DNA from: a virus
IMG/VR virus record: IMGVR_UViG_3300044647_001784
Coordinates: 22,297-86,296 of that record
Reading direction: 5' to 3' (one strand)
Length of the DNA stretch: 64,000 bases
The notes under the pieces were generated by a model. The model was given only the letters and a program-made list of their open reading frames with translations. It was not told where the DNA came from and did not search any database. Positions within the stretch are counted from its first letter, which is position 1. The number at the start of each line of letters is the position of its first letter. Position numbers and translations under genes: made by a program. Below are positions 1 through 64,000 of this stretch, one piece after another.

Positions 1-1589
1 GTTGCTAATAAAGTATTCTGTAAGGCGGCTGCACCAATTGCAGAAGGTGGAGAGACATAAAGGTTGTCTGAAGAACCAGAGTAGTTTGTACTTATTATTG
101 GTGAGTAAATTACTTTAACTGCTTTAACTGAAGGCACAGTTTCTTTATTCATAGAAATTATATTAGGCAGATTTAATAATTTTTTTTCGCTTCTAAACTT
201 AAAACTAGCTTCTCTTGTTTTATCAAATAGGTAGTCTCTGGGATAGAACTGAAGTATGTCGTTGTTATCAAATGTAGCTATCATTTGAGTGTCTCTGCAT
301 AAATCCTGTATATGTTCCCAGACTGTCTTTGTGTCTTCTGTATACCAAAATAAAGGGACTATGGTAGCTGTATCGGCTAAGTCTGTGCTATCTTTATTAT
401 ATGTATTAAAATTATATGAATTAAATCCTATGCCGTCTAATAGCCTTCTAATAATAGCTTGTGATGGAGCATTTTGAATTACAATATCTGGAGCTAATAT
501 TTCTTGTAAAAATTTAGCTCCGTCTAGGCCTTGTATATCAATATCTCCAAACTCAGATAACATGAAGGAGTCCATATAAAATACTCCCTGAAAAATCATG
601 TCTGATCCTATTTTATTAAATGGCATTATCTTAACGTTTTTATACAAATTAATATTGTTTTTATTAAATGCCAAAGTTTTATCATACTCTACTCCCTTTT
701 TATCAAATCCCTCCAGGGATAATGACAAAGCATTTGCTGTTACTGATCCTACTGGAACAATTCCAGATGAGTCGTCGGAAGACATTTTTGAAGCCTGAAA
801 AGAAATTACTCTGTCAGAAACATCCTGTATGTATCTTGCTCCTATTTCAATAACTCCTAGGTATGAGTTTGCCTTGCTAATTGTGTTTACTGTTACAGTA
901 ATGTTCTTAATATCTACTGGAACTGATGGCGTTGTAAATTTTGTAGTTGACCATGAAGATGGGCTTGACCATAGTCCTCCGTTATAATAAAGTTGAAATA
1001 CTCCTGTATCACTACTCGATACAACTGTATTTGTAAATATAGTGGCTTCTACATCCTGATGGTTTTTTATTTTAATTGACCAACTGACTGGCTTTGAGTA
1101 TGAAGTCTCAAATTTAACAACTATAGTATTTGCTACAGCTGTTTTTACTACTGGATACTCTACAGTAATATTACAGTTAGGTAGAGAAAGGTTTTCTGCT
1201 GGGCCAGCCAAAAAGTATTTATACTGATTCTTTGCACTAGCAAAATAAAGTCTGGAAGGTAGCTCCTTTGAAACATTATATTTTGGTATGGCAACTGGTA
1301 CCATTTTGTTTAATAAAAAATAGCCTATGCCTGCAGAAGAAGGTCTTCTTGGATCTATTATATTTGTTAGCGGAAATAGTTTTTTATATGGGTAATATTC
1401 TTTTCCAGAAGTAGTAGTTTGTTTTATTTTAAGATCGCCTTCTGGATTTTCATCGGTTCCATTTGGCCCTCTTACTTTAGCACCTAAAATCAAATCGTTC
1501 ATATTATATTCTAGCCAGCATCCGCCCGACATTGAATAGGATACAGACTGATTAATTAAATTTAAGGTTGATGGGCTTACGGTTTGCAT
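1..1589 (-). CDS. Minor tail protein (partial, runs off the left edge)
   Basis: Not in the ORF track. ATG at 1589 overlaps the TAA of the upstream gene (TAATG); reads MQTVSPSTLNLINQSVSYSMSGGCWLEYNMNDLI...; lies two genes downstream of the tape measure gene. Confidence 0.65.
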   Translation of the reverse strand, partial: MQTVSPSTLNLINQSVSYSMSGGCWLEYNMNDLILGAKVRGPNGTDENPEGDLKIKQTTTSGKEYYPYKKLFPLTNIIDPRRPSSAGIGYFLLNKMVPVAIPKYNVSKELPSRLYFASAKNQYKYFLAGPAENLSLPNCNITVEYPVVKTAVANTIVVKFETSYSKPVSWSIKIKNHQDVEATIFTNTVVSSSDTGVFQLYYNGGLWSSPSSWSTTKFTTPSVPVDIKNITVTVNTISKANSYLGVIEIGARYIQDVSDRVISFQASKMSSDDSSGIVPVGSVTANALSLSLEGFDKKGVEYDKTLAFNKNNINLYKNVKIMPFNKIGSDMIFQGVFYMDSFMLSEFGDIDIQGLDGAKFLQEILAPDIVIQNAPSQAIIRRLLDGIGFNSYNFNTYNKDSTDLADTATIVPLFWYTEDTKTVWEHIQDLCRDTQMIATFDNNDILQFYPRDYLFDKTREASFKFRSEKKLLNLPNIISMNKETVPSVKAVKVIYSPIISTNYSGSSDNLYVSPPSAIGAAALQNTLLA

Positions 1590-2041
1590 TATACTTCTTC
1601 CAGTGCGATAGATAGGTCCCAAAATGCTTGTGCAGTGTCCGCCGCATTTTCTTTAACATTTCTTCTTACCATAGTTGCTGAGCATGAAGTAAATGAGGCA
1701 AGGAAAGTTTCTGTTCTTGTAGAATTATATGCAATTTTTACATTAAATGTGCCTTGTCCATGAGCACTTAAATAAAAGTTTTTTATATCTTCTGCTCCCC
1801 AGTATCCATCTACGGTCATAGAGGTGTATGAAGGGACCATGCTCCAGGAGGTAGAGACTGTCTTCTTATCGGCTATAAACAGCTTTCTAAGGCTTCCATT
1901 GGCCATCCTAGAAGTCTTCTCGAACCTTTGTGTTTCTACTACTATGGGGCTTCTGTTATGTTCAGTTAATGAATGGAAAACGCCAGCAGCGTCTTGCACA
2001 AACAAAGCTGCTCCTGCTGGTAAAACTAAAGCCGTTGCCAT
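1589..2041 (-). CDS. Minor tail / distal tail protein
   Basis: 150 aa directly after the tape measure gene, TAATG-coupled; 'SRMANGSLRK' and terminal 'WDLSIALEEV' resemble siphophage distal-tail-like proteins. Confidence 0.55.
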   Translation of the reverse strand: MATALVLPAGAALFVQDAAGVFHSLTEHNRSPIVVETQRFEKTSRMANGSLRKLFIADKKTVSTSWSMVPSYTSMTVDGYWGAEDIKNFYLSAHGQGTFNVKIAYNSTRTETFLASFTSCSATMVRRNVKENAADTAQAFWDLSIALEEV

Positions 2042-5000
2042 TATATATTCTTCCCCTGTCCAACCATTTTAACATTAACCTTAGCCTTTTGTCCAATAAC
2101 TGCTTCTGCTTTGCGAACAATTATATTGGATAGGGCCTCTACATCCATTCCATCAGATGCGTATATGTTTTGGTTAACAGTATAAGATGCTCCAGATGAA
2201 CCTTCCCCTCTTATGCCAAATGAAGGTCTATCAAAATTATATCTAGGCATTGCCGCCTCTGGATTAAATGGATTCATTGTAGCAGGTATTATAGACTCAT
2301 TTTTATGAATCAGAGCTAACATATCTTGTGGAACTACATTAATTCCATCTTTAAATTTAGGAACATTTAGTTTTCCATTACTAATATATCCGCCTGTAGC
2401 AGCGGATGTTGAATTATGTATAGCTGGCCAGATTCCTTCTAGCAGTGGTTTAAAAGATTTTCCATATTTTTCATACTGCTCTATAAATCTTTCAAGAGTA
2501 GAAGGCAAAAATTCATCAAGAACTCCATGGGTTTTTATAAGTTCTGATTTTGGCAATATATTTTTTAATAGCTTTATACGGTTTTCTGGGTCTAGCGTGG
2601 CAACAACGGCATGGAATGTGTCGGAATTTGTTAGCTTTCCGCCAGTATGAACAATGGTGTCCATTAACCATTTTGGACCACCTTTGCCATTTACGGCAAA
2701 TGCTTCGTTTAAATATTCTCCCTGGAATAATGATAGCCTGTCTATTAACGCTTTGCTAAGCCTTGCTACGCCTGGGACCCTTTCTCCAGCTAGCATATCC
2801 CTTGCTTCTTCTCTTGACATTTTTAAAACATCAATAAAATATTTTTCTACAGCCGCATAACCCTTTTTGTTTTGTGACCATAGAGAAGGAGCTCCGCCTC
2901 GCATGTCCCATACCTTTGACATGTCTTCTGGGACTCTAAATAAAGTTTTCCATAACGATCCGCCTTTTTCTGCATTTTTACCTACTGCATACTCTCTTGC
3001 CATTATTTTTTCTACAGTAGCAAATAAATCAAAATTAAATATGTTTCCGCTTAAAGAAACATTTTTAGAAGATGGAGTTAGTCTATTTAAAAGATCTTCT
3101 GGTAAGTTTCCTCCATGATAAAAATCTTGTTTAAAAAGTTCTTCTAATGAAAGGTCTAGCCCTAGGCCTGTGTCGGCTGTAGTTTTGCTCATATTCATCT
3201 TTTTTGCTGATCTTAGTGCTTGAATACTTCCTACGGGGGTATATCTGTAAAGAAAATCAGATATCATTTTTGGTGAAAATTTTAAAAGTTTCTGTGAGAT
3301 ATTTTCTTTTGAGAACATTGAAGTTAATTTACCAACTCCATTTTTTAATGGAGTCATGACTGGGTTTATAAATTTATTTTTCATTGCTGCTGCGGCCTCT
3401 CCCAATGCTTGCATGGGATGGAGTTTAGATGGAGGCAAGTTTGTAAACCAATCATCATCATTTGCAGGCCCTGGTGGAGCACCTGATCCGCTTCGCCTTG
3501 GTGGAGGTGGCCTATTAACTATATCTTCAAAATAAGACTTTCCAGTTGTTGATGTATAGTCAAAAGCATTTTTAAACTTGCGAATTAGACCTTCTGGTTT
3601 AAGGCCTATTGCTTTATATAAATTATTTTGAAGTGGCTTTACTTTACCTAAAGTGTTCCAGGTGACTAATTTTAACAGATCCTTTCCAAGAGACGGTATT
3701 TTGCTAAGCGCTCTAATTAAAGGTGCGCCAAGTGAAGATGACTGTTTTGCTACATTTGCTGTCGGATTTGCAAGTGCCGATCTGGCAGACCCCATTCCAA
3801 GAAAGTTGAGTGGGAAAAGTATTGAACTTAGAGTATCTCCTGATTCAGCCTGTCCAGCCATTTTTCTTAATATTGATCCAGCACCAAGAGCGTCTGCTTT
3901 GTTGTTTGATGTCATGAAAGATGGAAGCATTCCTGCTGCTTCTTTTTGAGATTTTGTTAGCTCTGATACATATCTTTGGAACCAATTTTGTTTTTCTGGA
4001 AGATTTCTTCCGTGCCTATGCCCAACTGGTCCACCCTTGTGGAACAACAGTGGGCCAAACCCATATGCACCGTTTCCAGAAAAGCCCATAGAGGCTCCAG
4101 ATCCTGCTAAACGCATTGGATCTTTATCAATACCCATTCCTGGACCACGATATTTACTTGGCTGCTCAGCCATCTGATGCCAGTAATCTGATTGTTGTGG
4201 TGTCTTTCCAGTAAATTTAAGTCCTGGAATTTCTGTTCCGCCCCAGATGTCTTTACCCTTTGAAGGATTGTATCTTAGCTCTCCCCACCTTCCAGTGCGT
4301 GGATCTCCAGTTGGCTTTCCGTTGCTCCAGTAATCTGGAAGATCAGGACGCCATGGGAAAAATGGAAGCTGCTGTTTTTGAGGCTTCTGTTTACCTACTG
4401 GGCCACCTTCTGCTCTTCTAAGGGCTTTGTGCAAAGAATCTACGGCGTCTGGTCCACCAGCTGCATCTACAGCCTTTGCACTAAATACATATTCTCCATC
4501 TGAAAGCATTGCTGGAATTGAATCTGATGTTGCGGTACCTGGACCAGATACTTTTCCGCCTTCATGTAAAGCGGGGCCCTTTGGAGCTGGCCCAGTCCAA
4601 ATTGGAGTTCCGCCAGTAGTATTTTGTCTATATCTTTGGCCATCAACTATAAATGTTTCTCCTGGCTGAAGGTCAAGTCTCTTTCTAATAGCGTCACGAG
4701 CTTGTGCATTCAGAACTTGTACTTTTTTGCCATCATACTCTTTAGTTTCTTTGCTGTCAGAATAATCACCAGTTACCTTAATGTTTTCTCTTAGTGCAGG
4801 TTTTCCATTTATTCCCTTGACTGCATCAACAACATCTTTTAGAGTTGCTCCGTCACCTAATGCTTTTACAAGAGCCGTATTTACTCCTGTAGCAGCACCA
4901 GATTTTGCTAGAAGCTCTAATGCGTTTTCATATGGGGCAATTGGAACCTTTTCTGTAACCAACATGCTGCCATTATAATATGTTCTTTCTTTATACTTTG

Positions 5001-8000
5001 GCATCGCTGCGCCAGTAGCAGCTTGCATTGCAGCTACAAATCCAGCAGACGCTTCTTTATTTTTCTTTGCGTAAGCCTCAACCGTTAATCCTGCTGCTGC
5101 AGCATTTCCATATAAAGCAGTCATAGAATCATTTACTTTTTTAATTGCTGCTTGTTGCTTATCGTATCTATCTTTTAACTTATCTAAACTTTCTGCAGCA
5201 ATTGCTGCTGCGTCTCCAAGCTTTTCTTGCTTGTTTGAAATAGCATCGGCGGCGGCCTTTAAAGGCTTAATTGCGGCTTCGGCAGCGGTATCTATTGCCT
5301 TCATCTGGGCATCTGTTTGCTGCTGTGAAGTTAGTGACTCTAAATCAATTCTTAGACTTTGTGCCTTTTCCGTATCTCCGACTGCCTCTGCATTTTGTAT
5401 CTCAAGTCTAACCTTTTCAATTTGTCTTCCAAGGTTTGCGTCCTCTTGTGCGGCAGATAATGCTTTCTTTCTTGCCTCTGCAAGCTTATTTATAGCCTCT
5501 ATTTGTTTATTAAGTGCTTTTAGTCTATCTCTATCAGATATTTGTTCTGCAACTGATTGTCCCTTAAGAGCTTTTGTATAATTCTTAATTTGCTTTTCTA
5601 GTTTATCAAGTGATGCGTACTGATCTTTTAATATTCCAACTCTGTTTTTTGCAACCACAGCATCAGATATTGCTGCAAACGAATCTGCAATAAGCTTTGT
5701 TTGAGCAGCATTTAATTGAGAAAGATCTCCATTAAATCCTTGGGCCTGTAATCTAATCTTTTGCCATACGCTTACTACAGTATCAGATCCATTAATCATC
5801 TTCTTTACTTCTGGATTTGCTTTTGCCATTTCATCAACTGTTTCTTGAGTAATGGCTGTGCGAGCCTCGCCAGACCTGTTAATTTTGTCTAGCATTATCT
5901 TTTCGGCTTCTGCGTATGTTAGAAGCTCTTTTTTACCACTTACATCTTTTGCTACTTCTCTTGCTCTCTTGGCCATCAAATCATTTATAGCAGTTTCAGT
6001 TGCAGTCAAAGCTGTGTTTAGTGACATAGCTCTTTCTTTGCTGCCCTGATCTCTTGTGTCCGCTCCAAAACTTGTTACAGCAGAAACTGCAGCACTTTGT
6101 GGATCTGTAATATTTTTAAACTTTGCATTACCAATTGTTGCAGTAATTGATTGATCTTTTTTATTTGAAAGCTGAAGCATGGTGAAAACCTTTTTAGTTG
6201 CTTCATCTGCAGACATGCCAGCTGCAATTAAAGACTCTTTAATTCTACGAACAGCATCTGGAACTTTTTCTGAAGGCTGTCTATCTAGAACTGCTATTTG
6301 CTCTGCAAATGTTTCTTTGACTTCCTTCTTAAGCTTTTTATACTCTGCAATTGTCATCTGGAATGGGGTTCCGCCATCCTTCATACTTTCATATACAAGC
6401 TTATTTGCAGCAGCTAGATCTTCTGAGTCCTGAATAGTATCTTTTATCTTTGACCCGAAATCAGTAAATCTAAGACCAGCTTTTTTAGCAGCCTCTGCGG
6501 TTAAACCAAAACTTTGTATGTTAAGTTCTTGTCCTCGTTTATAGTGTCCCCACATTTTGTATGCAGCATATCCTGCTGCAGCAACTGCAGCTAATGGCGC
6601 AACCAAGCCTGCTACTCCAGCGGCTGTTGCTGCAAGTCCTGCTTTTACAGCTCCTGCTGCAACTGCTTTACCAGCCATTGATGTAACTAATTTTCCAGCG
6701 CCTTGCATAATAGCTGGACCAGCCATCGACCCAACCATTGAGCCCATCATCATTCCATTTTGTCCACCAACAGCATTTCCTATTGCTCCACCTGCTGCCA
6801 TTCCGCCGATTGTTCCAACTAGCATTCCGCCAGCGCCACTACCAAAAGGTCTATCTGGATCTGCTCCCATTCCCTTGCTCTTTAGGAATTGCAATGGGTG
6901 CATCATTGCTGCAGTTGTATATTTTGCATTTGTTGAAAATGCTGTGCCTGCTCGTTTTGCTTTGCTTACACCTGAATCTTCTCCGAACGCAGCTGGTCCA
7001 TATGATTGCCCAACTCCAGCTGCGAGTGAGCCAGGAACACCATATGCTAATATTTGAGATCCGCCAGGGCTGTAAGTAGAAGTAAATCTTCTTACTGTCG
7101 AAGCAATTGAAGTTGAAGCTGCTGTAGATGTTGTTTTAATTGATGTTCCAAGTTTTTGAATACTTCCAGTTAATGCCATCATTGATGAATTAATTTCTGA
7201 GCCCATCATTCTGGCTCTAACAACTAATTTGTCGGATGAAATCTTTAGCCTACTAGCAATAGATCCTATTGCAGAATCTATAGCCTGGTTTGCTCTTTGA
7301 AGAGGCACTGATGGGACATAAGGCAATGATCCTTGAATAGTTGGAACGTTTGTTCTTACCCCTCCATTTCCAATTATTGTTGTTGTTCCAACAGATAGTG
7401 GGCCAGGCTTAGGTGGTGTTCCAACAACTGGCATTGGAGTTCTAGATGCAGCAAGGTTATTTAAATAGAGCTGTCCCATAGCTCTTTGGCTTGGGTCTCC
7501 TGATTTTAAAAGACGCTTTGCATGCTCTTTAGATGTAATCTGACTAACATCAGTAATCTTTTCACCATAAAAATCTTTACTTCGCTTAATTAATCCACCA
7601 AGTGCAAACTGTGGGATTATGTTGCCGCTTTGTAGCGGACTAAATATTTCTGGACCCTTTTCTCCAACTAAATAACTTTGACCTGGAGATACTGGTCCGC
7701 CCATTTCTCTTTCTCCGTCAATGCCGAATATCTTTTTCTTAAGCTCAGCTGTGATTGGAGTATCTTTTTTAGAGTCCCAATTTAAATATCTTCTTTTAAG
7801 TATGTCTCTATCAATTGGTGACAGCTGCTTAAAAGCAGATCTGTCTGAAATTAAGTCGCTTGCGGCTTTTCTAATAACAGCATCTAGTGAACTTGGCTCA
7901 AGCGCATTTCTTAAAGATCCGTCTGGACCCTTAACATATCCGTAAGGCTTTTCTTTAGCTAATGCTGCAGCGAATTTGTCATATAGAAGTTTTTGTGAAT

Positions 8001-11000
8001 ACGGTCTTAGTCCAGTACTTGCAAATAAAGTCTCTGCTGCTTTAATAGATAAAGAGCTAACTCCCCATGGAGCTGACTCATACATGCTAGGCTTTGGTGC
8101 ACCTGTTGGCCCAAACCCTGCACCAATTCTTCTCATTGCTAATGACTTTAGAACATTTATTATTCCTCCGCCATTAAATCCATTAAGCGGAGTTTTAAAT
8201 GAATTGTCGCTAAGAGATATAGCATGACCTCTCTGGCGTATTCTTAGCTCTGCTTCGTCTTTTAATTTCTTTAATGCTGCTGGTGTTAGTGCTTTAGGAG
8301 GAGAAACTTTTACAGCAGAGTGAATTCCATGAAACTCTTCCCAATTTACTCTTCTTCCTTCCTCTAATCTTTTTATCATTGCAGCATAAACTGCTGCCTC
8401 TGTTGGATTTAGGTCGCCAAACTTAGCAATTGTTTCTTTTAGTTTTGGAAGTACTTCATCAATTTCATCAATCATTTTTTGATGATACTGTTGTGGCGTC
8501 ATGCCTTTTGGAATATTAAGAGTTGCTTCTGCAAAGAATCTCTTAGCTCCGCCTTTTACTCCAAGTAAATTGATCCGTGCCATCTCTTGCATAGACGGCA
8601 TTTTGTCGATCCATTCTCCATCTTTCCATTCTCCATGGAATCTTCTCTTTCCAGAAGCTCTATCGTATACTCCATCTGTTCCTGTATCATTAACGTTTCT
8701 TCCAGATATGTTGTCTCTACTTAAATCTTTATCTCCTCTTAGGTTGGCAGCAACCAATTGTTTAAAGTAAGCTTTTTCATCAAACACCCCACTTTGAGTA
8801 GCAAAGGCTTTATCGTAAGGAGATTCAAGAACAATAAGTTTTCTTCTGCCAGCTGGATCTGTAGGGTCAATCATTGTTCTAATTTCTTGTGTAGGAGAGT
8901 GCATTTCATGCCCACCCCTTACAATCATTGTCGCACGTTGTTGTGAAAGGGCTGCGTCTTCATCCATTACTGGCTTAACAAATACTTTTGATCCGTCTGG
9001 CTTTATATATACTCCACCAATTCCTTCTACTGGGAAACTATGTCCAGTTGTAGGAGTATCAAGCTTACCGAAATTAGTTGGTGGCATTGTTGAATATTTA
9101 CCAGTTCTAACTCCAGCATCAATTTCTTCCATAGTAAGTCTAGCTTGTCTTTGTTTTTCTACCTGCTTAATACTTCTAGGCATTCCGAGGAATAATCTTC
9201 CGTAGTTAAACTTTCCAGGCTTTACTTTTCCTCCGACAATTCCGCCTGAATTTTTTCTCTCTACTACATTTCTTTGTAATTCTTTTAGTTTCGCAGCAGA
9301 TCCTCCTGCTGAAACTATACTTGAATCAATAAGCGGTATAAATGAATCAAAGGTTATGTCTCCCTTTTCATCTCCAATTTTCTTTGACTCTTTGCCCCTA
9401 AGAATAGCTTTAATCTTTTGGTCAATTTCTTTTTCTGTATCTGCCCATTTTTCTTGAGGAACTCCAGATTTACGCATCAGCCTATCGTACTTGCCAGTTC
9501 GACCCATGTTTCTATCTAAAAAGTCTTTAGCTAAAAGTGTGCCTTGGTTTGCCTGCAAGTTAGATTGAGCGTCATAGTCAACAGTGTATTTGCTAACATA
9601 TCTCTTTCCATTTATTACAACCGCTCTTGTTAAATGTGTTGCATGTATAATCTTGTTAAGGTCAAGAGGAGGTAATTCATTCTCAGCTAGTTTTTTAGCT
9701 AGTGCTCCTTTATTAGACTCTAGGTGTCCTGCTTCTATTGCAAATGCGTCCCTTCCTCTTGGTGCACCTCTTTCAGCAGCTTTTTTTGTAGTTTCTATAG
9801 AAGCAGAAAATTCTTCTATAACTTTTGCTGCTTTTCTTCTTTCAGATGGAGATAATGATCTCATGTAGTCATCTATAGCTGCATTTGTTGATGCGCCTCT
9901 AGTGACCCAAGTTCTTCCTCCATATGATCCTATAATTTGCGTATCTCTTCCACGTGGATCTAGTCTTGTTTTATTTTTTTGCTCTGCAAGTTCAGCTACT
10001 CGTTTTCTATATTCAGATATCTTATCTTTAAAAAGTGGTCTTATAGTAAGTGCAGGAACTCCATAACTAGATCTAGACAGCTTAATTTTTCCTCCAGCTG
10101 CATGCTGTGGAAGAGGAACTCCATTATTTGCTGCATCTACTGCTCTGAAAAGTTCTGGGTTATCTTGAATGCCTGGACCAAATACTGTTTCTTTTGGTGT
10201 AAGTAAAGCAGTTATGTTGCTTCCAGAATTATCATATGTAGATGGTGCAGCTGCAACCAGTGGAGCATTTCTTGGATCCATTGATGCAGATTGGTTTAAT
10301 ACATATCCTCCTAGTGGAACATCTCCCATTCTGTCATCATATGTTATAGATGCTGGACCAGTAACCTGAGTTTTATTTGGGCCAAACGATTCTATTTTTC
10401 CGCCAGTATTAAATCTAGGCTTTGTTGTATGAATACTATATCCAGCACCAGAAGTTCTAACTCCCAAACCTCTTGCAATTGCATCCACCATTTTTGCAGT
10501 TTCTGTTTTGTGGAAAAGCTCTTTCATATTAGACTTTCCAGTTGCGCTTACAACTGGCTGGCTAGTTAATGGTACTGTAGTTAAGCTAATAGTTCTTGCT
10601 TGAGCGGCGGCAACACCTTGTGCTGTTTGAACCATCATTGCTTCAACCTGAGCATTTAATGCAAATATTTTAGCTCTTGCGGCTTCTACAGTAATCTTTC
10701 CAGCCTGCAGTTGTTGAACTATCAATGCTGTTTCATCTGCAGCAAGGGTAGTTATTCTTGTCATTTGTGGTAGAAGTGCCTGGTAAGAATCTGCAAGCGA
10801 TGCTGTTATTGTTCCTGTTGCAGCAACTTCTGTCTTAAGTATTGCTAATTCTGCCTTTGATTGCATAGCAATTGCTGCAGTCATTGAGTGCCACTTGGCA
10901 GCTTCTGATGCAACTATTCCATTAGAAACTCCATTGACTGCAGTAACTCCATGAATTCTTGGAAGATCCTCGTGCATATATGTTTGTGGTGAATTTGAAA

Positions 11001-13119
11001 GTCTTAGATTTACTGGCTTAGGACCAGGAACTGTAGAGAATATTGTTTCATCTGCTCTTTGTTGAGGAGTCTTAGATCCAGTTGGTATAACATGTGACAT
11101 GTCTCTTGAGTATGGCCTACCTACAAGAGGATTGTCTTTGTCTACAATTCTTCCGCCGCCCGAAAGCACTGTGCTTCCTCCAACTGTAGAAATTCCATTG
11201 GATGTCGCAACTGTTGCGCTCATAGCACTTGCTTTTAATCTATCAAATGAGGCTGCTAAAGTAAGTACTGCATCTGAGAATGTAGCAGCCGCCTTAGTAT
11301 CGCTATAGAATGACTGCTCTACAGTTTTAGCAGCAGCAGATGCTGCCATTAATTCTGGTGTTAATAATTTAAATCCAGTTCCGCCCTTACCAATATTTTT
11401 AAGAGCTAATACTCCCTTAATTATGTATCCAAAGAAGTTTGCAAGCACACCAGTAAGCATGATGATAGGACCAGCAATTGCTGTAAGCCCGCCAATAAAT
11501 CCTAGTACTGCTTTAATTGGTGCTGGTAGATTCCCAATAAACTTTAAAATGCCATCAATAGCATTTAATACAAATGCACCAATTTTTAAGAACTGATCTC
11601 CAACTACAGCCAGTTCTGCCTTAACAGATTCGAGTGCTCTTCTGTATTTACCAGATGCAGACTCTGTAAGCGCTGTTAATTCTCGTGCTGAAATTGCAGC
11701 TAAGTCTTGTGTACTTGCTTTCATCAAGTCTAAGACTTGAAGAGTCTGGCTTCCTTCTTTACCTAAGTTTTCGAATAAAGCATTTATTCTAGCAAACTGG
11801 AACTTTCCAAATAGCTGCTCAATTGCTCTTGCTCTTTGTAATGGCTCAAGTGAATCTAATGAATCCTTTAATGCCATTATTGTGCCAGTTAAATTTCCAG
11901 CATTTTTATTTACAATGCCAGATAAGTCTATGCCAAACCCCATGAACATTTCTTTTGCAACCTTTGTGGGGTTGATAACAGATGCTAAAGCAGACTTTAA
12001 TGCGTTAGCACCTTCTGATGCATTAATTCCACCTTCACGCATAGCAGTTAAATAAAGTGCAAGGTCTTGTACATCTCCGCCCAAAGCCTGAACAACTGGT
12101 CCTGCTTTTGGAATAGCAGTTACTAAGTCATCTAGAGTAGTAGACGTCTGGTTTTCAACTGCGTTCAAGAAGTCAATAGACTCAGCAAGCTCCATCGTAT
12201 TTTGACCGAAGGCTGTCTGAATTGCAAGTGTGGCCTTCATGGCTTCTTGTCTATCTACTTCACCAAGAATTGCAAGTCTAGTTGTTTGTCTTGTAGAGTC
12301 TATAAGATCTGCGCCTTGTTTTCCAGTTGCAGCAATATCTGCTGCTAAAGCGATAGTCTCTGTAAAGTTTGCTCCTAGTCCAGAAGCTAATTCTCTAGAA
12401 ACTGCCATAACATCTTTGCGAACTTGAAGAAGATCAGCGCTTGATGTTGCAGTTAATCCTCCGTAAACTTTTGTTAAGCGAGTTAATTCTTGATCTGCTT
12501 CTTTAAATGCTTTTGCTGCAGCCATACCAAATGCTGCTAAAGGAACTGTAAGACCAACTGTTAGCTGTCTACCAGCCCACTGTGTATTCTTACCCCAGTT
12601 AATTAGCTGATTAGATCCATCCATCATAACCTTATTCATGATGGCTAGCTCTTGTCTTAGAAGCGCTGACTTATTCTTTGTAACGTCTAGTCCAGATTGA
12701 ACCATTACGTTGTATTGCATTAATCCTTGTGCATTTTTACCAATAGGCTGAATTATTGCATTCTCAAGCATAACCTGCTGCTTGGCTAAATCTCTAACTA
12801 GTGAGCTAGTCTTTTGTGTATGACCTTGCCAAGTTCTAAAGTATTGGCCAAGCTTCATTCTTCCGCTATCTAGGTTTTGACCAAACTTAGATACGTCTGA
12901 AGTTAATGTTACAAAGTGTCTAGAGAACTGACCAGTGGAGCGCATGGTTTCGTCAAACTGACGATTCATGACTCCAACCTGGCTAGTCAGATTCTTATTT
13001 AAACCAATTGTTGTAGCTTGGAGTTTTAAGAGTTGCTGAGTAACCGCTTGTAACTGCGCTGTTAGGCTAGAAAAATTAGCCGTCGCAGTTATGTTGGTTA
13101 CTATATTTTGATCTGCCAA
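2041..13119 (-). CDS. Tape measure protein with inserted accessory domains
   Basis: 3692 aa; TP901-type core (LDDLVTAIPKAGPVV, ASEGANALKS), Gly/Ala-rich segments, 'GPGTATSDSIPAMLSDGEYV' motif; follows the tail chaperone. Confidence 0.92.
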   Translation of the reverse strand: MADQNIVTNITATANFSSLTAQLQAVTQQLLKLQATTIGLNKNLTSQVGVMNRQFDETMRSTGQFSRHFVTLTSDVSKFGQNLDSGRMKLGQYFRTWQGHTQKTSSLVRDLAKQQVMLENAIIQPIGKNAQGLMQYNVMVQSGLDVTKNKSALLRQELAIMNKVMMDGSNQLINWGKNTQWAGRQLTVGLTVPLAAFGMAAAKAFKEADQELTRLTKVYGGLTATSSADLLQVRKDVMAVSRELASGLGANFTETIALAADIAATGKQGADLIDSTRQTTRLAILGEVDRQEAMKATLAIQTAFGQNTMELAESIDFLNAVENQTSTTLDDLVTAIPKAGPVVQALGGDVQDLALYLTAMREGGINASEGANALKSALASVINPTKVAKEMFMGFGIDLSGIVNKNAGNLTGTIMALKDSLDSLEPLQRARAIEQLFGKFQFARINALFENLGKEGSQTLQVLDLMKASTQDLAAISARELTALTESASGKYRRALESVKAELAVVGDQFLKIGAFVLNAIDGILKFIGNLPAPIKAVLGFIGGLTAIAGPIIMLTGVLANFFGYIIKGVLALKNIGKGGTGFKLLTPELMAASAAAKTVEQSFYSDTKAAATFSDAVLTLAASFDRLKASAMSATVATSNGISTVGGSTVLSGGGRIVDKDNPLVGRPYSRDMSHVIPTGSKTPQQRADETIFSTVPGPKPVNLRLSNSPQTYMHEDLPRIHGVTAVNGVSNGIVASEAAKWHSMTAAIAMQSKAELAILKTEVAATGTITASLADSYQALLPQMTRITTLAADETALIVQQLQAGKITVEAARAKIFALNAQVEAMMVQTAQGVAAAQARTISLTTVPLTSQPVVSATGKSNMKELFHKTETAKMVDAIARGLGVRTSGAGYSIHTTKPRFNTGGKIESFGPNKTQVTGPASITYDDRMGDVPLGGYVLNQSASMDPRNAPLVAAAPSTYDNSGSNITALLTPKETVFGPGIQDNPELFRAVDAANNGVPLPQHAAGGKIKLSRSSYGVPALTIRPLFKDKISEYRKRVAELAEQKNKTRLDPRGRDTQIIGSYGGRTWVTRGASTNAAIDDYMRSLSPSERRKAAKVIEEFSASIETTKKAAERGAPRGRDAFAIEAGHLESNKGALAKKLAENELPPLDLNKIIHATHLTRAVVINGKRYVSKYTVDYDAQSNLQANQGTLLAKDFLDRNMGRTGKYDRLMRKSGVPQEKWADTEKEIDQKIKAILRGKESKKIGDEKGDITFDSFIPLIDSSIVSAGGSAAKLKELQRNVVERKNSGGIVGGKVKPGKFNYGRLFLGMPRSIKQVEKQRQARLTMEEIDAGVRTGKYSTMPPTNFGKLDTPTTGHSFPVEGIGGVYIKPDGSKVFVKPVMDEDAALSQQRATMIVRGGHEMHSPTQEIRTMIDPTDPAGRRKLIVLESPYDKAFATQSGVFDEKAYFKQLVAANLRGDKDLSRDNISGRNVNDTGTDGVYDRASGKRRFHGEWKDGEWIDKMPSMQEMARINLLGVKGGAKRFFAEATLNIPKGMTPQQYHQKMIDEIDEVLPKLKETIAKFGDLNPTEAAVYAAMIKRLEEGRRVNWEEFHGIHSAVKVSPPKALTPAALKKLKDEAELRIRQRGHAISLSDNSFKTPLNGFNGGGIINVLKSLAMRRIGAGFGPTGAPKPSMYESAPWGVSSLSIKAAETLFASTGLRPYSQKLLYDKFAAALAKEKPYGYVKGPDGSLRNALEPSSLDAVIRKAASDLISDRSAFKQLSPIDRDILKRRYLNWDSKKDTPITAELKKKIFGIDGEREMGGPVSPGQSYLVGEKGPEIFSPLQSGNIIPQFALGGLIKRSKDFYGEKITDVSQITSKEHAKRLLKSGDPSQRAMGQLYLNNLAASRTPMPVVGTPPKPGPLSVGTTTIIGNGGVRTNVPTIQGSLPYVPSVPLQRANQAIDSAIGSIASRLKISSDKLVVRARMMGSEINSSMMALTGSIQKLGTSIKTTSTAASTSIASTVRRFTSTYSPGGSQILAYGVPGSLAAGVGQSYGPAAFGEDSGVSKAKRAGTAFSTNAKYTTAAMMHPLQFLKSKGMGADPDRPFGSGAGGMLVGTIGGMAAGGAIGNAVGGQNGMMMGSMVGSMAGPAIMQGAGKLVTSMAGKAVAAGAVKAGLAATAAGVAGLVAPLAAVAAAGYAAYKMWGHYKRGQELNIQSFGLTAEAAKKAGLRFTDFGSKIKDTIQDSEDLAAANKLVYESMKDGGTPFQMTIAEYKKLKKEVKETFAEQIAVLDRQPSEKVPDAVRRIKESLIAAGMSADEATKKVFTMLQLSNKKDQSITATIGNAKFKNITDPQSAAVSAVTSFGADTRDQGSKERAMSLNTALTATETAINDLMAKRAREVAKDVSGKKELLTYAEAEKIMLDKINRSGEARTAITQETVDEMAKANPEVKKMINGSDTVVSVWQKIRLQAQGFNGDLSQLNAAQTKLIADSFAAISDAVVAKNRVGILKDQYASLDKLEKQIKNYTKALKGQSVAEQISDRDRLKALNKQIEAINKLAEARKKALSAAQEDANLGRQIEKVRLEIQNAEAVGDTEKAQSLRIDLESLTSQQQTDAQMKAIDTAAEAAIKPLKAAADAISNKQEKLGDAAAIAAESLDKLKDRYDKQQAAIKKVNDSMTALYGNAAAAGLTVEAYAKKNKEASAGFVAAMQAATGAAMPKYKERTYYNGSMLVTEKVPIAPYENALELLAKSGAATGVNTALVKALGDGATLKDVVDAVKGINGKPALRENIKVTGDYSDSKETKEYDGKKVQVLNAQARDAIRKRLDLQPGETFIVDGQRYRQNTTGGTPIWTGPAPKGPALHEGGKVSGPGTATSDSIPAMLSDGEYVFSAKAVDAAGGPDAVDSLHKALRRAEGGPVGKQKPQKQQLPFFPWRPDLPDYWSNGKPTGDPRTGRWGELRYNPSKGKDIWGGTEIPGLKFTGKTPQQSDYWHQMAEQPSKYRGPGMGIDKDPMRLAGSGASMGFSGNGAYGFGPLLFHKGGPVGHRHGRNLPEKQNWFQRYVSELTKSQKEAAGMLPSFMTSNNKADALGAGSILRKMAGQAESGDTLSSILFPLNFLGMGSARSALANPTANVAKQSSSLGAPLIRALSKIPSLGKDLLKLVTWNTLGKVKPLQNNLYKAIGLKPEGLIRKFKNAFDYTSTTGKSYFEDIVNRPPPPRRSGSGAPPGPANDDDWFTNLPPSKLHPMQALGEAAAAMKNKFINPVMTPLKNGVGKLTSMFSKENISQKLLKFSPKMISDFLYRYTPVGSIQALRSAKKMNMSKTTADTGLGLDLSLEELFKQDFYHGGNLPEDLLNRLTPSSKNVSLSGNIFNFDLFATVEKIMAREYAVGKNAEKGGSLWKTLFRVPEDMSKVWDMRGGAPSLWSQNKKGYAAVEKYFIDVLKMSREEARDMLAGERVPGVARLSKALIDRLSLFQGEYLNEAFAVNGKGGPKWLMDTIVHTGGKLTNSDTFHAVVATLDPENRIKLLKNILPKSELIKTHGVLDEFLPSTLERFIEQYEKYGKSFKPLLEGIWPAIHNSTSAATGGYISNGKLNVPKFKDGINVVPQDMLALIHKNESIIPATMNPFNPEAAMPRYNFDRPSFGIRGEGSSGASYTVNQNIYASDGMDVEALSNIIVRKAEAVIGQKAKVNVKMVGQGKNI

Positions 13120-13122
13120 CTC

Positions 13123-13488
13123 TTACTCCTTTTTGTATCCGAGGCCAGCTCCGATACCAAATCCTGCGTCTGATGCAAACTGACCTTGTAGCGAAACAAC
13201 ATCTGATGCATCTGCAGTAATTCCAAGTGCTTTTCTTTTTACATCTTCAAAGCTCTTGGGTCTTTCTTCTTCGCCGCCATCAAGGTCTACACCTTGTATT
13301 GCAGCTAAGAACTTTCTTTTTTCTGACTCAGACTTTTGCATAGATGTAAAAGTTTGAATCAGTTCTGGCATTGAAAGATTATCTTCCAATTCCTCGTAAT
13401 TCTTATAGTTTCCTATTAGAAATACTTCTCCTTCTAAGGCAGCTAGATCTAGTTCTGACCAGCTAGAACCGCTGCTGCTAGCAAATTT
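13123..13488 (-). CDS. Tail assembly chaperone, -1 frameshift extension (gpGT-like)
   Basis: The -1 frame is open from slippery A AAT TTG (13488-13482) through SSSGSSWSELDLAALEGEVFLIG into the 13123-13389 ORF. Confidence 0.75.
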   Translation of the reverse strand, partial: KFASSSGSSWSELDLAALEGEVFLIGNYKNYEELEDNLSMPELIQTFTSMQKSESEKRKFLAAIQGVDLDGGEEERPKSFEDVKRKALGITADASDVVSLQGQFASDAGFGIGAGLGYKKE

Positions 13489-13781
13489 GGATCGTCCATC
13501 TTAATGCCGCCGCATACTTCAAGGATACGATTAATTGTTGGTACATCTAATACGTCCTCGAATGCGTCTCTATCTGCAACTAATTCTGGAAGCTGCTTTT
13601 CTAGTGCTACTGCACAAGCATCAATAAGAATTGTTAAAGTTTCATCTTCTGTAGTTACTTCTGCTGTCTTACTAATAGCAGCCATAAACTTTCTAAGCTC
13701 TTTAATTGTTAAAGGCTTTAGCTTTACGTTTGCCCCGTTTTGTAGCTGAATTTCTTCTACATCATATACTGTTGTTGCCAA
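13449..13781 (-). CDS. Tail assembly chaperone (gpG-like)
   Basis: 110 aa between major tail and tape measure genes; slippery heptamer near the 3' end; GGAGG RBS before the TTG start. Confidence 0.8.
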   Translation of the reverse strand: MATTVYDVEEIQLQNGANVKLKPLTIKELRKFMAAISKTAEVTTEDETLTILIDACAVALEKQLPELVADRDAFEDVLDVPTINRILEVCGGIKMDDPNLLAAAVLAGQN

Positions 13782-13844
13782 TTTAAATCCTCCTAGGATC
13801 TCGTCTTAATTATTGTATCATATCAGAAATACCAATACAATAGC

Positions 13845-13872
13845 AAAACCCCCTAATTTCTTAGGGGGTTTT
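13845..13872. terminator. Intrinsic terminator after major tail gene
   Basis: AAAACCCCCTAA-tttc-TTAGGGGGTTTT inverted repeat with T-tails on both strands. Confidence 0.8.
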
Positions 13873-13890
13873 GTAATTAATTATTATTAA

Positions 13891-14655
13891 TTATACTGCT
13901 AGAACGCGGTCTACGATGAAACCATATTCTTGGCCGACCTTTGCGCCGTCTGGTAGCAAACGGAATGTAACTGGGAATGTTGATGCTGCGTTACGAGCCA
14001 AAGAGAACTGTGACTGTTGTACAGAAAGAACACGACGTGCATAGTATACACGCTCAGTTAGAGTTGCTTCAGATGTTGGTGCCTGACCTACTGCAATAAG
14101 TTGACGCTCTGTTGGCTGCTCACCAAGAGCTCCACCTGCAAGTCCAAGCTTGTCCTCTGCTGCTAAACCAGTAGCAACAGTCTGTCCTGTCATCTTAGGT
14201 ACTAATGTGCTTGAACGCTGACCGAATACTGCTAGAACGTTCTCAAGAGTACCTTCTGCCATTTCTGTTGCGATCATAACTTCCATTGACTCCTTGAAAA
14301 GCTTTGCTGTATCAAGAAGCTGATCTACTGTTACTGAACCGTATGATGGGTTGTATGTAACCTGAAGACCGTTATTTGTAAAACCTACGTTGCGATAAAA
14401 TGCACCCTTGTCATCAAGAGCTGGTGCTGTTGCGCCAGTTGCTGATGTTGCTACATCTACTGCATTCAAAGAATCAATGTATGATGTTGCTGACTTAAAT
14501 GCTGGTACTGTCTTGTTCTTGTTTGCTGCAAAAGCATTAAGAACTCCTGCTTCAGCATTTGGGACGTAATCTGAATCGGTAACATCTGTCACTGAAAGAA
14601 ACAGTGGTGATGCACCAACAAGTATGTTTTTTGCATTACCTGTAATTTGTGCCAT
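13891..14655 (-). CDS. Major tail (tube) protein
   Basis: 'NILVGA', 'NVGFTNNGLQVTY', 'VTVDQLLD', 'FPVTFRLLP'; position before the chaperone and tape measure genes. Confidence 0.85.
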   Translation of the reverse strand: MAQITGNAKNILVGASPLFLSVTDVTDSDYVPNAEAGVLNAFAANKNKTVPAFKSATSYIDSLNAVDVATSATGATAPALDDKGAFYRNVGFTNNGLQVTYNPSYGSVTVDQLLDTAKLFKESMEVMIATEMAEGTLENVLAVFGQRSSTLVPKMTGQTVATGLAAEDKLGLAGGALGEQPTERQLIAVGQAPTSEATLTERVYYARRVLSVQQSQFSLARNAASTFPVTFRLLPDGAKVGQEYGFIVDRVLAV

Positions 14656-14775
14656 GTTGTAAAACCTCCATTAAATAAATATATATATATTGACTTGCTG
14701 TATAACTTTAAATTAAGCTGGCTAGGCTCTTTTCCTCTTGGTATAATTTTATCTTACAATCAACTAAAAGGCAAA

Positions 14776-15282
14776 CTAGTCAAATCTACCCTTTGGGCCA
14801 ACTGTCCTAGAGTATTTGACCTCTATAATAACATCTGCCGCCAAGAAGCCTGCTAGCTCTGTAGATGGCTCTGTTGGGGACATCTCTAGTATAAGGGTGT
14901 TGTGGAATATGATCTTGTCTGTTGATCTTGATTTATTTAGGTCTCTGGCTGAATCGTCCATTCTTCTAAAAACATCCATCATCATGTTTCTGATTATATT
15001 GATTTCGGCAAAGTCCACTGAGTATATTGTAAAGGATATCTTCTCACAGCATATAAGCCAATTTTCTTCATAGGTGCTTCCAATCTTGTCATAAACAATA
15101 TGGGTCTTGCCGCTTAAGAATTGATTCATTTCTGGAGCCTGCTGAACTGGAATAATTGGAATTATAGATTCGCCAAGATTATCGCTATAGTAAGCATTTT
15201 GATCAATTATGTTATTTGACAAAAGCTCTTGCCAAAGATGTTTTCTTATCTCGTACATGGCGTCTATTCCATAATTAGTCAT
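14776..15282 (-). CDS. Tail terminator / completion protein
   Basis: 168 aa directly upstream of the major tail gene; synteny only. Confidence 0.55.
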   Translation of the reverse strand: MTNYGIDAMYEIRKHLWQELLSNNIIDQNAYYSDNLGESIIPIIPVQQAPEMNQFLSGKTHIVYDKIGSTYEENWLICCEKISFTIYSVDFAEINIIRNMMMDVFRRMDDSARDLNKSRSTDKIIFHNTLILEMSPTEPSTELAGFLAADVIIEVKYSRTVGPKGRFD

Positions 15283-16076
15283 TAAAATACTCCTCCGAAT
15301 TTTTCTGTTAGTGCCGCCTCGGCCTGTAGTCTAATTGTACCTGGACTAAAGGAATAACGCACCTTGGCAATAGATGAAGGAACTTTCATCGCTCTTTCAA
15401 ATTTAGCTCCGAATAGGTTCTGAAATCCAGACATCTTTATTGAGTTGCTAACCATTGGTCCGCTAAAATATCTACTATATGTTAAATCGAATTGATTTGT
15501 TGATGCTCTGCCTCCAGGGCTCTTTACTGTAACTGACTTACCCTTTGGCATAAAAACCTTTTCTCCATCAATTTCAAAAACTAATCTCTCAGCAGATTTT
15601 GGTCTAATTACAACTGGCATTCCTTTTTCCATAACAGCTGCTTTTCTTTCAAAAACATATCTACTTGTCTGCTCTCTATTTTTAGATGGGACCGAAGATT
15701 TTGAAATCTTAAACTCATAGTTAATTCTAAATGATAGCCCAACTCCGTCTAGCTGGTTTAATTTAAAAAGACGAGCAGTTGCTTGTCCTGTCTTATTCCA
15801 CTCATATACATGATGTAATGACTTTGGCTTTGTTCTGGCTTGCGAATCAATAAACAAACCAAAATCTTTTTCTATCTGATTAAATATTGTTGTCTTAAAT
15901 AGTCTTTGAAATGCCTTATTGGATTCTAGTCTGGCTGCAACATTAGCCTGATAGTAAAGAAATGCAGATATCTGTGCCACATTGCTATCTCTTAAAACTC
16001 CTGCTTGAGGTGCACCTACCATCAATCTCTCTAGACCAGAAGAAGCTTGAAGTAATGCTACTCCACTAGTCTCCAA
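15282..16076 (-). CDS. Neck / tail completion protein
   Basis: 264 aa in the head-tail module; 'LHHVYEW' motif; synteny. Confidence 0.45.
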   Translation of the reverse strand: METSGVALLQASSGLERLMVGAPQAGVLRDSNVAQISAFLYYQANVAARLESNKAFQRLFKTTIFNQIEKDFGLFIDSQARTKPKSLHHVYEWNKTGQATARLFKLNQLDGVGLSFRINYEFKISKSSVPSKNREQTSRYVFERKAAVMEKGMPVVIRPKSAERLVFEIDGEKVFMPKGKSVTVKSPGGRASTNQFDLTYSRYFSGPMVSNSIKMSGFQNLFGAKFERAMKVPSSIAKVRYSFSPGTIRLQAEAALTEKFGGVF

Positions 16077-16494
16077 TTAACTGGCTCTCTGATCTTTTAG
16101 CAATTGAGTTGTAAGCCATTAAATTACCAAATGGGTCTGTTATTGGTGTTGAGCTTGTTATTTCAAATACTGTTGGAGTATCGTTTGGATAGTTCAATTC
16201 TATCCAAATTGGATTATTTGAGTTGTCTCTGATATTAGTTACTTTTTCTCTGTATGTCAATCTTGTTTCTGTTCTAATCTCAATAGTTTGATTGTCTACA
16301 TACTTAACAGAGATTGCTCTATTGTCCCCGCCTCTGCTTGTAGCAGAGTTTGTTATTATTCCTTTTGCAAAACAAGGTATAGTTCTTTGATATATCCAAG
16401 ACTTTTTAATTGCACCAGTGTTTGGATCCTGATAATCATCTTGAGCATAAACATCTATTTTCATGCTAAGAATAGAGTCTACGAGTCTGTTCAT
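16066..16494 (-). CDS. Head closure (stopper) protein
   Basis: 142 aa; 'QDPNTGAIKKSW' resembles head-tail joining proteins; synteny. Confidence 0.55.
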   Translation of the reverse strand: MNRLVDSILSMKIDVYAQDDYQDPNTGAIKKSWIYQRTIPCFAKGIITNSATSRGGDNRAISVKYVDNQTIEIRTETRLTYREKVTNIRDNSNNPIWIELNYPNDTPTVFEITSSTPITDPFGNLMAYNSIAKRSESQLIGD

Positions 16495-17474
16495 TATATC
16501 AAAACCATAGTGCTTAAGACATACTCAGACAGAAGCTGATCAGCGTAATTGTTTCCAGTTCCGCTAAATGTTGCAGTGTCATATTCAAACTGCCAGTCAA
16601 ATGTCTGTATGCTCTTTAAGTACTTGTTTCTCCAGTCTTTATCTTTAGAGAAGAAGTCTTTCATTAACTCTATGGTAGCTAACTCAACTTCATACGGTAC
16701 TTGATCCCAGCCATATCTTCCTTCAATTCTATAAGCTCCACCATTTACAAAAGACCCATTATTGTAGTCATTAATACTTGGAGGGACCATTCCGTTTGCT
16801 GTGTAAACTACATTATCTAATAAGCCAGACTTATTTACTTTTATTCCAAATCCACTAGAAGATATTTCTACTGGGACATTCCAATTATCAATATTATTTA
16901 TTCTATCAATAAGAAGTATGTCGTTTAGATGTATGGAATGTATCTCATTTATTTTGTGTGGCAATGGGAGAATTTCTGATCCAGTTGCGTATATCACATT
17001 TACATCATCATATAGATAAAACTCTTGTCCAGTGTAGCTTTCAATAAGTTTTCTTGCATATCTTTCTGCTGCTGCTAAATCTACAAATGTTTTGTAGTTG
17101 GGATCAGATTGATCAAAGCCAAACCCTAAAGCATCTGCAGCATTTGTTAAATCAACATATGGCTTTACAACATCAAGAAGATGCTCTTTAACTACACTTT
17201 CTTCATCTACTTCATATTCCCAAACTAGCCTCAATGTCCTTGGTCTATTCGTTAAGGATATTGGAGGGTATACCAAATATACGCCTCTATCTGTTTCTGC
17301 CTCTTCGGCAGTTTGGGTTAGAAGTAAAGTGTTTGGATTTATAGAAGGCTCTATTGATGGATCATTTGTTACATCATAAAATTTAACAGTAGGCAAAGAG
17401 TCTGCTTGAGCTATCCCGCCCTTCCAAAATACTCTTTGCTTTACTGGTGAGTTTGTTCCTACTATAATTTCCAT
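16494..17474 (-). CDS. Head-to-tail adaptor
   Basis: 'AERYARKLIESYTGQEF', 'GRYGWDQVPYEVELATIEL', 'TGNNYADQLL' match the gp6/gp15-like adaptor pattern. Confidence 0.7.
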   Translation of the reverse strand: MEIIVGTNSPVKQRVFWKGGIAQADSLPTVKFYDVTNDPSIEPSINPNTLLLTQTAEEAETDRGVYLVYPPISLTNRPRTLRLVWEYEVDEESVVKEHLLDVVKPYVDLTNAADALGFGFDQSDPNYKTFVDLAAAERYARKLIESYTGQEFYLYDDVNVIYATGSEILPLPHKINEIHSIHLNDILLIDRINNIDNWNVPVEISSSGFGIKVNKSGLLDNVVYTANGMVPPSINDYNNGSFVNGGAYRIEGRYGWDQVPYEVELATIELMKDFFSKDKDWRNKYLKSIQTFDWQFEYDTATFSGTGNNYADQLLSEYVLSTMVLI

Positions 17475-17489
17475 TTGTTGCGTTTAAGC

Positions 17490-17885
17490 TTAGCCGTAAT
17501 ATTCCTGAACTTCCTTTGGTGTGGCTAAACGAAAACCCTCCTCTTTATCAAAAATTTGTTGAGCTGAATCTTTGTGCATTGCTACAAACGGATGGGTCTG
17601 AGTAAATGTATGTCCCATAATATCATATCTATGGTTTGCTCTTGTCATCATAACTAATACTGTATCCTCTGTGCGCTCTGCCTTTGGATCAAATACTGGT
17701 AGGACCTCAACCTCTTCTTTTGCATCTTCTACATCTTTAAGTGTTTTTTCATATACTGCATATGTAACACCTTCTTCTGCTAGTGCTGCAATTATATCCT
17801 GCTTGTTCTTAAGCCCGTCTGTTTCAACTGCAAACTCTTCTGCAATTGCCTTTAGATCCGCGACCTTTAATGTGTCAAAAGACAT
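17490..17885 (-). CDS. Protein with N-terminal Rho-N/HeH-like helical domain
   Basis: 'LKVADLKAIAEEFAV...LKNKQDIIAAL' pattern; own extended -10 (TGCTATAAT) upstream. Confidence 0.5.
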   Translation of the reverse strand: MSFDTLKVADLKAIAEEFAVETDGLKNKQDIIAALAEEGVTYAVYEKTLKDVEDAKEEVEVLPVFDPKAERTEDTVLVMMTRANHRYDIMGHTFTQTHPFVAMHKDSAQQIFDKEEGFRLATPKEVQEYYG

Positions 17886-17937
17886 TTAATACTCCTTTTT
17901 CTAGGTAAAACCATTATAGCATTGTATAATTAAAATG

Positions 17938-17967
17938 AAAAGCCCCCAAATTTAATTGGGGGCTTTT
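17938..17967. terminator. Intrinsic terminator after major capsid gene
   Basis: AAAAGCCCCCAA-atttaa-TTGGGGGCTTTT. Confidence 0.8.
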
Positions 17968-17984
17968 CTGTGATTAATTCCTAA

Positions 17985-19034
17985 TTAGGAAGCAACCTTA
18001 ACGTTCTTTACAACGACCCAAGCGTCTGCCTGCTCGATTTGAACGCCAACACGAGTATACATTGTGTACTCGATTGAGTCCTTGCGTGGCCAGAAGAATC
18101 GGTAAACAGTTACGTCACGCTTAACACCAACAACAACGTTGTTAGGGAATGTTAAGTGAACATCTCCGTGTGATCCTGTAGCCTGTGCGTAATCGCCAGT
18201 CTGTGTCTCTGGAAGAAGTGGAACTTCAACGATTGGAATACCGAAAGCGTATGGAGCTACGTATCCTGCTGGTCCACCTAGAGGAGCTACATCTCCACGG
18301 ATGATGCCTGAAGCAATATCCTGTGGGTTAACATTCTGGATGTTTTGTGATGTTGCGTATAGGTAATCCTGGATCAAGTTAGATCCTGCAAGGAAGCGTA
18401 GGTCTGTGCGACGCTGCTTGTACTTACGTGGAAGTGCCTTAAGTGCTGAGTTAAATACAGCACGAGAAAGTCCTGCACCTGCTGCGTCTACGACGTGTGC
18501 ATTTGCCTTGGCCTTCTTTACAACACCGTCAAATGCCTTGTAAAGAGCATCTGATGAAAGTGCTGTGTTACCGTTAAGTAGAACGTCTTCAATATCGTTA
18601 CCAGCCTGAGTTGCCATCATACGTGCGATGTGGTCTTCTAGATCTGGACCTTCGATATTGTCTTCTAGTGACTCTGTTGAGAGCTCCCAGTCAAGACGTA
18701 GCTTCTTTGTTGTGAGAGAGATCTTTGAGAATGTGACTGCTGCGTTTGTGCCAGTGTTGTCACCTTCTGTTGCGAGCTTCATAAGCTTCTCGCCTACTCC
18801 GACTCTATCAATTTCTGTTGTGTCAGACTTCATTCTAACTGTACGTGCGACTTTTCCGATTACGGTTGCGTCGAACATATAGTCTAGGAAACGAGCTGAT
18901 TGCTCTGGGTTGAGAAGACCACCATTGCCATTTTCAGACGCAGTGTGAATTCCATCTCCACCAGTTGTTGATGCGAAAGTACCTGTAGCTGTTGTACCAG
19001 CTGCGATTGCTTTCTCTAATGTTTCATTACTCAT
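17985..19034 (-). CDS. Major capsid protein (HK97 fold)
   Basis: 349 aa; 'GGLLNPEQSARF', 'ELSTESLEDNIEG', follows the protease gene, ends at a strong terminator. Confidence 0.9.
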   Translation of the reverse strand: MSNETLEKAIAAGTTATGTFASTTGGDGIHTASENGNGGLLNPEQSARFLDYMFDATVIGKVARTVRMKSDTTEIDRVGVGEKLMKLATEGDNTGTNAAVTFSKISLTTKKLRLDWELSTESLEDNIEGPDLEDHIARMMATQAGNDIEDVLLNGNTALSSDALYKAFDGVVKKAKANAHVVDAAGAGLSRAVFNSALKALPRKYKQRRTDLRFLAGSNLIQDYLYATSQNIQNVNPQDIASGIIRGDVAPLGGPAGYVAPYAFGIPIVEVPLLPETQTGDYAQATGSHGDVHLTFPNNVVVGVKRDVTVYRFFWPRKDSIEYTMYTRVGVQIEQADAWVVVKNVKVAS

Positions 19035-19049
19035 ATTATTTCACCTACC

Positions 19050-20417
19050 CTAGTTAAATATTTCGTTTACGGAACCGAGGAAAGAACCGTTCCATTTTGA
19101 TTTGTTTACTGCTTGTACCGCAGACCCGCCGAGGTCTGAGGACTTCTTAATTGCTGTATCGCCTTCTACGGCATCTACACGCTTTTGAACACCATCAATG
19201 GTGCCCTTTATTTCTGTTACAGCTGCACTAAGTGCGCTGTGCTTTTCTGCTAATTCTGTGATTTGAGCATTTAAGCCCTTGCTAAAAGTCTCTACAGTTT
19301 CTTTGATTTCAGAAACCTGTAATGCATTTGCCTCTGTAGCCTTGCTAAGAGTATCTGCAAAGAATCCCTTTAGGTCTACTAACATTTTTGCAAAATCAGG
19401 CTCTTGTCCTTCAACTGCAGCTGACGCATCTGCGTCTACTGACTTAAAGACATCTACAGAAGCAGAGTCTGCATCTTCTGCTTTAGCAGCTGGTGCATCT
19501 TCGACGGCCTTGACGTTAGTCTCAACCATGGTCTCTTCAACGACGACAACTTCTTCAGCAGCTGGTGCTTCTGCAACTGGTGCTTCTGCAACTACTGGAT
19601 CTGTACCGTGTACGTTTAGTTTTTCCACTTCATTACCTCCTTGTGCGTTTGCCTGTTTTGCTATTGTTTGTGTTGCAGGCAACGTAACTCTTGACTTCTT
19701 GAATGAAGCAAGAACTTTATCTATCTCTTTTGATTTGTTTATGTCTGAGCTTTCAACCCATCCAATTAGCGTAGCCTCTTTACCAGTAACTGGAGATGAG
19801 TATGTCTTGTCTGTCGAGATGAAAACAGAGTCGCTATCTTCGCAATAAAAAATATTTTCTGTGACAACATCTGCTGCCATTCCTTTAAAAATAAGTTGAC
19901 CATTCATTTTTTCTATTGAAATAATATTGCACATTTCATTTGCTGGTGAATCTACAATTGAAAGTTCTACTAAGTCATATTCTTTAATAAAACGAACAGA
20001 CTCTCCTGTTGCCTTATTTATTTCATTATCTGAATCTTTAATCTTTCCGCCAATTGAAAAACCAGAAAGAGTTCCATCAAGAACCTTCTCCCAAGTATCC
20101 TGTGCGCCCTTTGATATGTATGAAGTTACATAAACTCCATTATAAAATTCTTTTGATTTTTGATCGTAGTAAGTCTCTGGCTTAAATGAAACTACTTTGC
20201 CAACTGCAAGTGGCTGATGCATCTCTCTAAGATTTCCTCTAAATGCTTCAAATGCCTTTAGGCTTGCTTCTGCTGTTACGACGTCACCAGTTTGATCTAC
20301 ATTATCTAGAGTTGCAAATCCAGACACGGTTCTATTCTCCCTGTTTACTTTTGTAAAAGGAACAGATAAATGAAGGTTTTGGCCGTCAGAAGACCACTGA
20401 CTTTTTTCTATGTTCAT
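19050..20417 (-). CDS. Prohead protease (HK97-type) fused to a scaffold-like C-terminus
   Basis: 'VSGFATLDNVDQTGD', 'LREMH', 'GFSIGG', 'ELSIVDSPAN'; acidic Ala-rich linker and coiled coil. Confidence 0.85.
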   Translation of the reverse strand: MNIEKSQWSSDGQNLHLSVPFTKVNRENRTVSGFATLDNVDQTGDVVTAEASLKAFEAFRGNLREMHQPLAVGKVVSFKPETYYDQKSKEFYNGVYVTSYISKGAQDTWEKVLDGTLSGFSIGGKIKDSDNEINKATGESVRFIKEYDLVELSIVDSPANEMCNIISIEKMNGQLIFKGMAADVVTENIFYCEDSDSVFISTDKTYSSPVTGKEATLIGWVESSDINKSKEIDKVLASFKKSRVTLPATQTIAKQANAQGGNEVEKLNVHGTDPVVAEAPVAEAPAAEEVVVVEETMVETNVKAVEDAPAAKAEDADSASVDVFKSVDADASAAVEGQEPDFAKMLVDLKGFFADTLSKATEANALQVSEIKETVETFSKGLNAQITELAEKHSALSAAVTEIKGTIDGVQKRVDAVEGDTAIKKSSDLGGSAVQAVNKSKWNGSFLGSVNEIFN

Positions 20418-20470
20418 ATGCTTAATTTTATACTTATCTATCTAAAAAGGCAAATCGCAGTTGATTGGAT

Positions 20471-22054
20471 TTAGTCAACTCTGCTTCCGTCGCCTTTTGC
20501 ATTTCTTCCTTCTCCGACTTTATCGGAAGAGGCTGCGGATCTTTCTGAATCTCTGGCTCTAGTTTTCCCAGCCGTTGCTTTTTGGTCAGCTGCCTGCTGA
20601 GGCCTTAGATCTACCATTTCATCTCCGCCTTCCACTGGAATCATACCTTTTTTAATTCTAACTTCATTAGGGGTAATTACCTGCATTCTAAGATATCTTT
20701 CATCTATTTGAGATTGCGTGTCTTCATCAGTTAATGTCAGCTCTTCGAATTTAATTTTTAGGGCGTCAGTCTTTTCTTCAATTATTGCATTAATTCTTTT
20801 TTCTAGTCTCATTTGTGCTGGACGACAAACCTGCTCTTTAAATGTTTTGTCTGCGTCTCTTGCAACCGCTAAATTAACTCCTTCTGGAGTTCCAATTTTA
20901 TTAATTGGCACACGGTGAGCCAATAGTATTTCATCTCTATTAGATTGTCGATAAATATTAAATGATGATTCTTGAGCTCCAGCTTCAACTGGCTCCATTT
21001 TAAATTCAACCTTGTTGTCTGGAGTATCCGCTGGAAGCGGGATATAAAGTGATCTATGGTTTTTCCCCTTTAGTCCAACCTGGAAAAATTCTAGCAACTT
21101 TCTTTCTGACTCTGGAGAAAGTTTTGCTCCCTTTACTGTAATAATATATCTTGGTACCGCTTTATTCTCAAAGTAATCTAGGTTATATCTTCCAGCAAAT
21201 TCATTGCCAGCCAATGACATTTGTGCAGCAACAATATCTGGTATTCCATAATAGTTGTTCATCGGAGTATACTTCTTTAGATGAATGATTTCATTTGGAC
21301 GATCCTCAACATCACCAATTGGGTTGGGTGTATCTAAATCTCCAAAGTTTCTAAAAAATACAGCCTTGCCATAAAGCAGCTGCATGAATCCATCACGAAG
21401 TCTTCTTACTCTCATTGTCTTTGCTGGGATATGTCCAATATATCCTATATCTCCTGCTGTTGTTCTTCCAATTTCAATATAGCCATTACCTGTAGCTTCT
21501 AAATCAGTGTAAACTTTTATTAAAGTTTCAGTAAATGTATCTTCATCGTTAGTAGTGTCGAGCCACTCTTGTAGGTCCTGCTTTAACTTATTAAGCTTAC
21601 GTCTAGCTCTTTCTAATTGCTTTGTATCTGTTATTGCGTCTATAGCATCATTAGTTTTTCTAGTTTCAGTAAATGAGTACCCTAGTCCAACTATATTTGC
21701 TACCTTTGCATTGATTGCAGCATAGTTATAAGTTGATACCTCATAAATTTGAGACAAATACTCTAGGTTATATACTGGCTGCACAAGGTCGAACATAGCA
21801 TATCCAGTTACAGCCTGCTGAAGAAGATTCTGTTGTGTTGCTGCACCATCTTTACCAGTAAATGATTTTGCAAAATCTCTGTTTACTTTTCTTTTAAAAT
21901 TGGTGCCGAGCCCTCTTACTTTTTTAAGTTCATCTATTCCAATTGCAAACGGGTCAACATGCTCTTTTTCTTTCTTAAATGAAAAAAGATCTGAGCTATT
22001 TTTTACTGATACCTCATATGTATCTTCTGGGCCATCTTCTAAGAATTGTGTCAT
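20471..22054 (-). CDS. Portal protein (PBSX/HK97-like)
   Basis: 'DLEATGNGYIEI', 'NEIIHLK', 'YYGIPD', 'YFENKAVP', 'ITPNEVR'. Confidence 0.9.
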   Translation of the reverse strand: MTQFLEDGPEDTYEVSVKNSSDLFSFKKEKEHVDPFAIGIDELKKVRGLGTNFKRKVNRDFAKSFTGKDGAATQQNLLQQAVTGYAMFDLVQPVYNLEYLSQIYEVSTYNYAAINAKVANIVGLGYSFTETRKTNDAIDAITDTKQLERARRKLNKLKQDLQEWLDTTNDEDTFTETLIKVYTDLEATGNGYIEIGRTTAGDIGYIGHIPAKTMRVRRLRDGFMQLLYGKAVFFRNFGDLDTPNPIGDVEDRPNEIIHLKKYTPMNNYYGIPDIVAAQMSLAGNEFAGRYNLDYFENKAVPRYIITVKGAKLSPESERKLLEFFQVGLKGKNHRSLYIPLPADTPDNKVEFKMEPVEAGAQESSFNIYRQSNRDEILLAHRVPINKIGTPEGVNLAVARDADKTFKEQVCRPAQMRLEKRINAIIEEKTDALKIKFEELTLTDEDTQSQIDERYLRMQVITPNEVRIKKGMIPVEGGDEMVDLRPQQAADQKATAGKTRARDSERSAASSDKVGEGRNAKGDGSRVD

Positions 22055-22389
22055 GTTACTGATCCCCCTCGCAATACTGAATCTTTGTATTCGCCTATGT
22101 CAAGCGGGTCTGGTGTAAGTCCCCACTTAAGTCTTTGGTTTTGATATTCAAACTCTTCATCATCAATTTTTCTTCTTCCAGACAAAAACTTAGGCTGTCC
22201 CTCATAAATTCCATAGTGTCTTACTGCATCCGCCAGCAAAGCCATGCGGGCACGATTTCCTTTTTTAGAAGTTATTGAAAGAAAGTTGCCATCGTCGTCA
22301 CCAATCCAGCGTCCGTCTGGCATTTCCCATACGTATATTCCGAGAGTGGTTTCCTCGATTACCTGGCTTTTTTGGTTTAAGATGTCCAT
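22051..22389 (-). CDS. Hypothetical protein upstream of portal
   Basis: 112 aa, 4-nt overlap with the portal start. Confidence 0.6.
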   Translation of the reverse strand: MDILNQKSQVIEETTLGIYVWEMPDGRWIGDDDGNFLSITSKKGNRARMALLADAVRHYGIYEGQPKFLSGRRKIDDEEFEYQNQRLKWGLTPDPLDIGEYKDSVLRGGSVT

Positions 22390-22474
22390 ATGTTAAACAG
22401 TTTATCATTATTCTTAGTAAAAGTCCAGTCTTGATGCCAGCCTGATACACTTTTGTTGCAAATTGTGCACCCTA

Positions 22475-24277
22475 CTAGTCAAATTGCCTTATGAAATATG
22501 GTGTTCCATCCTGACCATGGACACTTTCAGATATAGTTACTCCTGGGTCAGTTATAACCTTTGAGTTATCTGAGCAATAAAGCCTGTAGTTAGTTATTGC
22601 TTCTGCGGATGTAAATGCTTTCTCGTAAAAAGCTATGTTGTTATATAGGTTTGAAGTTCCATATTCTGTATCTAATTGATTTTGATTAAACTTAATATTT
22701 AAGGCTGGCTGATTTAATACAATTATAATATGATGGGCAACATCATTTAGCAAAAATGTCGATACATTAGTCTCTGATGTCCTATTTATACCATTTACGT
22801 ATATGGCAGAAATTCCAGCTTTTGTTATTAATCCGTTAGCCGCCCATTTAATTGATGAGGATGCTGAAGAAAATAATACATTTTGTCCACCCCTTGGAGT
22901 AAAAAACATCTCTATTGTTCTTGGCTGAATAGAAAGATCTACAGAAAACCCATGGCCAGAATGCATTGACAGTCCGTTGTATTTATTTTGCATTCTTACT
23001 GGGTAATTGTATTGTCCTACTGCATAGTCGTATGCTGAGTATATTTTTGATCCAGAATTATCTGCATAAAAATCTTTATTTGAATACATATCAATTTCTA
23101 ACTTATCAAAATAAGGTAGGTCAAAGGATGAATCTTGTGTAGTCATTGTTACCCTTATATCTAGTATTGGGCTTCCTGAGTTCTGGTTTTTGTTGTAGTA
23201 TGGCATCGGAGAATTATTTTTGCAAACTACCCATGGCTGATTTGGGATTTGTATTTCAACCAAAATATTATCTACATCCTGCCCATAGCAAATTCTAGAA
23301 GAAACAATATCTTCTGGATTTGATATATACAGTCTTTCTTGAAAAGAAAATGTTTTTGTTTCTACGGCATCTGTTTCTTCAAACTCAATTCTGTTATATT
23401 CTGAGTTATAATATGCATCTCCAGAAGCAAGTTCTTCTAGTGCTTTTATTCCAGGATACCTATATGAAATGTCTGGTCTTACTGATGCCGAGTTTAATGA
23501 AAAAAGAATTCCATTATTTGAATAAACAATTTGTGAGTACTTTGTCTCTTTGTATCCCGACAGATAATGATTTAATATTTTTGCTTCTTCTAGCTCATAG
23601 GCATATATTGCTGCTGAATCAACAATAAATTTTTTGCCTGAGTTGGCTGGTCCCAAGGATAGGTTTAAGCTTGAATTAGTAAATTTAAAGCTATCTACAA
23701 CTGGACTTTCAGAAACAATTTTTCCATCGACATAAAGTGAAATTGTATCTTTAGAAAACATACCTACAACATGCATAGCTTTATTTTTTGTAATCTTATG
23801 CCAAACCATCTGTGTTGGACTACATTTAAAAATAATATTTTCATTTTTATAGAATAGACCAATTGAATTGGCAGCATCTCCTAGAATAATATATTCGGCA
23901 TTGTCATCTTTGGCTGGACTAAACCATATTTCAAATGAGAATGGGCCATCTGGATTTCTATTCATACCAAGTCCTAGGGCTTTTAGGCTTATCTGTGCAT
24001 TTTCATTTATCTCTGTTCCTCTTACTCCCGCCCCAATAATAGGAAGAACTTCCATATCTGAGGTATTAATTGCATAGCCCTCCATTGAATTTCCAGTGTA
24101 ATCAATTATTGGTAGCCCGCTTACAGCAGCATATGATACGCCATTATCTTTTAAATCTTGATATGTTGAATATAGAGTTGTTAAATTGCTGTATACGCCA
24201 ACTTCTCCAGAACGAACTTCATCTAGTAAAAAAAATGCAACTGGATTATCTTTTAAGACAGTATATTTATATGACAT
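22475..24277 (-). CDS. LamG/concanavalin-A-like lectin-fold virion protein
   Basis: 'VLKDNPVAFFLLDE', 'FSFEIWF', 'HVVGMFS...LYVDG', 'AAIYAYEL...ILNHY'. Confidence 0.7.
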   Translation of the reverse strand: MSYKYTVLKDNPVAFFLLDEVRSGEVGVYSNLTTLYSTYQDLKDNGVSYAAVSGLPIIDYTGNSMEGYAINTSDMEVLPIIGAGVRGTEINENAQISLKALGLGMNRNPDGPFSFEIWFSPAKDDNAEYIILGDAANSIGLFYKNENIIFKCSPTQMVWHKITKNKAMHVVGMFSKDTISLYVDGKIVSESPVVDSFKFTNSSLNLSLGPANSGKKFIVDSAAIYAYELEEAKILNHYLSGYKETKYSQIVYSNNGILFSLNSASVRPDISYRYPGIKALEELASGDAYYNSEYNRIEFEETDAVETKTFSFQERLYISNPEDIVSSRICYGQDVDNILVEIQIPNQPWVVCKNNSPMPYYNKNQNSGSPILDIRVTMTTQDSSFDLPYFDKLEIDMYSNKDFYADNSGSKIYSAYDYAVGQYNYPVRMQNKYNGLSMHSGHGFSVDLSIQPRTIEMFFTPRGGQNVLFSSASSSIKWAANGLITKAGISAIYVNGINRTSETNVSTFLLNDVAHHIIIVLNQPALNIKFNQNQLDTEYGTSNLYNNIAFYEKAFTSAEAITNYRLYCSDNSKVITDPGVTISESVHGQDGTPYFIRQFD

Positions 24278-24280
24278 GTC

Positions 24281-25393
24281 TTAAATCTCTTCTAGTGCTT
24301 TAACTCTCGCTGTAAGCTCTTGTACTGCTTTAATTAATGGTGAAATAAATTGATCGTATCTTAATCCTTGCATAGAATCTTCTTCAGACATATCAATCTT
24401 TACCCAGCCAGCAAAGTCTTCTACTCCAGATTCATCTAAAGCTTCTTTTACTTGCTGAGCTATAAGTCCATAATGAGTTCTTGTTCCAGGAAGTGAAACT
24501 AAGTCTCCATCTACTAATTCTTTCCCGCCCTCAATAAATTTATATTTTACTGGATTTAAATTGTTTATAAAATCTAATCCTAAGTCGGAAGAAAAAATAT
24601 CTGTCTTTAGTCTTTCATCAGAAGTATTTATTGTTCCAGTGTTAGAGTATATAGTTTTCCAAAATCTATTTGATGCTACACCAGCACCCGCATCTATTGG
24701 CTGTCCTATTGAGTACAAGTTATTTGCAAGTGGGTACCAGTTTGAGTTTACTCCATATCCAGACGTTGTTGGAATATTTAATGAAATAGTTGTAGGTACT
24801 GGATCAATAGTTGCACTAGATCCAGGGATTCCTTGTGGGCCTTGTGCTCCAGTTAATCCAGTTGCGCCTCTAGGTATTGTAAAAGCAAATACAGCATTTG
24901 TAGCGGTTCCAGTATTTGTGACAGAAGCATTTGTTCCAGCTGCACCAGTTGTTGTTGTTCCAATTGCTAGTGTAGTTGGCCCTGGTATTCCTTGTGGTCC
25001 TGCTGGGCCAACAGGCCCTTGTGGTAAAACAAGATTTAAAGTTTGTGAGGGACTTGTGCCAGATATAGTTGCATCTGCATTTACACCAGACTCAACAGTT
25101 CCTATTGAAAGAACATTAGATGGTCCTGGGCCTCCAATTATTCCATCTACACCTCTAGGTAATGTTAAGTTTAATATTGCTGCTTCTGGTGTTCCTACAT
25201 TTACTACTGACGCTGGAGTTGATGCGCTAACAGTTGTTACAGAGCCTATCGTTAAAGTCCCTGAAGGCCCTTGTGGGCCAGGATGAGCATCTAGATAAGC
25301 ATCTACATCAGCAGCAAGGTACCCTAGGTCTCTAGGGACGTCTGGCGTGTCTGTATACTGCGGGTACCTAAACCCTTTTCCTGTTGTGCTCAT
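24281..25393 (-). CDS. Tail fibre with collagen-like repeats and C-terminal S74-type intramolecular chaperone
   Basis: GPQG/GPAG triplets; 'TSDERLKTDI', 'HYGLIAQQV', 'LIKAVQEL'. Confidence 0.85.
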   Translation of the reverse strand: MSTTGKGFRYPQYTDTPDVPRDLGYLAADVDAYLDAHPGPQGPSGTLTIGSVTTVSASTPASVVNVGTPEAAILNLTLPRGVDGIIGGPGPSNVLSIGTVESGVNADATISGTSPSQTLNLVLPQGPVGPAGPQGIPGPTTLAIGTTTTGAAGTNASVTNTGTATNAVFAFTIPRGATGLTGAQGPQGIPGSSATIDPVPTTISLNIPTTSGYGVNSNWYPLANNLYSIGQPIDAGAGVASNRFWKTIYSNTGTINTSDERLKTDIFSSDLGLDFINNLNPVKYKFIEGGKELVDGDLVSLPGTRTHYGLIAQQVKEALDESGVEDFAGWVKIDMSEEDSMQGLRYDQFISPLIKAVQELTARVKALEEI

Positions 25394-25413
25394 TTTTTTA
25401 TTATACCACCTAT

Positions 25414-26064
25414 TTACTTAATATATACATGTGCTGGGCTCATGTATCTTGTCCCAGAAGTGATTGGCATAACTTCATGTACATAAGGCTGCTGTGATGG
25501 GAACATAATTAGACTTCCAGCCTTTGGCTTAATTGTAATGTTTTGATTAGGAAAATGAATTTCTCCGCCTTCATAATCGTCATTTACATAGGCTACCAAA
25601 GAAAATGCTAGAGTTGAATCTCCATCTTGCCCATCAAAATGTGGGCCCATGGACTGGCCCTGGTTCCACTTTTTAATTGGAACTTGGTTTAGCTCTAAAT
25701 TATATCTATTTTTATCCAGGTTATTTCCAGCTAAATATCTATCGGAACACATTTCAAATGCCATCAAAAAGCTATTTGCTATGTAAAGAGTTTTTTTATC
25801 AATTGCATCAGACCCAGTAGATTTTTTTAGATTAGATGAAAATATATTTTTTGTAGCCCCGTACACTATAGATTCATTATCGCTTGCTGTCCAGTTTTCC
25901 CACTTTGAAATTCTACTAAATGATGATGGCTCTAAATCTATCTCTTCTATAAAGTCCTTTAAGTACTCTGGAAAACTAAGTGCATTCTCCCAGTACCATA
26001 TATTTTTTTCTACAATCTGCAAATTAAACATTGTAAATTGCTTGAATATTGGCTCGCCTTCCAT
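25414..26064 (-). CDS. 2OG-Fe(II) oxygenase (prolyl 4-hydroxylase-like)
   Basis: HFD ... YVNDDYEGGEIHF ... HEV ... GTRY. Confidence 0.85.
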   Translation of the reverse strand: MEGEPIFKQFTMFNLQIVEKNIWYWENALSFPEYLKDFIEEIDLEPSSFSRISKWENWTASDNESIVYGATKNIFSSNLKKSTGSDAIDKKTLYIANSFLMAFEMCSDRYLAGNNLDKNRYNLELNQVPIKKWNQGQSMGPHFDGQDGDSTLAFSLVAYVNDDYEGGEIHFPNQNITIKPKAGSLIMFPSQQPYVHEVMPITSGTRYMSPAHVYIK

Positions 26065-26065
26065 A

Positions 26066-26818
26066 TTAGCCCTCTACTTCTGATGCTGGATAAACTTCTC
26101 CACGTGGAGTTATTCTTAAACCTTTATTTCTATAGTCTTCCCATTCAATGGCTTCATCTGCCTGCATTGCTCTAACTTTAGCAAGCTCTTCAGCCCAGGC
26201 ATCTCTAACCTCTTGTGGGTAGTCACTCTCTTCTCTGTCATCCCAGAATGAGCCAAGTGTGTACCTGATTGATTTCTTAACTGTAGTAACTTCGTGCATA
26301 TTGTGGAATCCTCCAGCAAAAGTGACTAAGGTTCCAGTTTTCGGAACAATTGTAAGCCCATGCTTAAAGTTTAAAACTCCATCTTCAAAGTCATCATTTA
26401 AATAAAGAAATGTTGCATATCTGCTTCTAGTAAATGCTCCTGAAACTCCATCATTAGATGTATTGTCAGAATGCATATTGGCAAAAGCTCCTGGGGCCCA
26501 TCTTTGAGAATGCCAGCTAATTTGTGACATTTGTGCAGGATCTTTTCCAGCCATATCTGCTGTAACGTCAACTACTCTTTGTTTTAGAACTTGAAAAAAA
26601 TCTCCTGGGAGCCCATTAGCAATTGTATCTGGATCATTTAGCTCTGGAGTTCCTGATGAGTATGACTCATAGAATGAAATTGGCATCCATCTTAATTGAT
26701 CTTTTTCCATTTTAATTGCCAAAACTTTAATTATTGCTTGACATTCTTCTGGAGTAAGAAAGTTTTCATACTCAACTATATCCTCTTTATGTCTTTTAAC
26801 AATCATATTTCTTTCCAT
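26066..26818 (-). CDS. 2OG-Fe(II) oxygenase (prolyl 4-hydroxylase-like)
   Basis: HSD ... YLNDDFEDG ... HEV ... IRY. Confidence 0.85.
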   Translation of the reverse strand: MERNMIVKRHKEDIVEYENFLTPEECQAIIKVLAIKMEKDQLRWMPISFYESYSSGTPELNDPDTIANGLPGDFFQVLKQRVVDVTADMAGKDPAQMSQISWHSQRWAPGAFANMHSDNTSNDGVSGAFTRSRYATFLYLNDDFEDGVLNFKHGLTIVPKTGTLVTFAGGFHNMHEVTTVKKSIRYTLGSFWDDREESDYPQEVRDAWAEELAKVRAMQADEAIEWEDYRNKGLRITPRGEVYPASEVEG

Positions 26819-27636
26819 TAGTACATTTCTCCATCTTCTGTTGGATTGTAAACCTCATACGGAACCTGAACTCCATCTTTAAAATAAATCATATTTCTTT
26901 TGTTTTCGTAATTAGTTCTTTCCATTTCCATCTTAGCCCATCTAAATGCACCAAATTTTCTTTGGTTGGCAAGCCACTCCTCTGTTCCGTTATGAGGAAC
27001 CATTATAAAGTTTCTTACAAAAAACTTCTCATTGGTGTTAATTGTTTTAACGCCATGGTAGTATGGCTCAGTAGAAGGGAATACTAAAATATCTCCTGCA
27101 GCTGGCTTATGGTTTATAAACTTGCCGTCTACGTAAAATTCTATGTCTCCGCCGTCATAATCATCATTGATATACATAGTACATGTAAGGTAAAATTTGC
27201 TTCCAGGCATATCTTTTTCTGAAGTAATATGGTCTGTATGATACTGCATTGTCATCTTATTTGATAGAGTATCTATTTTAGCGTTATACTTTGAGTAAGA
27301 ACATCCACTAAAATGCCAGCCTTCTGGAAGATCAACACCATGTCTTTCTACATAGTCTAAAAGAACTTTATTATAAGCTGCCTCTACTTCTTCAACAAAC
27401 TTTTTCTCTTTGATAAACATTTCGTCAGACAAAACTTCTGTAGAAACTTCTCGCATGTCTTTCTTTTGTGTGTATGTGCCAAAATGTGCCCAAGGATCCC
27501 ACGTCTTCAAAAAGTACTTCCCATCTGATGTTTTTTCAGACTCATTCATTGTTTGATACAGTTCTTGTGGATTAGATAGAACGTTTCTGTAGACATCAAT
27601 TTTAGGATGTAGCTCTATGTACTCTAAATTACTCAT
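26818..27636 (-). CDS. 2OG-Fe(II) oxygenase (prolyl 4-hydroxylase-like)
   Basis: HTD ... YINDDYDGGDI ... HGV ... EKF; start placed at the ATGA overlap (27636). Confidence 0.82.
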   Translation of the reverse strand: MSNLEYIELHPKIDVYRNVLSNPQELYQTMNESEKTSDGKYFLKTWDPWAHFGTYTQKKDMREVSTEVLSDEMFIKEKKFVEEVEAAYNKVLLDYVERHGVDLPEGWHFSGCSYSKYNAKIDTLSNKMTMQYHTDHITSEKDMPGSKFYLTCTMYINDDYDGGDIEFYVDGKFINHKPAAGDILVFPSTEPYYHGVKTINTNEKFFVRNFIMVPHNGTEEWLANQRKFGAFRWAKMEMERTNYENKRNMIYFKDGVQVPYEVYNPTEDGEMY

Positions 27637-28319
27637 GGCTGTTTTTCTCCTGTATGTTTTCTTATCGTCCAAAAAAATGGCGAAGTAAATCTATTTCCAG
27701 ATTTTACTGGTCTTACCCCGTGAGTATAATTCATATCTCCTGGGAAAAAATATGCTGCTCCAGCAACAGGCTGGAACTCAATTCCATGTTGTGGGAAGTA
27801 AAGCTCTCCACCTTCATAATCATCGTTAAAGTAAAACAGTCCAGCTAAATCGTACCATGGGAAATTATTTGGTCTACCTTTTTCTGGGCCAGAGTGAAAT
27901 TCTTTGTCTGCATGAGGCTCTTGTCTTGCACCTACTGGCCAGCGAACAATAGCTGGACCAGTTTCTTGTGCATCTACGCTAAAAAATTTATCTACTTCTA
28001 TTTTTAATCTTGCTATCATGCTATAGATTAAATCTAATATTTCTGGATCAGAAGCCATAAGAGATGCATAGGTACAAACTCTATCTTCCCATACTGTGTG
28101 ATCATATAGCACAAGGCCGTCTGCATCTCTGCGTGTTTCAGTTATATCCCAAATTTTATTATTTTTTGCAAAGTCCATGAGTCTTTTTCTCTCATCTTCT
28201 GATAAGAAATTTCTTAGCTCTACAATGTTGTCTGAAGAGTTGCCAAAAAAACCAGAAGGTGTAATAGATTTAGGTGCATTGTTTTCCCAGTTATCTGCTA
28301 ATTTCATCTTTATCTCCAT
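27633..28319 (-). CDS. 2OG-Fe(II) oxygenase (prolyl 4-hydroxylase-like)
   Basis: HAD ... YFNDDYEGGELYF ... HGV ... GNRF. Confidence 0.85.
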   Translation of the reverse strand: MEIKMKLADNWENNAPKSITPSGFFGNSSDNIVELRNFLSEDERKRLMDFAKNNKIWDITETRRDADGLVLYDHTVWEDRVCTYASLMASDPEILDLIYSMIARLKIEVDKFFSVDAQETGPAIVRWPVGARQEPHADKEFHSGPEKGRPNNFPWYDLAGLFYFNDDYEGGELYFPQHGIEFQPVAGAAYFFPGDMNYTHGVRPVKSGNRFTSPFFWTIRKHTGEKQP

Positions 28320-29037
28320 AATTAATTATATCATTGCTTACCTTAAGCCTTATTGATTTTACCTGGTGAGAGCCTATTTTTCTCTTTAAATGATCAACTG
28401 CATCCCTATAAAAATTTGACCAATCTCCAGAATTATTTAACCCTTTTATTGTTTCCCTGTATTCATTTGGGTCAAATACATCATTGTATGGATTTTGGGG
28501 AAATTTTGAAATATCCTGAAAAACCATTTCAGAATTATTTAATGAGCTTAAATCTATTGGTAGTACTGCTACTACTGGGGTTCCTGCCTTAATGGTTATT
28601 ACTTCATTTGGCTTTGTTATCATCCAGGCAATAGGGAGTGGGCCAGTAAAAAAAGAACTACTCATAATTGTAGTAAACGGAACTGCACCATCAATAAATA
28701 AATTTGGAACTGGCATTGAAAGCAAGCTTAAGTTTGTATCTGTTTTAAAAACTAATCCGCTATTAAAACTAATAGTTCCATTTGCTCTTCCAGAATATGC
28801 ATATTTTTGTCCAGACAATATTTTTACGTGATCTGGGCTGCTATCAGAAATTCCATCCCATATAAAAGATATGTCTTCTGGAAAAGATATTCCCCAGCCA
28901 AGCTGGTTACTTAAACTAACTGGAAAGCATTTGTATGCATGAGATTCAAATGTGTTGTCCATCCACTCTCTTTTTGCAGATAATGGCTCAAGTATACCAA
29001 GTCCTTCTTTAGTTATAAATACTTCTATTTTATCCAT
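28291..29037 (-). CDS. DUF6065-like protein
   Basis: 'REWMD...AYKCFPVSLSNQLGW' and 'IKAGTPV' recall DUF6065; recognised from memory only. Confidence 0.5.
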   Translation of the reverse strand: MDKIEVFITKEGLGILEPLSAKREWMDNTFESHAYKCFPVSLSNQLGWGISFPEDISFIWDGISDSSPDHVKILSGQKYAYSGRANGTISFNSGLVFKTDTNLSLLSMPVPNLFIDGAVPFTTIMSSSFFTGPLPIAWMITKPNEVITIKAGTPVVAVLPIDLSSLNNSEMVFQDISKFPQNPYNDVFDPNEYRETIKGLNNSGDWSNFYRDAVDHLKRKIGSHQVKSIRLKVSNDIINYGDKDEISR

Positions 29038-29734
29038 TTTGGTTTTTGCCAGTTGACAAATCTTCTTCTACCCATTTTGACCTCATTTGCATAAACTCTT
29101 GTCTATGAGCATGGTCATTGTAATCTAACATGGTTACTATTGAAAATTTCATTCCAGATTCAACTGGCATGGCTCTATGTGAAAATAAATATGTAGATGG
29201 GAATATATATAGGTCTCCAGCTTTAGGCTTAATGTCTAAGTTTAATTTAGGAAAATATAGGTTCCCTCCCTCATAGTCATCGTTTACATAAGCTACAAGA
29301 GATACTGTGGCGCTGTATGAAAACCCATGATCAGCATGCTCTTGAAAATGCTGTCCTTTGCCATATCTAATACAATTCATTACTTCCCAGTAATTCATTT
29401 TTACGTTATACATATTACAATAATCTTCTACTGCTGGTAACTGATGCTGCTTTAAATCCTGCCATAAATCTGAAACCAATGATTGTGTTTTAGATTGTGG
29501 ATTAGATATTTCTCCTACCTTAATATCTTCACAATCTCTGTAAGATGGTCTTTTTTCGCTATAACCAACAAATCCAAATGTCCATTCATATCTAGACTCT
29601 TTGTCTTCAATTGCAGACTGACCTATTACATTTAACCTATTTATTACGTCAATTTCTTTTTTAATTACATCTCTATACACCCAAACTCCTGGGAAAAGCT
29701 GTTCTTTAGAAGAAAAATTATATATGTTATTCAT
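29030..29734 (-). CDS. 2OG-Fe(II) oxygenase (prolyl 4-hydroxylase-like)
   Basis: HAD ... YVNDDYEGGNLYF ... HRA ... GMKF. Confidence 0.85.
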   Translation of the reverse strand: MNNIYNFSSKEQLFPGVWVYRDVIKKEIDVINRLNVIGQSAIEDKESRYEWTFGFVGYSEKRPSYRDCEDIKVGEISNPQSKTQSLVSDLWQDLKQHQLPAVEDYCNMYNVKMNYWEVMNCIRYGKGQHFQEHADHGFSYSATVSLVAYVNDDYEGGNLYFPKLNLDIKPKAGDLYIFPSTYLFSHRAMPVESGMKFSIVTMLDYNDHAHRQEFMQMRSKWVEEDLSTGKNQNG

Positions 29735-29770
29735 ACTATGAAGTATAGCATTTTTTAATTAGTAAAGTCA

Positions 29771-29804
29771 ATAAAGGACGGGAGATTTCTCTCCCGTCCT
29801 TTAT
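29771..29804. terminator. Intrinsic terminator
   Basis: ATAAAGGACGGGAG-atttct-CTCCCGTCCTTTAT. Confidence 0.8.
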
Positions 29805-29816
29805 TTGTGTTTTATA

Positions 29817-30650
29817 TTAAACTGCAAAGACTCCTGGTGCTCCGAATCCTGGCGGTGAGAAGAATCCTGGCGGTGCGAAGAATGCTGGCGGTGCGAAGAA
29901 TCCTGGCGGTGCGAAGAATGCTGGCGGTGCGAAGAATCCTGGCGGTGCGAAGAATCCTGGCGGTGCGAAGAATCCTGGCGGTGCGAAGAAACTTGGCGGT
30001 GCGAAGAATGCTGGAGGGAAGAATGGTGGTGCAAAGAATGACGGTGCTAATGTCGTAACAGTATTTGTGTTATTTGATGCTGCTGATCTTCCATTAGCAT
30101 TATCTGCATAAACATTGTAGTACTGAGATGTACTAGCTGTATCTGATATTGATATAGATAAGTTAGTTGTATTTCCAGTTGTTCCATCATTACCTTGAAC
30201 AAAGTAGTTGGTTATTGGCTTTCCACCTGTTGCAGGTGCTCCCCAGCTAACCGTATTTGCATTAACTCCAGCAGTTGCAGATGCGCTTGTTGGTGCAGCT
30301 GGCTTTGTTGTTGCTGTTGCTGATGCTGAATTAGAATCTGCTGATGTTCCATAAAGGTCAACTGCTTTTACTGTATAAGAGTAAGAAGTTCCACCAACTA
30401 GTCCAGTATTAGAGAAGGTAGTAGTAGGAGCACTTACTGTTCCTACCTCTACTCCACTTCTAAATATTTTGTATTGAGTTGGTGCATTTCCTGTTGCTGG
30501 TGCTGTCCATGACAGATTAATCATTCCATCGTTAAAGTTTCGTTGGTTATTAACGCCGTTCAAATGATCTGCTGCGGTTAGCCCAGTTGGTGCATTTGGG
30601 CCAATGAAGTTGTCTTGAGCTGATGCTCTTCTGCCTATATTTTTTGACAT
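29817..30650 (-). CDS. Fibronectin type III domain protein with C-terminal (FFAPPx)n repeats
   Basis: Two FN3-like units (PNAPTGL...LSWTAP...YTVKAVD; PAAPTS...VSWGAP...ITNY); nine FFAPP units, ends FGAPGVFAV. Confidence 0.8.
   Translation of the reverse strand: MSKNIGRRASAQDNFIGPNAPTGLTAADHLNGVNNQRNFNDGMINLSWTAPATGNAPTQYKIFRSGVEVGTVSAPTTTFSNTGLVGGTSYSYTVKAVDLYGTSADSNSASATATTKPAAPTSASATAGVNANTVSWGAPATGGKPITNYFVQGNDGTTGNTTNLSISISDTASTSQYYNVYADNANGRSAASNNTNTVTTLAPSFFAPPFFPPAFFAPPSFFAPPGFFAPPGFFAPPGFFAPPAFFAPPGFFAPPAFFAPPGFFSPPGFGAPGVFAV
29844..30045. repeat. 18-bp coding tandem repeat (GAAGAATCCTGGCGGTGC)n
   Basis: Directly visible; encodes FFAPPG/A/S on the - strand. Confidence 0.9.
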
Positions 30651-30670
30651 TTTATTCTCCTATTCCCCAA

Positions 30671-32962
30671 TTATGCTTTCAAGTCTCCAGCAAGTAACCA
30701 TGTATCTGTTGCTACCTTGGTTATTGTTGCTGATGAATATAATGCTCTTAGCTTTAGTCCTGGAGTTCTCAATATTGTAACTCCAGATGCTTCTGCAAAT
30801 ACTGCGTCTGCTCCAGCTGACTGGTAGAAGCTTATTGAAGTTCCTATTGGATAAGCTGTAGTTGCATTTGTAGGAACTGTAATTGTGTGTGCTCCAGAAA
30901 CTGGAATTAACTGATCTCTTAGCGCTAATCCACCTGTTGATAGATTGTATGCTCCAGCAATTGCTGTTCCAATTACAGTCCGTGAAGGAACGCCTTCCTT
31001 TGTCTGAGTTCCATCTGTAAACGCTACACCTGCTGCTGCAACCGTTACTGTTCCAGTAAATGTTGGTGAAGCAATTGGTGCTTTAGATGCAAGACTGGTA
31101 GTGACTGTTGTTGCAAAGTTTGCATCGTCACCTAGTGCTGCAGCAAGCTCATCAAGGGTGTTAAGGGCTGCTGGGGCTGCTGCAATTACTGCATTTACCT
31201 GAGCTGTTGCATCTGCAATTGCTTCTGACTTAGCAGTTGCTATTGCTGAAGCCTGTGCTGTGGATACTGGCTTTGATGCATCTGATGTATTATCAACATT
31301 TGCAAGGCCTACTGAAGACTTTGTAAGTGCTGCTACTGCATTTGCAACCTTTGTGTCTGCTGCTAATCCTGCTGCTGTAATTGCATCTGCTTCTGCAGTG
31401 TCTGCATAAGACTTTGTTGCAAGAAGTGCTGTATCTGCAATTCCATGAACATCAGTTGTATCTGATGCGTGATTTGAAAGAGCTGTTGCAGCTGATCCAA
31501 ACTGTGTTTGAATTGAAGATGTAACTCCATTTAGGTAAGTTATTTCTGTTGAATCAACATTACCTATGGTTGTTGACTCTGGCAAAACAACTAGACCTGC
31601 AAATGTTGGTCCACTTAGTGGTGCTTTGGCATCTAGTGCGTCTCCTAGTCCAGCAATCTTGGACTGTGCAATTTCTGCACCGTCAACAATTTTTGCATTT
31701 GTAATAGACTGAGCAGCAATCTTAGATTCTGTAACTGCATTGTTTGCAATTTTTGTTTCTGTTATGGCACCGTCTGCGATTTTACCATTAACTACTGCAT
31801 TGTCTTGAATTTTTTCGCTAGTTACTGAATCAACAGCTAACTTTACATCAGTTACAGAGCCAGTTGCAATTTTGTCAGTTGAGATAGAACTATCTGCAAC
31901 TTTATCGTTTGTTACTGAGTTGGTTGCCAATTTTTGTTCTGTTACAGAGCTATTTGCAATTTTTTGTGTTACCACAGCGTTTGCTGCAAGCTTTTCTTCT
32001 GTTACTCCTTGACTTTCAATTTTATCAGTTGTAACTGCACCGTTTGCAATTGAAGCAGATATAATTGATGAGACTGGAACATCAAGTGTTCCAGTAAATT
32101 CTGCGTTATTTATTGTTGCGCTAGATGTTGCTTCCAATCTTCCAAGGGCTAGTGTGTCTAAGGATCCTTGAGCAAAATTAACTACAGTGGTTGGAGTATC
32201 TGTAACTCCTTTGAAAAGCTTCCACTTGTCTGCTGATGCATCACGAACTAGTCCAGTGTGGTTTGCTACTCCAGTGTTATGGTTAGCAACAAATCCTAAG
32301 TCTAAAATGTTTGTTGTATTGTCTTTTCCAATTGATAGAAGTGCATCTTCAAAAGCAACATTTTGGGTATCAATAGTTGTGGTTGTTCCGCTTACAATTA
32401 AGCTACCATTAATAACTACGTTTTGAGCTGTTAGATCTCCCTCTGTTGAAATATGTGTTGTTAGGCCTGTTAGTTTTAGTTGAGCTTCTGGAACTTTAAC
32501 GTTTCCATCAAGTGAAGCAACTCCGTTTGCTATGCCTCTGTCACCTGTCTCTAGGTATCCTGACAATGAGCTATTTACTCCATTTACAGCAGCATCTGTG
32601 TAACCTTCTGCTGCTGAAATAGCTGCTTCTCTAGCTGCTGATGCTTCTGATGTTGCAAACGCTTTTGTAGAAATAACATTTGTATCTACAGTTATTGTTA
32701 TTGTGTTTGATCCATCATTATAGGTCTTTGTAAGACCTGCTCCCATTGAAAGAGCCTGATCTATAGCATCTTGTGAAATTTCACCAATTGCTGCTGTGTC
32801 GGCTGCTGCATATGAAAGAGCGGTCCATGTAGATGAACCATTACCGAATTTAAATTTATTAGTGTTTGTTTCAACACCCATTTCACCTGCAGCTAATACT
32901 GGATTTGCTGCGGTCCATTCTGAAGATAAACCTCTACGTACTTGAATTCTTACTGTTGACAT
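30671..32962 (-). CDS. Tail fibre-like protein (Mtd/hyaluronidase-type N-terminus, 10-aa VTxxKIA repeats)
   Basis: 'IQVRRG..WTAANPVLAAGEMGVETNTNKFKFGNG'; 'APAALNTLDELAAALGDD'; C-terminal 'TDTWLLAGDL'. Confidence 0.75.
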   Translation of the reverse strand: MSTVRIQVRRGLSSEWTAANPVLAAGEMGVETNTNKFKFGNGSSTWTALSYAAADTAAIGEISQDAIDQALSMGAGLTKTYNDGSNTITITVDTNVISTKAFATSEASAAREAAISAAEGYTDAAVNGVNSSLSGYLETGDRGIANGVASLDGNVKVPEAQLKLTGLTTHISTEGDLTAQNVVINGSLIVSGTTTTIDTQNVAFEDALLSIGKDNTTNILDLGFVANHNTGVANHTGLVRDASADKWKLFKGVTDTPTTVVNFAQGSLDTLALGRLEATSSATINNAEFTGTLDVPVSSIISASIANGAVTTDKIESQGVTEEKLAANAVVTQKIANSSVTEQKLATNSVTNDKVADSSISTDKIATGSVTDVKLAVDSVTSEKIQDNAVVNGKIADGAITETKIANNAVTESKIAAQSITNAKIVDGAEIAQSKIAGLGDALDAKAPLSGPTFAGLVVLPESTTIGNVDSTEITYLNGVTSSIQTQFGSAATALSNHASDTTDVHGIADTALLATKSYADTAEADAITAAGLAADTKVANAVAALTKSSVGLANVDNTSDASKPVSTAQASAIATAKSEAIADATAQVNAVIAAAPAALNTLDELAAALGDDANFATTVTTSLASKAPIASPTFTGTVTVAAAGVAFTDGTQTKEGVPSRTVIGTAIAGAYNLSTGGLALRDQLIPVSGAHTITVPTNATTAYPIGTSISFYQSAGADAVFAEASGVTILRTPGLKLRALYSSATITKVATDTWLLAGDLKA

Positions 32963-33023
32963 TATGCCACCCCTTTAATTTGATATATTGAAATTATAGC
33001 ATTAAAACGATTATACTTGAGCA

Positions 33024-33386
33024 TCATGCTACTAACGCTCCTGAATCAAAAGTTATTCCGAATTCAGATGTTGATGGCTCTCCGCCAGATATGAACTTGT
33101 TTGTTCCTGTTGGAGTTACACCGTTTGCCTGAATTATATATGTTGGTTGACCATCGTAATCAATAGCCAATCCTACGTCCATAAATGTAAGCATGTTAGC
33201 TTCATTTGGAATCTCTGAATATAAAGCAATAGGCTGCCAAGTTCCATCTATCTGAACCTTGAGCCTATTTGTTGTTGTATCAAAAGATATTGGGGCTGAC
33301 CCTAAAACTATGTCTGTGTCAAACGTCGCAGTGCCTGCTACATTTAACCCGTTCTTTACTCTAAAATTTTTATTTACTGTTGCCAT
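33024..33386 (-). CDS. Small virion/fibre-associated protein
   Basis: N-terminus MATVNKNFRVKNGL is shared with the neighbour (MATVVKNFRIKSGL). Confidence 0.55.
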   Translation of the reverse strand: MATVNKNFRVKNGLNVAGTATFDTDIVLGSAPISFDTTTNRLKVQIDGTWQPIALYSEIPNEANMLTFMDVGLAIDYDGQPTYIIQANGVTPTGTNKFISGGEPSTSEFGITFDSGALVA

Positions 33387-33455
33387 TTAAGTTCACATAT
33401 CCCCTAATTGTTATTGTGGGGGATTTTTAAGGAATCCCCCAAAACCTTTATTTAA

Positions 33456-34862
33456 TTATTTAAGAAGTGTTCCAGTTACTTTGATTGTTGAATCATTTAC
33501 TGGATCTACTCTTAGCTGAACATTTGCACCAGATACTGATGCTGTAATTGTGCCTCGTGCTCCATTAGTTCCAACGATTGCATACTCTGTAATTGCTACG
33601 TTGTCTGATGAATCTAGAGTTACTAGAATTTCTGATATTTCGTTGTGTGTTCCGTTGTCAATCTTAACAACAAACTTTCCTGAGCGGTAAGCCGCCTTTG
33701 GCCACTCGTATGCAGTTACAACAACTGATCCAAGTGATGTTGATGATGCTGCAATTTGCTTAGCCTCATCATTAATGTTTAATGCTGTGAATGCTGTAGT
33801 TCCATCTTGCTGTGCTGTATTAGCTGCTGCTGCTGTTGCTTCTGCTGCTGCTTGAGCGTCGTTAGCCTTAGATGTTGCATCTGCTGATGCAGTAGCTTCT
33901 GCTGCTGCTTGGGCTGCGTTAGCCTTAGATGTTGCATCTGCTGATGCTGTGGCTTCTGCTGCAGCCTGTGCTGCGTTAGCCTTAGATGTTGCATCTGCTG
34001 ATGCTGTGGCTTCTGCTGCAGCCTGTGCTGCGTTAGCCTTAGATGTAGCGTCTGCTGATGCATTTGAAGCGGCAGTTGCAAGACTTGCAGTTACATCTGC
34101 TGAATTAGCCTTTGTTGCTAATGCTGATGTAAGAGTTGTTGTGTAATTAGCGTCGTCATTTATTGCTGCTGCCAATTCATTTAATGTGTTAAGAAGAGCT
34201 GGTGCTCCATCTACTAATGAATCTACTGCATTTGAAATTGCTGTATTGCGGTTTGAAACCTCTGTTGATATTGCAGATGAAAGAGCTGATGCTGCAGTTG
34301 CTTCTGCTGCTGCTTGAGCGGCGTTAGCTTTTGTAGTAGCATCTGCTGCTGCTGCAGAGATTGCTGCAGACTGTGCTGCATTGGCCTTTGATGTTGCATC
34401 TGCTGATGCTGTAGCTTCTGCTGCTGCTTGAGCGGCGTTAGCCTTAGATGTTGCATCTGCTGCTGCAGTTGAAACTGAAGCTGCATCGCCTGATACTCTA
34501 AGTGCTGCTTCTGCGGCTACCTTAGTTGTAGCATCAGTTGCTGCTGCTGTAATTGCAGCTGACTGTGCATTTGAAGCTTTTGTGCTTGCATCAGTTGCTG
34601 CTGCAGAAATTGCTGCTGCTTCAGCTGCTGAAGCGGAACCGTATGAGTCAAATGTATTAGCATTTACTGTAAGGTTACCTGAACCATCTACAGAAAATAC
34701 TCCTGTATCTACTGACTTTACAAGTGTAGCTCCACCAACGAGGTTGAGAATATAGGAATCTCCACCTGTTTCTGTAAGTATATTTTGACCACCGATTGTA
34801 CCTGTGTTACCTTCTACAATGAGGCCTGATTTAATTCTAAAGTTTTTTACTACTGTTGCCAT
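33456..34862 (-). CDS. Fibre-like protein with Ala-rich coiled-coil repeats
   Basis: Tandem 'ASADATSKANAAQAAAEAT' units; 'GAPALLNTLNELAAAI'. Confidence 0.7.
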   Translation of the reverse strand: MATVVKNFRIKSGLIVEGNTGTIGGQNILTETGGDSYILNLVGGATLVKSVDTGVFSVDGSGNLTVNANTFDSYGSASAAEAAAISAAATDASTKASNAQSAAITAAATDATTKVAAEAALRVSGDAASVSTAAADATSKANAAQAAAEATASADATSKANAAQSAAISAAAADATTKANAAQAAAEATAASALSSAISTEVSNRNTAISNAVDSLVDGAPALLNTLNELAAAINDDANYTTTLTSALATKANSADVTASLATAASNASADATSKANAAQAAAEATASADATSKANAAQAAAEATASADATSKANAAQAAAEATASADATSKANDAQAAAEATAAAANTAQQDGTTAFTALNINDEAKQIAASSTSLGSVVVTAYEWPKAAYRSGKFVVKIDNGTHNEISEILVTLDSSDNVAITEYAIVGTNGARGTITASVSGANVQLRVDPVNDSTIKVTGTLLK

Positions 34863-34891
34863 TTATATGACTCCTCTTACTGCTTTTTTTG

Positions 34892-35449
34892 TTATGCCTT
34901 TAATGCTGTTCTTACAAATCTTACTGCGATTTCACCAGAAACAGGGGTGACTCTTAAACTAATTATACCTGAATTTTCTTCAAAGGTATAAGTAAATAGG
35001 CTATTGTTTGTGTTTGATATGATGTTAGACTCTGATACTAGCATGTCTGATCCAGATTGTGTTGCCGTGATCTCAGATGCATAAACATCTGCTCCCCTTG
35101 TAACCTGAAGATTATATCTTACTGTTTTCCATGTATTTTTTGCAAATGAATCTACATTAGTTGCATTTTCAATTCCATAAACTGCAAGGTCGTTATTACC
35201 TTCTAGGCCAAGTAGCTCTATTACATTGTCTGTGCTGTTATCTAGGTCTCCTAGAATAGAAACTATATCGTTAATTTTATAGGTTAAAGAATCTGGATCT
35301 TGTGACCCATCTATTCCTACCTTTATTTGAAGAGCTTCAATTGCATCATTTGCATTTGCATGTTGCTCTGAATGTGATGGCGCTGATAATTGATCAGTGC
35401 CGTTTGGATTAATTAATTCGTCTAGATTGTTTGGATAATTGGTGGCCAT
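34892..35449 (-). CDS. Virion structural protein
   Basis: 'MATNYPNNLD...HSEQHANANDAIEALQIKVG'; C-terminal domain resembles that of 33456-34862. Confidence 0.55.
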   Translation of the reverse strand: MATNYPNNLDELINPNGTDQLSAPSHSEQHANANDAIEALQIKVGIDGSQDPDSLTYKINDIVSILGDLDNSTDNVIELLGLEGNNDLAVYGIENATNVDSFAKNTWKTVRYNLQVTRGADVYASEITATQSGSDMLVSESNIISNTNNSLFTYTFEENSGIISLRVTPVSGEIAVRFVRTALKA

Positions 35450-35519
35450 TGGCTACCCCCTTGTGTAAGTCTTGTTACTTAGTCAATTATATCCTACAAA
35501 TATTTATAATCCACCAAAT

Positions 35520-35756
35520 TTACCATTTATTTATAGGGCATTGAGCAGCAGAAAGCTTGGTTTTTAACTTCATTATACATCCGCATTTTTTGCATTGTGT
35601 AGTTAAGTCAATGAACTCTGGACAAGACCTACACACGCTATACCTTTGTTCTTGCAATTCATTTGGTGCAAAATCTGTGTTGGGGTTTAACAAATCCCAA
35701 GGCCTAGTGTCACCTAAGTTTTCTTTGTATTTTTCCCATGCACTTTTTTCTGTCAT
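35520..35756 (-). CDS. Small Cys-rich protein (CxxC...CxxCGC...CP)
   Basis: 'RYSVCRSCPEF...QCKKCGCIM.LKTKL...CPINKW'. Confidence 0.65.
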   Translation of the reverse strand: MTEKSAWEKYKENLGDTRPWDLLNPNTDFAPNELQEQRYSVCRSCPEFIDLTTQCKKCGCIMKLKTKLSAAQCPINKW

Positions 35757-35839
35757 AGTTTAACTTTCTAGTGTTGTAAGCTTGTATTATAATTTTAACA
35801 TAATTTACATTAATATGTCAATGTAAGTTTTATATTTGT

Positions 35840-38239
35840 TTATACAGCAAATACTCCTGGTGCTCCGAATGCTGGCGGTGCGAAGAACTCTGGTGGCGCA
35901 AAGACTGGGTCTGGGTCTGGTTCTGGGAATGCTGGTGGTGTAAAGACTGGTTCTGGATCTGGATCTGGAAATGCTGGTGGTGAAAAGAATCCTGGTGGCG
36001 CAAAGAATGATGGTGGTGCAAATACAGCTGGTGCACATCCTGCTTGGGCTGCGGCTGCTAAAGCGGCAGAAGATGTTGATCGGTATCTCAATACTTCTCG
36101 TGCACTACTTGGACCTGAAATTACATCTGTTGGAATTGATGAAGCAGTATAAGGACCACTAACAGATGGACTTGAGCCATAATTTCCAGAGTTATTGTTA
36201 CACAAAGAATATCCTATATAATAAGTTACTGTTACTGGTGGTGTACATTCCTGAGTTTGTGTTTCAGTATATGCAGTGCATGATCCAGCATGATAGTTTG
36301 TTCTTGTTTTAGTTTGTGTTCCTTCAGAAGAACATGTGCTCCATGCGCTCCATGCACTTGGTGTTGGACATGAAATAAAATCACCGCAGCATTGCTGTCC
36401 AACGCTTATTGCATAAGTTGTAGAGTTACCAAGTAACTGTCTTCCAAGCTCAGCACAGGTATATGCTGCTGCATTTGTTATAGTTCCTGGACATGCTGGT
36501 TTTTCTTGTGGTGGTGGGAAATCTGGGGATGCTTGATACGTAAACTTATTTACTGTAATTGTAGGTATTGGAGATGAATTTACAATAGTTCCAGCAGCGG
36601 GGGATTGTGAAGAAACTAGTCCTTCTTTTGTATAATCAGTGGTGCCAACTGCTGTTCCTGCTGCAATGTTGTAACTTGATGTGCTAGAAGGATTATATGT
36701 TCCAACTAGGTTTGGGATTGTATATGTTGTGGGTACGCAAACTGGGGTTCTAGATACTCCTCCAGCAACCTGATTATTTATTCCTGGCTCATCAGCGTTG
36801 CAAGCTGCATTTAATCCTGTAAGAGCTGCGCTGCTATTTGCATAAGTTCCAGTTACTCCAGCCCCATTGCCGCAACAGGCCCAATATTGAACTGGTGAAG
36901 TAGGCTCTTCTGCTTCTTTTGTTGTAGATGCAACTGAGTTACTGCTATATGTTTTTGAGGTAGTATTTAAATCGGTAGTCAATACATAAACAGAAGATGT
37001 TATTGACTTGTTGTCATATTGAGTTGTGTCGCCTAGGCTTAATGTACTTCCAATTCCAAATGGTATGTTGACCCCATCCGCATACCATTCATGAATATAA
37101 GAATAAATTGAAGAAGAATTACTCCATGTTCCATTTGTTGATGTAAATGATCTTCCAGTTCCAGAAACTGTTGGTGCAACTTGATTTACTGGTAAAGGAA
37201 CTGATGGATATACTATAGGTAATCCTGGGAAAGAAGACCATGATGTTTCAGTAAATCTTGGAGCGGTTCCAGTTACAGTAATTGTGTATGATCCATATGT
37301 TGTTCCGCCAACCCCTATTCTTTCAATCCAATATGAGGTTTGAGAAGGACCTCCAGAAAAATATGAACTAGACTCCATATTACCGTTGTTATATACAATC
37401 CATTCTGTTGGCTGTATTAAATTTAAAGACCAAGACAGGGTTCCTCCATTTGAGCTTGAAGACATAGTCGTTGTAACTCCAGGCTTATTTGGCTTTACAT
37501 CAGAAACTGATGCATTAGCACCAATACCTTGAACTGTAGTTCCGCTAATATTAGATGTATTTAGTGGTCTTACTAATAACAAAAGTCCGCCGCTTCCATT
37601 TCCAGTATCTATCTCATATGTATTTACATCTCCAGTAAGCTGTATTTCTCCAGAAGCGGCACCTGAATATTGTATATAAAAATCATTTGCTCCAATTGGC
37701 TTTGTCCAATCTACTTTTATTACTCCATTTGATACTACAGATGCAGATACAACAGAAAGTTTTTGTGGACCTATTAATGGGCTCGGTAAAGTATAGACAT
37801 CTGGATCATTATCTCCAGCAGCATTTGTAGCTGTTACCTTACACCTTACAACATACCCAACATACTTTAAAGTTCTAGTAGAATTCCATTCGTCTTCATC
37901 TAATTGAAGTGTATTTGATGTCTTGCCTGTAATGTTTGACCAATTATATGAAGACCCAGTCCATGCTGCTTTTTGCCATTGATATTTAAATGAAGTTGGA
38001 GAATTTTCCCAGACACCGTTTGAAACAGAAACAGTTTCTTGTGCTGCATACCAGAAAGCTCCTCCTTGCAATGAAAGTATAGGAAGCTCTGTGTTTTTTG
38101 GTTTTAAGTCAAGTAGGGATTTCCATTCAGAACCATCCCATATATATGCCGCTTTAGATTCATTCCATGTGCTTCCATCATGAATCTGTACTTTTTTTAA
38201 AGGATTCCAACTGGAACCGTCAAAAATATTTAGCGGCAT
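35840..38239 (-). CDS. Ig/FN3-like, Cys-rich virion surface protein with C-terminal FFAPP repeats
   Basis: 'SNGVWENSPTSFKYQWQ...RCKVTATN' Ig-like units; 'WSAWSTCS' thrombospondin-like motif; ends FFAPPAFGAPGVFAV. Confidence 0.7.
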   Translation of the reverse strand: MPLNIFDGSSWNPLKKVQIHDGSTWNESKAAYIWDGSEWKSLLDLKPKNTELPILSLQGGAFWYAAQETVSVSNGVWENSPTSFKYQWQKAAWTGSSYNWSNITGKTSNTLQLDEDEWNSTRTLKYVGYVVRCKVTATNAAGDNDPDVYTLPSPLIGPQKLSVVSASVVSNGVIKVDWTKPIGANDFYIQYSGAASGEIQLTGDVNTYEIDTGNGSGGLLLLVRPLNTSNISGTTVQGIGANASVSDVKPNKPGVTTTMSSSSNGGTLSWSLNLIQPTEWIVYNNGNMESSSYFSGGPSQTSYWIERIGVGGTTYGSYTITVTGTAPRFTETSWSSFPGLPIVYPSVPLPVNQVAPTVSGTGRSFTSTNGTWSNSSSIYSYIHEWYADGVNIPFGIGSTLSLGDTTQYDNKSITSSVYVLTTDLNTTSKTYSSNSVASTTKEAEEPTSPVQYWACCGNGAGVTGTYANSSAALTGLNAACNADEPGINNQVAGGVSRTPVCVPTTYTIPNLVGTYNPSSTSSYNIAAGTAVGTTDYTKEGLVSSQSPAAGTIVNSSPIPTITVNKFTYQASPDFPPPQEKPACPGTITNAAAYTCAELGRQLLGNSTTYAISVGQQCCGDFISCPTPSAWSAWSTCSSEGTQTKTRTNYHAGSCTAYTETQTQECTPPVTVTYYIGYSLCNNNSGNYGSSPSVSGPYTASSIPTDVISGPSSAREVLRYRSTSSAALAAAAQAGCAPAVFAPPSFFAPPGFFSPPAFPDPDPEPVFTPPAFPEPDPDPVFAPPEFFAPPAFGAPGVFAV

Positions 38240-38248
38240 TTGGTCTCC

Positions 38249-39895
38249 TTAGTATTGAATGTAGATGTCTCCAGCAGAGTTTCCGCTTGAAGGTGGTGTT
38301 ATATCTGTTCCATAAGTAATTTTATTAATATTTGATCCTGATATACCATTTGTGTATCCAGTAACAACAGTTCCGCCAAGTGCTATCGCTGTTCCATTTA
38401 TGGTAATTGAATTATTTTCAAGCATTGTATTTGATATTGCTGGCACAGCAGATGTTAATATCTTACCTGCTGAATCTAGACCAGCATACCCATTGCTTTG
38501 GTTTCTTTCATTTTCTGGCTGATATCCACCAAGTGAGTTTTCTATTCCTTCTATTGCCAAGTCAGTGTAATCATTAGCAGAGGCTAAAGTAGAAGCCAAA
38601 CCTGAAGTTAGGTTGATAGCTGTTGCATATCCAGATATTAATGCCCCTGCTGGTATTGTAACTGTACCAGTAAATGTAGGAGAGGCAATTGGTGCAAACC
38701 CTGCAATACTTGCTCCTTCTGGAATTGTTACTGTACCAGTAAATGTAGGAGAAGCAATTGGTGCCTTTAATCCAATTAAAGATGTTAAAGAAGAAGCTGC
38801 AGTTTGATCTTGTGCAATATAATCTGAAATCTCTTTAAGAGTATCAAATGCAGTTGGTGCAGAAGCAATAACTCCTTCAATAGCAGAGACTAAATCTGAA
38901 GATCTTGCTATTGTTTGTGGTATAACAGATTCTAATACCTTGCTATTTGAGTCCAAACCAGCAATTCCACCAGAAGAATTTCTATCTGAAACTGGAATGT
39001 AATTTGTTAATTCTGAAATTGGGACATAATTTGTTAAGCTAGTATTAACTTCTGTTCTTAAATCATCGACTGCTGTTAATGCAGATACAAGCACAGCTGT
39101 TCTAGCATTGTTTGTGGCTGAAATTGCTCTAGCATTAGTAAAATATAAATTGCTGCCTTCTGGAACGTCTGAAGTAGAAGATATGTTTGATATAGGCGGG
39201 ATAAAACCTGAAAGTGCTTCGTCTGTATATTCCTTGGCCCCAGCGACTTCTTGATCTACATAGCCTCTTGTTTGTGTAATAAGTGGATTTACTATGTTAT
39301 TAACTCTAGACTCTGTAAAATAAAGTCTTGTTCCTTCTTCTATATCAGATGTGCTTAAAGCATTTATTGATGCTACTGTAAATTCTTCAGCGTCTGCTTT
39401 AGCGGTAACAAGTGCGGCAGCAACTTTGTCTGTTGCATCTATTGCTGCAGCTAGTTTAGCTGCATTTACTTTTGTTGTAGAATCTTGTTTTGCTTCATCT
39501 AGTGCATCATCTGCAGATCCTATTGGGTCAAATAACCCTTGCACTGCATTGACTGCTCTAGGTTCTGAAAAATATAAATTTCCTGATTCTGTAATGTCAT
39601 TTGTTGTAATAGAAGACAAAGCATTTTGTATTGCAAGCAGAGCTTCGGAGTCTAATGAAACTTGATCTGGAAGCTGGGATAAAGGAATTTTGCCATCTGA
39701 ATTTAATGTAGCAACTCCGTTAGCCATTCCAGGTTTAAGGGCATAAGAAGTTATTGAGTTCCATCTTTGAGTTCCATTGCCTATTTTAAACTTAAGCGTG
39801 TCTGTTTCTATTCCTATTTCACCGTTCAAAAGCAATGGGTTATTTGCTGCCCAGTTTGCTGCAACATCTCTTCTTAATTGAATTTTATATGCCAT
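38249..39895 (-). CDS. Tail fibre-like protein (Mtd-type N-terminus)
   Basis: 'IQLRRD..NWAANNPLLLNGEIGIETDTLKFKIGNG'; repeated 'EGxNLYFT' and 'GVATLNSDGKIP'; ends 'GDIYIQY'. Confidence 0.75.
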   Translation of the reverse strand: MAYKIQLRRDVAANWAANNPLLLNGEIGIETDTLKFKIGNGTQRWNSITSYALKPGMANGVATLNSDGKIPLSQLPDQVSLDSEALLAIQNALSSITTNDITESGNLYFSEPRAVNAVQGLFDPIGSADDALDEAKQDSTTKVNAAKLAAAIDATDKVAAALVTAKADAEEFTVASINALSTSDIEEGTRLYFTESRVNNIVNPLITQTRGYVDQEVAGAKEYTDEALSGFIPPISNISSTSDVPEGSNLYFTNARAISATNNARTAVLVSALTAVDDLRTEVNTSLTNYVPISELTNYIPVSDRNSSGGIAGLDSNSKVLESVIPQTIARSSDLVSAIEGVIASAPTAFDTLKEISDYIAQDQTAASSLTSLIGLKAPIASPTFTGTVTIPEGASIAGFAPIASPTFTGTVTIPAGALISGYATAINLTSGLASTLASANDYTDLAIEGIENSLGGYQPENERNQSNGYAGLDSAGKILTSAVPAISNTMLENNSITINGTAIALGGTVVTGYTNGISGSNINKITYGTDITPPSSGNSAGDIYIQY

Positions 39896-40350
39896 TATGA
39901 ATTACCTCCATCGAGTGATGGTGCATCAAAGTCTTCCGACCCTCCGCCTCCCAAAATCTCTTCCTCTACTACTGTTGTTCCATCAAAAAGACCTGCATCA
40001 AACAATGTTTCTTCAACAAACGACGGGCTATTAAGATTACTACCAGGCAATCCTCCGTCATATCCAATTATCTCAGGTAAAACAAGTCCAGGAGTATTTG
40101 GATTATCAAGATTCTTAAAGTCAATTTGATTCTGTATATCTATTGTATGTACATCTCCATCAAATGTGTGGGTGTGCATATAGAATGGAGTTGGATCTGT
40201 ACTTGGAGGAGTAAGCTCTATCCAAGTAGTTCCATTGTGAACACGCAAGTTTTTTGTAGTAGTATTTATGTATACTTCTCCAACTTGCCCAAATGCTGGG
40301 TCTGTTGACAAGGCTAATAGCCTTAAAGGTACCAGCATCTGTCTAGACAT
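39895..40350 (-). CDS. Virion-associated protein
   Basis: 'GEVYINTTTKNLRVHNGTTW' fibre-type motif. Confidence 0.55.
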   Translation of the reverse strand: MSRQMLVPLRLLALSTDPAFGQVGEVYINTTTKNLRVHNGTTWIELTPPSTDPTPFYMHTHTFDGDVHTIDIQNQIDFKNLDNPNTPGLVLPEIIGYDGGLPGSNLNSPSFVEETLFDAGLFDGTTVVEEEILGGGGSEDFDAPSLDGGNS

Positions 40351-40352
40351 GA

Positions 40353-41324
40353 TTAGCCTACTACAACTACTCTGTATTCTCCAGCTGATGGAGCGGATGC
40401 AAAGTTGATTGTTACTGAATTAGCATTTGGCCTAAGAACATCTGCCTCAACTTGTGCATATGGTACGGCAGCTTCAAATATTTGAACTGTCACATCTGTT
40501 GTTCCTAAATTGTGTGTAATTGTATAAGATGTTGCAGATGCGCCTAAAGTCTGTGCGAACTTTCTTGCAATATCATGATAGTTTGATCCATTATTTGTTA
40601 ATGTCCATTTATCGGATGTTTCGTTCCATAGTATTTCTACATCTGATTCTGTTCCACGCTCTACTACTACTCCAGCATCTGTTGTTGGAGTTCCAGTAAA
40701 ATTGCTGTTAAGCTTTACTTTATTATCTTCAATGTTAATCTGTGTTGTATTTACAGAATTAACAGTTCCTATTACATTTAAATTTCCGCCAACTTGTAAG
40801 TTGCCAGCTATCTCAACATTGTCTGGCAAACCAATTGTTACTGCAGCATTATGTCCGCTATTTGGTGAAACAGTAACTTCATTTGCTGTTCCAACAATTG
40901 TTTCTACATAATCACCAGTTGTTTGTTCATCAAGTGGTATGATTAAGTCTACTTCGCCTGCGTTTGTAAGTCTACCTTGTGCATCTACTGTAAATGTAGG
41001 AACTTTCGTTGTTGATCCATAATCTCCAGCTGATACCGATGTATCATCTAAATCTATTGTTGTTGTGCCAGTTGAATCATTATAAGATTTTGTTAGACCA
41101 ACTCCGCCATTTATATATGAACCAATAGCATCTTGAATGACTTCTAGTGAACCAGATGTAGAGATCCACTCTGTACCATTCCAGAAGTACATAATGTTGT
41201 CTTGAGAATTGTAATAAATTTGACCTGATACTGGACTCGATGGAGCAGAACCTAAGTTTTGAATTCTAGCATTGAGTAACTCATTCTTGTTTAGATCAAC
41301 GCTAACTAAAAATTTTCTTGCCAT
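40353..41324 (-). CDS. Fibre/baseplate-associated protein
   Basis: 'GQIYYNS...FWNGTEW', 'VPTFTVDAQGRLT', 'ITHNLGTTDV'. Confidence 0.6.
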   Translation of the reverse strand: MARKFLVSVDLNKNELLNARIQNLGSAPSSPVSGQIYYNSQDNIMYFWNGTEWISTSGSLEVIQDAIGSYINGGVGLTKSYNDSTGTTTIDLDDTSVSAGDYGSTTKVPTFTVDAQGRLTNAGEVDLIIPLDEQTTGDYVETIVGTANEVTVSPNSGHNAAVTIGLPDNVEIAGNLQVGGNLNVIGTVNSVNTTQINIEDNKVKLNSNFTGTPTTDAGVVVERGTESDVEILWNETSDKWTLTNNGSNYHDIARKFAQTLGASATSYTITHNLGTTDVTVQIFEAAVPYAQVEADVLRPNANSVTINFASAPSAGEYRVVVVG

Positions 41325-41338
41325 TTTTTATCTCCTTT

Positions 41339-41776
41339 TTAGGACAGGTATGCTGTCCCCGAAAATGGCTGAGCCATTGTCAATGTTATTTGGTTAATAC
41401 TATTATAGTCTATTCCAGTTTCTAACAAGTCACCTGAACTTGACTTAACAGAAACATTAGGGTGAAATTGTAAATTATGGGTAATTGATACAGAATATAC
41501 TCCATTTACTGGGCCAGATATTTGGCTCATTTCCCAAGAGTACATATAGGAAACTTGCTTGTCTAAAATAAAGCTGCTGTCCACATCCCAAGAATCTGAG
41601 TCCAATGATTTTGGCCCCCAAAACCTTGTAGTTAATGTGTCAAAGTAAAAATCTCCTGGGGATCCTAATGAATTTGCTGGATTTCCTTCGCCACTTATTA
41701 TTGTTCTTCCAGGAGAGCCAGAAGCTCTTACTACTACTAGTGGATTATTTTCGGTTACTATTAGGCGGGTTGCCAT
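41339..41776 (-). CDS. Virion-associated protein
   Basis: 'LGSPGDFYFD...WGPK', 'ITHNL', 'FSGTAYLS'. Confidence 0.55.
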   Translation of the reverse strand: MATRLIVTENNPLVVVRASGSPGRTIISGEGNPANSLGSPGDFYFDTLTTRFWGPKSLDSDSWDVDSSFILDKQVSYMYSWEMSQISGPVNGVYSVSITHNLQFHPNVSVKSSSGDLLETGIDYNSINQITLTMAQPFSGTAYLS

Positions 41777-42120
41777 TATAAGGTTACCGCCCTATTCAAG
41801 GTTAGATATCCTTCTAGAAGTCTTGTTATATTAACGCTTGGGTCAATTAATACTAAATCATACGCCGATTTTGGATAAAAAAGTTTTTTAGTTCTTTCTG
41901 ATGAAACTGAAATAGAAAGCTTTCCCAATGATGGAGTTATTGTAATACCGTCTTGATCAGTTAGAGTGAATGCTAATTTTTTTCCACCTTGAGTATCTCT
42001 TACTTGCATTTTAGCGGTGTGGTGATTTAATTGTATAGGGACATTATCTTCGTCTAAGTATTGAACTTCAAACGTAAATGTGGTGTTTTCGTCTACTTGA
42101 AAATTTTTTTGCGCTGCCAT
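41776..42120 (-). CDS. Virion protein (BppU/LtfC-like beta-sandwich)
   Basis: 'AKMQVR', 'AYDLVL', 'RLLEG.L' pattern. Confidence 0.5.
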   Translation of the reverse strand: MAAQKNFQVDENTTFTFEVQYLDEDNVPIQLNHHTAKMQVRDTQGGKKLAFTLTDQDGITITPSLGKLSISVSSERTKKLFYPKSAYDLVLIDPSVNITRLLEGYLTLNRAVTL

Positions 42121-42187
42121 TTTATACCCCTAAAGAGAAATGCCCTTACACTATTTTAGCATAAGGGCATTCCTAATTGACTAATAA

Positions 42188-42430
42188 TTACTTAGACTTA
42201 AATCCGAAGCTGTGGTCGCTAGGCGACAAAGCCTTCAAAATAACTGGGGCAATTGCTGCAAATCCAGCAGCTACTAAATCTTTTGGATCTGTATTTCCAG
42301 TCATGTAAAGAGCCATTGCTGCGGCTAAAAATGCTCTTCCGTAAGAGCCTAGTGCAGATAAAATTTGTTCTTGCATAGTTACTTTCCCGTCTTTATTTAA
42401 ATCAGCTTTATCAAAATTTTTGATAGCCAT
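42188..42430 (-). CDS. Holin-like two-TM protein with N-terminal EF-hand motif
   Basis: Start at 42430 (GGAG RBS); DLNKDGKVTMQE; 'SYGRAFLAAAMALY', 'APVILKALSPSD..FG'. Confidence 0.6.
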   Translation of the reverse strand: MAIKNFDKADLNKDGKVTMQEQILSALGSYGRAFLAAAMALYMTGNTDPKDLVAAGFAAIAPVILKALSPSDHSFGFKSK

Positions 42431-42496
42431 ATTATCATCTCCATTTGGGCGGTGTTGCCCATGAATTTTGGTTTTACCCAATACTTAATTCTACCA

Positions 42497-44431
42497 CTAG
42501 GCAGATATATCTACAAGTTCGCAATTTCCGTCTGAACTGCAAGCCAAGGTGGCGTTTGTTGAAGTTCCATCTTCTGTTTCATAAAAAGAGAGATCTTCCC
42601 ACCTAATATTCTTTGGCATTTTAGATAAAAGCTCTTCATATTCTTCTTTTGAAATTTCTTGATAAGGTGCTTGCTTATATGTATGCTCTGAGTGTGGCAG
42701 GAAAGAAATTCCAGATACTTCATCAAAATTCTTGTATACCCAAGCTCCTACTTCCATCCACTCTTCTTCTTTTACTGAAACAGTAATAGAAGGCTTATGC
42801 TCACACCAAGCTCTTTGATAAACAAGCCAAATATTTAAGTGGTCAATTGCAGTTAAATCATTTCTAACAATTGCACCTTCTGGTGCTTTTACTGGGAACG
42901 AAAATACATATGTTTCATTAGGCTTCATTACATCATCTTCTACTGGTATTCCAACTTCTTTTAGGAAAACAGAAATTGGATCTCCTTTTGAACCACGGAC
43001 TGTGCGAACATAATATGGTGAATGCCATGGATGCATTCCTGAAGATACCCCGACCAATTGAGATACTGTTCCAGAAGGTTTTACGCATGTAATAGCTGCA
43101 GACTCAGGAATTCCAATTTTTTCAGCCTCTTCTTTATTAGTTTCACGAGCATACTCTCTTAAAGACATCAAGTAAGCTTCTAAAGCAACTATATCCTTCT
43201 TGCCAGACATAAACTTGTGTCCAAATTGTCCTGTCAAAGAAACACCAAGAAGTCTCTCTTCTTCTGTGTTATCTTTCCATATTTTTCTTAGGTACTTAAA
43301 ATCTGTAAGAGTTGACTGCCAGGTTCCAAGTATTGTTGCAAGCCTTACTTTATTTGCAATATCTTCTTTGGTGTCTTTCTCACGCAATACTACTTCTGAA
43401 AGATTGCAAAACTGATACGGACGAAGGATAATTTCAGAGCAAGGGTTTGTACCATAATGAATATCTGGATCTCTACGACCAAACTTCGCTGCTTGTGCTT
43501 GAGCTGCGGCTACGTTGTAAATACCACGTTCACCAGACTTTGAATCATAAAGAGATTTCCACTCTGCAATAAACTGTTCCATTTCTGGCTTTCTTGAATA
43601 TGCAACTGAGTTATTAGATAATGCTCGTTGTGTATTACCTTCCCACCAATTACCAGCCTTTGCTTGAGCCATTTCAATATCATTAATGTTTGACAGAGAA
43701 ATCATTGCAGATCTTCTTACTCCACCAACAACTACCACTTCACCAATCTTACACATAATGTCATGACATTCAATTGGTTTAAGATTTCTACCTGCTGCAT
43801 TTTTAAACTTAGCAATAGTAAAGTCAAAAAGATTTACTAGGGGCTGAGGACCAGAAGATCTACCACCCATTGTTTTTAATCTTGCACCAGCAGGTCTAAC
43901 TTTAGTTACATCAATTGCTGGAATATGTCCTGTCCAAAGAAGTGCTAATAGTTCACGATATGCTTTTGCCCATCCTTGCTTTGAATCTTCGACAACAATA
44001 ATAGTATCCGACTTCTCTAGTTTTTCTGGGACGGCAGGAAGCTTATTAATATACTTGTACTCAACTGAGAATCCTACACCAGTTCCGCACATAAGTACAT
44101 ACATTGTTTCATCAAATGATCTAGGTGAATCAACTGGCAAGAAAGCACAATTGTATCCTGCTACATTATCTCTTTCAAGTGCTACGCCAGAAGTCATTAC
44201 AGATCTCATTGATGGCATAACATTTCGTTCAAATACAAACTCTTTTAATTCCGCAACAAGCTTCTCATTTGGAATGTAATTATGGTTTTCTTTTAAGTGA
44301 TTGGTCATGAAAGAAAAATATCTATCTACCGTTTCTCCCCATGTTTCTCTACGTCCTTCTGCTTCTACCCATTTAGCATATCTTGATAGTGCAATAAAGT
44401 TTTCATAAGGATTTTCAATAGTATTTTTCAT
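42497..44431 (-). CDS. nrdJ: Ribonucleotide reductase class II (adenosylcobalamin-dependent, monomeric RTPR type)
   Basis: 'MPSMR', 'YNC', 'CGTGVGFSV', 'GGVRRSA', 'TNPCSEI', 'TCVKPSGTVSQL', C-terminal Cys pair; no beta subunit adjacent. Confidence 0.9.
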   Translation of the reverse strand: MKNTIENPYENFIALSRYAKWVEAEGRRETWGETVDRYFSFMTNHLKENHNYIPNEKLVAELKEFVFERNVMPSMRSVMTSGVALERDNVAGYNCAFLPVDSPRSFDETMYVLMCGTGVGFSVEYKYINKLPAVPEKLEKSDTIIVVEDSKQGWAKAYRELLALLWTGHIPAIDVTKVRPAGARLKTMGGRSSGPQPLVNLFDFTIAKFKNAAGRNLKPIECHDIMCKIGEVVVVGGVRRSAMISLSNINDIEMAQAKAGNWWEGNTQRALSNNSVAYSRKPEMEQFIAEWKSLYDSKSGERGIYNVAAAQAQAAKFGRRDPDIHYGTNPCSEIILRPYQFCNLSEVVLREKDTKEDIANKVRLATILGTWQSTLTDFKYLRKIWKDNTEEERLLGVSLTGQFGHKFMSGKKDIVALEAYLMSLREYARETNKEEAEKIGIPESAAITCVKPSGTVSQLVGVSSGMHPWHSPYYVRTVRGSKGDPISVFLKEVGIPVEDDVMKPNETYVFSFPVKAPEGAIVRNDLTAIDHLNIWLVYQRAWCEHKPSITVSVKEEEWMEVGAWVYKNFDEVSGISFLPHSEHTYKQAPYQEISKEEYEELLSKMPKNIRWEDLSFYETEDGTSTNATLACSSDGNCELVDISA

Positions 44432-44728
44432 TTGTCGCCTTTTCTTCCGCCATACGGATTGATTAATTTTTAAGTGAAGTCTAAGTGTACCAAAGTTTTT
44501 TATAAAAGAAAAGAAAAATTATTTTTGTTGTTGTTTTTTAGTTAACTATAATATATAATACTTTATATATACATATATATAATATATGTTGATTTTTGTT
44601 GATTTGCTGACCCCCCGACCCCCCTATTGGAATTATACTATTTACATATTCTTTGTCAATAGCAAAACCATTTGACATGTTCTTTATTACAATGGTATGA
44701 TTATACTTCGCTATCTCTAAAGGAGGAA

Positions 44729-45283
44729 ATGCCAATGGAGAATATAAAAGAAAGTTTGAGTAGTGTTGTTCATCACTGGACAGCAATTGCAGTAGCAACA
44801 ATGTTTTTGTTTTCAAACAGCAATACTGTTGCACTAGCTCAAGCAGAAATAGTAAAACCAAAGACAGAAGTACAACTTAAGAAAGAAACCTTAGAAAAGT
44901 ACAGCAATACTGTTTATAAGCCTTCAGAAATGCTTACAGACGCAGAACTAATAGAACTGTTGTCTACAGTAGGATTTGAAGGAAAAGCCCTTAAAACGGC
45001 TTGGGCTATTGCAAAGCGGGAGTCTAACGGACGACCATTAGCTTACAATGGTAACAGAGCAACTGGAGACAGTTCTTACGGAATTTTTCAGATCAACATG
45101 TTGGGTAACCTCGGAGTAGATCGTAAAGAAAAATTTAACTTGAAGTCAAACGAGTCGTTGTTTGACCCAACTAAAAATGCAGAGATAGCGTATTACATGA
45201 CCAATGGCGGTACTGATTGGTCTGCTTGGAAGGGTTTAACCCCAAGAGCAATGGAATTTTATTTAAAATTTCCTGATAACTAG
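44729..45283 (+). CDS. Lysozyme-like lytic transglycosylase with N-terminal hydrophobic segment
   Basis: AGGAGG RBS; 'AIAKRESNG', 'SYGIFQINM', 'LFDPTKNAEIA', 'WSAW'; upstream TTGACA-N18-TATGAT. Confidence 0.8.
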   Translation: MPMENIKESLSSVVHHWTAIAVATMFLFSNSNTVALAQAEIVKPKTEVQLKKETLEKYSNTVYKPSEMLTDAELIELLSTVGFEGKALKTAWAIAKRESNGRPLAYNGNRATGDSSYGIFQINMLGNLGVDRKEKFNLKSNESLFDPTKNAEIAYYMTNGGTDWSAWKGLTPRAMEFYLKFPDN

Positions 45284-45295
45284 AAAGGGTATATA

Positions 45296-45508
45296 GTGAA
45301 GATACAATATGTGTCTACGTATATAAACCTTTCTCTAGAAGGCCTTGTTCCTAAGCTTTTATGCCCACAGGATCAAGGTCTTCTATTTTGTAATGGGGAC
45401 GGGGAGTCGGAAATATATCTTTACTGTTTAGAGTGTAAATATAAAAACACTTTGGGTTTACAAAAGTATGACGATATAGTAAGATTAGTAGATGAACAAA
45501 CAAAGTGA
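45296..45508 (+). CDS. Small putative Zn-binding protein
   Basis: CPQD...CLEC; GAAAGG RBS. Confidence 0.55.
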   Translation: MKIQYVSTYINLSLEGLVPKLLCPQDQGLLFCNGDGESEIYLYCLECKYKNTLGLQKYDDIVRLVDEQTK

Positions 45509-45567
45509 TTTTGAGTCATCCATACTTTCTGAAACAGATGCTATGGGAAGAGAAATTTGGTGGACAG

Positions 45568-45780
45568 ATGCAGGAAGACCCTCAGATCCAACAAAATAAT
45601 TTGGAAGACAACCTTCCAATGGTCACATATATTATGCTACACAGAATATATGATTTGCTAAGCCTAATAGCTAGTAAAGTTGCGGATCCAAAAGAAGTAG
45701 AAAAAATGATTGAATACCATGAGGCGGGATATTTGTTAGGCCCAGTTCCGTCTTTTAACCCAGGAGAAGATAATGAATAA
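45568..45780 (+). CDS. Hypothetical protein
   Basis: ORF track, start moved to ATG 45568. Confidence 0.5.
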   Translation: MQEDPQIQQNNLEDNLPMVTYIMLHRIYDLLSLIASKVADPKEVEKMIEYHEAGYLLGPVPSFNPGEDNE

Positions 45781-45955
45781 ACAAGAGCTTTTAACATTTA
45801 TGATATTAGAATTTGAAAATGCAAACAAACAGGCAATGATTGGCAGCGGAATAACAGAGCAAGAAGCGGACAGCAAGAATGAGGAGTACAGGCTTTCTAT
45901 AAGCATGCTACTTGCACAGGTTGTAGACAAAATGTTCGAAAAAAATATACTCTAG
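45773..45955 (+). CDS. Hypothetical protein
   Basis: ORF track; GGAG RBS. Confidence 0.5.
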   Translation: MNKQELLTFMILEFENANKQAMIGSGITEQEADSKNEEYRLSISMLLAQVVDKMFEKNIL

Positions 45956-46239
45956 ATATTGCTTTTTAAAAACAATTCTTGTACTATAGATTTACGCTAG
46001 TTGAGTCAATCCTGGCGTATGCATGAAAATGCAAGTAAGCCCCTGGATCCGCCTCCAGGGGCTTACGCATGCTATAATATAGATATTATGACAAGAGACT
46101 ACTTTGCAAAATATATGCTTAGCCCTCAATTTCAGCAGGACGAAAATAATAAAGAGGAGCATAAAAAAGTTTGTCAGAAATGTCGAGATGGAATTATTAA
46201 ATTTTACTTTAAAAAGATTATTGGGAGGAATAAAAAATA

Positions 46240-47100
46240 ATGTTTTATGATAGAGAAGATTGTATCAAAGTTTCTTTTTTCCCCGATGATTATGGTACAC
46301 AGAGTGGAGTATTTTTATTTAAAGGGTTTTACACTGACGAAGAATGTAAAGTTGTAGAAGATGCTTTAAAAAACTACGACAAGGGAATGAAGCATAAAGA
46401 CACCCTTATAAGCTGGTATTCAGAGAAGGTTAGCCCAGTAATACCAGGACTTTTTGATCTTTGGGAAAAAGCAAGCGAGATGCTTTACCCAGACTATGTA
46501 ATACATCCTCAAGCAAACGTATTGATAATAACCCCAGAGATGAATGAAGGAATGTTTACGCATTCAGATTCTCCAGGTAAGGGAGAATGTCATAGACTTT
46601 CTCAGGTAGATGTATGGAAGACCTGTTGCGACTTAGACTTTGGCCTAGTTGCTTATTTTGGCGACTTTGAAGGCGGAGAAATATTTTATGTAAACATAGA
46701 TAAAGACGGAAACAGGAACCCAGCCGTAGATACGCAAAATAGATTATCTATAAAACCAGAAAGAGGCGACTTAGTTATACACGGAGCCTTTGATCCGCAT
46801 TCACATGGAGTTATGCCAGTTTCAAAAGGAAAGCGATATGCTTTTTCAAACTTTGTATTAAAGGCAGAAGATAACCCTGGTACATTTCATAATTATAAGA
46901 GCCCAGAGTATTATAGTGAGCTCGTAGATAGAGAGTCTCCAGACTTTAATGAGTTTATAAAAAAGTGGCTTAAGCCGCTGAAAGAAAATCCACAATTTAC
47001 TCCAGAAAGAATTAAAGAGTATCAAGCTTCAGGGCTAGAGGGAACAGAATTATCAGATAAGTTTATGGGTGAGTTCAAAGAGCACAAAGGAGAAAACTAA
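46240..47100 (+). CDS. 2OG-Fe(II) oxygenase
   Basis: HSD ... YFGDFEGGEIFY ... HGV ... GKRY. Confidence 0.82.
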   Translation: MFYDREDCIKVSFFPDDYGTQSGVFLFKGFYTDEECKVVEDALKNYDKGMKHKDTLISWYSEKVSPVIPGLFDLWEKASEMLYPDYVIHPQANVLIITPEMNEGMFTHSDSPGKGECHRLSQVDVWKTCCDLDFGLVAYFGDFEGGEIFYVNIDKDGNRNPAVDTQNRLSIKPERGDLVIHGAFDPHSHGVMPVSKGKRYAFSNFVLKAEDNPGTFHNYKSPEYYSELVDRESPDFNEFIKKWLKPLKENPQFTPERIKEYQASGLEGTELSDKFMGEFKEHKGEN

Positions 47101-47646
47101 ATGCTTAAAGAAATAAATACTGGTATATATTCCTGGAAAAATTATGTTCCTAAAAGCACACTAGACTACTATCAAAGCCTTTTAGACAATTTATCTGAAG
47201 ACAGCTGGTATATCCACTGTAATGTCGATGCTGGCGATATATCTGGAAAATTTTTAGATGGCAAGCTAAGTTTTGATATTGTAGAAAGGCCTTTTCTAAA
47301 TGAGCTTATAGATCTTTTTGGCCCAGATAAAATGTGGATATACTGCCATGGTAATTTTTTAAGGCTAAAGACTGGAGAAGGCTCAGGTAGAGAAGATAGT
47401 TATACAAAAATACTTAGTGGCTATGCTCCGTTTATTCAAAAAAAGATTGCAATATACATGAGTGAATTTTCTGGCGGTGAGATAGTTTTCCCTGAAATAA
47501 ATTTTGAATATAAGCCAGAGGCTGGAGAGCTTCTTGTGTTTGACATAGATAGTAAATTAGATCATTATACTAAACCTGTTACATCTGGAACTAGATACGT
47601 CTATATGGACTATGTAATTCAGCATCCAGGTTATTATATGCCTTAA
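47101..47646 (+). CDS. 2OG-Fe(II) oxygenase-like protein, HxD motif not evident
   Basis: 'EFSGGEIVFPE..KPEAGELLVF..HYTKPVTSGTRY' present, but no HxD at the expected place. Confidence 0.65.
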   Translation: MLKEINTGIYSWKNYVPKSTLDYYQSLLDNLSEDSWYIHCNVDAGDISGKFLDGKLSFDIVERPFLNELIDLFGPDKMWIYCHGNFLRLKTGEGSGREDSYTKILSGYAPFIQKKIAIYMSEFSGGEIVFPEINFEYKPEAGELLVFDIDSKLDHYTKPVTSGTRYVYMDYVIQHPGYYMP

Positions 47647-47700
47647 AGTGCGAAAAAAGTGCGCCGCGAGAGAAGCATATTTTAGTCAACTGTAATATAT

Positions 47701-47716
47701 GGTTTCACGTGGAACA
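47701..47716. promoter_or_regulatory. parS-like site (ParB loading site)
   Basis: GGTTTCACGTGGAACA, 14/16 match to TGTTTCACGTGAAACA; intergenic. Confidence 0.7.
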
Positions 47717-48034
47717 TATAATCCACATGCCCAACTATCTGAAATACCCCTTATAAAGCCCGTAGAGGCTCTCTAAGCCTTTACTAGGCTTTTGCCTACC
47801 CAAGGGCGGGAGAGGGCCAAAAAGTCCCTTTACGACGATATCTTTTATTGTCCCAAGTATAATCAATAGGACGTATATATATCAAGGTATTATATAGACT
47901 CATCTTCGTCATCGACATCAAAGATATCTCTAATCCCGCCGATTTTTTCAATTATCTGAGAAAAGAATATACTTGCAGAAAAGAATAATAGCGTAGGTAT
48001 CATAACCATTTTAAGATACTTCTTCATATATATC

Positions 48035-48709
48035 CTAGTCAACTGCAATTATGCTAAGTTTATCTGCGAACAATTTCCAGATCTTTGCCATATGCTCAGG
48101 CTTTAATCCATCTACTGGATGTGGAGCATCTGTATGAGTCATAGATGGAGTTAGCTCAGGTACCCCTAATGTATCTAAGATATCTTGTTGAGTAATTATT
48201 ACTTCAAATCCCGCTTCTTTTGAATACTTGTGTAATGCAGCCAAGAACTCTCTATTCTGATCTATTCGCTGCTCATGTGTGTAGTAAGGACTAATTCCTT
48301 CATGCTTTAGCAGCATCTCAGTAAACTGAGGCAATGGCTCTATAATCACAACACGAGAGTTAGGAAAGTTTAACTTAATATTGTCGATAAATGCTTTTAC
48401 TGTAGCATCTGCATTTTTATACTTAGGTAGAAATGTCCTAGTGTCAACATACCCCATCCATAAAGCCAATACTCCATCATCTTTAATTATTGAGAATGGT
48501 TGTGAGGTATGATTAACAGTTCTAGCAATTTCTACCCCAGAAGACATCTCGTCTTCTTCCCGCATTTGCTCAACACTAAATCCATGCATCTTCTTAGCAG
48601 CTTTAGGCCAAGGTATAAAAGTAACATCATGCTTTTCTGGATAGTAGTGCTCAATTGCTCTAGACAGATGACAATCACTAATCATATATACATTTTTCAT
48701 TTTATTCAA
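48035..48709 (-). CDS. SGNH/GDSL-fold-like protein
   Basis: 'YMISDCH' (block I-like), 'MGYVD', C-terminal 'DGLKP'; catalytic residues diverged. Confidence 0.45.
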   Translation of the reverse strand: MNKMKNVYMISDCHLSRAIEHYYPEKHDVTFIPWPKAAKKMHGFSVEQMREEDEMSSGVEIARTVNHTSQPFSIIKDDGVLALWMGYVDTRTFLPKYKNADATVKAFIDNIKLNFPNSRVVIIEPLPQFTEMLLKHEGISPYYTHEQRIDQNREFLAALHKYSKEAGFEVIITQQDILDTLGVPELTPSMTHTDAPHPVDGLKPEHMAKIWKLFADKLSIIAVD

Positions 48710-49247
48710 ATACCTTTCCTACTGCAGCATATTGTTTTGTAAGAAAATCTTTTAGGATATTATTTTCCATAAAGATAATAGAAACCTTATTTTCTAAATT
48801 TTGTACAGAATGATCCTGATGTTTTTTGAACCATACAACGTCTCCAGCATTTAATATAAATTTTGTTTCAGAACCTTTTGTTGGATTGTCATACATAGTC
48901 CACTCTGATTTTCCCATGCATTGCCAATGTATTACATCAGCTTCATCTGAATGCCTAGTTGTTGGGCTACCACCACCAGCTCCTTCTAGAAGCAAAAGTG
49001 TAGTCTGTACATTATAGACACTAGAGCACTCTTTATAAAAATTATCTACAGTCTTATCTTCAAAAAAATATTGAGGAGCTATTTTCATAGACCCTAAAGG
49101 CTTTCCGTCCTCACTATTTGTTACATCTTCTTGTGTTTTATATGCTTTATAAAATAAAGAAATATCTGGTGGAGTTGCATAATTTCTAAAAATTATATGC
49201 TTATTTAACTCAAGTTCAGCAAGTGCTTCTTTAGATTTAATATTCAT
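48702..49247 (-). CDS. JmjC/cupin-type oxygenase
   Basis: 'HSDEADVIHWQCMGKSEW...LNAGDVVWF...HSV'. Confidence 0.7.
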   Translation of the reverse strand: MNIKSKEALAELELNKHIIFRNYATPPDISLFYKAYKTQEDVTNSEDGKPLGSMKIAPQYFFEDKTVDNFYKECSSVYNVQTTLLLLEGAGGGSPTTRHSDEADVIHWQCMGKSEWTMYDNPTKGSETKFILNAGDVVWFKKHQDHSVQNLENKVSIIFMENNILKDFLTKQYAAVGKVFE

Positions 49248-49248
49248 T

Positions 49249-49863
49249 TTATAATCCTTTTGCGTCCAGATTAGCTTTTAGACCTGAGTAAATTTCCCAT
49301 GCCTCCCAGTTGTCCTGAGCATAAGATTTTTTTACTAGATCGTCTATAATTTTCCTTGCTTCTGTTGTTTCACGAGGCCTTCTGTTTCTATTATTTTTTA
49401 AATCAATTTGATAAAATATGTCTTTAATTAAAACTTCTTCAACAATAGGGCTAATGCCAAAGTATTCCGCAACTTCTTTTATAAACTGATTATGGTTTTG
49501 CGTAACAAATTCAAAGCTAAATAACTTTATGTTGTCTATTGCCTCTATATCTTTGAAAAAATTTATGTACTCTCTAGAATGAGAATCTATTGTTAAAACA
49601 ACAGCTTGAGTATCTTTTATATCGAGGAGTTCTGCTTTTTTGTTATCGAAGTCTCTGTGCCCAGATGTGTTAATCCATCTTTCTGCACCAGATGCAATAG
49701 CATCATATGGATTTCTAATAATTGCAATCTGCTTAGCACTTTCATCTATTTCTGATCGTATATGCTTGCCGCCAATTGCTCGTTCCTTAAATGCTATGTT
49801 GAGTGCCTCTACAGCAAAGTTCATCCCTGAGCCTGCTGGGCTTACTACTACTATTTTGTTCAT
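49249..49863 (-). CDS. Sulfotransferase-fold protein
   Basis: 'SPAGSGMNF' and 'IIRNPYDAIAS' resemble the two PAPS-binding motifs. Confidence 0.55.
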   Translation of the reverse strand: MNKIVVVSPAGSGMNFAVEALNIAFKERAIGGKHIRSEIDESAKQIAIIRNPYDAIASGAERWINTSGHRDFDNKKAELLDIKDTQAVVLTIDSHSREYINFFKDIEAIDNIKLFSFEFVTQNHNQFIKEVAEYFGISPIVEEVLIKDIFYQIDLKNNRNRRPRETTEARKIIDDLVKKSYAQDNWEAWEIYSGLKANLDAKGL

Positions 49864-49889
49864 AATATTATTATACTCTTTTTATATTG

Positions 49890-49962
49890 TAGGGATACTG
49901 GGACTTGAACCCAGACTCTATTGTATATAAGACAAGTGCTTTCACCATTAAGCTATATCCCC
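49890..49962 (-). tRNA. tRNA-Ile (anticodon UAU)
   Basis: GGGGATA acceptor; D-arm GCTT/AAGC; loop CT-TAT-AT; T-arm CTGGG-TTCAAGT-CCCAG; CCA not encoded. Confidence 0.85.
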
Positions 49963-50408
49963 TAGTTTGTATAGACTTGCAGAAGTATTCCGCATATACA
50001 TACTAGGATTGATATTACACCTATCCAAAATATAGTTTTCATTTTCCGCCCTTTATTAGCTTATTGATGCAACTAACGCAAAAGTTTTCTAGTACGCCTT
50101 TTGAGTTTAATCTTTCAACGTATTTTGGTCTATCACAGAAGTTGCATTTCATAATTTAAGTATATCATATTTTTAGTTGACTGCTATTTGAGATCTTACA
50201 AAATGTTAATAAATTTTTAATATGTATGATACACATATTTGAAATGTCCGTTTTGTCTGCATAGTCCGCACATATGTTTAAGGGCTTGAGCGTGAGTGTG
50301 ATGGACCTCACAAAAGTTTTTTGACGACACGCCCGAGAAACGGGCATAAATGTCAGTCCCCCCTGCTATGCTTAAGGTATAACAAAAACAAACGAAAGGG
50401 GTCACACA

Positions 50409-50564
50409 ATGACTCAACTAACCGAAACACTATTTAGCACTATCGTGCACGATTTCCACAATGGTGGCGTAAAGTCATCTTATGGATTAGATGCGTACAC
50501 ACGCAAGGAAATCCTTGCCTACCTTATCCGCTCTAAGGGTTGCGAGTGCATCAACTGTCTGTGA
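50409..50564 (+). CDS. Small hypothetical protein (51 aa, C-terminal CxCxxC)
   Basis: Below the ORF-track cutoff; first gene behind promoter 50351 with AACGAAAGG RBS. Confidence 0.6.
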   Translation: MTQLTETLFSTIVHDFHNGGVKSSYGLDAYTRKEILAYLIRSKGCECINCL

Positions 50565-50748
50565 GGTAAATCACACGACACACCCTAGCAACCTCCCCAA
50601 TTTGTCAGCCCCATACGCTACAATTACAACATAACAACAACGAAAGGTCAGAATAAATGACACTAGATGAATACAAGGCGCTAGTAGAAGCGCAACGCAA
50701 GGAAAGCCTTGCACAAGCCCTATCCGCACTAACAAAAGAGGTTAAATA

Positions 50749-50931
50749 ATGTCATACGCATACTCATACCAAACCAATAGCGTGTCTAAGTGGGATACTA
50801 TCCAAGAGGATGTCGCAGACCAATACACTTACCTTGATGAGGTAGATGAGGAACAACCTCCACTAGATGAATTCTATGATGAAGATTCTGAACAACTAGC
50901 ACAACTATTCGCACTAACATGGGAGAACTAA
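50749..50931 (+). CDS. Small acidic hypothetical protein
   Basis: ORF track; GAGG RBS; TAATG coupling. Confidence 0.6.
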   Translation: MSYAYSYQTNSVSKWDTIQEDVADQYTYLDEVDEEQPPLDEFYDEDSEQLAQLFALTWEN

Positions 50932-51082
50932 CAATGACTATCACTTACTCACTATGGGACGGGGCACAATTCCTCGGTTTCTTTACCGCTACTAGCGCAG
51001 ATGAAATGCTAAAGGTAGTAAGCGACTTACAAAAAGTTTCTAAAAATGTAGTAGCACATATGCGAAAGGTAGAACAGAACTA

Positions 51083-51274
51083 ATGACAATAGAACTAGAT
51101 GACTACGGCTTAATGATTGACCTAGGTGATTTTCTCTATGTATCTCTATCATGGGCGTTTATTATTTTGACCGCCGTTATTCTTGTCGGTGCTAAGGTAT
51201 ACAATAAGATAAAGAGTAATAAGCAAGTAGCCCCTATCGGCTTTAACAATGATGATGATTGGATGACTAAATGA
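51083..51274 (+). CDS. Small membrane protein
   Basis: One hydrophobic segment. Confidence 0.55.
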   Translation: MTIELDDYGLMIDLGDFLYVSLSWAFIILTAVILVGAKVYNKIKSNKQVAPIGFNNDDDWMTK

Positions 51275-51940
51275 ATCGCTTACTAACTACACTAGTGCAA
51301 CTATCTATCGCTATCCCCGCCCTATACATGATGAGGATCGTGTACCATGATTTCAAGGCAGAGATGCGAGAGATGTGGCAAGAATCACACTAGGGTAACG
51401 GCGTGTCGCCTTGACAAAGGCGTCAGCTGCCCCTATCTTTTGTGGGGGGTTATCCACAGGTTAAGAAGGTCTGTGGAAAACCCCTGAAATTTTGTGAGAT
51501 TTATCACATAGGCTGAGCGTCTCACATCTTGGAATTACTCGCTAGTAAGTAGCCAAATGTCAGCCCCTTAGTGTAAAATTCCTACTATAACAACAACGAA
51601 AGGGGTCATACCTTGACCATACTAATCTCATCAGAGGTTTTAGAGAATAGAGAATTATCTAACTCTAATCCATACATGTATCAAAAAGCAAAAACTTATT
51701 TGCTATCATGCACAATTTGTGCGAATAACTATTTAGAAATTTTTGCAAAAGATGCAGACTTTACTAAATTTACTTGTGAGGAGTGCTGGTAATCATGGCA
51801 GTTTATGAGTTTAATGCTTTTATAAATGTAGAGGCTGAATCCTATGATGATGCTATTGATACATTTCAATTTCAATTAAAATACGGAATAAATCAAAATA
51901 ATGTTTATGTTGCCGACATAAGAGATTTGGAGTTAAGCGA

Positions 51941-52135
51941 ATGAAATCAGATTTCGAAAAAGATTTAGAAATTAAAGAAAGTTTTATTGATTTACTAAAT
52001 GATGTTTATCCTACTGTAAAAATTGGTTATTCAACTTTTACACCCGCCGAAATTTTAGAATGTTGCGACCCAGTAGCATTTGCAATTGGTTTAGTAGAAC
52101 ACGCAGATTATTTAGCAGAAATGGAAAACGAATGA
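51941..52135 (+). CDS. Hypothetical protein
   Basis: ORF track; GGAG RBS. Confidence 0.6.
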   Translation: MKSDFEKDLEIKESFIDLLNDVYPTVKIGYSTFTPAEILECCDPVAFAIGLVEHADYLAEMENE

Positions 52136-52504
52136 GCGACTTATTTGGATTTGAAAAAGCAATTCAGCTCGATCATCTTAGCGATGAACAAATAAATCAA
52201 TTAGAGGAAATTCTAAAAGATTATCAATAGATAGCGGCGTGTCGCCTTGACAAACAGGGCGGCACCCCCACATATGCACGGGGTCGGGCGTGTCGTTATG
52301 AAGATGTTATAAAATCCCCCGAAATTTACGGCGTGTCGATTTGACAGGGTTATCCACAGATCTCGGGCGTGTCGTCCACAGGCTAAATGTGATTACTATC
52401 ACACGGCTTGAGCGTCTCATTATTTGGATTTACTGGCTAGTAATTATCTTTTGTCAGTGCTATCCGCTATAATTGCTACTATCAACAAACGAAAGGCGGA
52501 CTCC

Positions 52505-52717
52505 ATGTCAGCAAATGTCTACACAATCGAAAGCCTACTTGTAGGAAAAATGTATCGCTCAAATTCTCTTACTGGAGAAATTATCTCAGCAGAAAAAAAT
52601 GATAGTGTCTGGTATGCAAATGCAGATACTTACAAAGTGCAGGTACGCCCAATTTATTCTGCACCGCTAAATCTAAAAGATACTTACCGCTATTTAGCCG
52701 TAAAAACTTCCGATTAA
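52505..52717 (+). CDS. Hypothetical protein
   Basis: Start moved to ATG 52505 behind promoter 52452 and GAAAGG. Confidence 0.6.
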   Translation: MSANVYTIESLLVGKMYRSNSLTGEIISAEKNDSVWYANADTYKVQVRPIYSAPLNLKDTYRYLAVKTSD

Positions 52718-52806
52718 ATAAAATCGAAACAGGGGCAGTTTAGAGAGTGTTCTCGCCCAATGTCGTAAGTAAGAACTCTCACCAATTTTTTAACGAAAGG
52801 AAAACT

Positions 52807-52971
52807 ATGCTAAACATAATCGACAAAACCGATTTCTATGAAATCGCAGATGAGCAACACTTTTGCTGTGATGAAAGTCAGTTTAAGTATTACTGTATCG
52901 AACACCTAGAATTTATGGGTTGCTACTTTTGCGGATTTGACTATGACAAAGATTGCGAGGAACAACACTAA
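52807..52971 (+). CDS. Small Cys-rich acidic protein
   Basis: AACGAAAGG RBS; CC..C..CxxC..C. Confidence 0.55.
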   Translation: MLNIIDKTDFYEIADEQHFCCDESQFKYYCIEHLEFMGCYFCGFDYDKDCEEQH

Positions 52972-53290
52972 TGGGATACATTGAGATTTTTAGAATGGAT
53001 CAAGACGGGGCGGGTTGGGTAGATTTATCCGAAGCCACCCCCGATGAACTATTTACTATTGAGGTTGGGCTACTTAATGAGGGAGCCTTATTCACTAGCC
53101 CCGAAGCCGACTAAATGTCAGTGGGCTAGGCTATAATAAGCAATAACAACAACGAAAGGAAAACTATGATTAACTCAGTAATGACTATCGAGTGCGTGGA
53201 TTGCCACGGATACGGAATTATCTTTTTTGGTAATGATAACGACTATGATTGCGAGCCATGCGATTGCGTGGAAGAATTGGAGAACAACTA

Positions 53291-53494
53291 ATGTATAAAT
53301 TAACTTGTGCTTATGACGGACACGCTCCTCATTGGTCAGCAGAATACGAAAACGAATTTGGTGCATGGGAAAACTTTTTCTTATTCACCGATTGGGGATT
53401 TGCTAACGAATACTCAACTGTAAATATTTACACGCCAACAGGCAAATGCTATACAAAAGTTTTCTACAGAACAGGAATGGTATCAGTTAAATGA
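53291..53494 (+). CDS. Hypothetical protein
   Basis: Start at TAATG overlap 53291. Confidence 0.55.
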   Translation: MYKLTCAYDGHAPHWSAEYENEFGAWENFFLFTDWGFANEYSTVNIYTPTGKCYTKVFYRTGMVSVK

Positions 53495-53682
53495 TGACAC
53501 GAAAAGATTATGTCGCAACCGCTGAAATTCTAAAGTATGTAAGCGATAAAACTCACCCCGCTGTTTTTTCTAAAATGGTAAATGATTTTGCGGAGATGTT
53601 CGCAAAAGATAATGAGCGATTTGATGTAAAACGATTTCACGAAGCGAGTGGATACAATGTTCCAAAATTCACTTCGAGATAA
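53491..53682 (+). CDS. Hypothetical protein
   Basis: 'MTRKDYVATAEIL...FAKDNERFD..RF'; ATGA overlap. Confidence 0.6.
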   Translation: MMTRKDYVATAEILKYVSDKTHPAVFSKMVNDFAEMFAKDNERFDVKRFHEASGYNVPKFTSR

Positions 53683-54038
53683 AGTAAAACGCATTCAGGA
53701 ATTGCGCCGCAGTAATGCGGCGCAACCTGTTCGCAATAAAAAAAAATACACACGCAAAATAAAACATAAAAATAAATTTGACACTTAACGCAAAATCCCG
53801 CACATAGCTGCGGGGTCGGGCGTGTCGTTAAGGACGTGATGTAAATCACCCTGGAATTTTGGGCGTGTTGTGGAAAATGTCAGTGGCCTATGGTATTATT
53901 CTCTTAAATCAAACGAAAGGCTCATCCCATGGATTTTTATGATGACTACTATGAAACAGATATGATACGCCCTGACGCTAAGTCATGCTATTGTACTAAC
54001 CATTCTATTTGTACTAATTGCACTAAGGGGTATAACTA

Positions 54039-54761
54039 ATGACTAAACTAAAAAGATCTAATGATAGAAAGGTGGCTAACCTTGTCACAAAAAATGGAAA
54101 GCAAGCCGCAATTGCGAACACGTTCGGGCTCCCTGCAGGAAAGAATTATTCATGCCCTGGTGCCACTAGTATTTGTGAGAGTGTTTGCTACGCAGGAAAA
54201 CTCGAAAAGGTATTCCCAAGCGTTAAAGTAAATCTATTGCATAACTGGGAATTACTAAAAGACGCAGACGGTGAAACTATGGTGCGTCTACTTAATGAAA
54301 TGATAATTGACTTCAAGGCTGATTGTGTAAAGAAAGACGCACCTATGCTATTCCGTATCCACTGGGACGGAGACTTCTTCAATGATACTTATGCATATGC
54401 ATGGAAAATAGTTATTGATAAGCATGAGGATGTTCAATTCTGGGTTTATACTCGTGTAAAGTCTGCGGCGCTTATTCTTAAGGATGTATCTAATCTATCG
54501 CTATACTATTCAACGGATGATGATAATAAAGAAATCGCATTCGACTTAAAAACTAATTCAAAAATCCGCCTTGCTTATCTTGGTAAGACATTCGCTGCAA
54601 CCGAAGACACAATGAAAGAATTGACTGGTAAGCCTGGTGCTAAGTGTCCTGAGAATATGAAGAGTATTCCACTTATCTCTAGCAATGGGTCCGCCTGCGT
54701 ATCTTGTGGTCTATGCGTATATGGTAAAGCGGATATTAGATTTTCTGCGAGTAAAAAATAA
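54039..54761 (+). CDS. Mycobacteriophage gp88-like Cys-rich (Fe-S / radical-SAM-like) protein
   Basis: 'FGLPAG..SCPGA...C...CYA', 'FRIHWDGDF', 'FWVYTR', C-terminal CP...CxxCxxC. Confidence 0.7.
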   Translation: MTKLKRSNDRKVANLVTKNGKQAAIANTFGLPAGKNYSCPGATSICESVCYAGKLEKVFPSVKVNLLHNWELLKDADGETMVRLLNEMIIDFKADCVKKDAPMLFRIHWDGDFFNDTYAYAWKIVIDKHEDVQFWVYTRVKSAALILKDVSNLSLYYSTDDDNKEIAFDLKTNSKIRLAYLGKTFAATEDTMKELTGKPGAKCPENMKSIPLISSNGSACVSCGLCVYGKADIRFSASKK

Positions 54762-55040
54762 TGTATGAGGTTATTGGTATGATTGGCGGATCTATGGTAA
54801 TTCTTATATCGCTCCTGCCAATTTTATTAGCTGCATATGTAATATCTAAATTGTAACAGCGTGTCGGCTTGACAATGTCAAGCTGGCCCGCAATGTTGCG
54901 GGGTTATCCACAGGTTTAAGGGGCTTATCCACAAGCCCCTGGAATTATGTGAGATTTATCACAAGGCTCATGCGTAAATAGATTAGGTAATGTCAGTGGG
55001 CTATGTTATAATTCTCTTATCCAACAACGAAAGGCAATAA

Positions 55041-55244
55041 ATGAAAATAGAACACAACCTAAAGTTTGTAACTGAGTTTGCAGACGGACACCCAATAACT
55101 GCACGGGTAATGGCACTTGATGAGTCAATGCGTACTGAAATGCTTGAAGGTATGCTAAAGGATTTAGTAGGCTCTCGCTTGCAACCAATTCTTGATGAAA
55201 TAAATGCCAATGGCTCATACGCAATTCTAAAGGTTGCTGAATAA
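55041..55244 (+). CDS. Hypothetical protein
   Basis: Behind promoter 54991 with CAACGAAAGG leader. Confidence 0.6.
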   Translation: MKIEHNLKFVTEFADGHPITARVMALDESMRTEMLEGMLKDLVGSRLQPILDEINANGSYAILKVAE

Positions 55245-55513
55245 TGGGAAGTGTAACAGCACTAGGTATTCAGGACAGTGTGTTAGATTTAGAAACACAA
55301 TTAGCCTATCACTTACAGGGTAATCACTATCCACCCGTTCCACTATCTATGGTACCAGTATGTATTCAGGCAATAGATTTTGCTTATGATGAAATGTGGG
55401 ATGAAACTATTGAAATGCCTGATGGTATTTCTTATAAGGGTGAAACATGTGCGCCAGTATGGGCGATCATCGAGGCTCACCACTTACACTTTTGGCTACC
55501 TGAAAGTGACTAA
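55244..55513 (+). CDS. Hypothetical protein
   Basis: 'HLQGNHYPPVP...IEAHHL'; TAATG coupling. Confidence 0.6.
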   Translation: MGSVTALGIQDSVLDLETQLAYHLQGNHYPPVPLSMVPVCIQAIDFAYDEMWDETIEMPDGISYKGETCAPVWAIIEAHHLHFWLPESD

Positions 55514-55608
55514 GGTCACACAATAACTTTCTCAAATAATGAGATGGGGGTTGATAAATGTCAGCCCCCAATGCTACAATACTACCCTACAAAGAAAAGA
55601 GGCAATAA

Positions 55609-55791
55609 ATGACAATACAAGATAAGTTGTATCAGGTTGGAGATTTATTCACTACCCTAAAGTCAAAAAAGACGGGCGTGATTAAAGAAATCCACCCACA
55701 AGCATCTGGCTCGGTGCGTGTGCTACTAGAAATGCCAACAAAGGAAACTCGCTGGACAACAGTATCAGCAAGCACCCTAGCAGGTAATTAG
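55609..55791 (+). CDS. Small beta-rich hypothetical protein
   Basis: Behind promoter 55559. Confidence 0.55.
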   Translation: MTIQDKLYQVGDLFTTLKSKKTGVIKEIHPQASGSVRVLLEMPTKETRWTTVSASTLAGN

Positions 55792-55876
55792 CATAGGGCA
55801 GGGGGGTCGCAGAAATGTCAGACCCTCCTGCTATACTACTCTAACAAACAACCAACCAACGAAAGAGAGAAAATAA

Positions 55877-56299
55877 ATGGCACGACAGAAAGCAATTAGC
55901 GTAAAGATAGCAACACCAAAGGTAATCAAGGCACTAGAAACTCGCTTGACAAAGTTAAATGCCGATTACGCATCACAAGAAGCCAACGAAGCAAAGCACG
56001 AAAAGGCTTTAGAAAAGTGGCGCAAAGAAGTAGGAAAGTTCGCTATGGCTAATTTTGCTAAGGCAGAAAACTTCCGCACAAACTATCGCTCATGGAATAA
56101 GACACTTAATGTTGATTTCGATTTAACAGTTAATGAGTCAGACTTTCCTAAAGAGCCTGAGAAGGACTACGAAGTTCTCCACCGCCACTCATACAATGAG
56201 ATGAAAGAGGAATTGGAAAACGCAATTCGTATTCTAAAGATGACAGATGAGGAAACAGTAAGCACAAGCACTTACAATGCTATTGCTCGTTATCTCTAA
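55877..56299 (+). CDS. Hypothetical protein
   Basis: 140 aa behind promoter 55816. Confidence 0.65.
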   Translation: MARQKAISVKIATPKVIKALETRLTKLNADYASQEANEAKHEKALEKWRKEVGKFAMANFAKAENFRTNYRSWNKTLNVDFDLTVNESDFPKEPEKDYEVLHRHSYNEMKEELENAIRILKMTDEETVSTSTYNAIARYL

Positions 56300-56308
56300 A
56301 TAATCCAA

Positions 56309-56335
56309 CGACCTGAGTATGTCGCCAAACTGCTC
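56309..56335 (+). ncRNA. Candidate small H-type pseudoknot (copy 1)
   Basis: CGAC-CTGAGTAT-GTCG-CCAAAC-TGCTC. Confidence 0.45.
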
Positions 56336-56370
56336 TCCCTTTTGGGACAACTACTAACAAAGGTAATACA

Positions 56371-56598
56371 ATGCGGTTCAAGATAGAAATGTATGACGAA
56401 GTAAAACAAAACGACTTAACAATTTATTCTGATGAAGGCTATGACAATGAAAGCCTAAAGGAATTAGTTTTCTCAAACTTAAAAAGATTTGACGGAAATG
56501 TTAAGGCTTTTGTTTATGATCAAAAAAATAAAAAGAAAACATCAGCAGCGTTCTTTCCAATGGAAACAGTAAACTATGTAAAGTCCTTATCTAAGTGA
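56371..56598 (+). CDS. Hypothetical protein
   Basis: AAAGG RBS; followed by hairpin 56601-56626. Confidence 0.55.
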   Translation: MRFKIEMYDEVKQNDLTIYSDEGYDNESLKELVFSNLKRFDGNVKAFVYDQKNKKKTSAAFFPMETVNYVKSLSK

Positions 56599-56803
56599 AA
56601 GGTGGGGCAGCTAATTCTGCCCCGCCCAAGCTTGGCCCGCAATAATGTGCGGGGTTTTCCACAGGTTTAAGAGGGCCTGTGGATAACGCCTGGAATTTGT
56701 GAGATTACTCACATGGATCAATTCGGACATATTGTAACTAATCATAGACAATGTCAGTGGGGTCTGTTATACTTACAACTAACTAAACGAAAGGTAAAAA
56801 TAT

Positions 56804-57811
56804 ATGGCTCACAATCTCGAAACCGAAAACGGCGAAGTTGCTTTTGCATTGCGTGGCGCACCTGCATGGCATAATCTTGCTAATCGTATCTTCACACAAG
56901 ATGAAGATGTTACTACTCAAATGATGTTAGATGAGGCAAAACTATCTAACTGGAATGTTCGTCTATCTCCATTGACCGACCACATCTCAGATACATGGAA
57001 TGATGTATCTAATGCTCAATTAGTTATTCGTGACAACCCATTCAATAGCGGAACTGATGTTCTTGCTACTGTTGGTAAGCGTTACAAGCCTGTGCAAAAT
57101 GAAGAATTGTTTGCATTCGCAGATGCAATTCATGATGCCAATGCTGATTGCCGTTGGGAATCTGCTGGCTCACTTCGTAGCGGTAAGGTTGTTTTTGGTA
57201 CTGTGGATATTCCTCGCACAATGGTGCTTGACCCACAAGGTGCAAATGATGAAACCAAGTTGTATCTAATTGTTTGGACATCACATGACGGGTCTGTTGC
57301 GGTTCAGGCTGCAGTTACCCCTGTTCGTGTAGTTTGCCAAAACACATTGAATCTTGCAATGCGTAATGCTAAGCAATCTTTCAAGATTCGTCACACGCAA
57401 TCTGTTGAAGGTCGCATTCAAGTAGCCCGCGAAACTCTTGGGCTTGCTCTTGGATACTTTGATGAATTTGAGAAAGAGGCTCAGGCTCTTTATTCTCAAT
57501 CAATTACTGATGCTGAATTCTCAAAGTTAATTCAGACAATTTATCCTAAGCCAGATAAAGATTCTGCTAAGGTTGCGCTAACTAAGTGGGAGAATAAGGT
57601 TGTCCTTCTTGACAATCTTTATCATAACTCACCAACTAACGCTAACATCAAGGGAACTAAGTGGGGTGCGTTCAATGCACTAACTGAACGCCTTGACTAT
57701 TATCGTTCAGGTCGCGGAAATTCTGAAACACTTATGGCTGGTGCATCAGGGTTTGACCCAATTCTTACCGCAGAAAAAAATAAAATTAAGAAATTAATTT
57801 CTGCGTTTTAA
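56804..57811 (+). CDS. DUF932 / TIGR03299-like phage/plasmid protein
   Basis: 'PAWH.L', 'VGKRYKPVQN', 'ESAGSL..G', 'SHDGS', 'TPVRVVCQNTL', 'RHT', 'WGAFNALTE'. Confidence 0.85.
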   Translation: MAHNLETENGEVAFALRGAPAWHNLANRIFTQDEDVTTQMMLDEAKLSNWNVRLSPLTDHISDTWNDVSNAQLVIRDNPFNSGTDVLATVGKRYKPVQNEELFAFADAIHDANADCRWESAGSLRSGKVVFGTVDIPRTMVLDPQGANDETKLYLIVWTSHDGSVAVQAAVTPVRVVCQNTLNLAMRNAKQSFKIRHTQSVEGRIQVARETLGLALGYFDEFEKEAQALYSQSITDAEFSKLIQTIYPKPDKDSAKVALTKWENKVVLLDNLYHNSPTNANIKGTKWGAFNALTERLDYYRSGRGNSETLMAGASGFDPILTAEKNKIKKLISAF

Positions 57812-57818
57812 TAAATAA

Positions 57819-57846
57819 ATTCCTGAGCATGAATAAAAACTGCTCA
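57819..57846 (+). ncRNA. Candidate small H-type pseudoknot (copy 2)
   Basis: ATTC-CTGAGCAT-GAAT-AAAAAC-TGCTCA. Confidence 0.45.
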
Positions 57847-57858
57847 CAATTTTTTCTA

Positions 57859-57932
57859 GGTCCATTAGCTCAGTTGGTTAGAGCGCTACCCTGTCACGGT
57901 AGAGGTCGACGGTTCAAGTCCGTTATGGATCG
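57859..57932 (+). tRNA. tRNA-Asp (anticodon GUC)
   Basis: GGTCCAT/ATGGATC acceptor; CTACC-CTGTCAC-GGTAG anticodon arm; GACGG-TTCAAGT-CCGTT T-arm. Confidence 0.9.
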
Positions 57933-58038
57933 CAAATCGCCCGCAATATTTAGGGACAAAAAAGTGTGTTAAGTGTCACATAAAAAAATCCCTGGAATCT
58001 ATAGACAAATGTCAGTGGGACCCTGTATAATTCTCTAC

Positions 58039-58656
58039 ATGACCAACGAACTAGTATCAAGCGTATATACATTTGTCTGTGACCCAGATGAATGCGATTC
58101 TTTAATTCAATTAACATCATCTGATGGATTTGGTTTTCCTTCAGGTGTGACAGAACTCACATGCCCTTGCGGACGTAAGACCACCTTATTGTCAGTCGAG
58201 CATGCTACAATTACACCAACAACAACGGAAGAGGTAAAAATGGAAACAACTACAGACAATCACTACATGACACGAGAATTCCTTGAGTCACAGTTAGTAG
58301 ATAACAAAGCCCGCATTACACAGTTAGAAGAGCACATCCAGCGTATAACTCAGCGTGATTATGCAACTGCAGGAACTCTAAGCAAATTGCGTGATGACAT
58401 GAAGGTATTCACACTCGAAGGCCTTGATGACGAATCTCTTACAGAATTTCAAGCAGAAGAAATTGCTGGCATCTGTGGATTTGAACTAACAAATGAGTTT
58501 GAACTAGAAGTAACAGTTCTATATTCAATTACAGTTAATGCTCGTGATGAAGAGAGTGCACATAATCTAATTCATGATATTGATTTTGACACCGTGTCTT
58601 ATGACTCAGACGGTATTAGTTGGCTATCATCATCTGTAGATAGAATTGAGAACTAA
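58039..58656 (+). CDS. Hypothetical protein; leaderless long form (Cys-rich N-terminus) with internal start at 58240
   Basis: ATG 7 nt after the -10 of promoter 58010; a second promoter (58190) and GAGG RBS precede in-frame ATG 58240. Confidence 0.6.
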   Translation: MTNELVSSVYTFVCDPDECDSLIQLTSSDGFGFPSGVTELTCPCGRKTTLLSVEHATITPTTTEEVKMETTTDNHYMTREFLESQLVDNKARITQLEEHIQRITQRDYATAGTLSKLRDDMKVFTLEGLDDESLTEFQAEEIAGICGFELTNEFELEVTVLYSITVNARDEESAHNLIHDIDFDTVSYDSDGISWLSSSVDRIEN

Positions 58657-58976
58657 TGTTAAAAGAAGGAGAAAACATTGTTTACCTTAAATTAAGAATT
58701 CAAAATGAAATAAAAGATTTAAGTTTAAATCATCCTGAATTATTAGAAGAGTATAAGCAAGATGCAATTAAATCTATTTTTAATTCAGCTATCCTTAAAG
58801 AAACTTTGTCCGTTAAAGAGTTTAGGGATTTAGTGTCAACAGTACGACCTGATTTTTATGAGGGGTATACGATTGAAGATGCAGAAGCGGAATGGGAATC
58901 TATAAAAACAGGCATGATTATTGTTTCTCTTTTTGTTGTGATAGTTGGCGCTCTTATACTTAAGTGGGTGTTCTAA
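58656..58976 (+). CDS. Hypothetical protein with C-terminal TM helix
   Basis: ORF track; TAATG coupling. Confidence 0.55.
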   Translation: MLKEGENIVYLKLRIQNEIKDLSLNHPELLEEYKQDAIKSIFNSAILKETLSVKEFRDLVSTVRPDFYEGYTIEDAEAEWESIKTGMIIVSLFVVIVGALILKWVF

Positions 58977-59179
58977 TGTACTTTGAACTTACCGCTCCAT
59001 CTCGTGTAGCCTTTGCGAGGGCCATTTGGGATGCAGAAATAACTGGACTAGACCCTGAAGCAATGAGTGCATTGACATTCAACATAGGAACTGGTAGTAT
59101 TGAGAAAGTAAGTAGGATTCGTGATAAGTATAACTTAATTGAATCTTATGTAAGCGACAGTAAAACTACAGGATACTAG
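58976..59179 (+). CDS. Hypothetical protein
   Basis: Start at TAATG overlap. Confidence 0.55.
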   Translation: MYFELTAPSRVAFARAIWDAEITGLDPEAMSALTFNIGTGSIEKVSRIRDKYNLIESYVSDSKTTGY

Positions 59180-59330
59180 GAGATAAAATGTCAGACTATA
59201 AAGATGGTTTTGAAGATGGGTACAAGTTTGCCCGTGAAGAAATTATAGAAAAACTATCAGAGATTGATATCGCAGATATTGATACATGGATTCTTGATCG
59301 TCTATCTGACATGATAGAAGGCGGAACGCT

Positions 59331-59528
59331 ATGAACGAATGGGTTGGGTGCGATAAGTGTAACTCAGTAGTACCTGCAATGTATTTAATTAAAATGGTTA
59401 GCGGAGAGCTTTCTTTCTGTGGACACCACTTTAATAAGTTCAAGCCTAGTCTTGACAAAATCGCTTACGAAGTGATAGAATTAAACAAAAAGGAAGAAGT
59501 ACCTCAACTAGTAGAAATGGCGGAATAA
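59331..59528 (+). CDS. Small Zn-finger-like protein (CxxC...CxHH)
   Basis: 'CDKC...LSFCGHH'. Confidence 0.6.
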   Translation: MNEWVGCDKCNSVVPAMYLIKMVSGELSFCGHHFNKFKPSLDKIAYEVIELNKKEEVPQLVEMAE

Positions 59529-59529
59529 A

Positions 59530-59931
59530 ATGGGAGATAGAGCAAACTTCGGATTTAAACAATCCAATGGAGAAACAATTGTGCTATACGGACACTGGGC
59601 TGGACATGGAATGTTAGAGCGCTTAGCAGATGCTGTTGAAGCAGCACGTTCTAGGTGGGGAGATGAATCATATGCTACCCGCATTGCGGTTTCGCATTTA
59701 GTTGGAGAACAATGGCAAGATACAACTGGATGGGGATTATCTGTTAATAACATCCTAGACAACGAGCACAAGATTCCTGTGATTGACTGGAATACACAAA
59801 CGTTTTCACTGCACGAAGAGGCGCCTTGGTCCGAGTCGACAGAATATAAGGTCCGTGGAATGCAAGACGAGCCCATATTCAAAATGACATTGGATTCATT
59901 TATTAATAAGTACTCAAGGGTTAATGCATAA
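59530..59931 (+). CDS. Hypothetical protein
   Basis: 133 aa; 'LYGHWAG'. Confidence 0.65.
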   Translation: MGDRANFGFKQSNGETIVLYGHWAGHGMLERLADAVEAARSRWGDESYATRIAVSHLVGEQWQDTTGWGLSVNNILDNEHKIPVIDWNTQTFSLHEEAPWSESTEYKVRGMQDEPIFKMTLDSFINKYSRVNA

Positions 59932-59940
59932 TTAATCTAA

Positions 59941-60067
59941 GGGTGCCCCTATAGTCATTAATGGCCAGGGGTTAAATAAAGCAGAGTTCTTTTACTTTCG
60001 TTGGTGAACCTCTAGCAGCCTATGTAAAACCCCAGTTATGGAATAAGCCCCTACAGCTGGGGTTTTT
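59941..60067 (+). ncRNA. Candidate sRNA / structured 3' UTR with anti-RBS loop
   Basis: Three successive hairpins, the last terminator-like; the middle loop is TTTTACTTTCGTTGGT. Confidence 0.5.
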
Positions 60068-60246
60068 GCATGGCCCGCAAAAGACTAAGGGTAATATATT
60101 TCTTTTACGGTGTCAATATGAAATCGCCTGGAATTTTGTGATCTTGACCACATGCATACAAAATGTGGTGTGAAACACACCCAAATAGTATTCCATTTGT
60201 CAGTGGTCCAATGTATAATTATCACATATCAACGAAAGGATATAAA

Positions 60247-60981
60247 ATGCCAAATTGGGTATTTAATGGATTAACAATTGAAGGTAATCCTGAGCAAGTA
60301 AAATCTTTAATCAAGCAGATGAATAAGCCATTTGTTTATTCTATTACTGCATTAGGTGATTTATCATATGATGTCAAGCAGACTAAGTATATTAATCCTA
60401 TCTTTGCTTTTCATAATATCTATAACTATAGAGATGCTGGTATTACTGATGAGGTATATCATGGACAGCCTCCTCGTTCCACCGATTTTTCTCAGGCAAT
60501 GAAGTTTGAAACCAATGACTGGTACAACTTTAATGTGCGTGAGTGGGGAACCAAGTGGGATGTTGCTGTAGCAGAGGATAATAAGTATCCTGATACAACT
60601 ATTGAAGAAGCAGAAAATGGCGAGAACTATGTAGTTCATTACAATTTTAATACTGCATGGTCACGACCTCTTGGCGCTATTGAAAAACTATCTGCACAAT
60701 ACCCAACACTACTCTTTACTTTATCATATGAGGAAGAGACAGGTTGGGGTGGAGAAATGGAATTCCTCCGTGGTGAAGTTATCTCAGAATCAGAATACGA
60801 TAATATGTGCCGTGATTGTGATGCAACTGACCAAATGGAATACTGCGAGAATGACTGCGGTGAAATCTGTAGCAACTGCAACTGGCTTGGCGAGGCAGAC
60901 CTAGAGGCTGTCGCAATTTGTCAGACCCATAAGATATACTTAGACACTAAAGTACCCGAATATAGAAAGGCGGAAGCATAA
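60247..60981 (+). CDS. DUF1281/YubB ferredoxin-like family protein with Cys-rich tail
   Basis: 'MPNW', 'WYNFNVREWGTKWD', 'FNTAWSRP', 'YEEE'. Confidence 0.7.
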   Translation: MPNWVFNGLTIEGNPEQVKSLIKQMNKPFVYSITALGDLSYDVKQTKYINPIFAFHNIYNYRDAGITDEVYHGQPPRSTDFSQAMKFETNDWYNFNVREWGTKWDVAVAEDNKYPDTTIEEAENGENYVVHYNFNTAWSRPLGAIEKLSAQYPTLLFTLSYEEETGWGGEMEFLRGEVISESEYDNMCRDCDATDQMEYCENDCGEICSNCNWLGEADLEAVAICQTHKIYLDTKVPEYRKAEA

Positions 60982-61193
60982 TGGAAGCATTTACAGATAC
61001 AGTAGGAGAACATATCCTTGGAGCAATTCAAGTAGATATTGAGCAACATCTCTTTGAACAATGGAACAGCAAAAATTTAGATGAGGGTAGCGATTATGCT
61101 GAATATATGTTCATGCAATTTGCTCCTGATAGCCTAAAGCAATCATACAATGAGTATTATGGCTATATTGAGGGAGATGAGTTTCTATTATGA
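60981..61193 (+). CDS. Hypothetical acidic protein
   Basis: ORF track; TAATG coupling. Confidence 0.55.
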   Translation: MEAFTDTVGEHILGAIQVDIEQHLFEQWNSKNLDEGSDYAEYMFMQFAPDSLKQSYNEYYGYIEGDEFLL

Positions 61194-61505
61194 TTACATC
61201 ACAAGAACTACTTGACTATATGTATGATGACAACTTAAGTCATTTTGACGACAGAGACACATCAGATGATTGTGATTGTTATATTCACATAACACTTAAT
61301 ACTATGCTTAAATACATGGAGGCAATAGAATGTTAGGATATACTAAAACAGATATAGATGAAATGGGGAATGCTATGCATGACGCCAAGCTTTTCTATAT
61401 TCTTAAATCAGATATCGTTCGTGTTGATGAAGATCCAATTGTGGACGGGCTACTAAAAGCACAAGACTTTCTACAGGGCTTATGGGCAGAAGGGTACTTT
61501 GACTA

Positions 61506-61742
61506 ATGAAGTTTGGCGATGCTATGGTTCTTGCTCTACTTATTCAAATCCCGTTGATTCCCGTGGTTGCTTTTGTTGATTGGATTAATGCCCCTGATAA
61601 ACCAGATAAAGTAGTTTGTTATTATCAGGGAGGGTTTGGACATTTTGATGACCCAACTGTACACAAATACACAACAATTGGAAACTGTTCAATAACTCAT
61701 AAACAAAGATACTTTCTGAAAAAGGAGATAATTAATGACTAA
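61506..61742 (+). CDS. Small membrane/secreted protein
   Basis: N-terminal hydrophobic stretch. Confidence 0.5.
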   Translation: MKFGDAMVLALLIQIPLIPVVAFVDWINAPDKPDKVVCYYQGGFGHFDDPTVHKYTTIGNCSITHKQRYFLKKEIIND

Positions 61743-61944
61743 GTCATCTTATTTCCTGGAGTATATGAAGTTACATCTAATTAGTCTTAATCAAGATTGG
61801 GAAGATTCTAAAAATAGCGTACCTTTAAATGAAGATGAATATGACCCTTCAGATGATTACTATGTAGGAGCAACTGAGGCTGTTGAACATTTATTGTCAG
61901 TGGCTACTGATATAATGAATTCTTCTAACGAAAGGTATGAATAA
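61735..61944 (+). CDS. Hypothetical protein
   Basis: AGGAG RBS; contains promoter 61895. Confidence 0.55.
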   Translation: MTKSSYFLEYMKLHLISLNQDWEDSKNSVPLNEDEYDPSDDYYVGATEAVEHLLSVATDIMNSSNERYE

Positions 61945-62147
61945 TGAATATAACATCTAGAGAAGTTACTTATCGTTCCGCCGTTGAACAAATCTTTTTT
62001 GAGGACGGGACAGAATTGGTAATCACAGTCGGTGCTCCTGCCGAAGGCGGAGGAGATATCGATATTAAATATGATTGGGTAGAAGGAAAGCCTGATTGGG
62101 CAAACAACTTAAATGAATCAACACTAGTGAACTATGAGGTAATCTAA
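61944..62147 (+). CDS. Hypothetical protein
   Basis: Behind promoter 61895 with AACGAAAGG. Confidence 0.55.
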   Translation: MNITSREVTYRSAVEQIFFEDGTELVITVGAPAEGGGDIDIKYDWVEGKPDWANNLNESTLVNYEVI

Positions 62148-62419
62148 TGAATGCAGAAGACATTGGGCTCCCACCTCATTTGCAACGCATGGTCAATGCA
62201 GGTGTTAGTGGATTAGATATAATGCACGGAGAACTAAAGAATCTAATGTTAATTGCTGAGCAAGACCTAGCAAGCGCATTAGAACAGGAGGAATTGTCTG
62301 AAGAGGCAATGGATTCCATGGTCCGCACAGAATGTGAAGGGCGCCTAGACATGCTAGTAGAACTATATAATCTAACATACCAACTATCATTTGCGATTGG
62401 AGCACGGGATGAAGCCTGA
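62147..62419 (+). CDS. Hypothetical protein
   Basis: GAGG RBS; TAATG coupling. Confidence 0.55.
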   Translation: MNAEDIGLPPHLQRMVNAGVSGLDIMHGELKNLMLIAEQDLASALEQEELSEEAMDSMVRTECEGRLDMLVELYNLTYQLSFAIGARDEA

Positions 62420-62723
62420 CGATAAAGATAAACTAAACAAATGTTTAGAGATTCTAGACAGCACTGACTTAGGTCTATCATTAGTTTGGTTGTGGACATG
62501 GTCGACAATTGACAATATCTTAAATGATGACAACTACAAGGCCAAGGTAACCAAGGACCAGATGTGGGACCACCTCTGCGAGGCTGTGGAGGCTGGCCAA
62601 GGGTTCTCTTTGGAGTGGGGAGCAGAACAACATCAAGAAGAAGTTTTAGACTGGATGTTAAACAGGGACTACATCGTAGACCCCGAAGATGAAGATGAGG
62701 AGGACGAAGATGAAGATGAGTGA
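62409..62723 (+). CDS. Hypothetical protein with acidic tail
   Basis: Start at 62409; ends DPEDEDEEDEDEDE. Confidence 0.55.
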   Translation: MKPDDKDKLNKCLEILDSTDLGLSLVWLWTWSTIDNILNDDNYKAKVTKDQMWDHLCEAVEAGQGFSLEWGAEQHQEEVLDWMLNRDYIVDPEDEDEEDEDEDE

Positions 62724-62941
62724 TGACTATATTAATGATCAATTAAACAAGGCTCAACAATTGCTATGGGGTGGCAGCGAAACTGAAAACATCGAAGCCC
62801 ATAACATTATATCTAAACTAATTAAAGACAGAATAGAACAAGTTTCATAAGGGCAGAAAAAATGGTTTACGGCGACTATTTACAATTCCGTGGAAAGTTG
62901 CTATAATTAACAAAACAACTATCTCTTGAAAGGGGATTAAA

Positions 62942-63091
62942 ATGACAACAAAGCGTGAATATCTAAAGCAGCAGGGCATTACAGTTGGTGTGCGTGGGCG
63001 CTTCTCAGGAGCAGCCAAGGTAGCTCTAGCTGAGGCGGAGGCCAAGGGCGTTAAGTTTACTGCAGAGGCACCTGTCAAAAAGGCGAAGTAG
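62942..63091 (+). CDS. Lsr2-like DNA-binding-domain-only protein (49 aa)
   Basis: MTTKREYLKQQGITVGVRGRFSGAAKVAL...; own TTTACA-N17-TATAAT promoter and GAAAGGGG RBS; below the ORF-track cutoff. Confidence 0.65.
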   Translation: MTTKREYLKQQGITVGVRGRFSGAAKVALAEAEAKGVKFTAEAPVKKAK

Positions 63092-63100
63092 TTCTGGGAC

Positions 63101-63141
63101 GGGAGTCAGGGCTTCGTTGGTCCTTGACTCCCTCCTTTATT
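63101..63141 (+). terminator. Terminator hairpin with CTTCGTTGGT loop
   Basis: GGGAGTCAGGG-CTTCGTTGGT-CCTTGACTCCC followed by a T-rich tract. Confidence 0.7.
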
Positions 63142-63177
63142 TTTGGTACAATCAATAGTTAAAGAACAGGGGCGGAC

Positions 63178-63453
63178 ATGGCAAAGACATCATCAATCGA
63201 AACAAAGGCGGCAGAAAAAGTACTGGAGGCTATGGATAGTCATTGGTTTAATCCAACTATCATGGCACGGGAATTAGTCAATGGTTGTGGCTATTATACT
63301 CAATCTAAGGTAATGGAACTAGTAGTAGAAATTATCAAACAAACGGCGGGACAGTTTGATAATGCGTGGGAAGAAGGGGTTACATCAGAAGCCCTATTCA
63401 TGGCAGATAGACTAAATGACTACATTGCTAACTTTGAACCAATAGAGGCATAG
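63178..63453 (+). CDS. Hypothetical protein
   Basis: 91 aa; TGGTACAAT extended -10 upstream. Confidence 0.6.
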   Translation: MAKTSSIETKAAEKVLEAMDSHWFNPTIMARELVNGCGYYTQSKVMELVVEIIKQTAGQFDNAWEEGVTSEALFMADRLNDYIANFEPIEA

Positions 63454-63517
63454 CCAACATATAGATCAAGACCGAAAGGATATATTTATCTAAGTATTAC
63501 TCTTGATCATATAGCCC

Positions 63518-63560
63518 AAGATATCCATAGGATCTACACAGGTCCTGTGGATATCTTTTT
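63518..63560 (+). terminator. Intrinsic terminator
   Basis: AAGATATCCATAGGATC-tacaca-GGTCCTGTGGATATCTTTTT. Confidence 0.7.
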
Positions 63561-64000
63561 ATGTATGGGCATGTGGGCAAAATTATCCGTTTACGACCAA
63601 GCTTAAAAAATCGCTGGAATATTTGGCAGAATATAATAAAATGAATATAATATCTATTAAAACATATAATGAATTAGGCATAATATAGCCAGAATCTGTC
63701 AGAATTTATATCAAAATTTTATATAAAATATGTTGACAATGTGGGCCAAATATGCCTTTTACGACGCTATTGACAAATTCGCTGGAATATGCGCTATGTC
63801 TCATATAAGTCCATATGGCCCTATTGACATTACGACCATCATTATGATAAGCTCAATTACATAGTAATGTTTATCTTAGTATAACTATAGTATATGGATC
63901 TGAATCTATAGTATATATTCTCCACTATACTCCACTTTACTCCACATTAGAAGCCTTCTAGAGGCTCATACAAGGGAGATAAAGGGGAGGGGGATATAGG

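What the first reader, a model, noticed from the sequence alone, without database searches (positions are those of the whole stretch)
50351..61916. Phage small-gene region driven by 14 copies of the actinobacterial PafBC (RecA-NDp) DNA-damage promoter
Seen: TGTCAG followed exactly 10 nt later by TAnnnT, 14 times (50351, 50603, 51558, 52452, 53116, 53878, 54991, 55559, 55816, 56752, 58010, 58190, 60198, 61895). All are on the + strand and each precedes an RBS or a leaderless ATG. The structural genes instead show ordinary extended -10 or TTG-N17-TA promoters. Established: the LexA-independent RecA-NDp promoter of Actinobacteria is tTGTCRgtg-N8-TAnnnT. It is activated by the WYL-domain factor PafBC, which senses single-stranded nucleic acid and lets sigma-A RNA polymerase use a -26 element in place of -35. 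Inference: the phage wires a whole expression class to the host DNA-damage activator, or to its own WYL mimic encoded outside the window, so DNA entry or damage would switch these genes on. I do not know of this being described as a phage transcription programme.
Basis: partly seen in the sequence, partly recalled or inferred. Interest (0 to 1): 0.92.

Follow-up and report, generated by a model that had tools for sequence, protein, structure and literature searches.

The report
Lake phage promoters copy host DNA-damage promoters
A lake phage related to Streptomyces phages drives its block of small genes from 15 promoters whose core matches the promoter type that Actinobacteria use for DNA-damage genes such as recA, so the phage may switch on through the host's damage sensor.

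Summary
All copies are on the + strand at 50351-61916, against 0.78 expected by chance, and there are none elsewhere in the 86-kb record.

Each copy is the core of a cassette of about 60 nt: an A-rich stretch, TGTCAG, an extended -10 (TGn), TAtAAT, a CA-rich leader, a GAAAGG ribosome site and a start codon.

The phage is a 38% GC lake siphovirus. Its portal and DnaE are 54-58% identical to those of Streptomyces phages (Stanwilliamsviridae).

At least 119 IMG/VR stretches of the same lineage carry the cassette. The spacing is rigid: 637 copies at N10 against at most 14 at any other spacer. The only common variant is TGTCGG, the R of the published motif.

The geometry equals the published PafBC motif tGTCgg(N10)tA(N3)T.

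In small-genome freshwater Actinobacteria the same core sits before recA (30 of 30 loci of one order), before a dnaE2 operon and before a LysM gene with an SOS box. All 31 genomes searched carry tandem pafB-pafC.

No WYL gene was found in this phage or in five complete relatives.

PafBC dependence itself is untested, and the host is not identified. Two other first-stage notes cover this same stretch. I found no paper describing such a phage programme.

The parts
50351..50372 (+). promoter core 1 (TGTCAG-N10-TATGCT); start codon at 50409
50603..50624 (+). promoter core 2; start codon at 50657
51558..51579 (+). promoter core 3; TTG start at 51613
52452..52473 (+). promoter core 4; start codon at 52505
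53116..53137 (+). promoter core 5; start codon at 53166
53878..53899 (+). promoter core 6; start codon at 53929; the unit includes the GP88-family gene 54039-54761
54991..55012 (+). promoter core 7; start codon at 55041
55559..55580 (+). promoter core 8; start codon at 55609
55816..55837 (+). promoter core 9; start codon at 55877; 18 of 22 bases identical to a host recA core (L166)
56752..56773 (+). promoter core 10; start codon at 56804 (DUF932 protein)
58010..58031 (+). promoter core 11; leaderless-type ATG at 58039 opens a 205-codon frame to 58656
58190..58211 (+). promoter core 12, inside that frame; SD and ATG at 58240 give a 138-aa shorter form
60198..60219 (+). promoter core 13; start codon at 60247 (protein with an Api92-like ferredoxin domain)
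61895..61916 (+). promoter core 15; lies in the 3' end of the preceding gene; start codon at 61944
50297..60152 (.). span holding all 11 CRP-type palindromes of the window (at least 9 of 10 half-site bases). They start at 50297, 50560, 51374, 51493, 52388, 54948, 55505, 56698, 57965, 58146 and 60137. Ten of them start 43-65 nt before the T of a TGTCAG
   Evidence: phasing in relatives
50351..62419 (+). small-gene arm: about 45 short + strand genes in about 15 transcription units (putative early or host-takeover genes), plus tRNA-Asp at 57859-57933

Best explanation
The 15 sites are the core of the promoters that transcribe the phage's small-gene arm with the host's housekeeping (sigma-A) RNA polymerase. 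Each promoter lacks a -35 hexamer. It has a near-consensus extended -10 and, exactly 10 nt upstream, the hexamer TGTC(A/G)G at about -28 to -23. This is the architecture of actinobacterial PafBC-dependent (RecA-NDp) promoters. In those promoters the PafB winged helix reads the GTC of a -26 element and PafC bridges to sigma region 4 ('sigma adaptation'), once single-stranded DNA has bound the WYL domains.

I infer that this lake-phage lineage has copied the promoter type its actinobacterial host uses for recA, dnaE2 and other damage genes. Host PafBC would then load RNA polymerase on the arm, probably together with a Crp-family protein bound at phased upstream sites.

Shown here: the motif, its rigidity, its spread through the lineage, its identity with the published motif and with host damage-gene promoters, the presence of pafB-pafC in candidate hosts, and the absence of a WYL gene in the phages.

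Inferred: PafBC binding, dependence on ssDNA or damage, early timing, and the identity of the host.
For: (1) Motif and geometry. There are 15 exact copies on one strand against 0.78 expected. The published in vivo PafBC motif is the 22-nt tGTCgg(N10)tA(N3)T, with its 5' part at -23 to -28, no -35, and the GTC read by PafB R46/R50 (passages of PMC8635444).

(2) Selection on the element. In 119 related IMG/VR stretches (1.1 Mb) there are 813 copies, and only 4 lie on the minority strand of their stretch. Before a good -10, TGTCAG occurs 637 times at spacer 10 and at most 14 times at any spacer from 5 to 15. The only other common hexamer in that slot is TGTCGG (103), which is the R of the RecA-NDp consensus.

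(3) Actinophage ancestry. Portal and DnaE are 54-58% identical to Streptomyces phages of the Stanwilliamsviridae. The GP88-family gene in the arm hits 388 phage records: 283 Mycobacterium, 99 Streptomyces, 4 Fromanvirus and 2 Synechococcus.

(4) Host side. In 30 of 30 recA loci from one order of 1.2-2.2 Mb Actinomycetota genomes, and in 2 of 2 further lake MAGs, nGTC[AG]G-N10-TAnnnT lies upstream of recA. In 24 of these 32 it is TGTCAG, with the same TGG or CCC continuation and the same TGn as in the phage. The same core, followed by an SOS-box-like palindrome, precedes a DUF6504-DnaE2 operon in three genomes and a LysM gene in one. In the host, several copies lie 28 nt before an ATG. This places the transcription start about 7 nt after the hexamer, as a promoter would.

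(5) The factor is present. Tandem WYL genes occur in 31 of 31 genomes of that order. One pair matches solved PafB (E 4e-39) and PafC (E 9e-22), and the residues aligned to the DNA-reading arginines are conserved.

(6) No WYL domain is encoded by this phage or by five 98-100% complete relatives. No WhiB or sigma factor appears among 76 small ORFs.

(7) The other known -26 activator, SiwR, uses a GGA triplet, not GTC.
Against: There is no experiment of any kind: binding, PafBC dependence and inducibility are all inferred.

The host is not identified. The genome-contig scan gave only 17 hits, spread over MAGs of several phyla. Most are short contigs that may be mis-binned phage DNA.

The phage -10 regions are close to consensus and 78% have the G of an extended -10. 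Such promoters can work without any activator, so the -26 element may modulate rather than enable transcription.

More than half of the promoters in the lineage also carry a CRP-type site in an activating position, which could be the main activator.

In host genomes the loose 22-nt pattern is no more frequent than its reversed control: 8-15 against 7-17 per genome. The host regulon therefore rests on gene identity and conservation, not on counts.

In a phylum-wide sample only 3 of 16 evaluable recA loci showed the motif in my search frame, so the link is lineage-specific, not universal.

Four cultured relatives do not use the motif, so it is not an ancestral trait of the phage family.

All IMG/VR carriers that could be tested belong to one phage lineage (portal 62-81% identical). 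I could not show that unrelated phages of the same host share the motif.
Confidence: 0.6

Rival explanations
1. The promoters work without an activator, through their extended -10. The invariant TGTCAG has another role: an operator for a phage protein that later shuts the arm off, or a decoy that soaks up host PafBC and so blunts the host's damage and defence response.
For: The -10 is near consensus and TGn is frequent. A site between -10 and -35 is a classic operator position (established knowledge). About 15 sites per genome copy would outnumber the 8-15 matches per host genome. A host island with a C5-methylase and TPR and protease genes uses the same promoters, which would give a decoy something to compete against.
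Against: A pure operator or decoy does not need single-base rigidity of distance to the -10 (637 against at most 14). Host recA and dnaE2 promoters have the same TGn together with the -26 element, so the two features belong together in the host as well. No candidate phage repressor was found. The only HTH-like ORF is below the Pfam cut-off and lies outside the arm.
Confidence: 0.15
2. A phage-encoded or virion-delivered protein reads the -26 element and redirects sigma-A, in the manner of T4 MotA/AsiA at middle promoters. The likeness to the PafBC motif would then be mimicry of the site or convergence.
For: The motif is a trait of one phage lineage and is missing in cultured relatives. Many ORFs of the arm have no known family. 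This record is only about 80% complete.
Against: The host's own recA, dnaE2 and LysM genes use the same core, so a host reader must exist. No WYL, WhiB, sigma or PafB-like HTH was found in this phage or in five complete relatives. If the arm is the first class expressed, no phage protein is yet available unless it is injected.
Confidence: 0.12
3. A host factor other than PafBC reads the -26 element in these streamlined Actinobacteria. It could be another -26-binding activator, or a special property of their sigma-A, RbpA or CarD. The Crp-family protein at the phased upstream sites would then be the real switch.
For: Phased CRP-type sites precede 444 of 827 promoters. A Crp-family gene is present in 31 of 31 candidate host genomes. 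A third WYL protein of 722-748 aa is present in 27 of the 31 genomes. Nothing is known experimentally about transcription in these bacteria.
Against: The element equals the ChIP-seq and cryo-EM-defined PafBC site in sequence, position and spacing. The genes it marks in the host are the classic PafBC and LexA dual-control genes. The PafB reading residues are conserved. SiwR, the one other -26 activator described, uses a different triplet.
Confidence: 0.1

Closest known systems
PafBC-dependent (RecA-NDp) promoters of Actinobacteria, read by 'sigma adaptation'
   Same: A 22-nt bipartite motif with the GTC-containing hexamer at -28 to -23, exactly 10 nt before TAnnnT. A or G at hexamer position 5. 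No -35. Use of housekeeping sigma-A. The same core stands at recA and dnaE2 of candidate hosts.
   Different: Known only in chromosomal damage regulons. Here there are 13-17 copies per phage genome, packed into 10-12 kb. They are fused to a conserved CA-rich leader and ribosome site, and are often combined with a phased CRP-type site. The -10 is much closer to consensus than in the host promoters. Binding by PafBC is not shown.
T4 middle promoters (MotA box plus AsiA, 'sigma appropriation'); recalled, and named as a parallel in PMC8635444
   Same: A phage class of promoters in which a box close to the -10 replaces the -35, and an adaptor protein sits between the DNA and sigma region 4.
   Different: In T4 both adaptor proteins are made by the phage, and the box differs in sequence and distance. 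Here no phage adaptor is found, and the box equals a host regulator's site.
Clusters of strong early promoters in host-takeover regions of large lytic phages such as SPO1 and T5
   Same: Many closely spaced same-strand promoters before very small genes at one end of the genome.
   Different: Those are ordinary -35/-10 promoters read by the unaided host holoenzyme.
Phage genes wired to the host SOS response through LexA boxes
   Same: A phage listens to the host's DNA-damage signal.
   Different: Those cases involve release of a repressor at one or a few genes of temperate phages. Here it would be an activator-type promoter used for a whole gene class, and no integrase or repressor was seen.
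Class I CRP-dependent promoters (positions recalled)
   Same: Palindromes of the TGTGA-N6-TCACA type upstream of the core, at centres one helical turn apart.
   Different: The centres are about 3 bp off the E. coli positions under my assumed start site. They are combined with a -26 element, a pairing I have not seen described.

Membership tests
PafBC-dependent / RecA-NDp promoter class | Hexamer tGTCgg (GTC invariant, R at position 5) at about -28 to -23 | tested here: met
   15 of 15 sites are TGTCAG. In relatives, 16 nt before a good -10, TGTCAG occurs 637 times, TGTCGG 103 times and the next hexamer 25 times. Motif taken from PMC8635444.
PafBC-dependent / RecA-NDp promoter class | Exactly 10 nt between the hexamer and a sigma-A type TAnnnT -10 | tested here: met
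   Spacer 10 gives 637 copies. Spacers 5-9 and 11-15 give 0-14 each.
PafBC-dependent / RecA-NDp promoter class | No -35 element | tested here: met
   The canonical -35/-10 scan gives 54 against 45.0 expected. Information at the -35 position is near zero.
PafBC-dependent / RecA-NDp promoter class | Acts in an actinobacterium that has PafB and PafC | tested here: inconclusive
   Actinophage ancestry is shown. Tandem pafB-pafC occurs in 31 of 31 genomes of a candidate host order, with the DNA-reading arginines conserved. The true host is not identified.
PafBC-dependent / RecA-NDp promoter class | The same motif marks the host's DNA-damage genes | tested here: met
   recA in 30 of 30 loci of the order plus 2 of 2 MAGs. 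DUF6504-DnaE2 operon with an SOS-box-like palindrome in G006, G008 and G043, and a LysM gene with such a box in G043.
PafBC-dependent / RecA-NDp promoter class | PafBC binds with RNAP, and transcription needs PafBC plus ssDNA and is induced by DNA damage | not testable with these tools
   Needs in vitro transcription, EMSA or reporters. Metatranscriptome contigs show only that the arm is present in RNA libraries.
Phage-encoded WYL (PafBC-like) activator | A WYL domain encoded by the phage | tested here: not met
   A six-frame PF13280 search at E up to 1 gave 0 of 1 for the own record and 0 of 5 for complete relatives. The control rang in 9 of 14 known genomes.
SiwR-type -26 promoters | Conserved GGA triplet in a palindrome at -26 | tested here: not met
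   The element here is a non-palindromic TGTCAG. SiwR feature taken from passages of PMC10693628.
Stanwilliamsviridae-like siphovirus (the phage itself) | Portal and DnaE closest to that family | tested here: met
   54-58% identity over 94-99% of the length to BillNye, Circinus, Samisti12, Coruscant and others. Taxonomy line. The similarity is at family or above-family distance, and the promoter class is not shared.

The most novel reading that the evidence does not exclude
A widespread lineage of about 115-kb lake actinophages runs its whole host-takeover gene class from promoters that copy the host's PafBC ('sigma adaptation') DNA-damage promoters, combined with phased Crp sites. The ssDNA alarm set off by phage entry, restriction or damage would then be the very signal that fires the phage programme. 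The host uses the same alarm for recA, dnaE2 and an island holding methylase, TPR and protease genes. The 13-17 high-affinity sites per phage genome would at the same time compete with those host promoters for PafBC. This would be the first phage transcription programme built on a WYL-family activator, and the first on a host factor that replaces the -35 contact.
Probability: 0.4. Interest if true: 0.9.

Novelty: new variant of a known kind. Interest (0 to 1): 0.8.

Why it matters
PafBC promoters are known only from chromosomal damage regulons of mycobacteria and their kin. Finding the same core, under strong selection, as the standard promoter of a gene class in a globally distributed lake-phage lineage would matter in several ways.

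(1) It would show a new way for a phage to take over transcription: by borrowing a host -35-replacing activator in place of making its own, as T4 does.

(2) It would link phage gene expression to the ssDNA-sensing WYL family, which is otherwise known for switching on anti-phage defences.

(3) It gives hundreds of natural promoter variants (827 unique sites) that define what the PafBC-type element tolerates.

(4) It gives a sequence signature that may help assign hosts to uncultured freshwater actinophages, whose hosts lack CRISPR (stated in PMC10202952).

(5) It is directly testable with existing M. smegmatis PafBC reagents.

Tried and rejected
Near (megablast) search of the arm against cultured phages gave no match. 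A distant blastn of 1 kb holding three cassettes gave only noise-level hits to enterobacterial and other phages. No cultured phage with this cassette was found that way.

The genome-contig scan with the full cassette gave 17 stretches, about the number chance allows by my rough estimate. They were spread over MAGs labelled Clostridia, Bacteroidia, Planctomycetaceae, Gammaproteobacteria, Polynucleobacter, cyanobacterium and Actinomycetota, and many are short contigs. I rejected this as host evidence and used three actinobacterial MAGs only as entry points to their genomes.

Genome-wide counts of the loose pattern in host genomes are not above the reversed control, so I dropped enrichment as an argument.

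In the phylum-wide recA test my anchor regex failed on 11 of 27 loci. Three of the 16 evaluable loci had the motif. This is weak and says only that the motif near recA is not universal in my search frame.

A test for unrelated phages carrying the motif was not achieved. Of the 30 IMG/VR records searched for the portal, 15 had one, all 62-81% identical. The other 15, all incomplete records (28-81% complete), gave no answer.

Accession KU886271, a predicted Nanopelagicales phage named in PMC10202952, is not in the phage collection. The two isolated Planktophila phages have no accession in the text I read.

Metatranscriptomes: two runs of one study hold about half of the arm's sampled words, as contigs identical to the window. 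Contigs cannot show starts, strand or level, and no table of starts was returned. Several contig ends lie 20-50 nt after predicted starts, but I do not count this. Stretches without RNA cover (for example 47104-50358 in X20, and most of it in X21) are recorded here only and are not evidence.

I looked for a phage regulator. Pfam on 76 small ORFs found one HTH_17-like ORF, below the cut-off (21.7 bits against 27), at record 14288-14449 on the - strand and outside the arm. There was no WhiB and no sigma factor. My own regex for HTH_17 found nothing.

The TGTCGG copy at 51184 was rejected as a 16th promoter because it has no leader and no ribosome site.

The host island of G043 shares no protein similarity with the phage, so it is not a related prophage.

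A reverse-strand -35 reading of TGTCAG was considered and dropped: no -10 follows on that strand in the aligned flanks.

Supplements of papers were closed. The PafBC regulon lists and any prophage entries in them could bear on novelty, and I could not see them. The 2025 ACS Infect Dis paper on pafBC and mycobacteriophage resistance was seen only as a citation.

Full report
**1. The observation**

The pattern TGTCAG-N10-TAnnnT occurs 15 times in the window. All copies are on the + strand, between 50351 and 61916. Shuffles give 0.78 expected (sd 0.89), and none of 100 reached 15. The window is bases 22297-86296 of an 86,296-base IMG/VR virus record rated 80% complete. The rest of the record has no further copy, and the reversed control pattern has none. 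With one mismatch allowed there are 34 matches, 19 beyond the 15 exact copies, against 21.85 expected for all matches. The family is therefore sharply defined.

**2. Anatomy**

The shared elements run in this order:
- two or three A residues;
- TGTCAG;
- T, A or C, followed by two or three G or C (either TGG or CCC);
- a TGn extended -10;
- TA(T/C)A(A/C)T;
- a short CA-rich leader that often ends in AACGAAAGG;
- a start codon.

In 14 of 15 sites the start codon lies 49-62 nt after the T of TGTCAG. At 58010 an ATG lies 7 nt after the hexamer, in frame with a 205-codon ORF, so this is a leaderless-type arrangement. The next promoter (58190) lies inside that ORF, before a ribosome site and an ATG that would give a 138-residue shorter form.

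There is no -35. A canonical scan of the arm gives 54 sites against 45.0 expected, and the -35 position carries almost no information.

The arm holds about 45 short + strand genes. The few with a family are a GP88-family protein, a DUF932 protein and a protein with an Api92-like ferredoxin domain.

**3. The phage**

The - strand of the window and the 22 kb before it encode the following:
- a 3692-residue tape measure protein;
- a portal protein;
- two Mtd_N-headed fibre proteins;
- a ribonucleotide reductase;
- DnaE-type polymerase, DnaB helicase, a primase and RecA;
- a PD-(D/E)XK nuclease;
- several 2OG-Fe(II) oxygenases.

GC content is 0.38. Portal and DnaE are 54-58% identical, over 94-99% of their length, to Streptomyces phages BillNye, Circinus, Samisti12, Coruscant and others. 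These belong to the family Stanwilliamsviridae. The GP88-family gene of the arm hits 388 phage records, of which 386 are Mycobacterium, Streptomyces or Fromanvirus phages. The low GC does not argue against an actinobacterial host.

**4. The lineage**

GC of these stretches is 0.335-0.42. They hold 813 copies of the 22-nt pattern in 1.1 Mb, and only 4 copies lie on the minority strand of their stretch.

Five relatives of 113-117 kb (98-100% complete, three with terminal repeats) each carry 13-17 copies. The copies lie in one block of 10-12 kb on one strand, with at most one stray copy elsewhere.

Of 30 records searched for the portal, 15 had one, 62-81% identical to ours. The other 15, all incomplete records (28-81% complete), gave no answer. 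This is therefore one diverse lineage.

Lake-water metagenomes of many studies hold the arm almost word for word.

Four cultured relatives have 0-3 copies of TGTCRG-N10-TAnnnT, which is the level of the reversed control: BillNye, Samisti12, Coruscant and Muntaha. The promoter class belongs to the lake lineage, not to the family.

**5. Selection on the element**

In the 119 stretches, before TA[TC]A[AC]T, TGTCAG is found 637 times at spacer 10. At each other spacer from 5 to 15 it is found 0-14 times. On the opposite strand there are 0 at spacer 10. Among all hexamers in that slot, TGTCAG (637) is followed by TGTCGG (103), and the third has 25.

The logo of 827 unique sites gives these frequencies:

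| Position (counted from 0 at the T of TGTCAG) | Base frequencies |
|---|---|
| 4 | A 0.86, G 0.14 |
| 6 | T 0.67, A 0.26 |
| 7 and 8 | G or C at 0.93 each |
| 14 | G 0.78 |

The sites were selected with TGTC[AG]G and TAnnnT, so those columns are invariant by construction.

**6. Comparison with the known promoter class**

I read passages of PMC8635444. The in vivo PafBC motif is the 22-nt tGTCgg(N10)tA(N3)T. Its 3' part is the sigma-A -10, and its 5' part lies at -23 to -28. No -35 exists. PafB R46 and R50 read the two G:C pairs of the GTC triplet. PafC contacts sigma region 4. The authors call this 'sigma adaptation' and themselves name T4 MotA/AsiA as the nearest parallel.

The review PMC8223512 (passages) states that the PafBC motif closely resembles the older RecA-NDp motif, that it extends to other Actinobacteria, and that recA, uvrA and uvrC carry both this promoter and an SOS box. 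The abstract of PMC11804915 states that ssDNA binding to the WYL domains activates PafBC.

The phage element matches in sequence, position, spacing and the single tolerated variant. SiwR, the other described -26 activator, uses a GGA triplet in a palindrome (passages of PMC10693628), so it does not fit.

**7. The host side**

Three lake MAGs labelled Actinomycetes or Actinomycetota (1.3-1.7 Mb) each contain a short contig with the cassette. These contigs may be mis-binned phage DNA, but they gave me entry to related genomes.

*recA.* I took recA loci from the order of one of these MAGs. The 31 genomes are 1.2-2.2 Mb and many are single contigs. In 30 of 30 such loci, and in the two other MAGs, nGTC[AG]G-N10-TAnnnT lies upstream of recA. 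In 27 of the 32 it is TGTC[AG]G, split as 24 TGTCAG and 3 TGTCGG. The commonest form is TGTCAGTGGCGCCTGCTACCTT, and CCC variants also occur. One of them (L166) shares 18 of 22 bases with the phage site at 55816. By my own rough estimate, about 0.015 such matches are expected by chance in a 500-nt frame. The loci are orthologous, so the count shows conservation, not independent events.

*Other damage genes.* In G006 and G008 the core TGTCAGTCC-N7-TATTTT is followed at once by an SOS-box-like palindrome. It precedes a DUF6504 gene, which in G008 is followed by a DnaE2-like polymerase gene (the polymerase ORF was checked in G008 only). In G043 the same core stands before a similar small ORF that was not scanned against Pfam, and a related core with such a palindrome precedes a LysM-domain gene. 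A LysM gene beside lexA is a classic damage-inducible gene in M. tuberculosis; that statement is recalled.

*Start sites.* In G043 five copies lie exactly 28 nt before an ATG. That puts the start about 7 nt after the hexamer, as expected for leaderless actinobacterial mRNAs.

*The factor.* All 31 genomes of the order have two adjacent WYL ORFs of about 300-350 residues. In G043 the first matches solved PafB chains (9fnd_X, 7p5x_AY; E 4e-39) over its full length. The second matches PafC (7p5x_AX, E 9e-22) and the second half of the fused Arthrobacter PafBC (6sj9). In the printed alignment the residues opposite the two reading arginines and several backbone contacts are identical. I derived the numbering offset of +2 in chain 9fnd_X from the chain lengths.

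*Limits.* Genome-wide, the loose pattern is no more frequent than its reversed control. It is a small regulon and not a general promoter form. In a phylum-wide sample only 3 of 16 evaluable recA loci had it in my frame.

**8. Does the phage bring its own reader?**

A six-frame search with the WYL model found nothing at E up to 1 in this record or in the five complete relatives. The same search rang in 9 of 14 control genomes. Pfam on 76 small ORFs and 28 larger ones found no WhiB, no sigma factor and no PafB-like HTH. One HTH_17-like ORF, below the cut-off, lies in the replication region.

**9. Other parts of the cassette**

All 11 palindromes of the TGTGA-N6-TCACA type (at least 9 of 10 half-site bases) in the 64-kb window lie at 50297-60152. 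Ten of them start 43-65 nt before the T of a TGTCAG. In the lineage, 444 of 827 unique promoters have such a site within 120 nt. Site centres peak at 10-bp steps: -54.5, -64.5, -74.5, -84.5 and -95.5, if the -10 hexamer is numbered -12 to -7. That is one face of the helix, as at class I CRP-dependent promoters (recalled).

A Crp-family gene is present in 31 of 31 genomes of the candidate order.

Further recurrent upstream modules are DnaA-box-like nonamers, often in inverted pairs, and the motifs CCCTGGAATT and CTTGAGCGTCTCA.

Two other first-stage notes on this same stretch name the palindromes and the modular spacers. I tested the first and only partly the second.

**10. Explanation and rivals**

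The best reading (0.6) is that host sigma-A RNA polymerase is recruited to the arm by host PafBC at the -26 element, with a Crp-family protein as a second input.

Three steps are shown: promoter architecture, selection on the element, and host use of the same core together with presence of the factor. Four are inferred: binding, dependence on ssDNA, early timing, and host identity.

The rivals are as follows.
- Activator-independent extended -10 promoters in which the hexamer serves as an operator or as a PafBC decoy (0.15).
- A phage-made or injected MotA-like reader (0.12).
- Another host reader, with Crp as the real switch (0.1).

The near-consensus -10 with TGn is the strongest point against strict dependence. 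The single-base rigidity of spacing, and the same TGn in the host recA promoters, speak against a mere operator.

**11. Novelty**

I ran three full-text searches: PafBC / RecA-NDp / phage (67 papers held at least two of the terms, 20 listed); PafBC + mycobacteriophage + promoter (11 papers, 9 listed); and 'sigma adaptation' + bacteriophage (6 papers). None gave a title or abstract about phage promoters of this class. A citation seen in PMC12848934 points to a 2025 paper on pafBC and mycobacteriophage resistance, which I could not read. Supplements were closed.

I rate the finding a new variant of a known kind: a known promoter class, in a new carrier, with a new role and a new combination.

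**12. Expression data**

Two metatranscriptome runs of one study hold about half of the arm's sampled words, as contigs identical to the window. This shows presence in RNA libraries only. Contigs give no start, strand or level.

Noticed in passing
window 50297-60152: All 11 CRP-type palindromes of the window (TGTGA-N6-TCACA, at least 9 of 10) lie in the arm, and 10 start 43-65 nt before the T of a TGTCAG. In the lineage they precede 444 of 827 promoters, with centres 10 bp apart, so they sit on one face of the helix. Another first-stage note (e1-6123204) covers this.
   Followed up: yes
window 51450/51472, 52350, 54904, 54925, 56655/56678, 53869: DnaA-box-like nonamers (TTATCCACA and near variants), some as inverted pairs, lie upstream of the CRP-type sites. 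The plain nonamer occurs before 118 of 827 promoters in the lineage. They could mark an origin, titrate DnaA, or serve a regulatory use. This is unexplained.
   Followed up: partly
window 53850, 54938, 56689, 57991, 60127; 51515, 52410: Two further recurrent upstream modules were seen: CCTGGAAT(T), strongly strand-biased (99 against 3 in the lineage), and (CTT)GAGCGTCTCA. No known factor was assigned.
   Followed up: no
window 58010-58656: Promoter 11 is followed 7 nt after its -10 by an ATG that opens a 205-codon frame with a Cys-rich N-terminus. Promoter 12 lies inside that frame, before a ribosome site and an ATG that give a 138-residue form. The result would be two nested proteins from two promoters. 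The promoter pair, 180 nt apart, is conserved in four complete relatives, G001-G004.
   Followed up: partly
G043:C1:437001-472000 (L198, L199): A 35-kb stretch of a candidate host genome holds nine copies of the TGTC[AG]G-N10-TAnnnT core. Four of them lie 28 nt before an ATG, which suggests leaderless mRNAs. The genes behind them include two TPR proteins, a trypsin-like peptidase, a C5 DNA methylase, an OGG-like glycosylase and unknowns. GC is 0.45 and there is no protein similarity to the phage. It may be a damage- or phage-responsive island. Similar clusters sit at like positions in G049 and G054.
   Followed up: partly
L160 (G008) and L162 (G007): A small Cys-rich protein beginning MIIDC, with no Pfam family, has the TGTCAG core 28-29 nt before its ATG in two MAGs. 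It is a conserved member of the presumed regulon with unknown function.
   Followed up: no
window 2041-13119 (- strand): A tape measure protein of 3692 residues, which implies a very long tail.
   Followed up: no
window 25414-30650, 46240-47646, and L009 4543-5388: Many 2OG-Fe(II) oxygenase paralogues: 6 of 76 small ORFs, plus two in the + strand block at 46-47.6 kb. Two DUF6065 genes were also seen. Other first-stage notes cover these.
   Followed up: no
window 49889-49962 (-) and 57859-57933 (+): tRNA-Ile(TAT) and tRNA-Asp(GTC). The latter sits inside the small-gene arm, just before promoter 11.
   Followed up: no
window 63518-63557: An 18-pair hairpin followed by a T run, which looks like a terminator, lies near the end of the contig. 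The last 1.6 kb of the arm (62.4-64 kb) has no TGTCAG core but has several canonical -35/-10 matches with TGn, at 62879, 63124 and 63623.
   Followed up: no
window 59941-60067: Another first-stage note (e1-6123203) proposes a small RNA antisense to the shared leader and ribosome site. I did not test it. The shared leader itself is real.
   Followed up: no

Follow-up and report, generated by a model that had tools for sequence, protein, structure and literature searches.

A real, repeated 45-bp signal was found before small genes of a freshwater phage. The scaffold GGG-N12-KTTAHG-N19-YGRAA occurred in 10 copies, all on the + strand, between 51.4 and 63.8 kb of the window, the 64,000-nt stretch that was analyzed and whose numbering is used throughout. 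The search covered the full 86,296-base record, an 80% genome fragment. Our tentative interpretation, with a probability of roughly 0.4, is that the scaffold forms the conserved core of a promoter/operator cassette that depends on an activator and is lineage-specific, in an uncultured freshwater actinophage.

Copies and setting

Each of the 10 copies listed in the initial annotation, which wrote the first part of the pattern as GGGN-N11 (equivalent to GGG-N12), was recovered at its coordinate, against about 0.04 expected by chance (mean 0.04, maximum 1, in 100 first-order Markov simulations). Searching the whole record for GGG-N{11,12}-KTTAHG-N19-YGRAA returned 15 matches representing 10 distinct copies, because five copies begin with GGGG and matched in two registers; the strict N11 form gave five matches against 0.01 expected. 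The structural and replication part of the genome contained no full scaffold in the whole-record search. An equal frequency in randomized sequence or in the structural region, which the initial annotation had named as evidence against itself, was not seen. The core KTTAHG-N19-YGRAA alone gave two further matches, both on the − strand (23736 and 26368), against 1.72 expected.

All 10 copies were intergenic, on the gene strand, and located inside a region of small genes of unknown function, which is probably early, as in related phages; 20 of its proteins had almost no Pfam match. Each copy was the first element past an upstream stop codon, terminator or tRNA. The eight copies that precede a gene all had another promoter in between: TGTCAG-N10-TAnnnT in seven and a canonical promoter in one.

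Three copies held DnaA boxes (TTWTCCACA) in both spacers, hereafter slot 1 and slot 2, for a total of six exact boxes: 51445–51489 (boxes at 51450 and, inverted, 51472), 54900–54944 (two direct boxes, 54904 and 54925), and 56651–56695 (box at 56655 and inverted box at 56678), the last upstream of a gene for a 335-aa protein. A GCGTGTC-N3-TTGACA-17-TATCTT unit (51401–51439) was positioned just upstream of copy 51445, and copy 54900 had GCGTGTC-N3-TTGACA and a CCCGCA hairpin ahead of it and TGTGA-N6-TCACA (54948) behind it. Full palindromes of this CRP/FNR type came just after all three copies. Slot 1 contained TCGGGCGTGTC in copies 52280–52324 and 53812–53856. The former had an AT-rich slot 2 and CGAAA instead of TGGAA; the latter had the palindrome GTGA-N6-TCAC in slot 2, agreeing with TGTGA-N6-TCACA at 8 of 10 positions, and a CCCGCA..TGCGGG hairpin directly before it.

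Copy 57953–57997, with A-rich slots, began directly 3' of a tRNA-Asp gene (57859–57933) and had a TGTCAG promoter 11 bases on. Copy 60089–60133, with AT-rich slots, followed a terminator-like hairpin (60049–60062). In the A-rich copies the A-tracts were just upstream of the KTTAHG hexamer. Copy 62851–62895, with TTTACA in slot 2, was the only one to overlap a canonical promoter (TTTACA-17-TATAAT, 62879–62907), in another register, and this register was kept in 18 unique sequences from relatives. Two copies were found in the non-coding stretch past the last + strand gene: 63575–63619, with no ORF downstream, and 63743–63787, with TTGACA in slot 2. Beyond them, 63813–64000 was a conserved non-coding stretch.

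The CCCGCA reported ahead of several copies was present before five of the 10 (53797, 54887, 56636, 57940, and 60074), and an upstream hairpin of at least 6 bp occurred in 75 of 212 instances, compared with 23 of 212 shuffled ones. Of the two partial copies proposed, the one at 47814–47862 (+ strand) was genuine in having GGG-N12-TTTACG and a CCC after 17 bases, although AAGTAT replaced TGGAAT; the one at about 50277 had only TTTAAG and was not counted.

Slot contents and conservation among relatives

Among 80 related IMG/VR loci, the N19 form was found 234 times on the + strand and twice on the − strand, and an N18 form 212 and six times, respectively. In five near-complete relatives the scaffold was confined to one strand of a roughly 11-kb small-gene region, and a reversed-pattern control gave 0 matches. 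The second spacer in relatives was 18 or 19 bases and the first, counted from a GGG, 11 to 13, so the spacing that had been called invariant was invariant in this genome only; the variation amounts to a one-base tolerance, as in promoter spacers. The strict pattern matched 32 stretches in all of IMG/VR, several of them on contigs already counted as relatives, and the scaffold is a lineage-specific element. One relative, whose 335-aa protein is 71% identical, kept 12 TGTCAG promoters and six palindromes; in the 40 kb read, DnaA boxes were absent and the scaffold was represented by a single altered copy (GTTACG-N18-TGGACA), so the element is dispensable for the gene set.

The conserved blocks held at 88–100% over 258 unique instances, whereas the slots differed completely. 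Slot contents in this genome were as first described, and in 259 unique instances they did not vary freely: a DnaA-type slot 1 was always accompanied by a DnaA-type slot 2 (59 cases, plus two with a degenerate second box), and GCGTGTC in slot 1 was paired only with an AT-rich, CRP-like or other slot 2. The description of the slots as interchangeable was therefore overstated. Slot 1 and slot 2 contents are co-inherited, and the scaffolds comprise a few cassette types whose slots travel together rather than free plug-ins.

Orthologues of copy 56651 were found in all 54 unique sequences from relatives and both DnaA boxes were kept in 54 of 54, the second box being inverted in 46 (49 when three AGGAAT variants left out by the parse are counted) and direct in five. 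Within the record, eight of nine TTWTCCACA sites fell between 51.4 and 56.7 kb of the window, with 2.8 expected genome-wide. Direct pairs spaced by 21 bp and inverted pairs spaced by 23 bp also occurred in five relatives, which had five to nine boxes each compared with zero to three in the reversed control. CRP-type palindromes gave 16 strand-matches in total (about nine sites, two with CCACA for TCACA) against 0.3 expected. A TGTGA-N6-TCAC palindrome began 6–8 bases past the YGRAA start in 58 of 272 unique instances, where it would cover the predicted start site.

Taken as a whole, the initial interpretation stood in one part: the conserved blocks and the retained DnaA boxes support an element that has a direction, is under selection, acts as DNA and includes sites for host-type factors. 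A phage protein may be its binder, but the geometry suits a promoter-like element no less well. Its free interchange of slots was not borne out, and its recombination site fared poorly (see below).

A proposed promoter/operator reading

As the core of a promoter/operator cassette, the scaffold would offer KTTAHG as a −35-like contact and the block CCC-TG-R-AAWTT as a weak, extended-minus-10-like element, while GGG, often with the upstream CCCGCA, would form the upstream edge. The two slots would then occupy the usual regulator places of a promoter, one immediately before the −35-like hexamer and the other within the spacer. Their contents differ between cassette types. Some have two DnaA boxes separated by two helical turns. 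Others have a GCGTGTC box, whose template strand includes the actinobacterial WhiA motif GACAC, together with a CRP-type palindrome. Still others have plain A-tracts resembling an UP element. The GCGTGTC box was 0 bases before KTTAHG in two copies and three bases before canonical TTGACA at 51401, 52237, 52331, and 54859. Since it adjoins both hexamers, KTTAHG sits at a −35 place. The WhiA assignment reflects motif presence upstream of a −35-like hexamer only.

The downstream block reads as a TG followed by an A/T hexamer. Over 258 unique instances, T was found at position 1 in 94%, and the three bases after YGRAA were W, T (73%), and T (74%); the G, A, and A at positions 2, 4, and 5 are set by the search pattern itself. 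Promoters of the sigma-A/sigma-70 type have a spacer of 16–18 bases, rarely 19, and a −10 with A at −11 and T at −7. A canonical −10 (TAnnnT) was found 16–18 bases past KTTAHG in none of the 10 copies. TGGAAT is spaced at 18 or 19 bases but has G at position 2, where the key A of the sigma-70 rule belongs, and taking AAWTTT as the hexamer lengthens the spacer to 21–22. We know of no sigma-factor consensus that matches the element. Because it departs from sigma-A rules, a helper would be needed, and the WhiB-like protein of the lineage, from a family that binds sigma-A region 4, is a candidate.

A WhiB-family gene was found above the Pfam cut-off in five of five near-complete relatives; none was found in this record, an 80% fragment. 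Searches of five relatives at least 92% complete showed no predicted phage-encoded sigma factor, with no match to Sigma70_r2 and only sub-threshold matches to r4_2. The 335-aa protein matched 630 phage records, the majority from phages that infect Mycobacterium, Streptomyces, Microbacterium, Arthrobacter, and Gordonia, and Wbl proteins are reported from Actinobacteria and their phages only (PMC13013590). WhiA acts jointly with WhiB, which sits on sigma-A region 4, and recognizes an asymmetric GACAC motif that may lie on either strand and at varying distances upstream of the −35 (PMC10243135). The scaffold resembles such activated sigma-A promoters in having GACAC just upstream of a −35-type hexamer, A/T DNA further upstream for alpha-CTD, and a WhiB-family protein encoded by the phage lineage. 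It differs from them in that the GACAC-containing box is present in only two of 10 copies and no canonical −10 follows. Intergenic repeat classes of the halovirus HF2 are similarly reported to carry promoters (PMC8707807), although HF2 is archaeal and unrelated in sequence.

We infer RNA polymerase binding, the identities of the binders (DnaA, a CRP-like factor, and WhiA) and any role of a WhiB-like protein. A more specific proposal, which we consider doubtful, is an undescribed class of actinophage promoter that host sigma-A polymerase would read only after remodelling by the phage WhiB-like protein, its −35-like hexamer being flanked by sockets for sensors of host state (paired DnaA boxes, or a WhiA-type box with a CRP-type palindrome). 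If so, a lytic phage could gate its takeover gene sets on host replication and cAMP status.

Metatranscriptome contigs gave a weak hint only, as contigs cannot prove transcription starts. Among the 32 pieces listed of 98, starts fell 3–27 bases past the predicted starts of downstream promoters (52501, twice; 55039; 55040; 55047; 56783; 56797; 56806), one start (62908) fell about six bases short of that predicted for the canonical promoter (62879–62907), and no piece spanned a scaffold.

Alternative explanations

The contig boundaries also bear, weakly, on a different account, in which the scaffold is no promoter and would instead seat a DNA-binding protein, encoded by the phage or the host, marking the upstream boundary of regulatory regions, either as an oriented roadblock or silencer or as a repressor site by which the small-gene region would be switched off later in infection. 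Listed RNA contigs ended before scaffolds (e.g., 51440 and 56578) and resumed at the downstream promoters. Three short conserved blocks at fixed distances and in one orientation relative to transcription would suit such a platform, as would the lineage specificity, the invariable first place after the upstream terminator, with real promoters downstream, and the repressor-like coverage of −64 to −18 of the canonical promoter by copy 62851 in 19 unique sequences, 18 of them from relatives and one from the window. Stoperators of cluster A mycobacteriophages are likewise asymmetric intergenic actinophage sites aligned with transcription, but each is a single 13-bp site for the repressor of a temperate phage rather than a 45-bp tripartite element. 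Neither a repressor nor an integrase was seen here. No candidate binder emerged, 20 proteins of the small-gene region having no DNA-binding Pfam domain at E ≤ 0.01, and the distance to the downstream promoter ranged from 11 to 73 bases with no clear helical phasing. We regard this account as possible, if unlikely. Less probable is that the copies with DnaA boxes act as DnaA-loading modules, at a phage replication origin using host DnaA or as decoy clusters titrating it off the host origin, the shared scaffold being incidental. The clustering of the boxes, their recurrence as pairs in five relatives, and their retention in every orthologue would fit, and genes for a DnaB-like helicase, a primase, and a DnaE-type polymerase are present in the phage, with no recognized initiator. 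The same scaffold nevertheless lacks a DnaA box in seven of 10 copies, the 71% relative has none in the 40 kb read, and no AT-rich unwinding element was identified. The pairs resemble DnaA-regulated promoters and DnaA-box clusters such as datA in that consensus 9-mers, spaced by about two turns of the helix, surround a promoter-like hexamer; here they are carried by a lytic-looking phage, at two to four pairs per genome, in a repeated scaffold that also exists without boxes. In Actinobacteria the DnaA box is usually given with G as its third base, which makes even DnaA uncertain as the binder.

A structured RNA (leader, attenuator, or small RNA) is largely, if not fully, refuted and highly improbable. 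Copies 51445 and 56651 folded well (z −4.2 and −5.1), and in two to three copies an upstream TTGACA-17-(TATCTT/AATGTT) unit would start transcription at GGG. The remaining eight of 10 folded no better than shuffles (z −1.8 to +0.8; −1.8 for 54900, +0.4 for 52280, and +0.1 for 53812). Both well-folding copies owe their fold solely to the inverted arrangement of their DnaA boxes, and it is lost in orthologues with direct boxes. GGG..CCC could form G:C pairs in 88–95% of 202 unique instances, but past these three pairs, pairing was not above chance (50 of 202 vs. 42.9, sd 5.2). Rfam gave no match at E ≤ 1, and no common fold with compensatory changes was found across the shuffle folds of the 10 copies, the 202 instances, the orthologues, and Rfam. 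The retained DnaA-box pairs, the flipped orientation in five orthologues and the folding of only two of 10 copies point to action by protein binding and not as RNA. Recombination, with the scaffold chiefly a PeSL-like substrate in regulatory cassettes of about 45–160 bp that let phage recombination genes shuffle small genes, appears very unlikely. Genes for RecA/UvsX-like, Cas4-type exonuclease, and RuvC-like proteins are present in the phage, and the module 54880–55040 (scaffold, palindrome, TGTCAG promoter, and Shine-Dalgarno) matched relatives as one unit: of the HSPs at least 150 bases long, 70 had their left end at 54880 and 60 their right end at 55040. Genes before the orthologous 56651 copy varied among relatives, and homology resumed at GGGG. 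Break points in homology to relatives (n = 989) were enriched 1.8-fold in scaffold intervals (105 vs. 58 expected), but 3.7-fold at positions no more than 15 bases from a gene start or stop (519 vs. 138 expected), and the largest clusters (58960, 62140, and 58240) contained no scaffold. The proposal that the scaffold delimits recombining cassettes was weakened accordingly; moreover, slot types were not reshuffled, and short conserved blocks among free spacers are not what recombination homology needs.

T4-type PeSL (promoter-early stem-loop) cassettes (PMC2839356; PMC4122927) offer a further comparison. PeSL elements have consensus sigma-70 −35 and −10 boxes, which the scaffold core does not, and are not known to carry host-factor sites. 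Their stem-loops are stable and act as terminators, whereas a fold with z below −4 was seen here in only two of 10 copies; the preference of break points for plain gene boundaries is a further difference. In both systems, many short composite motifs precede small ORFan genes in a plastic region and are placed at terminator/promoter junctions, AT-rich DNA is found upstream of the −35, the promoter is bracketed by G-runs and C-runs, and whole cassettes recur before unrelated genes.

Occurrence and conservation of the scaffold

The scaffold GGG-N12-KTTAHG-N19-YGRAA (about 45 bp) was found at all ten positions proposed in the initial annotation (51445, 52280, 53812, 54900, 56651, 57953, 60089, 62851, 63575, and 63743). 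All copies were on the + strand between 51.4 and 63.8 kb, compared with 0.04 copies expected from simulated sequence and 0.01 from shuffles in the N11 register. The contents of slot 1 (upstream of KTTAHG) and slot 2 (between KTTAHG and YGRAA) agreed with their earlier description. As for the two partial copies, the one at 47814 was present in degenerate form, and no scaffold was found at about 50277.

A total of 267 related IMG/VR stretches were confirmed, so the lineage is common, and the best 80 of the 267 (1.3 Mb) were kept for comparison. Among these 80 relatives the core KTTAHG-N19-YGRAA matched 234 times on the + strand and twice on the - strand, and KTTAHG-N18-YGRAA matched 212 and six times, respectively; other spacings from 13 to 26 gave 0-23 matches each. 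Thus, the spacing that had been called invariant is so in this genome only; among relatives the second spacer is 18 or 19. The GGG lay 12 bases upstream of the core in 212 matches, 11 bases in 80 (mostly in a GGGG register), and 13 bases in nine.

In five relatives with a completeness of 92% or more, searches with the full pattern gave 13, 5, 7, 6, and 2 rows, representing 8, 4, 7, 6, and 2 distinct copies, on one strand only within each genome; the reversed-pattern control gave no match in these five. The eight copies of the closest relative spanned about 11 kb, and those of the other four 5 to 10 kb. A strict form of the pattern occurred in 32 stretches across all of IMG/VR, several on contigs already known as relatives. 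A more distant relative, with 71% identity in the 335-aa protein encoded downstream of copy 56651 (56804-57811), was read over 40 kb. This stretch held a single altered scaffold (GTTACG-N18-TGGACA) and no DnaA box, and kept 12 TGTCAG-N10-TAnnnT promoters and six GTGA-N6-TCAC palindromes on the gene strand. The conservation, the strand bias, and the near-absence from the 71% relative argue that the scaffold is real, selected, directional, and young.

In 258 unique instances, the three positions ahead of YGRAA held C (88, 90, and 96%), the Y was T in 94%, and the three positions following YGRAA held T/A (72/26%), T (73%), and T (74%). GGG scored 1.6-1.8 bits in the logo, although the search pattern did not force it. 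The consensus read CCCGCAa..TGcGGG, an A-rich dodecamer, tTTACGa, then ..at..aAAA..CCCTGGAATtt. Slot contents were classified in 259 unique instances as follows: DnaA boxes in both slots, direct (30) or inverted (29); a DnaA box with a degenerate second box (2); GCGTGTC with other, AT-rich, or CRP-like sequence (41); and A-rich or other (157). Joint types were few, and a DnaA box in slot 1 was never combined with an unrelated slot 2; calling the slots interchangeable overstates the case. The scaffold is a repeated phage regulatory cassette, a known kind of element, with two unusual features: its non-canonical core and its strictly conserved DnaA-box pairs.

Protein site or RNA structure, and a possible role in recombination

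The copy that precedes the 335-aa gene was compared between orthologues, in 54 unique sequences from 80 loci plus the window. Both DnaA boxes were kept in 54 of 54. Box 2 was inverted in 46 of these and direct in five; the remaining three also had inverted boxes, but with TGGAAT replaced by AGGAAT. Spacer length was 18 in 28 sequences and 19 in 23. Because box 2 flips orientation while keeping its position, the alignments indicate that the DnaA-box element is a protein site and not a helix. Of the ten window copies, only the two whose boxes are inverted showed a folding gain over shuffles (z = -4.2 and -5.1); the other eight showed none (z from -1.8 to +0.8). The GGG and CCC blocks could pair, but the next position did so in 50 of 202 instances, when chance alone would give 42.9 (sd 5.2). 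A hairpin CCCGCA..TGCGGG of at least 6 bp on the upstream side, the pairing suggested for the GGG box, occurred in 75 of 212 unique instances vs. 23 of 212 with shuffled upstream sequence and is therefore confined to a subclass. Rfam returned nothing above its gathering score apart from two tRNAs. The window carries tRNA-Ile(TAT) at 49889-49962 on the - strand and tRNA-Asp(GTC) at 57859-57933 on the + strand, the latter adjoining the scaffold copy that follows it.

The scaffold had also been read as a recombination site. Whole modules do recur before different genes, and of 989 homology break points (from HSPs of at least 300 bases) 105 fell in scaffold intervals vs. 58 expected. However, 519 of the 989 fell at any gene boundary, where 138 were expected. 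Shuffling is likely a by-product, as it is for PeSL cassettes (PMC2839356, PMC4122927), and is unlikely to account for the conserved spacing.

The phage lineage and its host

The window makes up the final 64 kb of a virus record of 86,296 bases, which is a fragment, 80% complete by CheckV. An ORF is truncated at the left end of the record (bases 1-241 of the whole record, left of the window) and complete close relatives are 110-117 kb, so the record is short by about 24 kb, including the whiB gene of the lineage. Relatives' contigs end at differing places, so the end of the window is not a physical end of the genome. The - strand genes encode a DnaE-type polymerase, DnaB-like helicase, primase, RecA/UvsX-like protein, Cas4-type exonuclease, and RuvC-like resolvase; tail proteins with a 3692-aa tape measure; and capsid, protease, and portal proteins with a ribonucleotide reductase. 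On the + strand, 50.2-64 kb holds an array of some 40 small genes, hardly any of which matched Pfam.

The best tblastn matches of the portal were portals of Streptomyces BE-cluster phages (about 55% identity). The 335-aa product matched 630 phage records, mostly actinophages, and a WhiB-family gene was above the Pfam cut-off in five of five near-complete relatives. This family has been reported solely in Actinobacteria and their phages (PMC13013590). Together, these three likenesses make a freshwater actinobacterium very probably the host. The portal matches and whiB led to a cyanophage host (a CL131-like idea) being dropped. One 110-kb relative was binned in a cyanobacterial MAG, which looks like mis-binning; the core pattern was not enriched in that MAG (42 matches vs. 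76 for the reversed control). In Streptomyces phage records the 335-aa homologue gene occurs twice, the best listed place being about 1.3-2.6 kb from the start; the two places are taken to be long terminal repeats, unannotated in the record.

The small-gene region was found in RNA-library contigs from four lake metatranscriptome runs of one study. These contigs covered much of 50400-63500 at an identity of at least 99%, and gaps in this cover carry no weight as evidence. Among 32 of 98 contig pieces listed, several began 3-27 bases past predicted TGTCAG-promoter start sites, and one began about 6 bases before the predicted start of a canonical promoter.

A possible promoter/operator cassette

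Each window copy was the first element past an upstream stop codon, a terminator-like hairpin, or the tRNA-Asp. A palindrome, a TGTCAG promoter, and the shared ribosome site AACGAAAGG followed in variable order. In 58 of 272 unique instances the palindrome, TGTGA-N6-TCACA, began 6-8 bases downstream of the first base of YGRAA. TGTCAG-N10-TGnTAnAAT promoter-like units numbered 15 between 50351 and 61916, all on the + strand, vs. three expected genome-wide, and stood before most small genes. Copy 62851 overlapped a canonical TTTACA-17-TATAAT promoter in a register kept in 18 unique sequences of relatives.

We tentatively read the scaffold as a promoter/operator cassette (probability about 0.4), and the whole mechanism is one we infer. 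Strand, location, and one-base spacer tolerance are points in its favour. The GCGTGTC box adjoins KTTAHG as it does canonical TTGACA at 51401, 52237, 52331, and 54859; A-tracts sit upstream of the hexamer, and TG plus an A/T stretch forms the downstream block. Putative binding sites would occupy the two classical operator positions and the predicted start site. A serious rival, which we hold to be less likely, is that the scaffold is a platform other than a promoter. A search for a fixed -10 or -35 partner downstream of TGGAAT gave none among the 272 unique instances. To our knowledge, none of the sigma-54, sigma-B/F, sigma-H, several actinobacterial ECF, or Bacteroidetes -33/-7 consensus sequences fits the scaffold in both boxes and spacing, and no usable comparison with phiC31 early promoters was found in the literature.

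The host polymerase is conventional, since the - strand genes have ordinary TTGACA-17-TAnAAT promoters. No Sigma70_r2 domain was found in the five relatives, and r4_2 matches were sub-threshold only. A search for a T7-type polymerase carries no information, as its own controls were equally silent. N4-like hairpin promoters with a virion RNA polymerase, suspected because of the 3692-aa ORF, were rejected: this ORF is a tape-measure protein (PhageMin_Tail, Pfam) and the other large genes are siphoviral. On its template strand GCGTGTC carries the actinobacterial WhiA motif GACAC. In Streptomyces this motif is found on either strand at a variable distance upstream of the -35, and it works with WhiB bound to region 4 of sigma-A (PMC10243135). 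This motif and the WhiB-like protein that the phage lineage itself encodes suggest a helper-dependent promoter.

Gene timing in phages of uncultured freshwater Actinobacteria is little known. If the scaffold is a promoter, it represents a class departing from sigma-A rules in a lineage without a sigma gene but with a WhiB-like protein, and sigma remodelling by phage Wbl proteins would become open to direct testing. The DnaA-box pairs, strictly conserved in the control region of a phage, would clearly exemplify a virus that reads, or drains, the replication initiator of its host. If the scaffold is a boundary or repressor site only, it still offers a signature specific to the lineage by which these phages, and their early genes, can be found.

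Several further features were observed in the array. Nine GCGTGT(C/T)G boxes lay within 4.6 kb (50325-54866), four of them separated by 3 bases from a following TTGACA and two abutting the scaffold hexamer on its upstream side. TGTCAG was often preceded by (T/A)(T/A)GACA-A, with the two halves making up a perfect palindrome, TTGACA-A-TGTCAA, at 54866-54878. The TGTCAG box may therefore be one half of an operator that covers the -35. With its RGR motif, the 49-aa product encoded at 62942-63091 resembled Lsr2 by eye, but neither Pfam (E<=0.01) nor a search of PDB sequences bore this out.

No gene follows copies 63575 and 63743; the non-coding stretch that holds them leads to convergent - strand genes in a complete relative. 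Past the last + strand gene, non-coding 63480-64000 contains an inverted repeat with an 18-bp stem (63518-63557), the two scaffold copies, three ACTCCAC repeats, two TATAGTATAT repeats, and a terminal palindrome. In 16 relatives, identity over the last 190 bases of this stretch is 70-94%. The stretch is a candidate for an origin or a small-RNA locus.

Ahead of the 335-aa gene, CGGACAT (56724-56729) sits between palindrome and promoter. Almost all of the 54 unique orthologous sequences retain it, a few having TTAGGACA, GTGGACA, or TGGGATA. At the equivalent position, the 71% relative carries three YGGACA boxes spaced 9 bases apart. Streptomyces phage Jay2Jay, which has the 335-aa homologue in its presumed terminal repeat, has no scaffold, and its own repeated module differs (CCGGACA ... 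TAGACT); CCGGACA occurs in almost all intergenic regions of the portion with the 335-aa homologue (bases 1-10,500). These boxes may be an older shared site.

Follow-up and report, generated by a model that had tools for sequence, protein, structure and literature searches.

The window analysed here, i.e. the whole stretch of 64,000 nucleotides taken from the virus record IMGVR_UViG_3300044647_001784, holds at positions 59941-60067 of its plus strand a small-RNA gene that is real and conserved. This gene lies between a gene encoding a 133-aa protein, the stop codon of which occupies 59929-59931, and a gene encoding a 244-aa Api92-like/DUF1281_C protein, which starts at 60247. Its parts would be a promoter with a -10 element overlapping the upstream stop codon, an RNA of about 80 nt folded as a three-way junction and an intrinsic terminator. 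The sequence and coordinates of the stretch agree with those of a preliminary description of this DNA, and no ORF of 25 aa or more is found on either strand between 59932 and 60065.

In a large group of phages of about 105-117 kb known from freshwater metagenomes, the RNA is a core gene in single copy. One copy per genome is present in 38 of 39 related IMG/VR records, including all 19 records that are at least 90% complete; the genome of the window itself carries one copy, and each of 86 out of 86 sources gave one match. In all 25 distinct relatives conservation is higher in the RNA core than in the coding gene next to it, the mean nucleotide identities being 0.91 and 0.76, respectively. Relatives fetched by way of the 133-aa gene have the RNA in synteny with it. 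Searches of a phage collection returned no match to 59400-60700 (blastn) or to the 244-aa protein (tblastn), and with the 133-aa protein (tblastn) only distant homologues in Streptomyces, Gordonia and Nocardia phages; a scan of a genome collection found the RNA in three short MAG contigs only, with no lead to a host.

Structure and strand of the RNA

Three helical arms, P1, P2/P2a and P3, form the junction, and an intrinsic terminator follows. P1 pairs GGGU at 59941-59944 with GCCU at 60018-60021, the 3' strand being preceded by A60017, the only base of J3/1 (together 60017-60021). The second arm (59945-59972) consists of P2 (59945-59950 with 59967-59972), an internal loop and the P2a hairpin (59954-59957 with 59962-59965). 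It is followed by the junction strand J2/3, UAAAUAAA, at 59973-59980, which has the family consensus UAARUAAN and is near-invariant in both alignments, A1 and A2. The P3 hairpin at 59981-60016 is composed of a GC/GC base, a bulged A60014, a covarying stem, a weak inner helix and a UUCGUU hexaloop (59997-60002). Three separate hairpins had been described previously; the terminator hairpin is indeed present, but the first two are not independent, since the short helix 59941-59944/60018-60021 closes both into the three-way junction.

Comparison of relatives supports this fold. Paired cells amount to 93.5% in an alignment of 48 sequences, as compared with at most 53% when the partners are slid, and to 90.9% among 86 relatives, as compared with at most 49% in the slid controls, with many compensatory changes. 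For the 86 sequences the covariation score is 0.376, versus 0.116 or less in slid controls, and was reached by none of 500 shuffles. Helix 2 is paired in 100% of the cells of the 86 sequences, with GC 41, CG 35, AU 9 and UA 1 and with GU 36, UG 28 and CG 22, while helices 3 and 4 are paired in 91% and 94% of cells, both sides having changed in three of four and in four of six pairs, respectively. Likewise, the GG/CC and U-G pairs of P1 are invariant and the flanking pairs covary (AU 29, UA 18, GU 15 and GC 14 in columns 10/137 of A2). The stems covary and the junction bases (GGUGC, CUA, AG, UAARUAA and GC...AGCAGCC) are near-invariant, and the junction core, made up of P1, P2, J2/3 and the base of P3, is a conserved scaffold. 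The alignment contains 399 G-U cells against 43 A-C cells, which fixes the RNA strand as plus. Taken by itself, the core gives a weak thermodynamic z-score (-0.73). One lineage shows a U to C change in J2/3 coupled with an A to G change at the single-base J3/1, and this coupling hints at a putative tertiary contact.

At gathering thresholds the RNA matches no Rfam family, and with E values up to 10 only sub-threshold matches at chance level are returned, with no ribozyme family in 59900-60100. According to ARAGORN and the Rfam tRNA model it is not a cloverleaf, and the tRNA-Ile and tRNA-Asp of the window both lie elsewhere. A riboswitch or 5' cis-acting leader of the next gene is ruled out by the terminator (60026-60067) and by a TGTCAG/TATAAT promoter (approximately 60200-60225), which intervene before the start codon at 60247. 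A pseudoknot between the 5' half of the P3 loop and J2/3 was also considered: it can form 7-8 contiguous pairs in members of the UAAGUAAA type, yet the best match averages 4.98 nt across 54 distinct members, against 4.94 nt for shuffled loops, and the pseudoknot is therefore unsupported overall. For long-loop members, the minimum-energy fold contains this pairing in the form of an alternative hairpin. The beginning of P2 in some members presumably resembles the 3' strand of the last 16S rRNA helix; as two variable P2 positions covary freely, mimicry of 16S rRNA was treated as coincidence.

A relationship with tmRNA was suggested by the Streptomyces phage BoomerJR, in which the tmRNA (gene 187) also directly follows a homologue of the 133-aa gene, and by the junction strand plus GCN, which resembles the context of a resume codon. 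ARAGORN, however, detects a tmRNA neither in the window nor in 15 relatives. The frame opened by GCN is not conserved among 106 variants, in which it meets a stop after 3 to 39 codons, or none, and shifts between clades, and the covariance model finds nothing in the corresponding BoomerJR region (its best hit, 10.8 bits with an E value of 0.29, is elsewhere). For these reasons the tmRNA reading was rejected.

Candidate promoter, terminator and a hint of expression

The candidate -10 element, TG followed by CATAAT, is located at 59925-59932 (+), 8 nt 5' of P1, and overlaps the stop codon of the 133-aa gene. A promoter scan of the window proposes TTAATA-18-CATAAT, with TG directly abutting CATAAT, itself a weak -10. 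TATAAT occupies this position in near relatives, 8-11 nt 5' of GGTGC; in other clades TGGTATAAT lies 31-43 nt upstream and a 5' hairpin comes after it. Among the matches listed, TA(T/C)AAT is found in 90 of 122 distinct upstream regions, with the TG of an extended -10 in 67 of the 90 and TGTCAG in none of them. The extended -10 promoter TGGTATAAT thus occurs in most clades and the TGTCAG element of the early-gene promoters in none, and since the RNA belongs to a distinct promoter class its level can rise independently of its putative targets. From these elements we infer where transcription starts, and it would end at the intrinsic terminator at 60026-60067 (+), made of a long hairpin rich in G+C and five U in a row, which had been correctly recognized in the preliminary description. 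A terminator comes after the RNA in many relatives as well; at the corresponding place relatives have different hairpins, or none, and the terminator is the least conserved piece of the gene.

Ten sequencing runs from four studies were listed and four were examined, three from one freshwater study (X1-X3) and one from a lake-water study (X8), in the form of Logan contigs, from which transcript ends, strand and usable depth are not readable. A freshwater metatranscriptome contig of 207 nt spans 59829-60035 without a difference and reaches 100 nt into the upstream gene; it is a weak hint of expression, as read-through and DNA carry-over are both possible. Positions 60036-60215 have next to no cover in X1-X3, which in contig data proves nothing.

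The P3 loop and the leaders of early genes

The tip of P3 carries the anti-leader motif CUUUCGUUGG at 59995-60004 (+), the first eight bases of which, CUUUCGUU (59995-60002), are the family-wide invariant part and the exact complement of AACGAAAG. It lies within TTTTACTTTCGTTGGT (59990-60005), with the core CTTTCGTTG at 59995-60003. These 16 nt had been regarded as an exposed loop, and their sequence and position are as described; they are not fully open, though, for both the minimum-energy fold and covariation place in them an inner helix (59991-59996 with 60003-60008) that leaves the UUCGUU hexaloop, C59995 and U59996 of the motif being paired in the predicted fold. The inner helix is a weak one: about 2 kcal/mol suffices to open 59993-60004, and CUUUCGUU is unpaired with a mean probability of 0.65.

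Conservation of the loop was assessed with a pattern of the core only, which does not demand the loop and gives at least 108 distinct variants. Among the matches listed, TTTCGTTGG is present in 77 of 108 variants and CTTTCG in 23 more when read by eye, bringing those with CTTTCG to 100 of 108. Four of the eight exceptions look like chance or coding matches, which leaves CUUUCGUU in 100 of 104 family variants, and three different P3 architectures all keep it; the motif is accordingly near-invariant through the family. When the 8-mers of the RNA are compared, only CUUUCGUU has complements with a strong strand bias, 12 on the plus strand of the window versus one on the minus strand, whereas its AU-rich 8-mers find many matches on both strands. 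The same bias is seen in the relative G005, with 13-14 complements versus none on the other strand. The terminator loop was considered as a second seed, its complement TTCCATAA occurring eight times on the plus strand and never on the minus strand, but all eight sites precede 49 kb (2948-48765), outside the early-gene region and devoid of leader context, and are consequently not candidate targets.

The 12 plus-strand sites of AACGAAAG lie just 5' of start codons. Within 50.3-62 kb ACGAAAG is found 12 times on the plus strand, each time a few bases 5' of a start codon, and 11 of these 12 leaders have a TGTCAG...TATAAT-like promoter upstream, as read by eye. The longer AACGAAAGG occurs 11 times in the window, always on the plus strand, against 0.35 expected, and none of 100 shuffles reaches 11. 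The candidate targets carrying it, all on the plus strand, are the leaders at 50391-50399 (5' of a start codon), 52488-52496, 52792-52800 (the only one lacking TGTCAG upstream), 53912-53920, 56786-56794 (of a DUF932 gene) and 61927-61935; those in the form (C)AACGAAAGG, with a 9-mer match, at 50639-50647, 51595-51603, 53151-53159 and 55026-55034; and (UC)AACGAAAGG at 60231-60239, which belongs to the gene just downstream of the RNA, encoding the 244-aa protein. The best match to the loop is the leader ACCAACGAAAG of gene 55877 (55855-55865, +), for which the pairing of 11 out of 11 bases previously noted is real and the duplex energy, -20.2 kcal/mol, is the lowest of 34 early start regions.

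Pairing over 8-9 nt with many other leaders, also claimed before, was found as well, the exact 9-mer CAACGAAAG being present at 6 leaders and the 8-mer AACGAAAG at 12. The matches fall short of the whole gene class: 12 leaders only carry the motif, and the motif lies within 30 nt of the chosen start in 9 of 34 ORFs (those of at least 50 aa on the plus strand after 49,950, by a crude ORF caller). As to the refuting case in which the sequence is instead the ribosome-binding site of a minus-strand ORF, the copy of ACGAAAG on that strand lacks a TGTCAG promoter within 75 bases on its upstream side and a start codon within 23 bases on its downstream side. Duplex energies separate early and late start regions only modestly (means of -13.0 and -10.9 kcal/mol, respectively; shuffled probes gave -11.3 +/- 0.77, with a best shuffle of -13.5).

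Among relatives, the presence of the motif goes with the abundance of the leader. All 23 motif-bearing genomes have AACGAAAG 7-14 times on the RNA strand and 1-4 times on the other, controls read backwards giving 0-9, while two genomes that have the RNA but not the motif have the leader 4 times. Long-loop RNAs match the leaders of their own clade over a mean of 9.97 nt versus 8.95-8.96 nt for those of other clades, in a single clade-level contrast. The base-by-base covariation of loop and leader proposed earlier as a check is not seen, because both are invariant, and the base 5' of AACG differs within one phage (C, A or U) whatever the loop has. Two lineages keep the scaffold but not the anti-leader sequence of P3. 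The P3 of G004, whose genome is complete and has terminal repeats, ends in a bare tetraloop, and that of G002 and L289 in an unrelated loop. Such leaders nevertheless occur 3-4 times in G002, the count for ACGAAAGG leaders being 3. As the scaffold survives the loss of the anti-leader loop, and leaders are retained in G002, the RNA must have a function beyond leader pairing; 7-mer target profiles of the G004 and G002 RNAs reveal no alternative multi-copy target that stands out.

Proposed function and comparison with known systems

Based on these observations, we hypothesize that an independent small-RNA gene at about 59940-60067 produces an RNA whose P3 tip pairs with early leaders and lowers their translation, a tentative reading to which we give somewhat less than an even chance. 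Trans-repression of early-gene translation is plausible but unproven. The P3 tip, a hexaloop above a weak closing helix, would display CUUUCGUU(GG) and would pair with AACGAAAG(G) in some twelve promoter-proximal early genes, the leaders of which are very short. This target sequence comprises three bases and, directly after them, the first (5') half of the ribosome-binding site. Such pairing would compete with the 30S subunit and reduce the translation, and probably the stability, of the leader-bearing mRNAs. An independent rise of the RNA might then lead to delayed shut-off or to dampening of the early class. An extension of this proposal, possible although on the doubtful side, is a modular riboregulator in which an invariant scaffold, perhaps a handle for a chaperone or nuclease, carries an exchangeable P3 seed and one RNA times the shut-off of the early regulon.

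The conserved three-way junction may, on the other hand, have the main job itself, be it protein binding or decoy, catalysis or another structural role, with the leader match being secondary. The near-invariant junction nucleotides among covarying stems, the linked changes in J2/3 and J3/1 in one lineage and the persistence of the scaffold with a bare tetraloop or an unrelated loop all agree with such a role. We nevertheless consider it unlikely, given that it leaves unexplained the retention of CUUUCGUU in 100 of 104 listed variants and in three P3 architectures, the long-loop flanks that extend complementarity to the leaders of their own clade and the drop in leader counts where the motif is absent, and that no Rfam family or ribozyme model matches. 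GAAAGG is, in general terms, part of a plausible Shine-Dalgarno sequence, and the motif overlaps this element. The RNA could hence act on host mRNAs or another host RNA with AACGAAAG-like ribosome-binding sites, in host shut-off or takeover, the leaders of the phage merely sharing a good ribosome-binding site, and a plain extended -10 promoter would suit immediate expression. The phage's own leaders would be struck too, however, which makes self-targeting compatible with this scheme, and ribosome binding alone is insufficient to account for the conserved AAC before the Shine-Dalgarno sequence, which the GUU of the loop matches; overall we find host targeting improbable.

Little probability is assigned to a cis-acting 3' element of the mRNA of the upstream 133-aa gene, i.e. 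a protective or processing structure plus terminator with no separate regulator. The structure begins only 10 nt past the stop codon, the -10 in the window is weak, one contig from an RNA library joins the gene end and the RNA, and synteny with the 133-aa gene is kept in relatives fetched through it. Yet the order of TGGTATAAT extended -10, 5' hairpin and RNA is conserved in most clades, the RNA is conserved above the gene in 25 of 25 relatives, a simple stabilizer needs neither an invariant junction nor an invariant loop motif, and the terminator, which such an element would include, is the least conserved piece. That the complementarity arose by chance in an ordinary intergenic terminator region is most improbable: the weak z-score of the core and the wide matching of AU-rich 8-mers on both strands would fit, but the stems covary, the RNA is a core gene in single copy, its motif is invariant, the targets have a strand bias (12 vs 1) and the leader count is reached in 0 of 100 shuffles.

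Whatever its role, the RNA adds a new structured-RNA family to the catalogue. Repression of early leaders would bear on the post-transcriptional timing of early genes in a large phage, and the seed, sharply delimited at 8 nt and with some twelve predicted targets in each genome, makes the hypothesis clear and cheaply testable, while the persistence of the seedless scaffold raises the second question of its own role. To our knowledge, only a small number of sRNAs encoded by phages have been described, almost all of them in phages that infect enterobacteria or one of a few other model hosts. Among host-encoded regulators, the actinobacterial 6C RNA and the staphylococcal UCCC-loop sRNAs, which have their own promoter and intrinsic terminator, mask Shine-Dalgarno sequences of host regulons through C/U-rich loops. 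The RNA described here resembles them in its short, conserved, loop-exposed and pyrimidine-rich seed, which would pair with the purine-rich ribosome-binding sites of several mRNAs, but differs in being phage-encoded, in matching the repeated leader of the phage itself and in having a three-way junction with invariant bases; Rfam, 6C included, gives no match to it.

Closer in origin is the c4 antisense RNA of phages P1 and P7, which binds around the ribosome-binding site of a phage mRNA made elsewhere and blocks its translation, the complementary sequences of c4 reportedly lying in loops (PMC12197685). Both RNAs are phage-encoded, small and structured, with a ribosome-binding-site region as candidate target in the present case. 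However, c4 acts on one operon (ant) for immunity, whereas the target here is common to some twelve separate early transcripts, and the phage group, and probably the host phylum, are different. No similarity in sequence or structure is seen; the sole match in the Rfam C4 clan (C4, c4-2 and c4-a1b1) is to c4-2, with 23.2 bits versus a gathering threshold of 41, and falls on the terminator (60027-60067), not on the core. A phage sRNA targeting a leader common to the phage's own early genes did not appear in the titles and listings searched, nor in passages of a 2025 review (PMC12197685). The nearest functional analogy is RegA of T4, a protein of 122 aa that recognizes A+U-rich sites around the AUG and acts as a competitor of the ribosome where translation of approximately 30 phage mRNAs is initiated (PMC3014915). 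In both cases one phage factor would damp a whole temporal class of genes, RegA as a protein and the repressor proposed here through RNA base pairing with a defined leader of 8-10 nt. If the reading as a modular riboregulator is true, the RNA would be the counterpart in RNA form of T4 RegA, and it would be the first sRNA described from a phage to target a whole regulon of that phage itself.

Structure and conservation of the RNA

The stretch at window positions 59941-60067 (+) carries the small-RNA sequence claimed in the preliminary description and folds as predicted, and the terminator reported there is present as a strong hairpin at its 3' end. With the proteins on either side as queries, 43 and 80 loci were collected. 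In 46 loci, representing 36 distinct sequences, blastn shows conservation of the ~90 nt that directly follow the stop codon, with frequent replacement of the terminator part. An alignment made from 48 distinct copies yields a three-way junction, in which P1 consists of GGU/GCC plus 3-7 covarying pairs, P2 is GCNNCU/AGNNGY and leads through an internal loop into the P2a hairpin, the junction strand UAARUAAN comes next, and P3 has a GC/GC base with a bulged A. In this alignment 93.5% of the pair cells are paired, versus at most 53% with partners slid, and a covariance model built on it detects a single copy in the window, none besides it in the rest of the record, and one in each of 86 chosen sources. 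An 86-row alignment fitted to that model, which leans towards the structure as the MAFFT-based 48-copy count does not, gives 90.9% paired cells versus at most 49% in slid controls, and a covariation score of 0.376 versus at most 0.116, reached by none of 500 shuffles. Across these rows every cell of helix 2 is paired, with GC/CG/AU/UA and GU/UG/CG alternations. With 399 G-U cells against 43 A-C cells, the plus strand is the folded one. The RNA core is also more conserved than the adjacent coding gene (identity 0.91 versus 0.76; core higher in 25 of 25 distinct relatives), no ORF of at least 25 aa was found in the small-RNA region, and no Rfam family matches it. We regard it as very probable that a structured RNA gene is really present at this site, and the RNA constitutes a new structured-RNA family.

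In one lineage (relative locus L038, ~3392-3488, also L039 and L041) the junction strand reads UAAGCAAU instead of UAAGUAAN, together with GCGGCC instead of GCAGCC; this joint change, U to C in the junction strand and A to G at the single-base J3/1, hints at a possible tertiary base pair across the junction. A weak second covariance-model match in the window, at 57550-57627 (+) within the DUF932 gene (16.1 bits, E 0.19), is probably due to chance.

Distribution, promoter class and genomic context

Judged from sequence, the small RNA belongs to the core genes of its phage group and is served by a promoter class of its own. One covariance-model match each is found in 38 of 39 larger related records, the single exception being 66% complete, and in all 19 related records that are at least 90% complete. 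TA(T/C)AAT occurs in 90 of 122 distinct upstream regions, 67 of these 90 carrying the TG of an extended -10 (TGGTATAAT being the usual form), and TGTCAG, an element of the early-gene promoters of the window, lies upstream in none of the 90. In most clades the extended -10 element precedes P1 by 31-43 nt, and between the TGGTATAAT promoter and P1 stands a small covarying 5' hairpin (AGGAC..GUCCU, AGGCC..GGCCU or ACGGC..GCCG; e.g. relative loci L055 2660-2712 and L129 2670-2718); in the window's clade the -10 element is 8-11 nt before P1 and this hairpin is missing. In many relatives the upstream gene's final codons and stop codon supply the -10 element; their TGGTATAAT comprises the last two codons plus the stop codon (ATG GTA TAA), and therefore coding end and promoter overlap. 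Likewise, the window's TG + CATAAT lies over the stop codon of its upstream gene. Terminator hairpins differ from clade to clade.

Three metatranscriptome runs of one freshwater study contain 29-41% of the sequence words sampled from 57000-63000, and 9-11 of 13-14 contigs per run are at least 99% alike to the window. One 207-nt contig (depth 3.6; an RNA library, with DNA carry-over possible) covers 59829-60035 without difference; such contigs attest presence only, not that a discrete RNA exists or what strand and ends it has.

The window takes up the right-hand 64 kb of an IMG/VR virus record of 86,296 bases, estimated to be 80% complete. Large genes, mostly on the minus strand, occupy its 1-49 kb (the products scanned include a lectin-fold protein, a 2OG-Fe(II) oxygenase and a protein resembling class II ribonucleotide reductase), and from 50 kb onward numerous small genes follow on the plus strand, with products including DUF932, GP88 and Api92-like/DUF1281_C proteins. 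Sequence and protein searches of the phage collection returned no close relative, and the 133-aa protein encoded upstream of the RNA has only distant homologues, sharing ~34% identity with it, in phages of Streptomyces, Gordonia and Nocardia. In the cultured Streptomyces phage BoomerJR, at 96603-97296 (L357 2501-3194), a 279-nt tmRNA gene with the tag ANSNVASAYALAA lies directly 3' of the homologous gene in a region packed with tRNA genes, in the slot held by the small RNA in the window's phage group. A tRNA-Asp(GTC) gene at 57859-57933 precedes the small RNA by ~2 kb; of 15 relatives run through ARAGORN, 11 carry this gene on the same locus. Directly 3' of the terminator, at 60073-60130, a second conserved block (GCCCGCAAA...AGGGTA...TTACG..GTCAAT) persists in almost every relative, including those with a replaced terminator. 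The RNA also occurs on 2.9-3.5 kb contigs in three MAGs (L351, Bacteroidia bacterium; L352, Polynucleobacter sp.; L353, unclassified bacterium), most likely phage fragments binned into them and therefore not host evidence.

The P3 tip and the early leaders

A family pattern made of core features only, with nothing from P3, matched at least 119 stretches; together with the loci obtained via flanking proteins, these amount to at least 108 distinct variants. TTTCGTTGG is found in 77 of the 108 variants listed and, by inspection, CTTTCG in related context in 23 of the other 31, mostly as CCTTTCGTT(T/C); the invariant part is therefore CUUUCGUU. Four of these 31 are true family members with a different P3 (35.7-49.4 bits with the covariance model), a GCGC tetraloop hairpin in L118 and L254 and unrelated loops in L256 and L289, and another four look like chance or coding matches. 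CUUUCGUU is retained through three P3 architectures, namely the short-loop window type, the L052 type and a long-loop type with ~21 unpaired bases. In the window fold a weak helix closes part of it, leaving UUCGUU as a hexaloop, and opening 59993-60004 costs ~2 kcal/mol. In L289 (~3070-3110), where the P3 loop is CCUCGAAAA, the gene 3' of the RNA seems leaderless, a TTGACC-17-TAGAGT-like promoter ending 6 nt before its ATG. In L355 (~16957-16990, genome G002) RNA and promoter overlap: a TTGACG...TATATT promoter-like site lies in the 3' portion of the RNA, which is loop-less there, and the ATG of the next gene follows 6 nt later.

The window contains 11 copies of AACGAAAGG, all on the plus strand, versus 0.35 expected; with one AACGAAAGA variant they make 12 leaders, each with a start codon a few bases 3' and 11 with a TGTCAG-N-TATAAT-like promoter upstream. 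The complementarity between loop and leaders described previously is borne out, CTTTCGTTG at 59995-60003 having its exact complement at 6 leaders and the loop motif an 8-mer complement at all 12. Of all the 8-mers that the RNA contains, only CUUUCGUU has strongly one-sided complements (12 on the plus versus 1 on the minus strand), and in the related genome G005 the corresponding 7-mers have 13-14 versus 0. Chance complementarity is excluded for practical purposes. The preliminary description had considered that the loop might instead be the ribosome-binding site of a minus-strand ORF; the minus-strand motif copy lacks both a TGTCAG promoter within 75 bases upstream and a start codon within 23 bases downstream. 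Simple duplex energies show a modest preference for early over late start regions (-13.0 versus -10.9 kcal/mol; shuffled probes -11.3 +/- 0.77).

NAAC-GAAAG leaders are used in all related clades. In 23 genomes with a motif-bearing RNA (motif checked in 20 + 3), AACGAAAG has 7-14 copies on the RNA's strand versus 1-4 on the other, a count that includes the complement in the RNA itself where rows were listed; its backwards-read control has 0-9. G004 (complete) and G002 (85% complete), whose RNA keeps the scaffold without the motif, have 4 copies on the RNA's strand, which is within the control range, and heterogeneous early leaders, G002 retaining 3 ACGAAAGG leaders. Long-loop RNAs read UUCC before CUUUCGUU, and the leaders of their own clade are GAAAGGAA; at clade level, these contrasts not being independent events, their mean match length is 9.97 nt on own leaders versus 8.95-8.96 on those of other clades, and that of L052-type RNAs 8.64 versus 7.69-8.26, with no such advantage for window-type RNAs in the flank analysis.

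Proposed function and comparison with known systems

We tentatively hypothesize that this phage small-RNA gene damps early translation, the likeliest of the readings considered, at slightly less than even odds. In about a dozen very short early leaders the P3 tip would pair with AAC and the adjoining 5' half of the ribosome-binding site and thereby compete with the 30S subunit; with its separate promoter class the RNA could build up on its own and dampen or stop the translation of early genes. The trans-acting off-switch for a whole gene class, as previously suggested, stands as regards a real small RNA with leader complementarity, while its reach narrows to about a dozen leaders. The main rival, rather unlikely in our estimate, assigns the primary function to the invariant scaffold; it weighs most among the alternatives because the scaffold survives without the seed, as in G004 and G002. 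Host targeting is improbable, and a cis role as a 3'-UTR, set beside the RNA's own promoter class, a little more doubtful still.

The small RNA was also assessed as a tmRNA, a tRNA-like RNA, a riboswitch and a ribozyme, and qualified as none of them. Searches of the openly accessible literature turned up no account of an RNA of this kind, or of the motif in phages, and the c4 covariance models of Rfam do not match it. The nearest mechanism is that of the c4 RNA of P1/P7, in which complements probably exposed in loops bind around a ribosome-binding site (PMC12197685), although c4 has one target operon and the small RNA would have about a dozen early leaders. The nearest function is that of T4 RegA, which competes with ribosomes at ~30 initiation regions (PMC3014915); RegA, however, is a protein, whereas here the regulator would be an RNA. 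The earlier observation is confirmed and strengthened and its interpretation partly supported, and if the pairing proposal is true, the small RNA represents a known kind of regulation in a new form.
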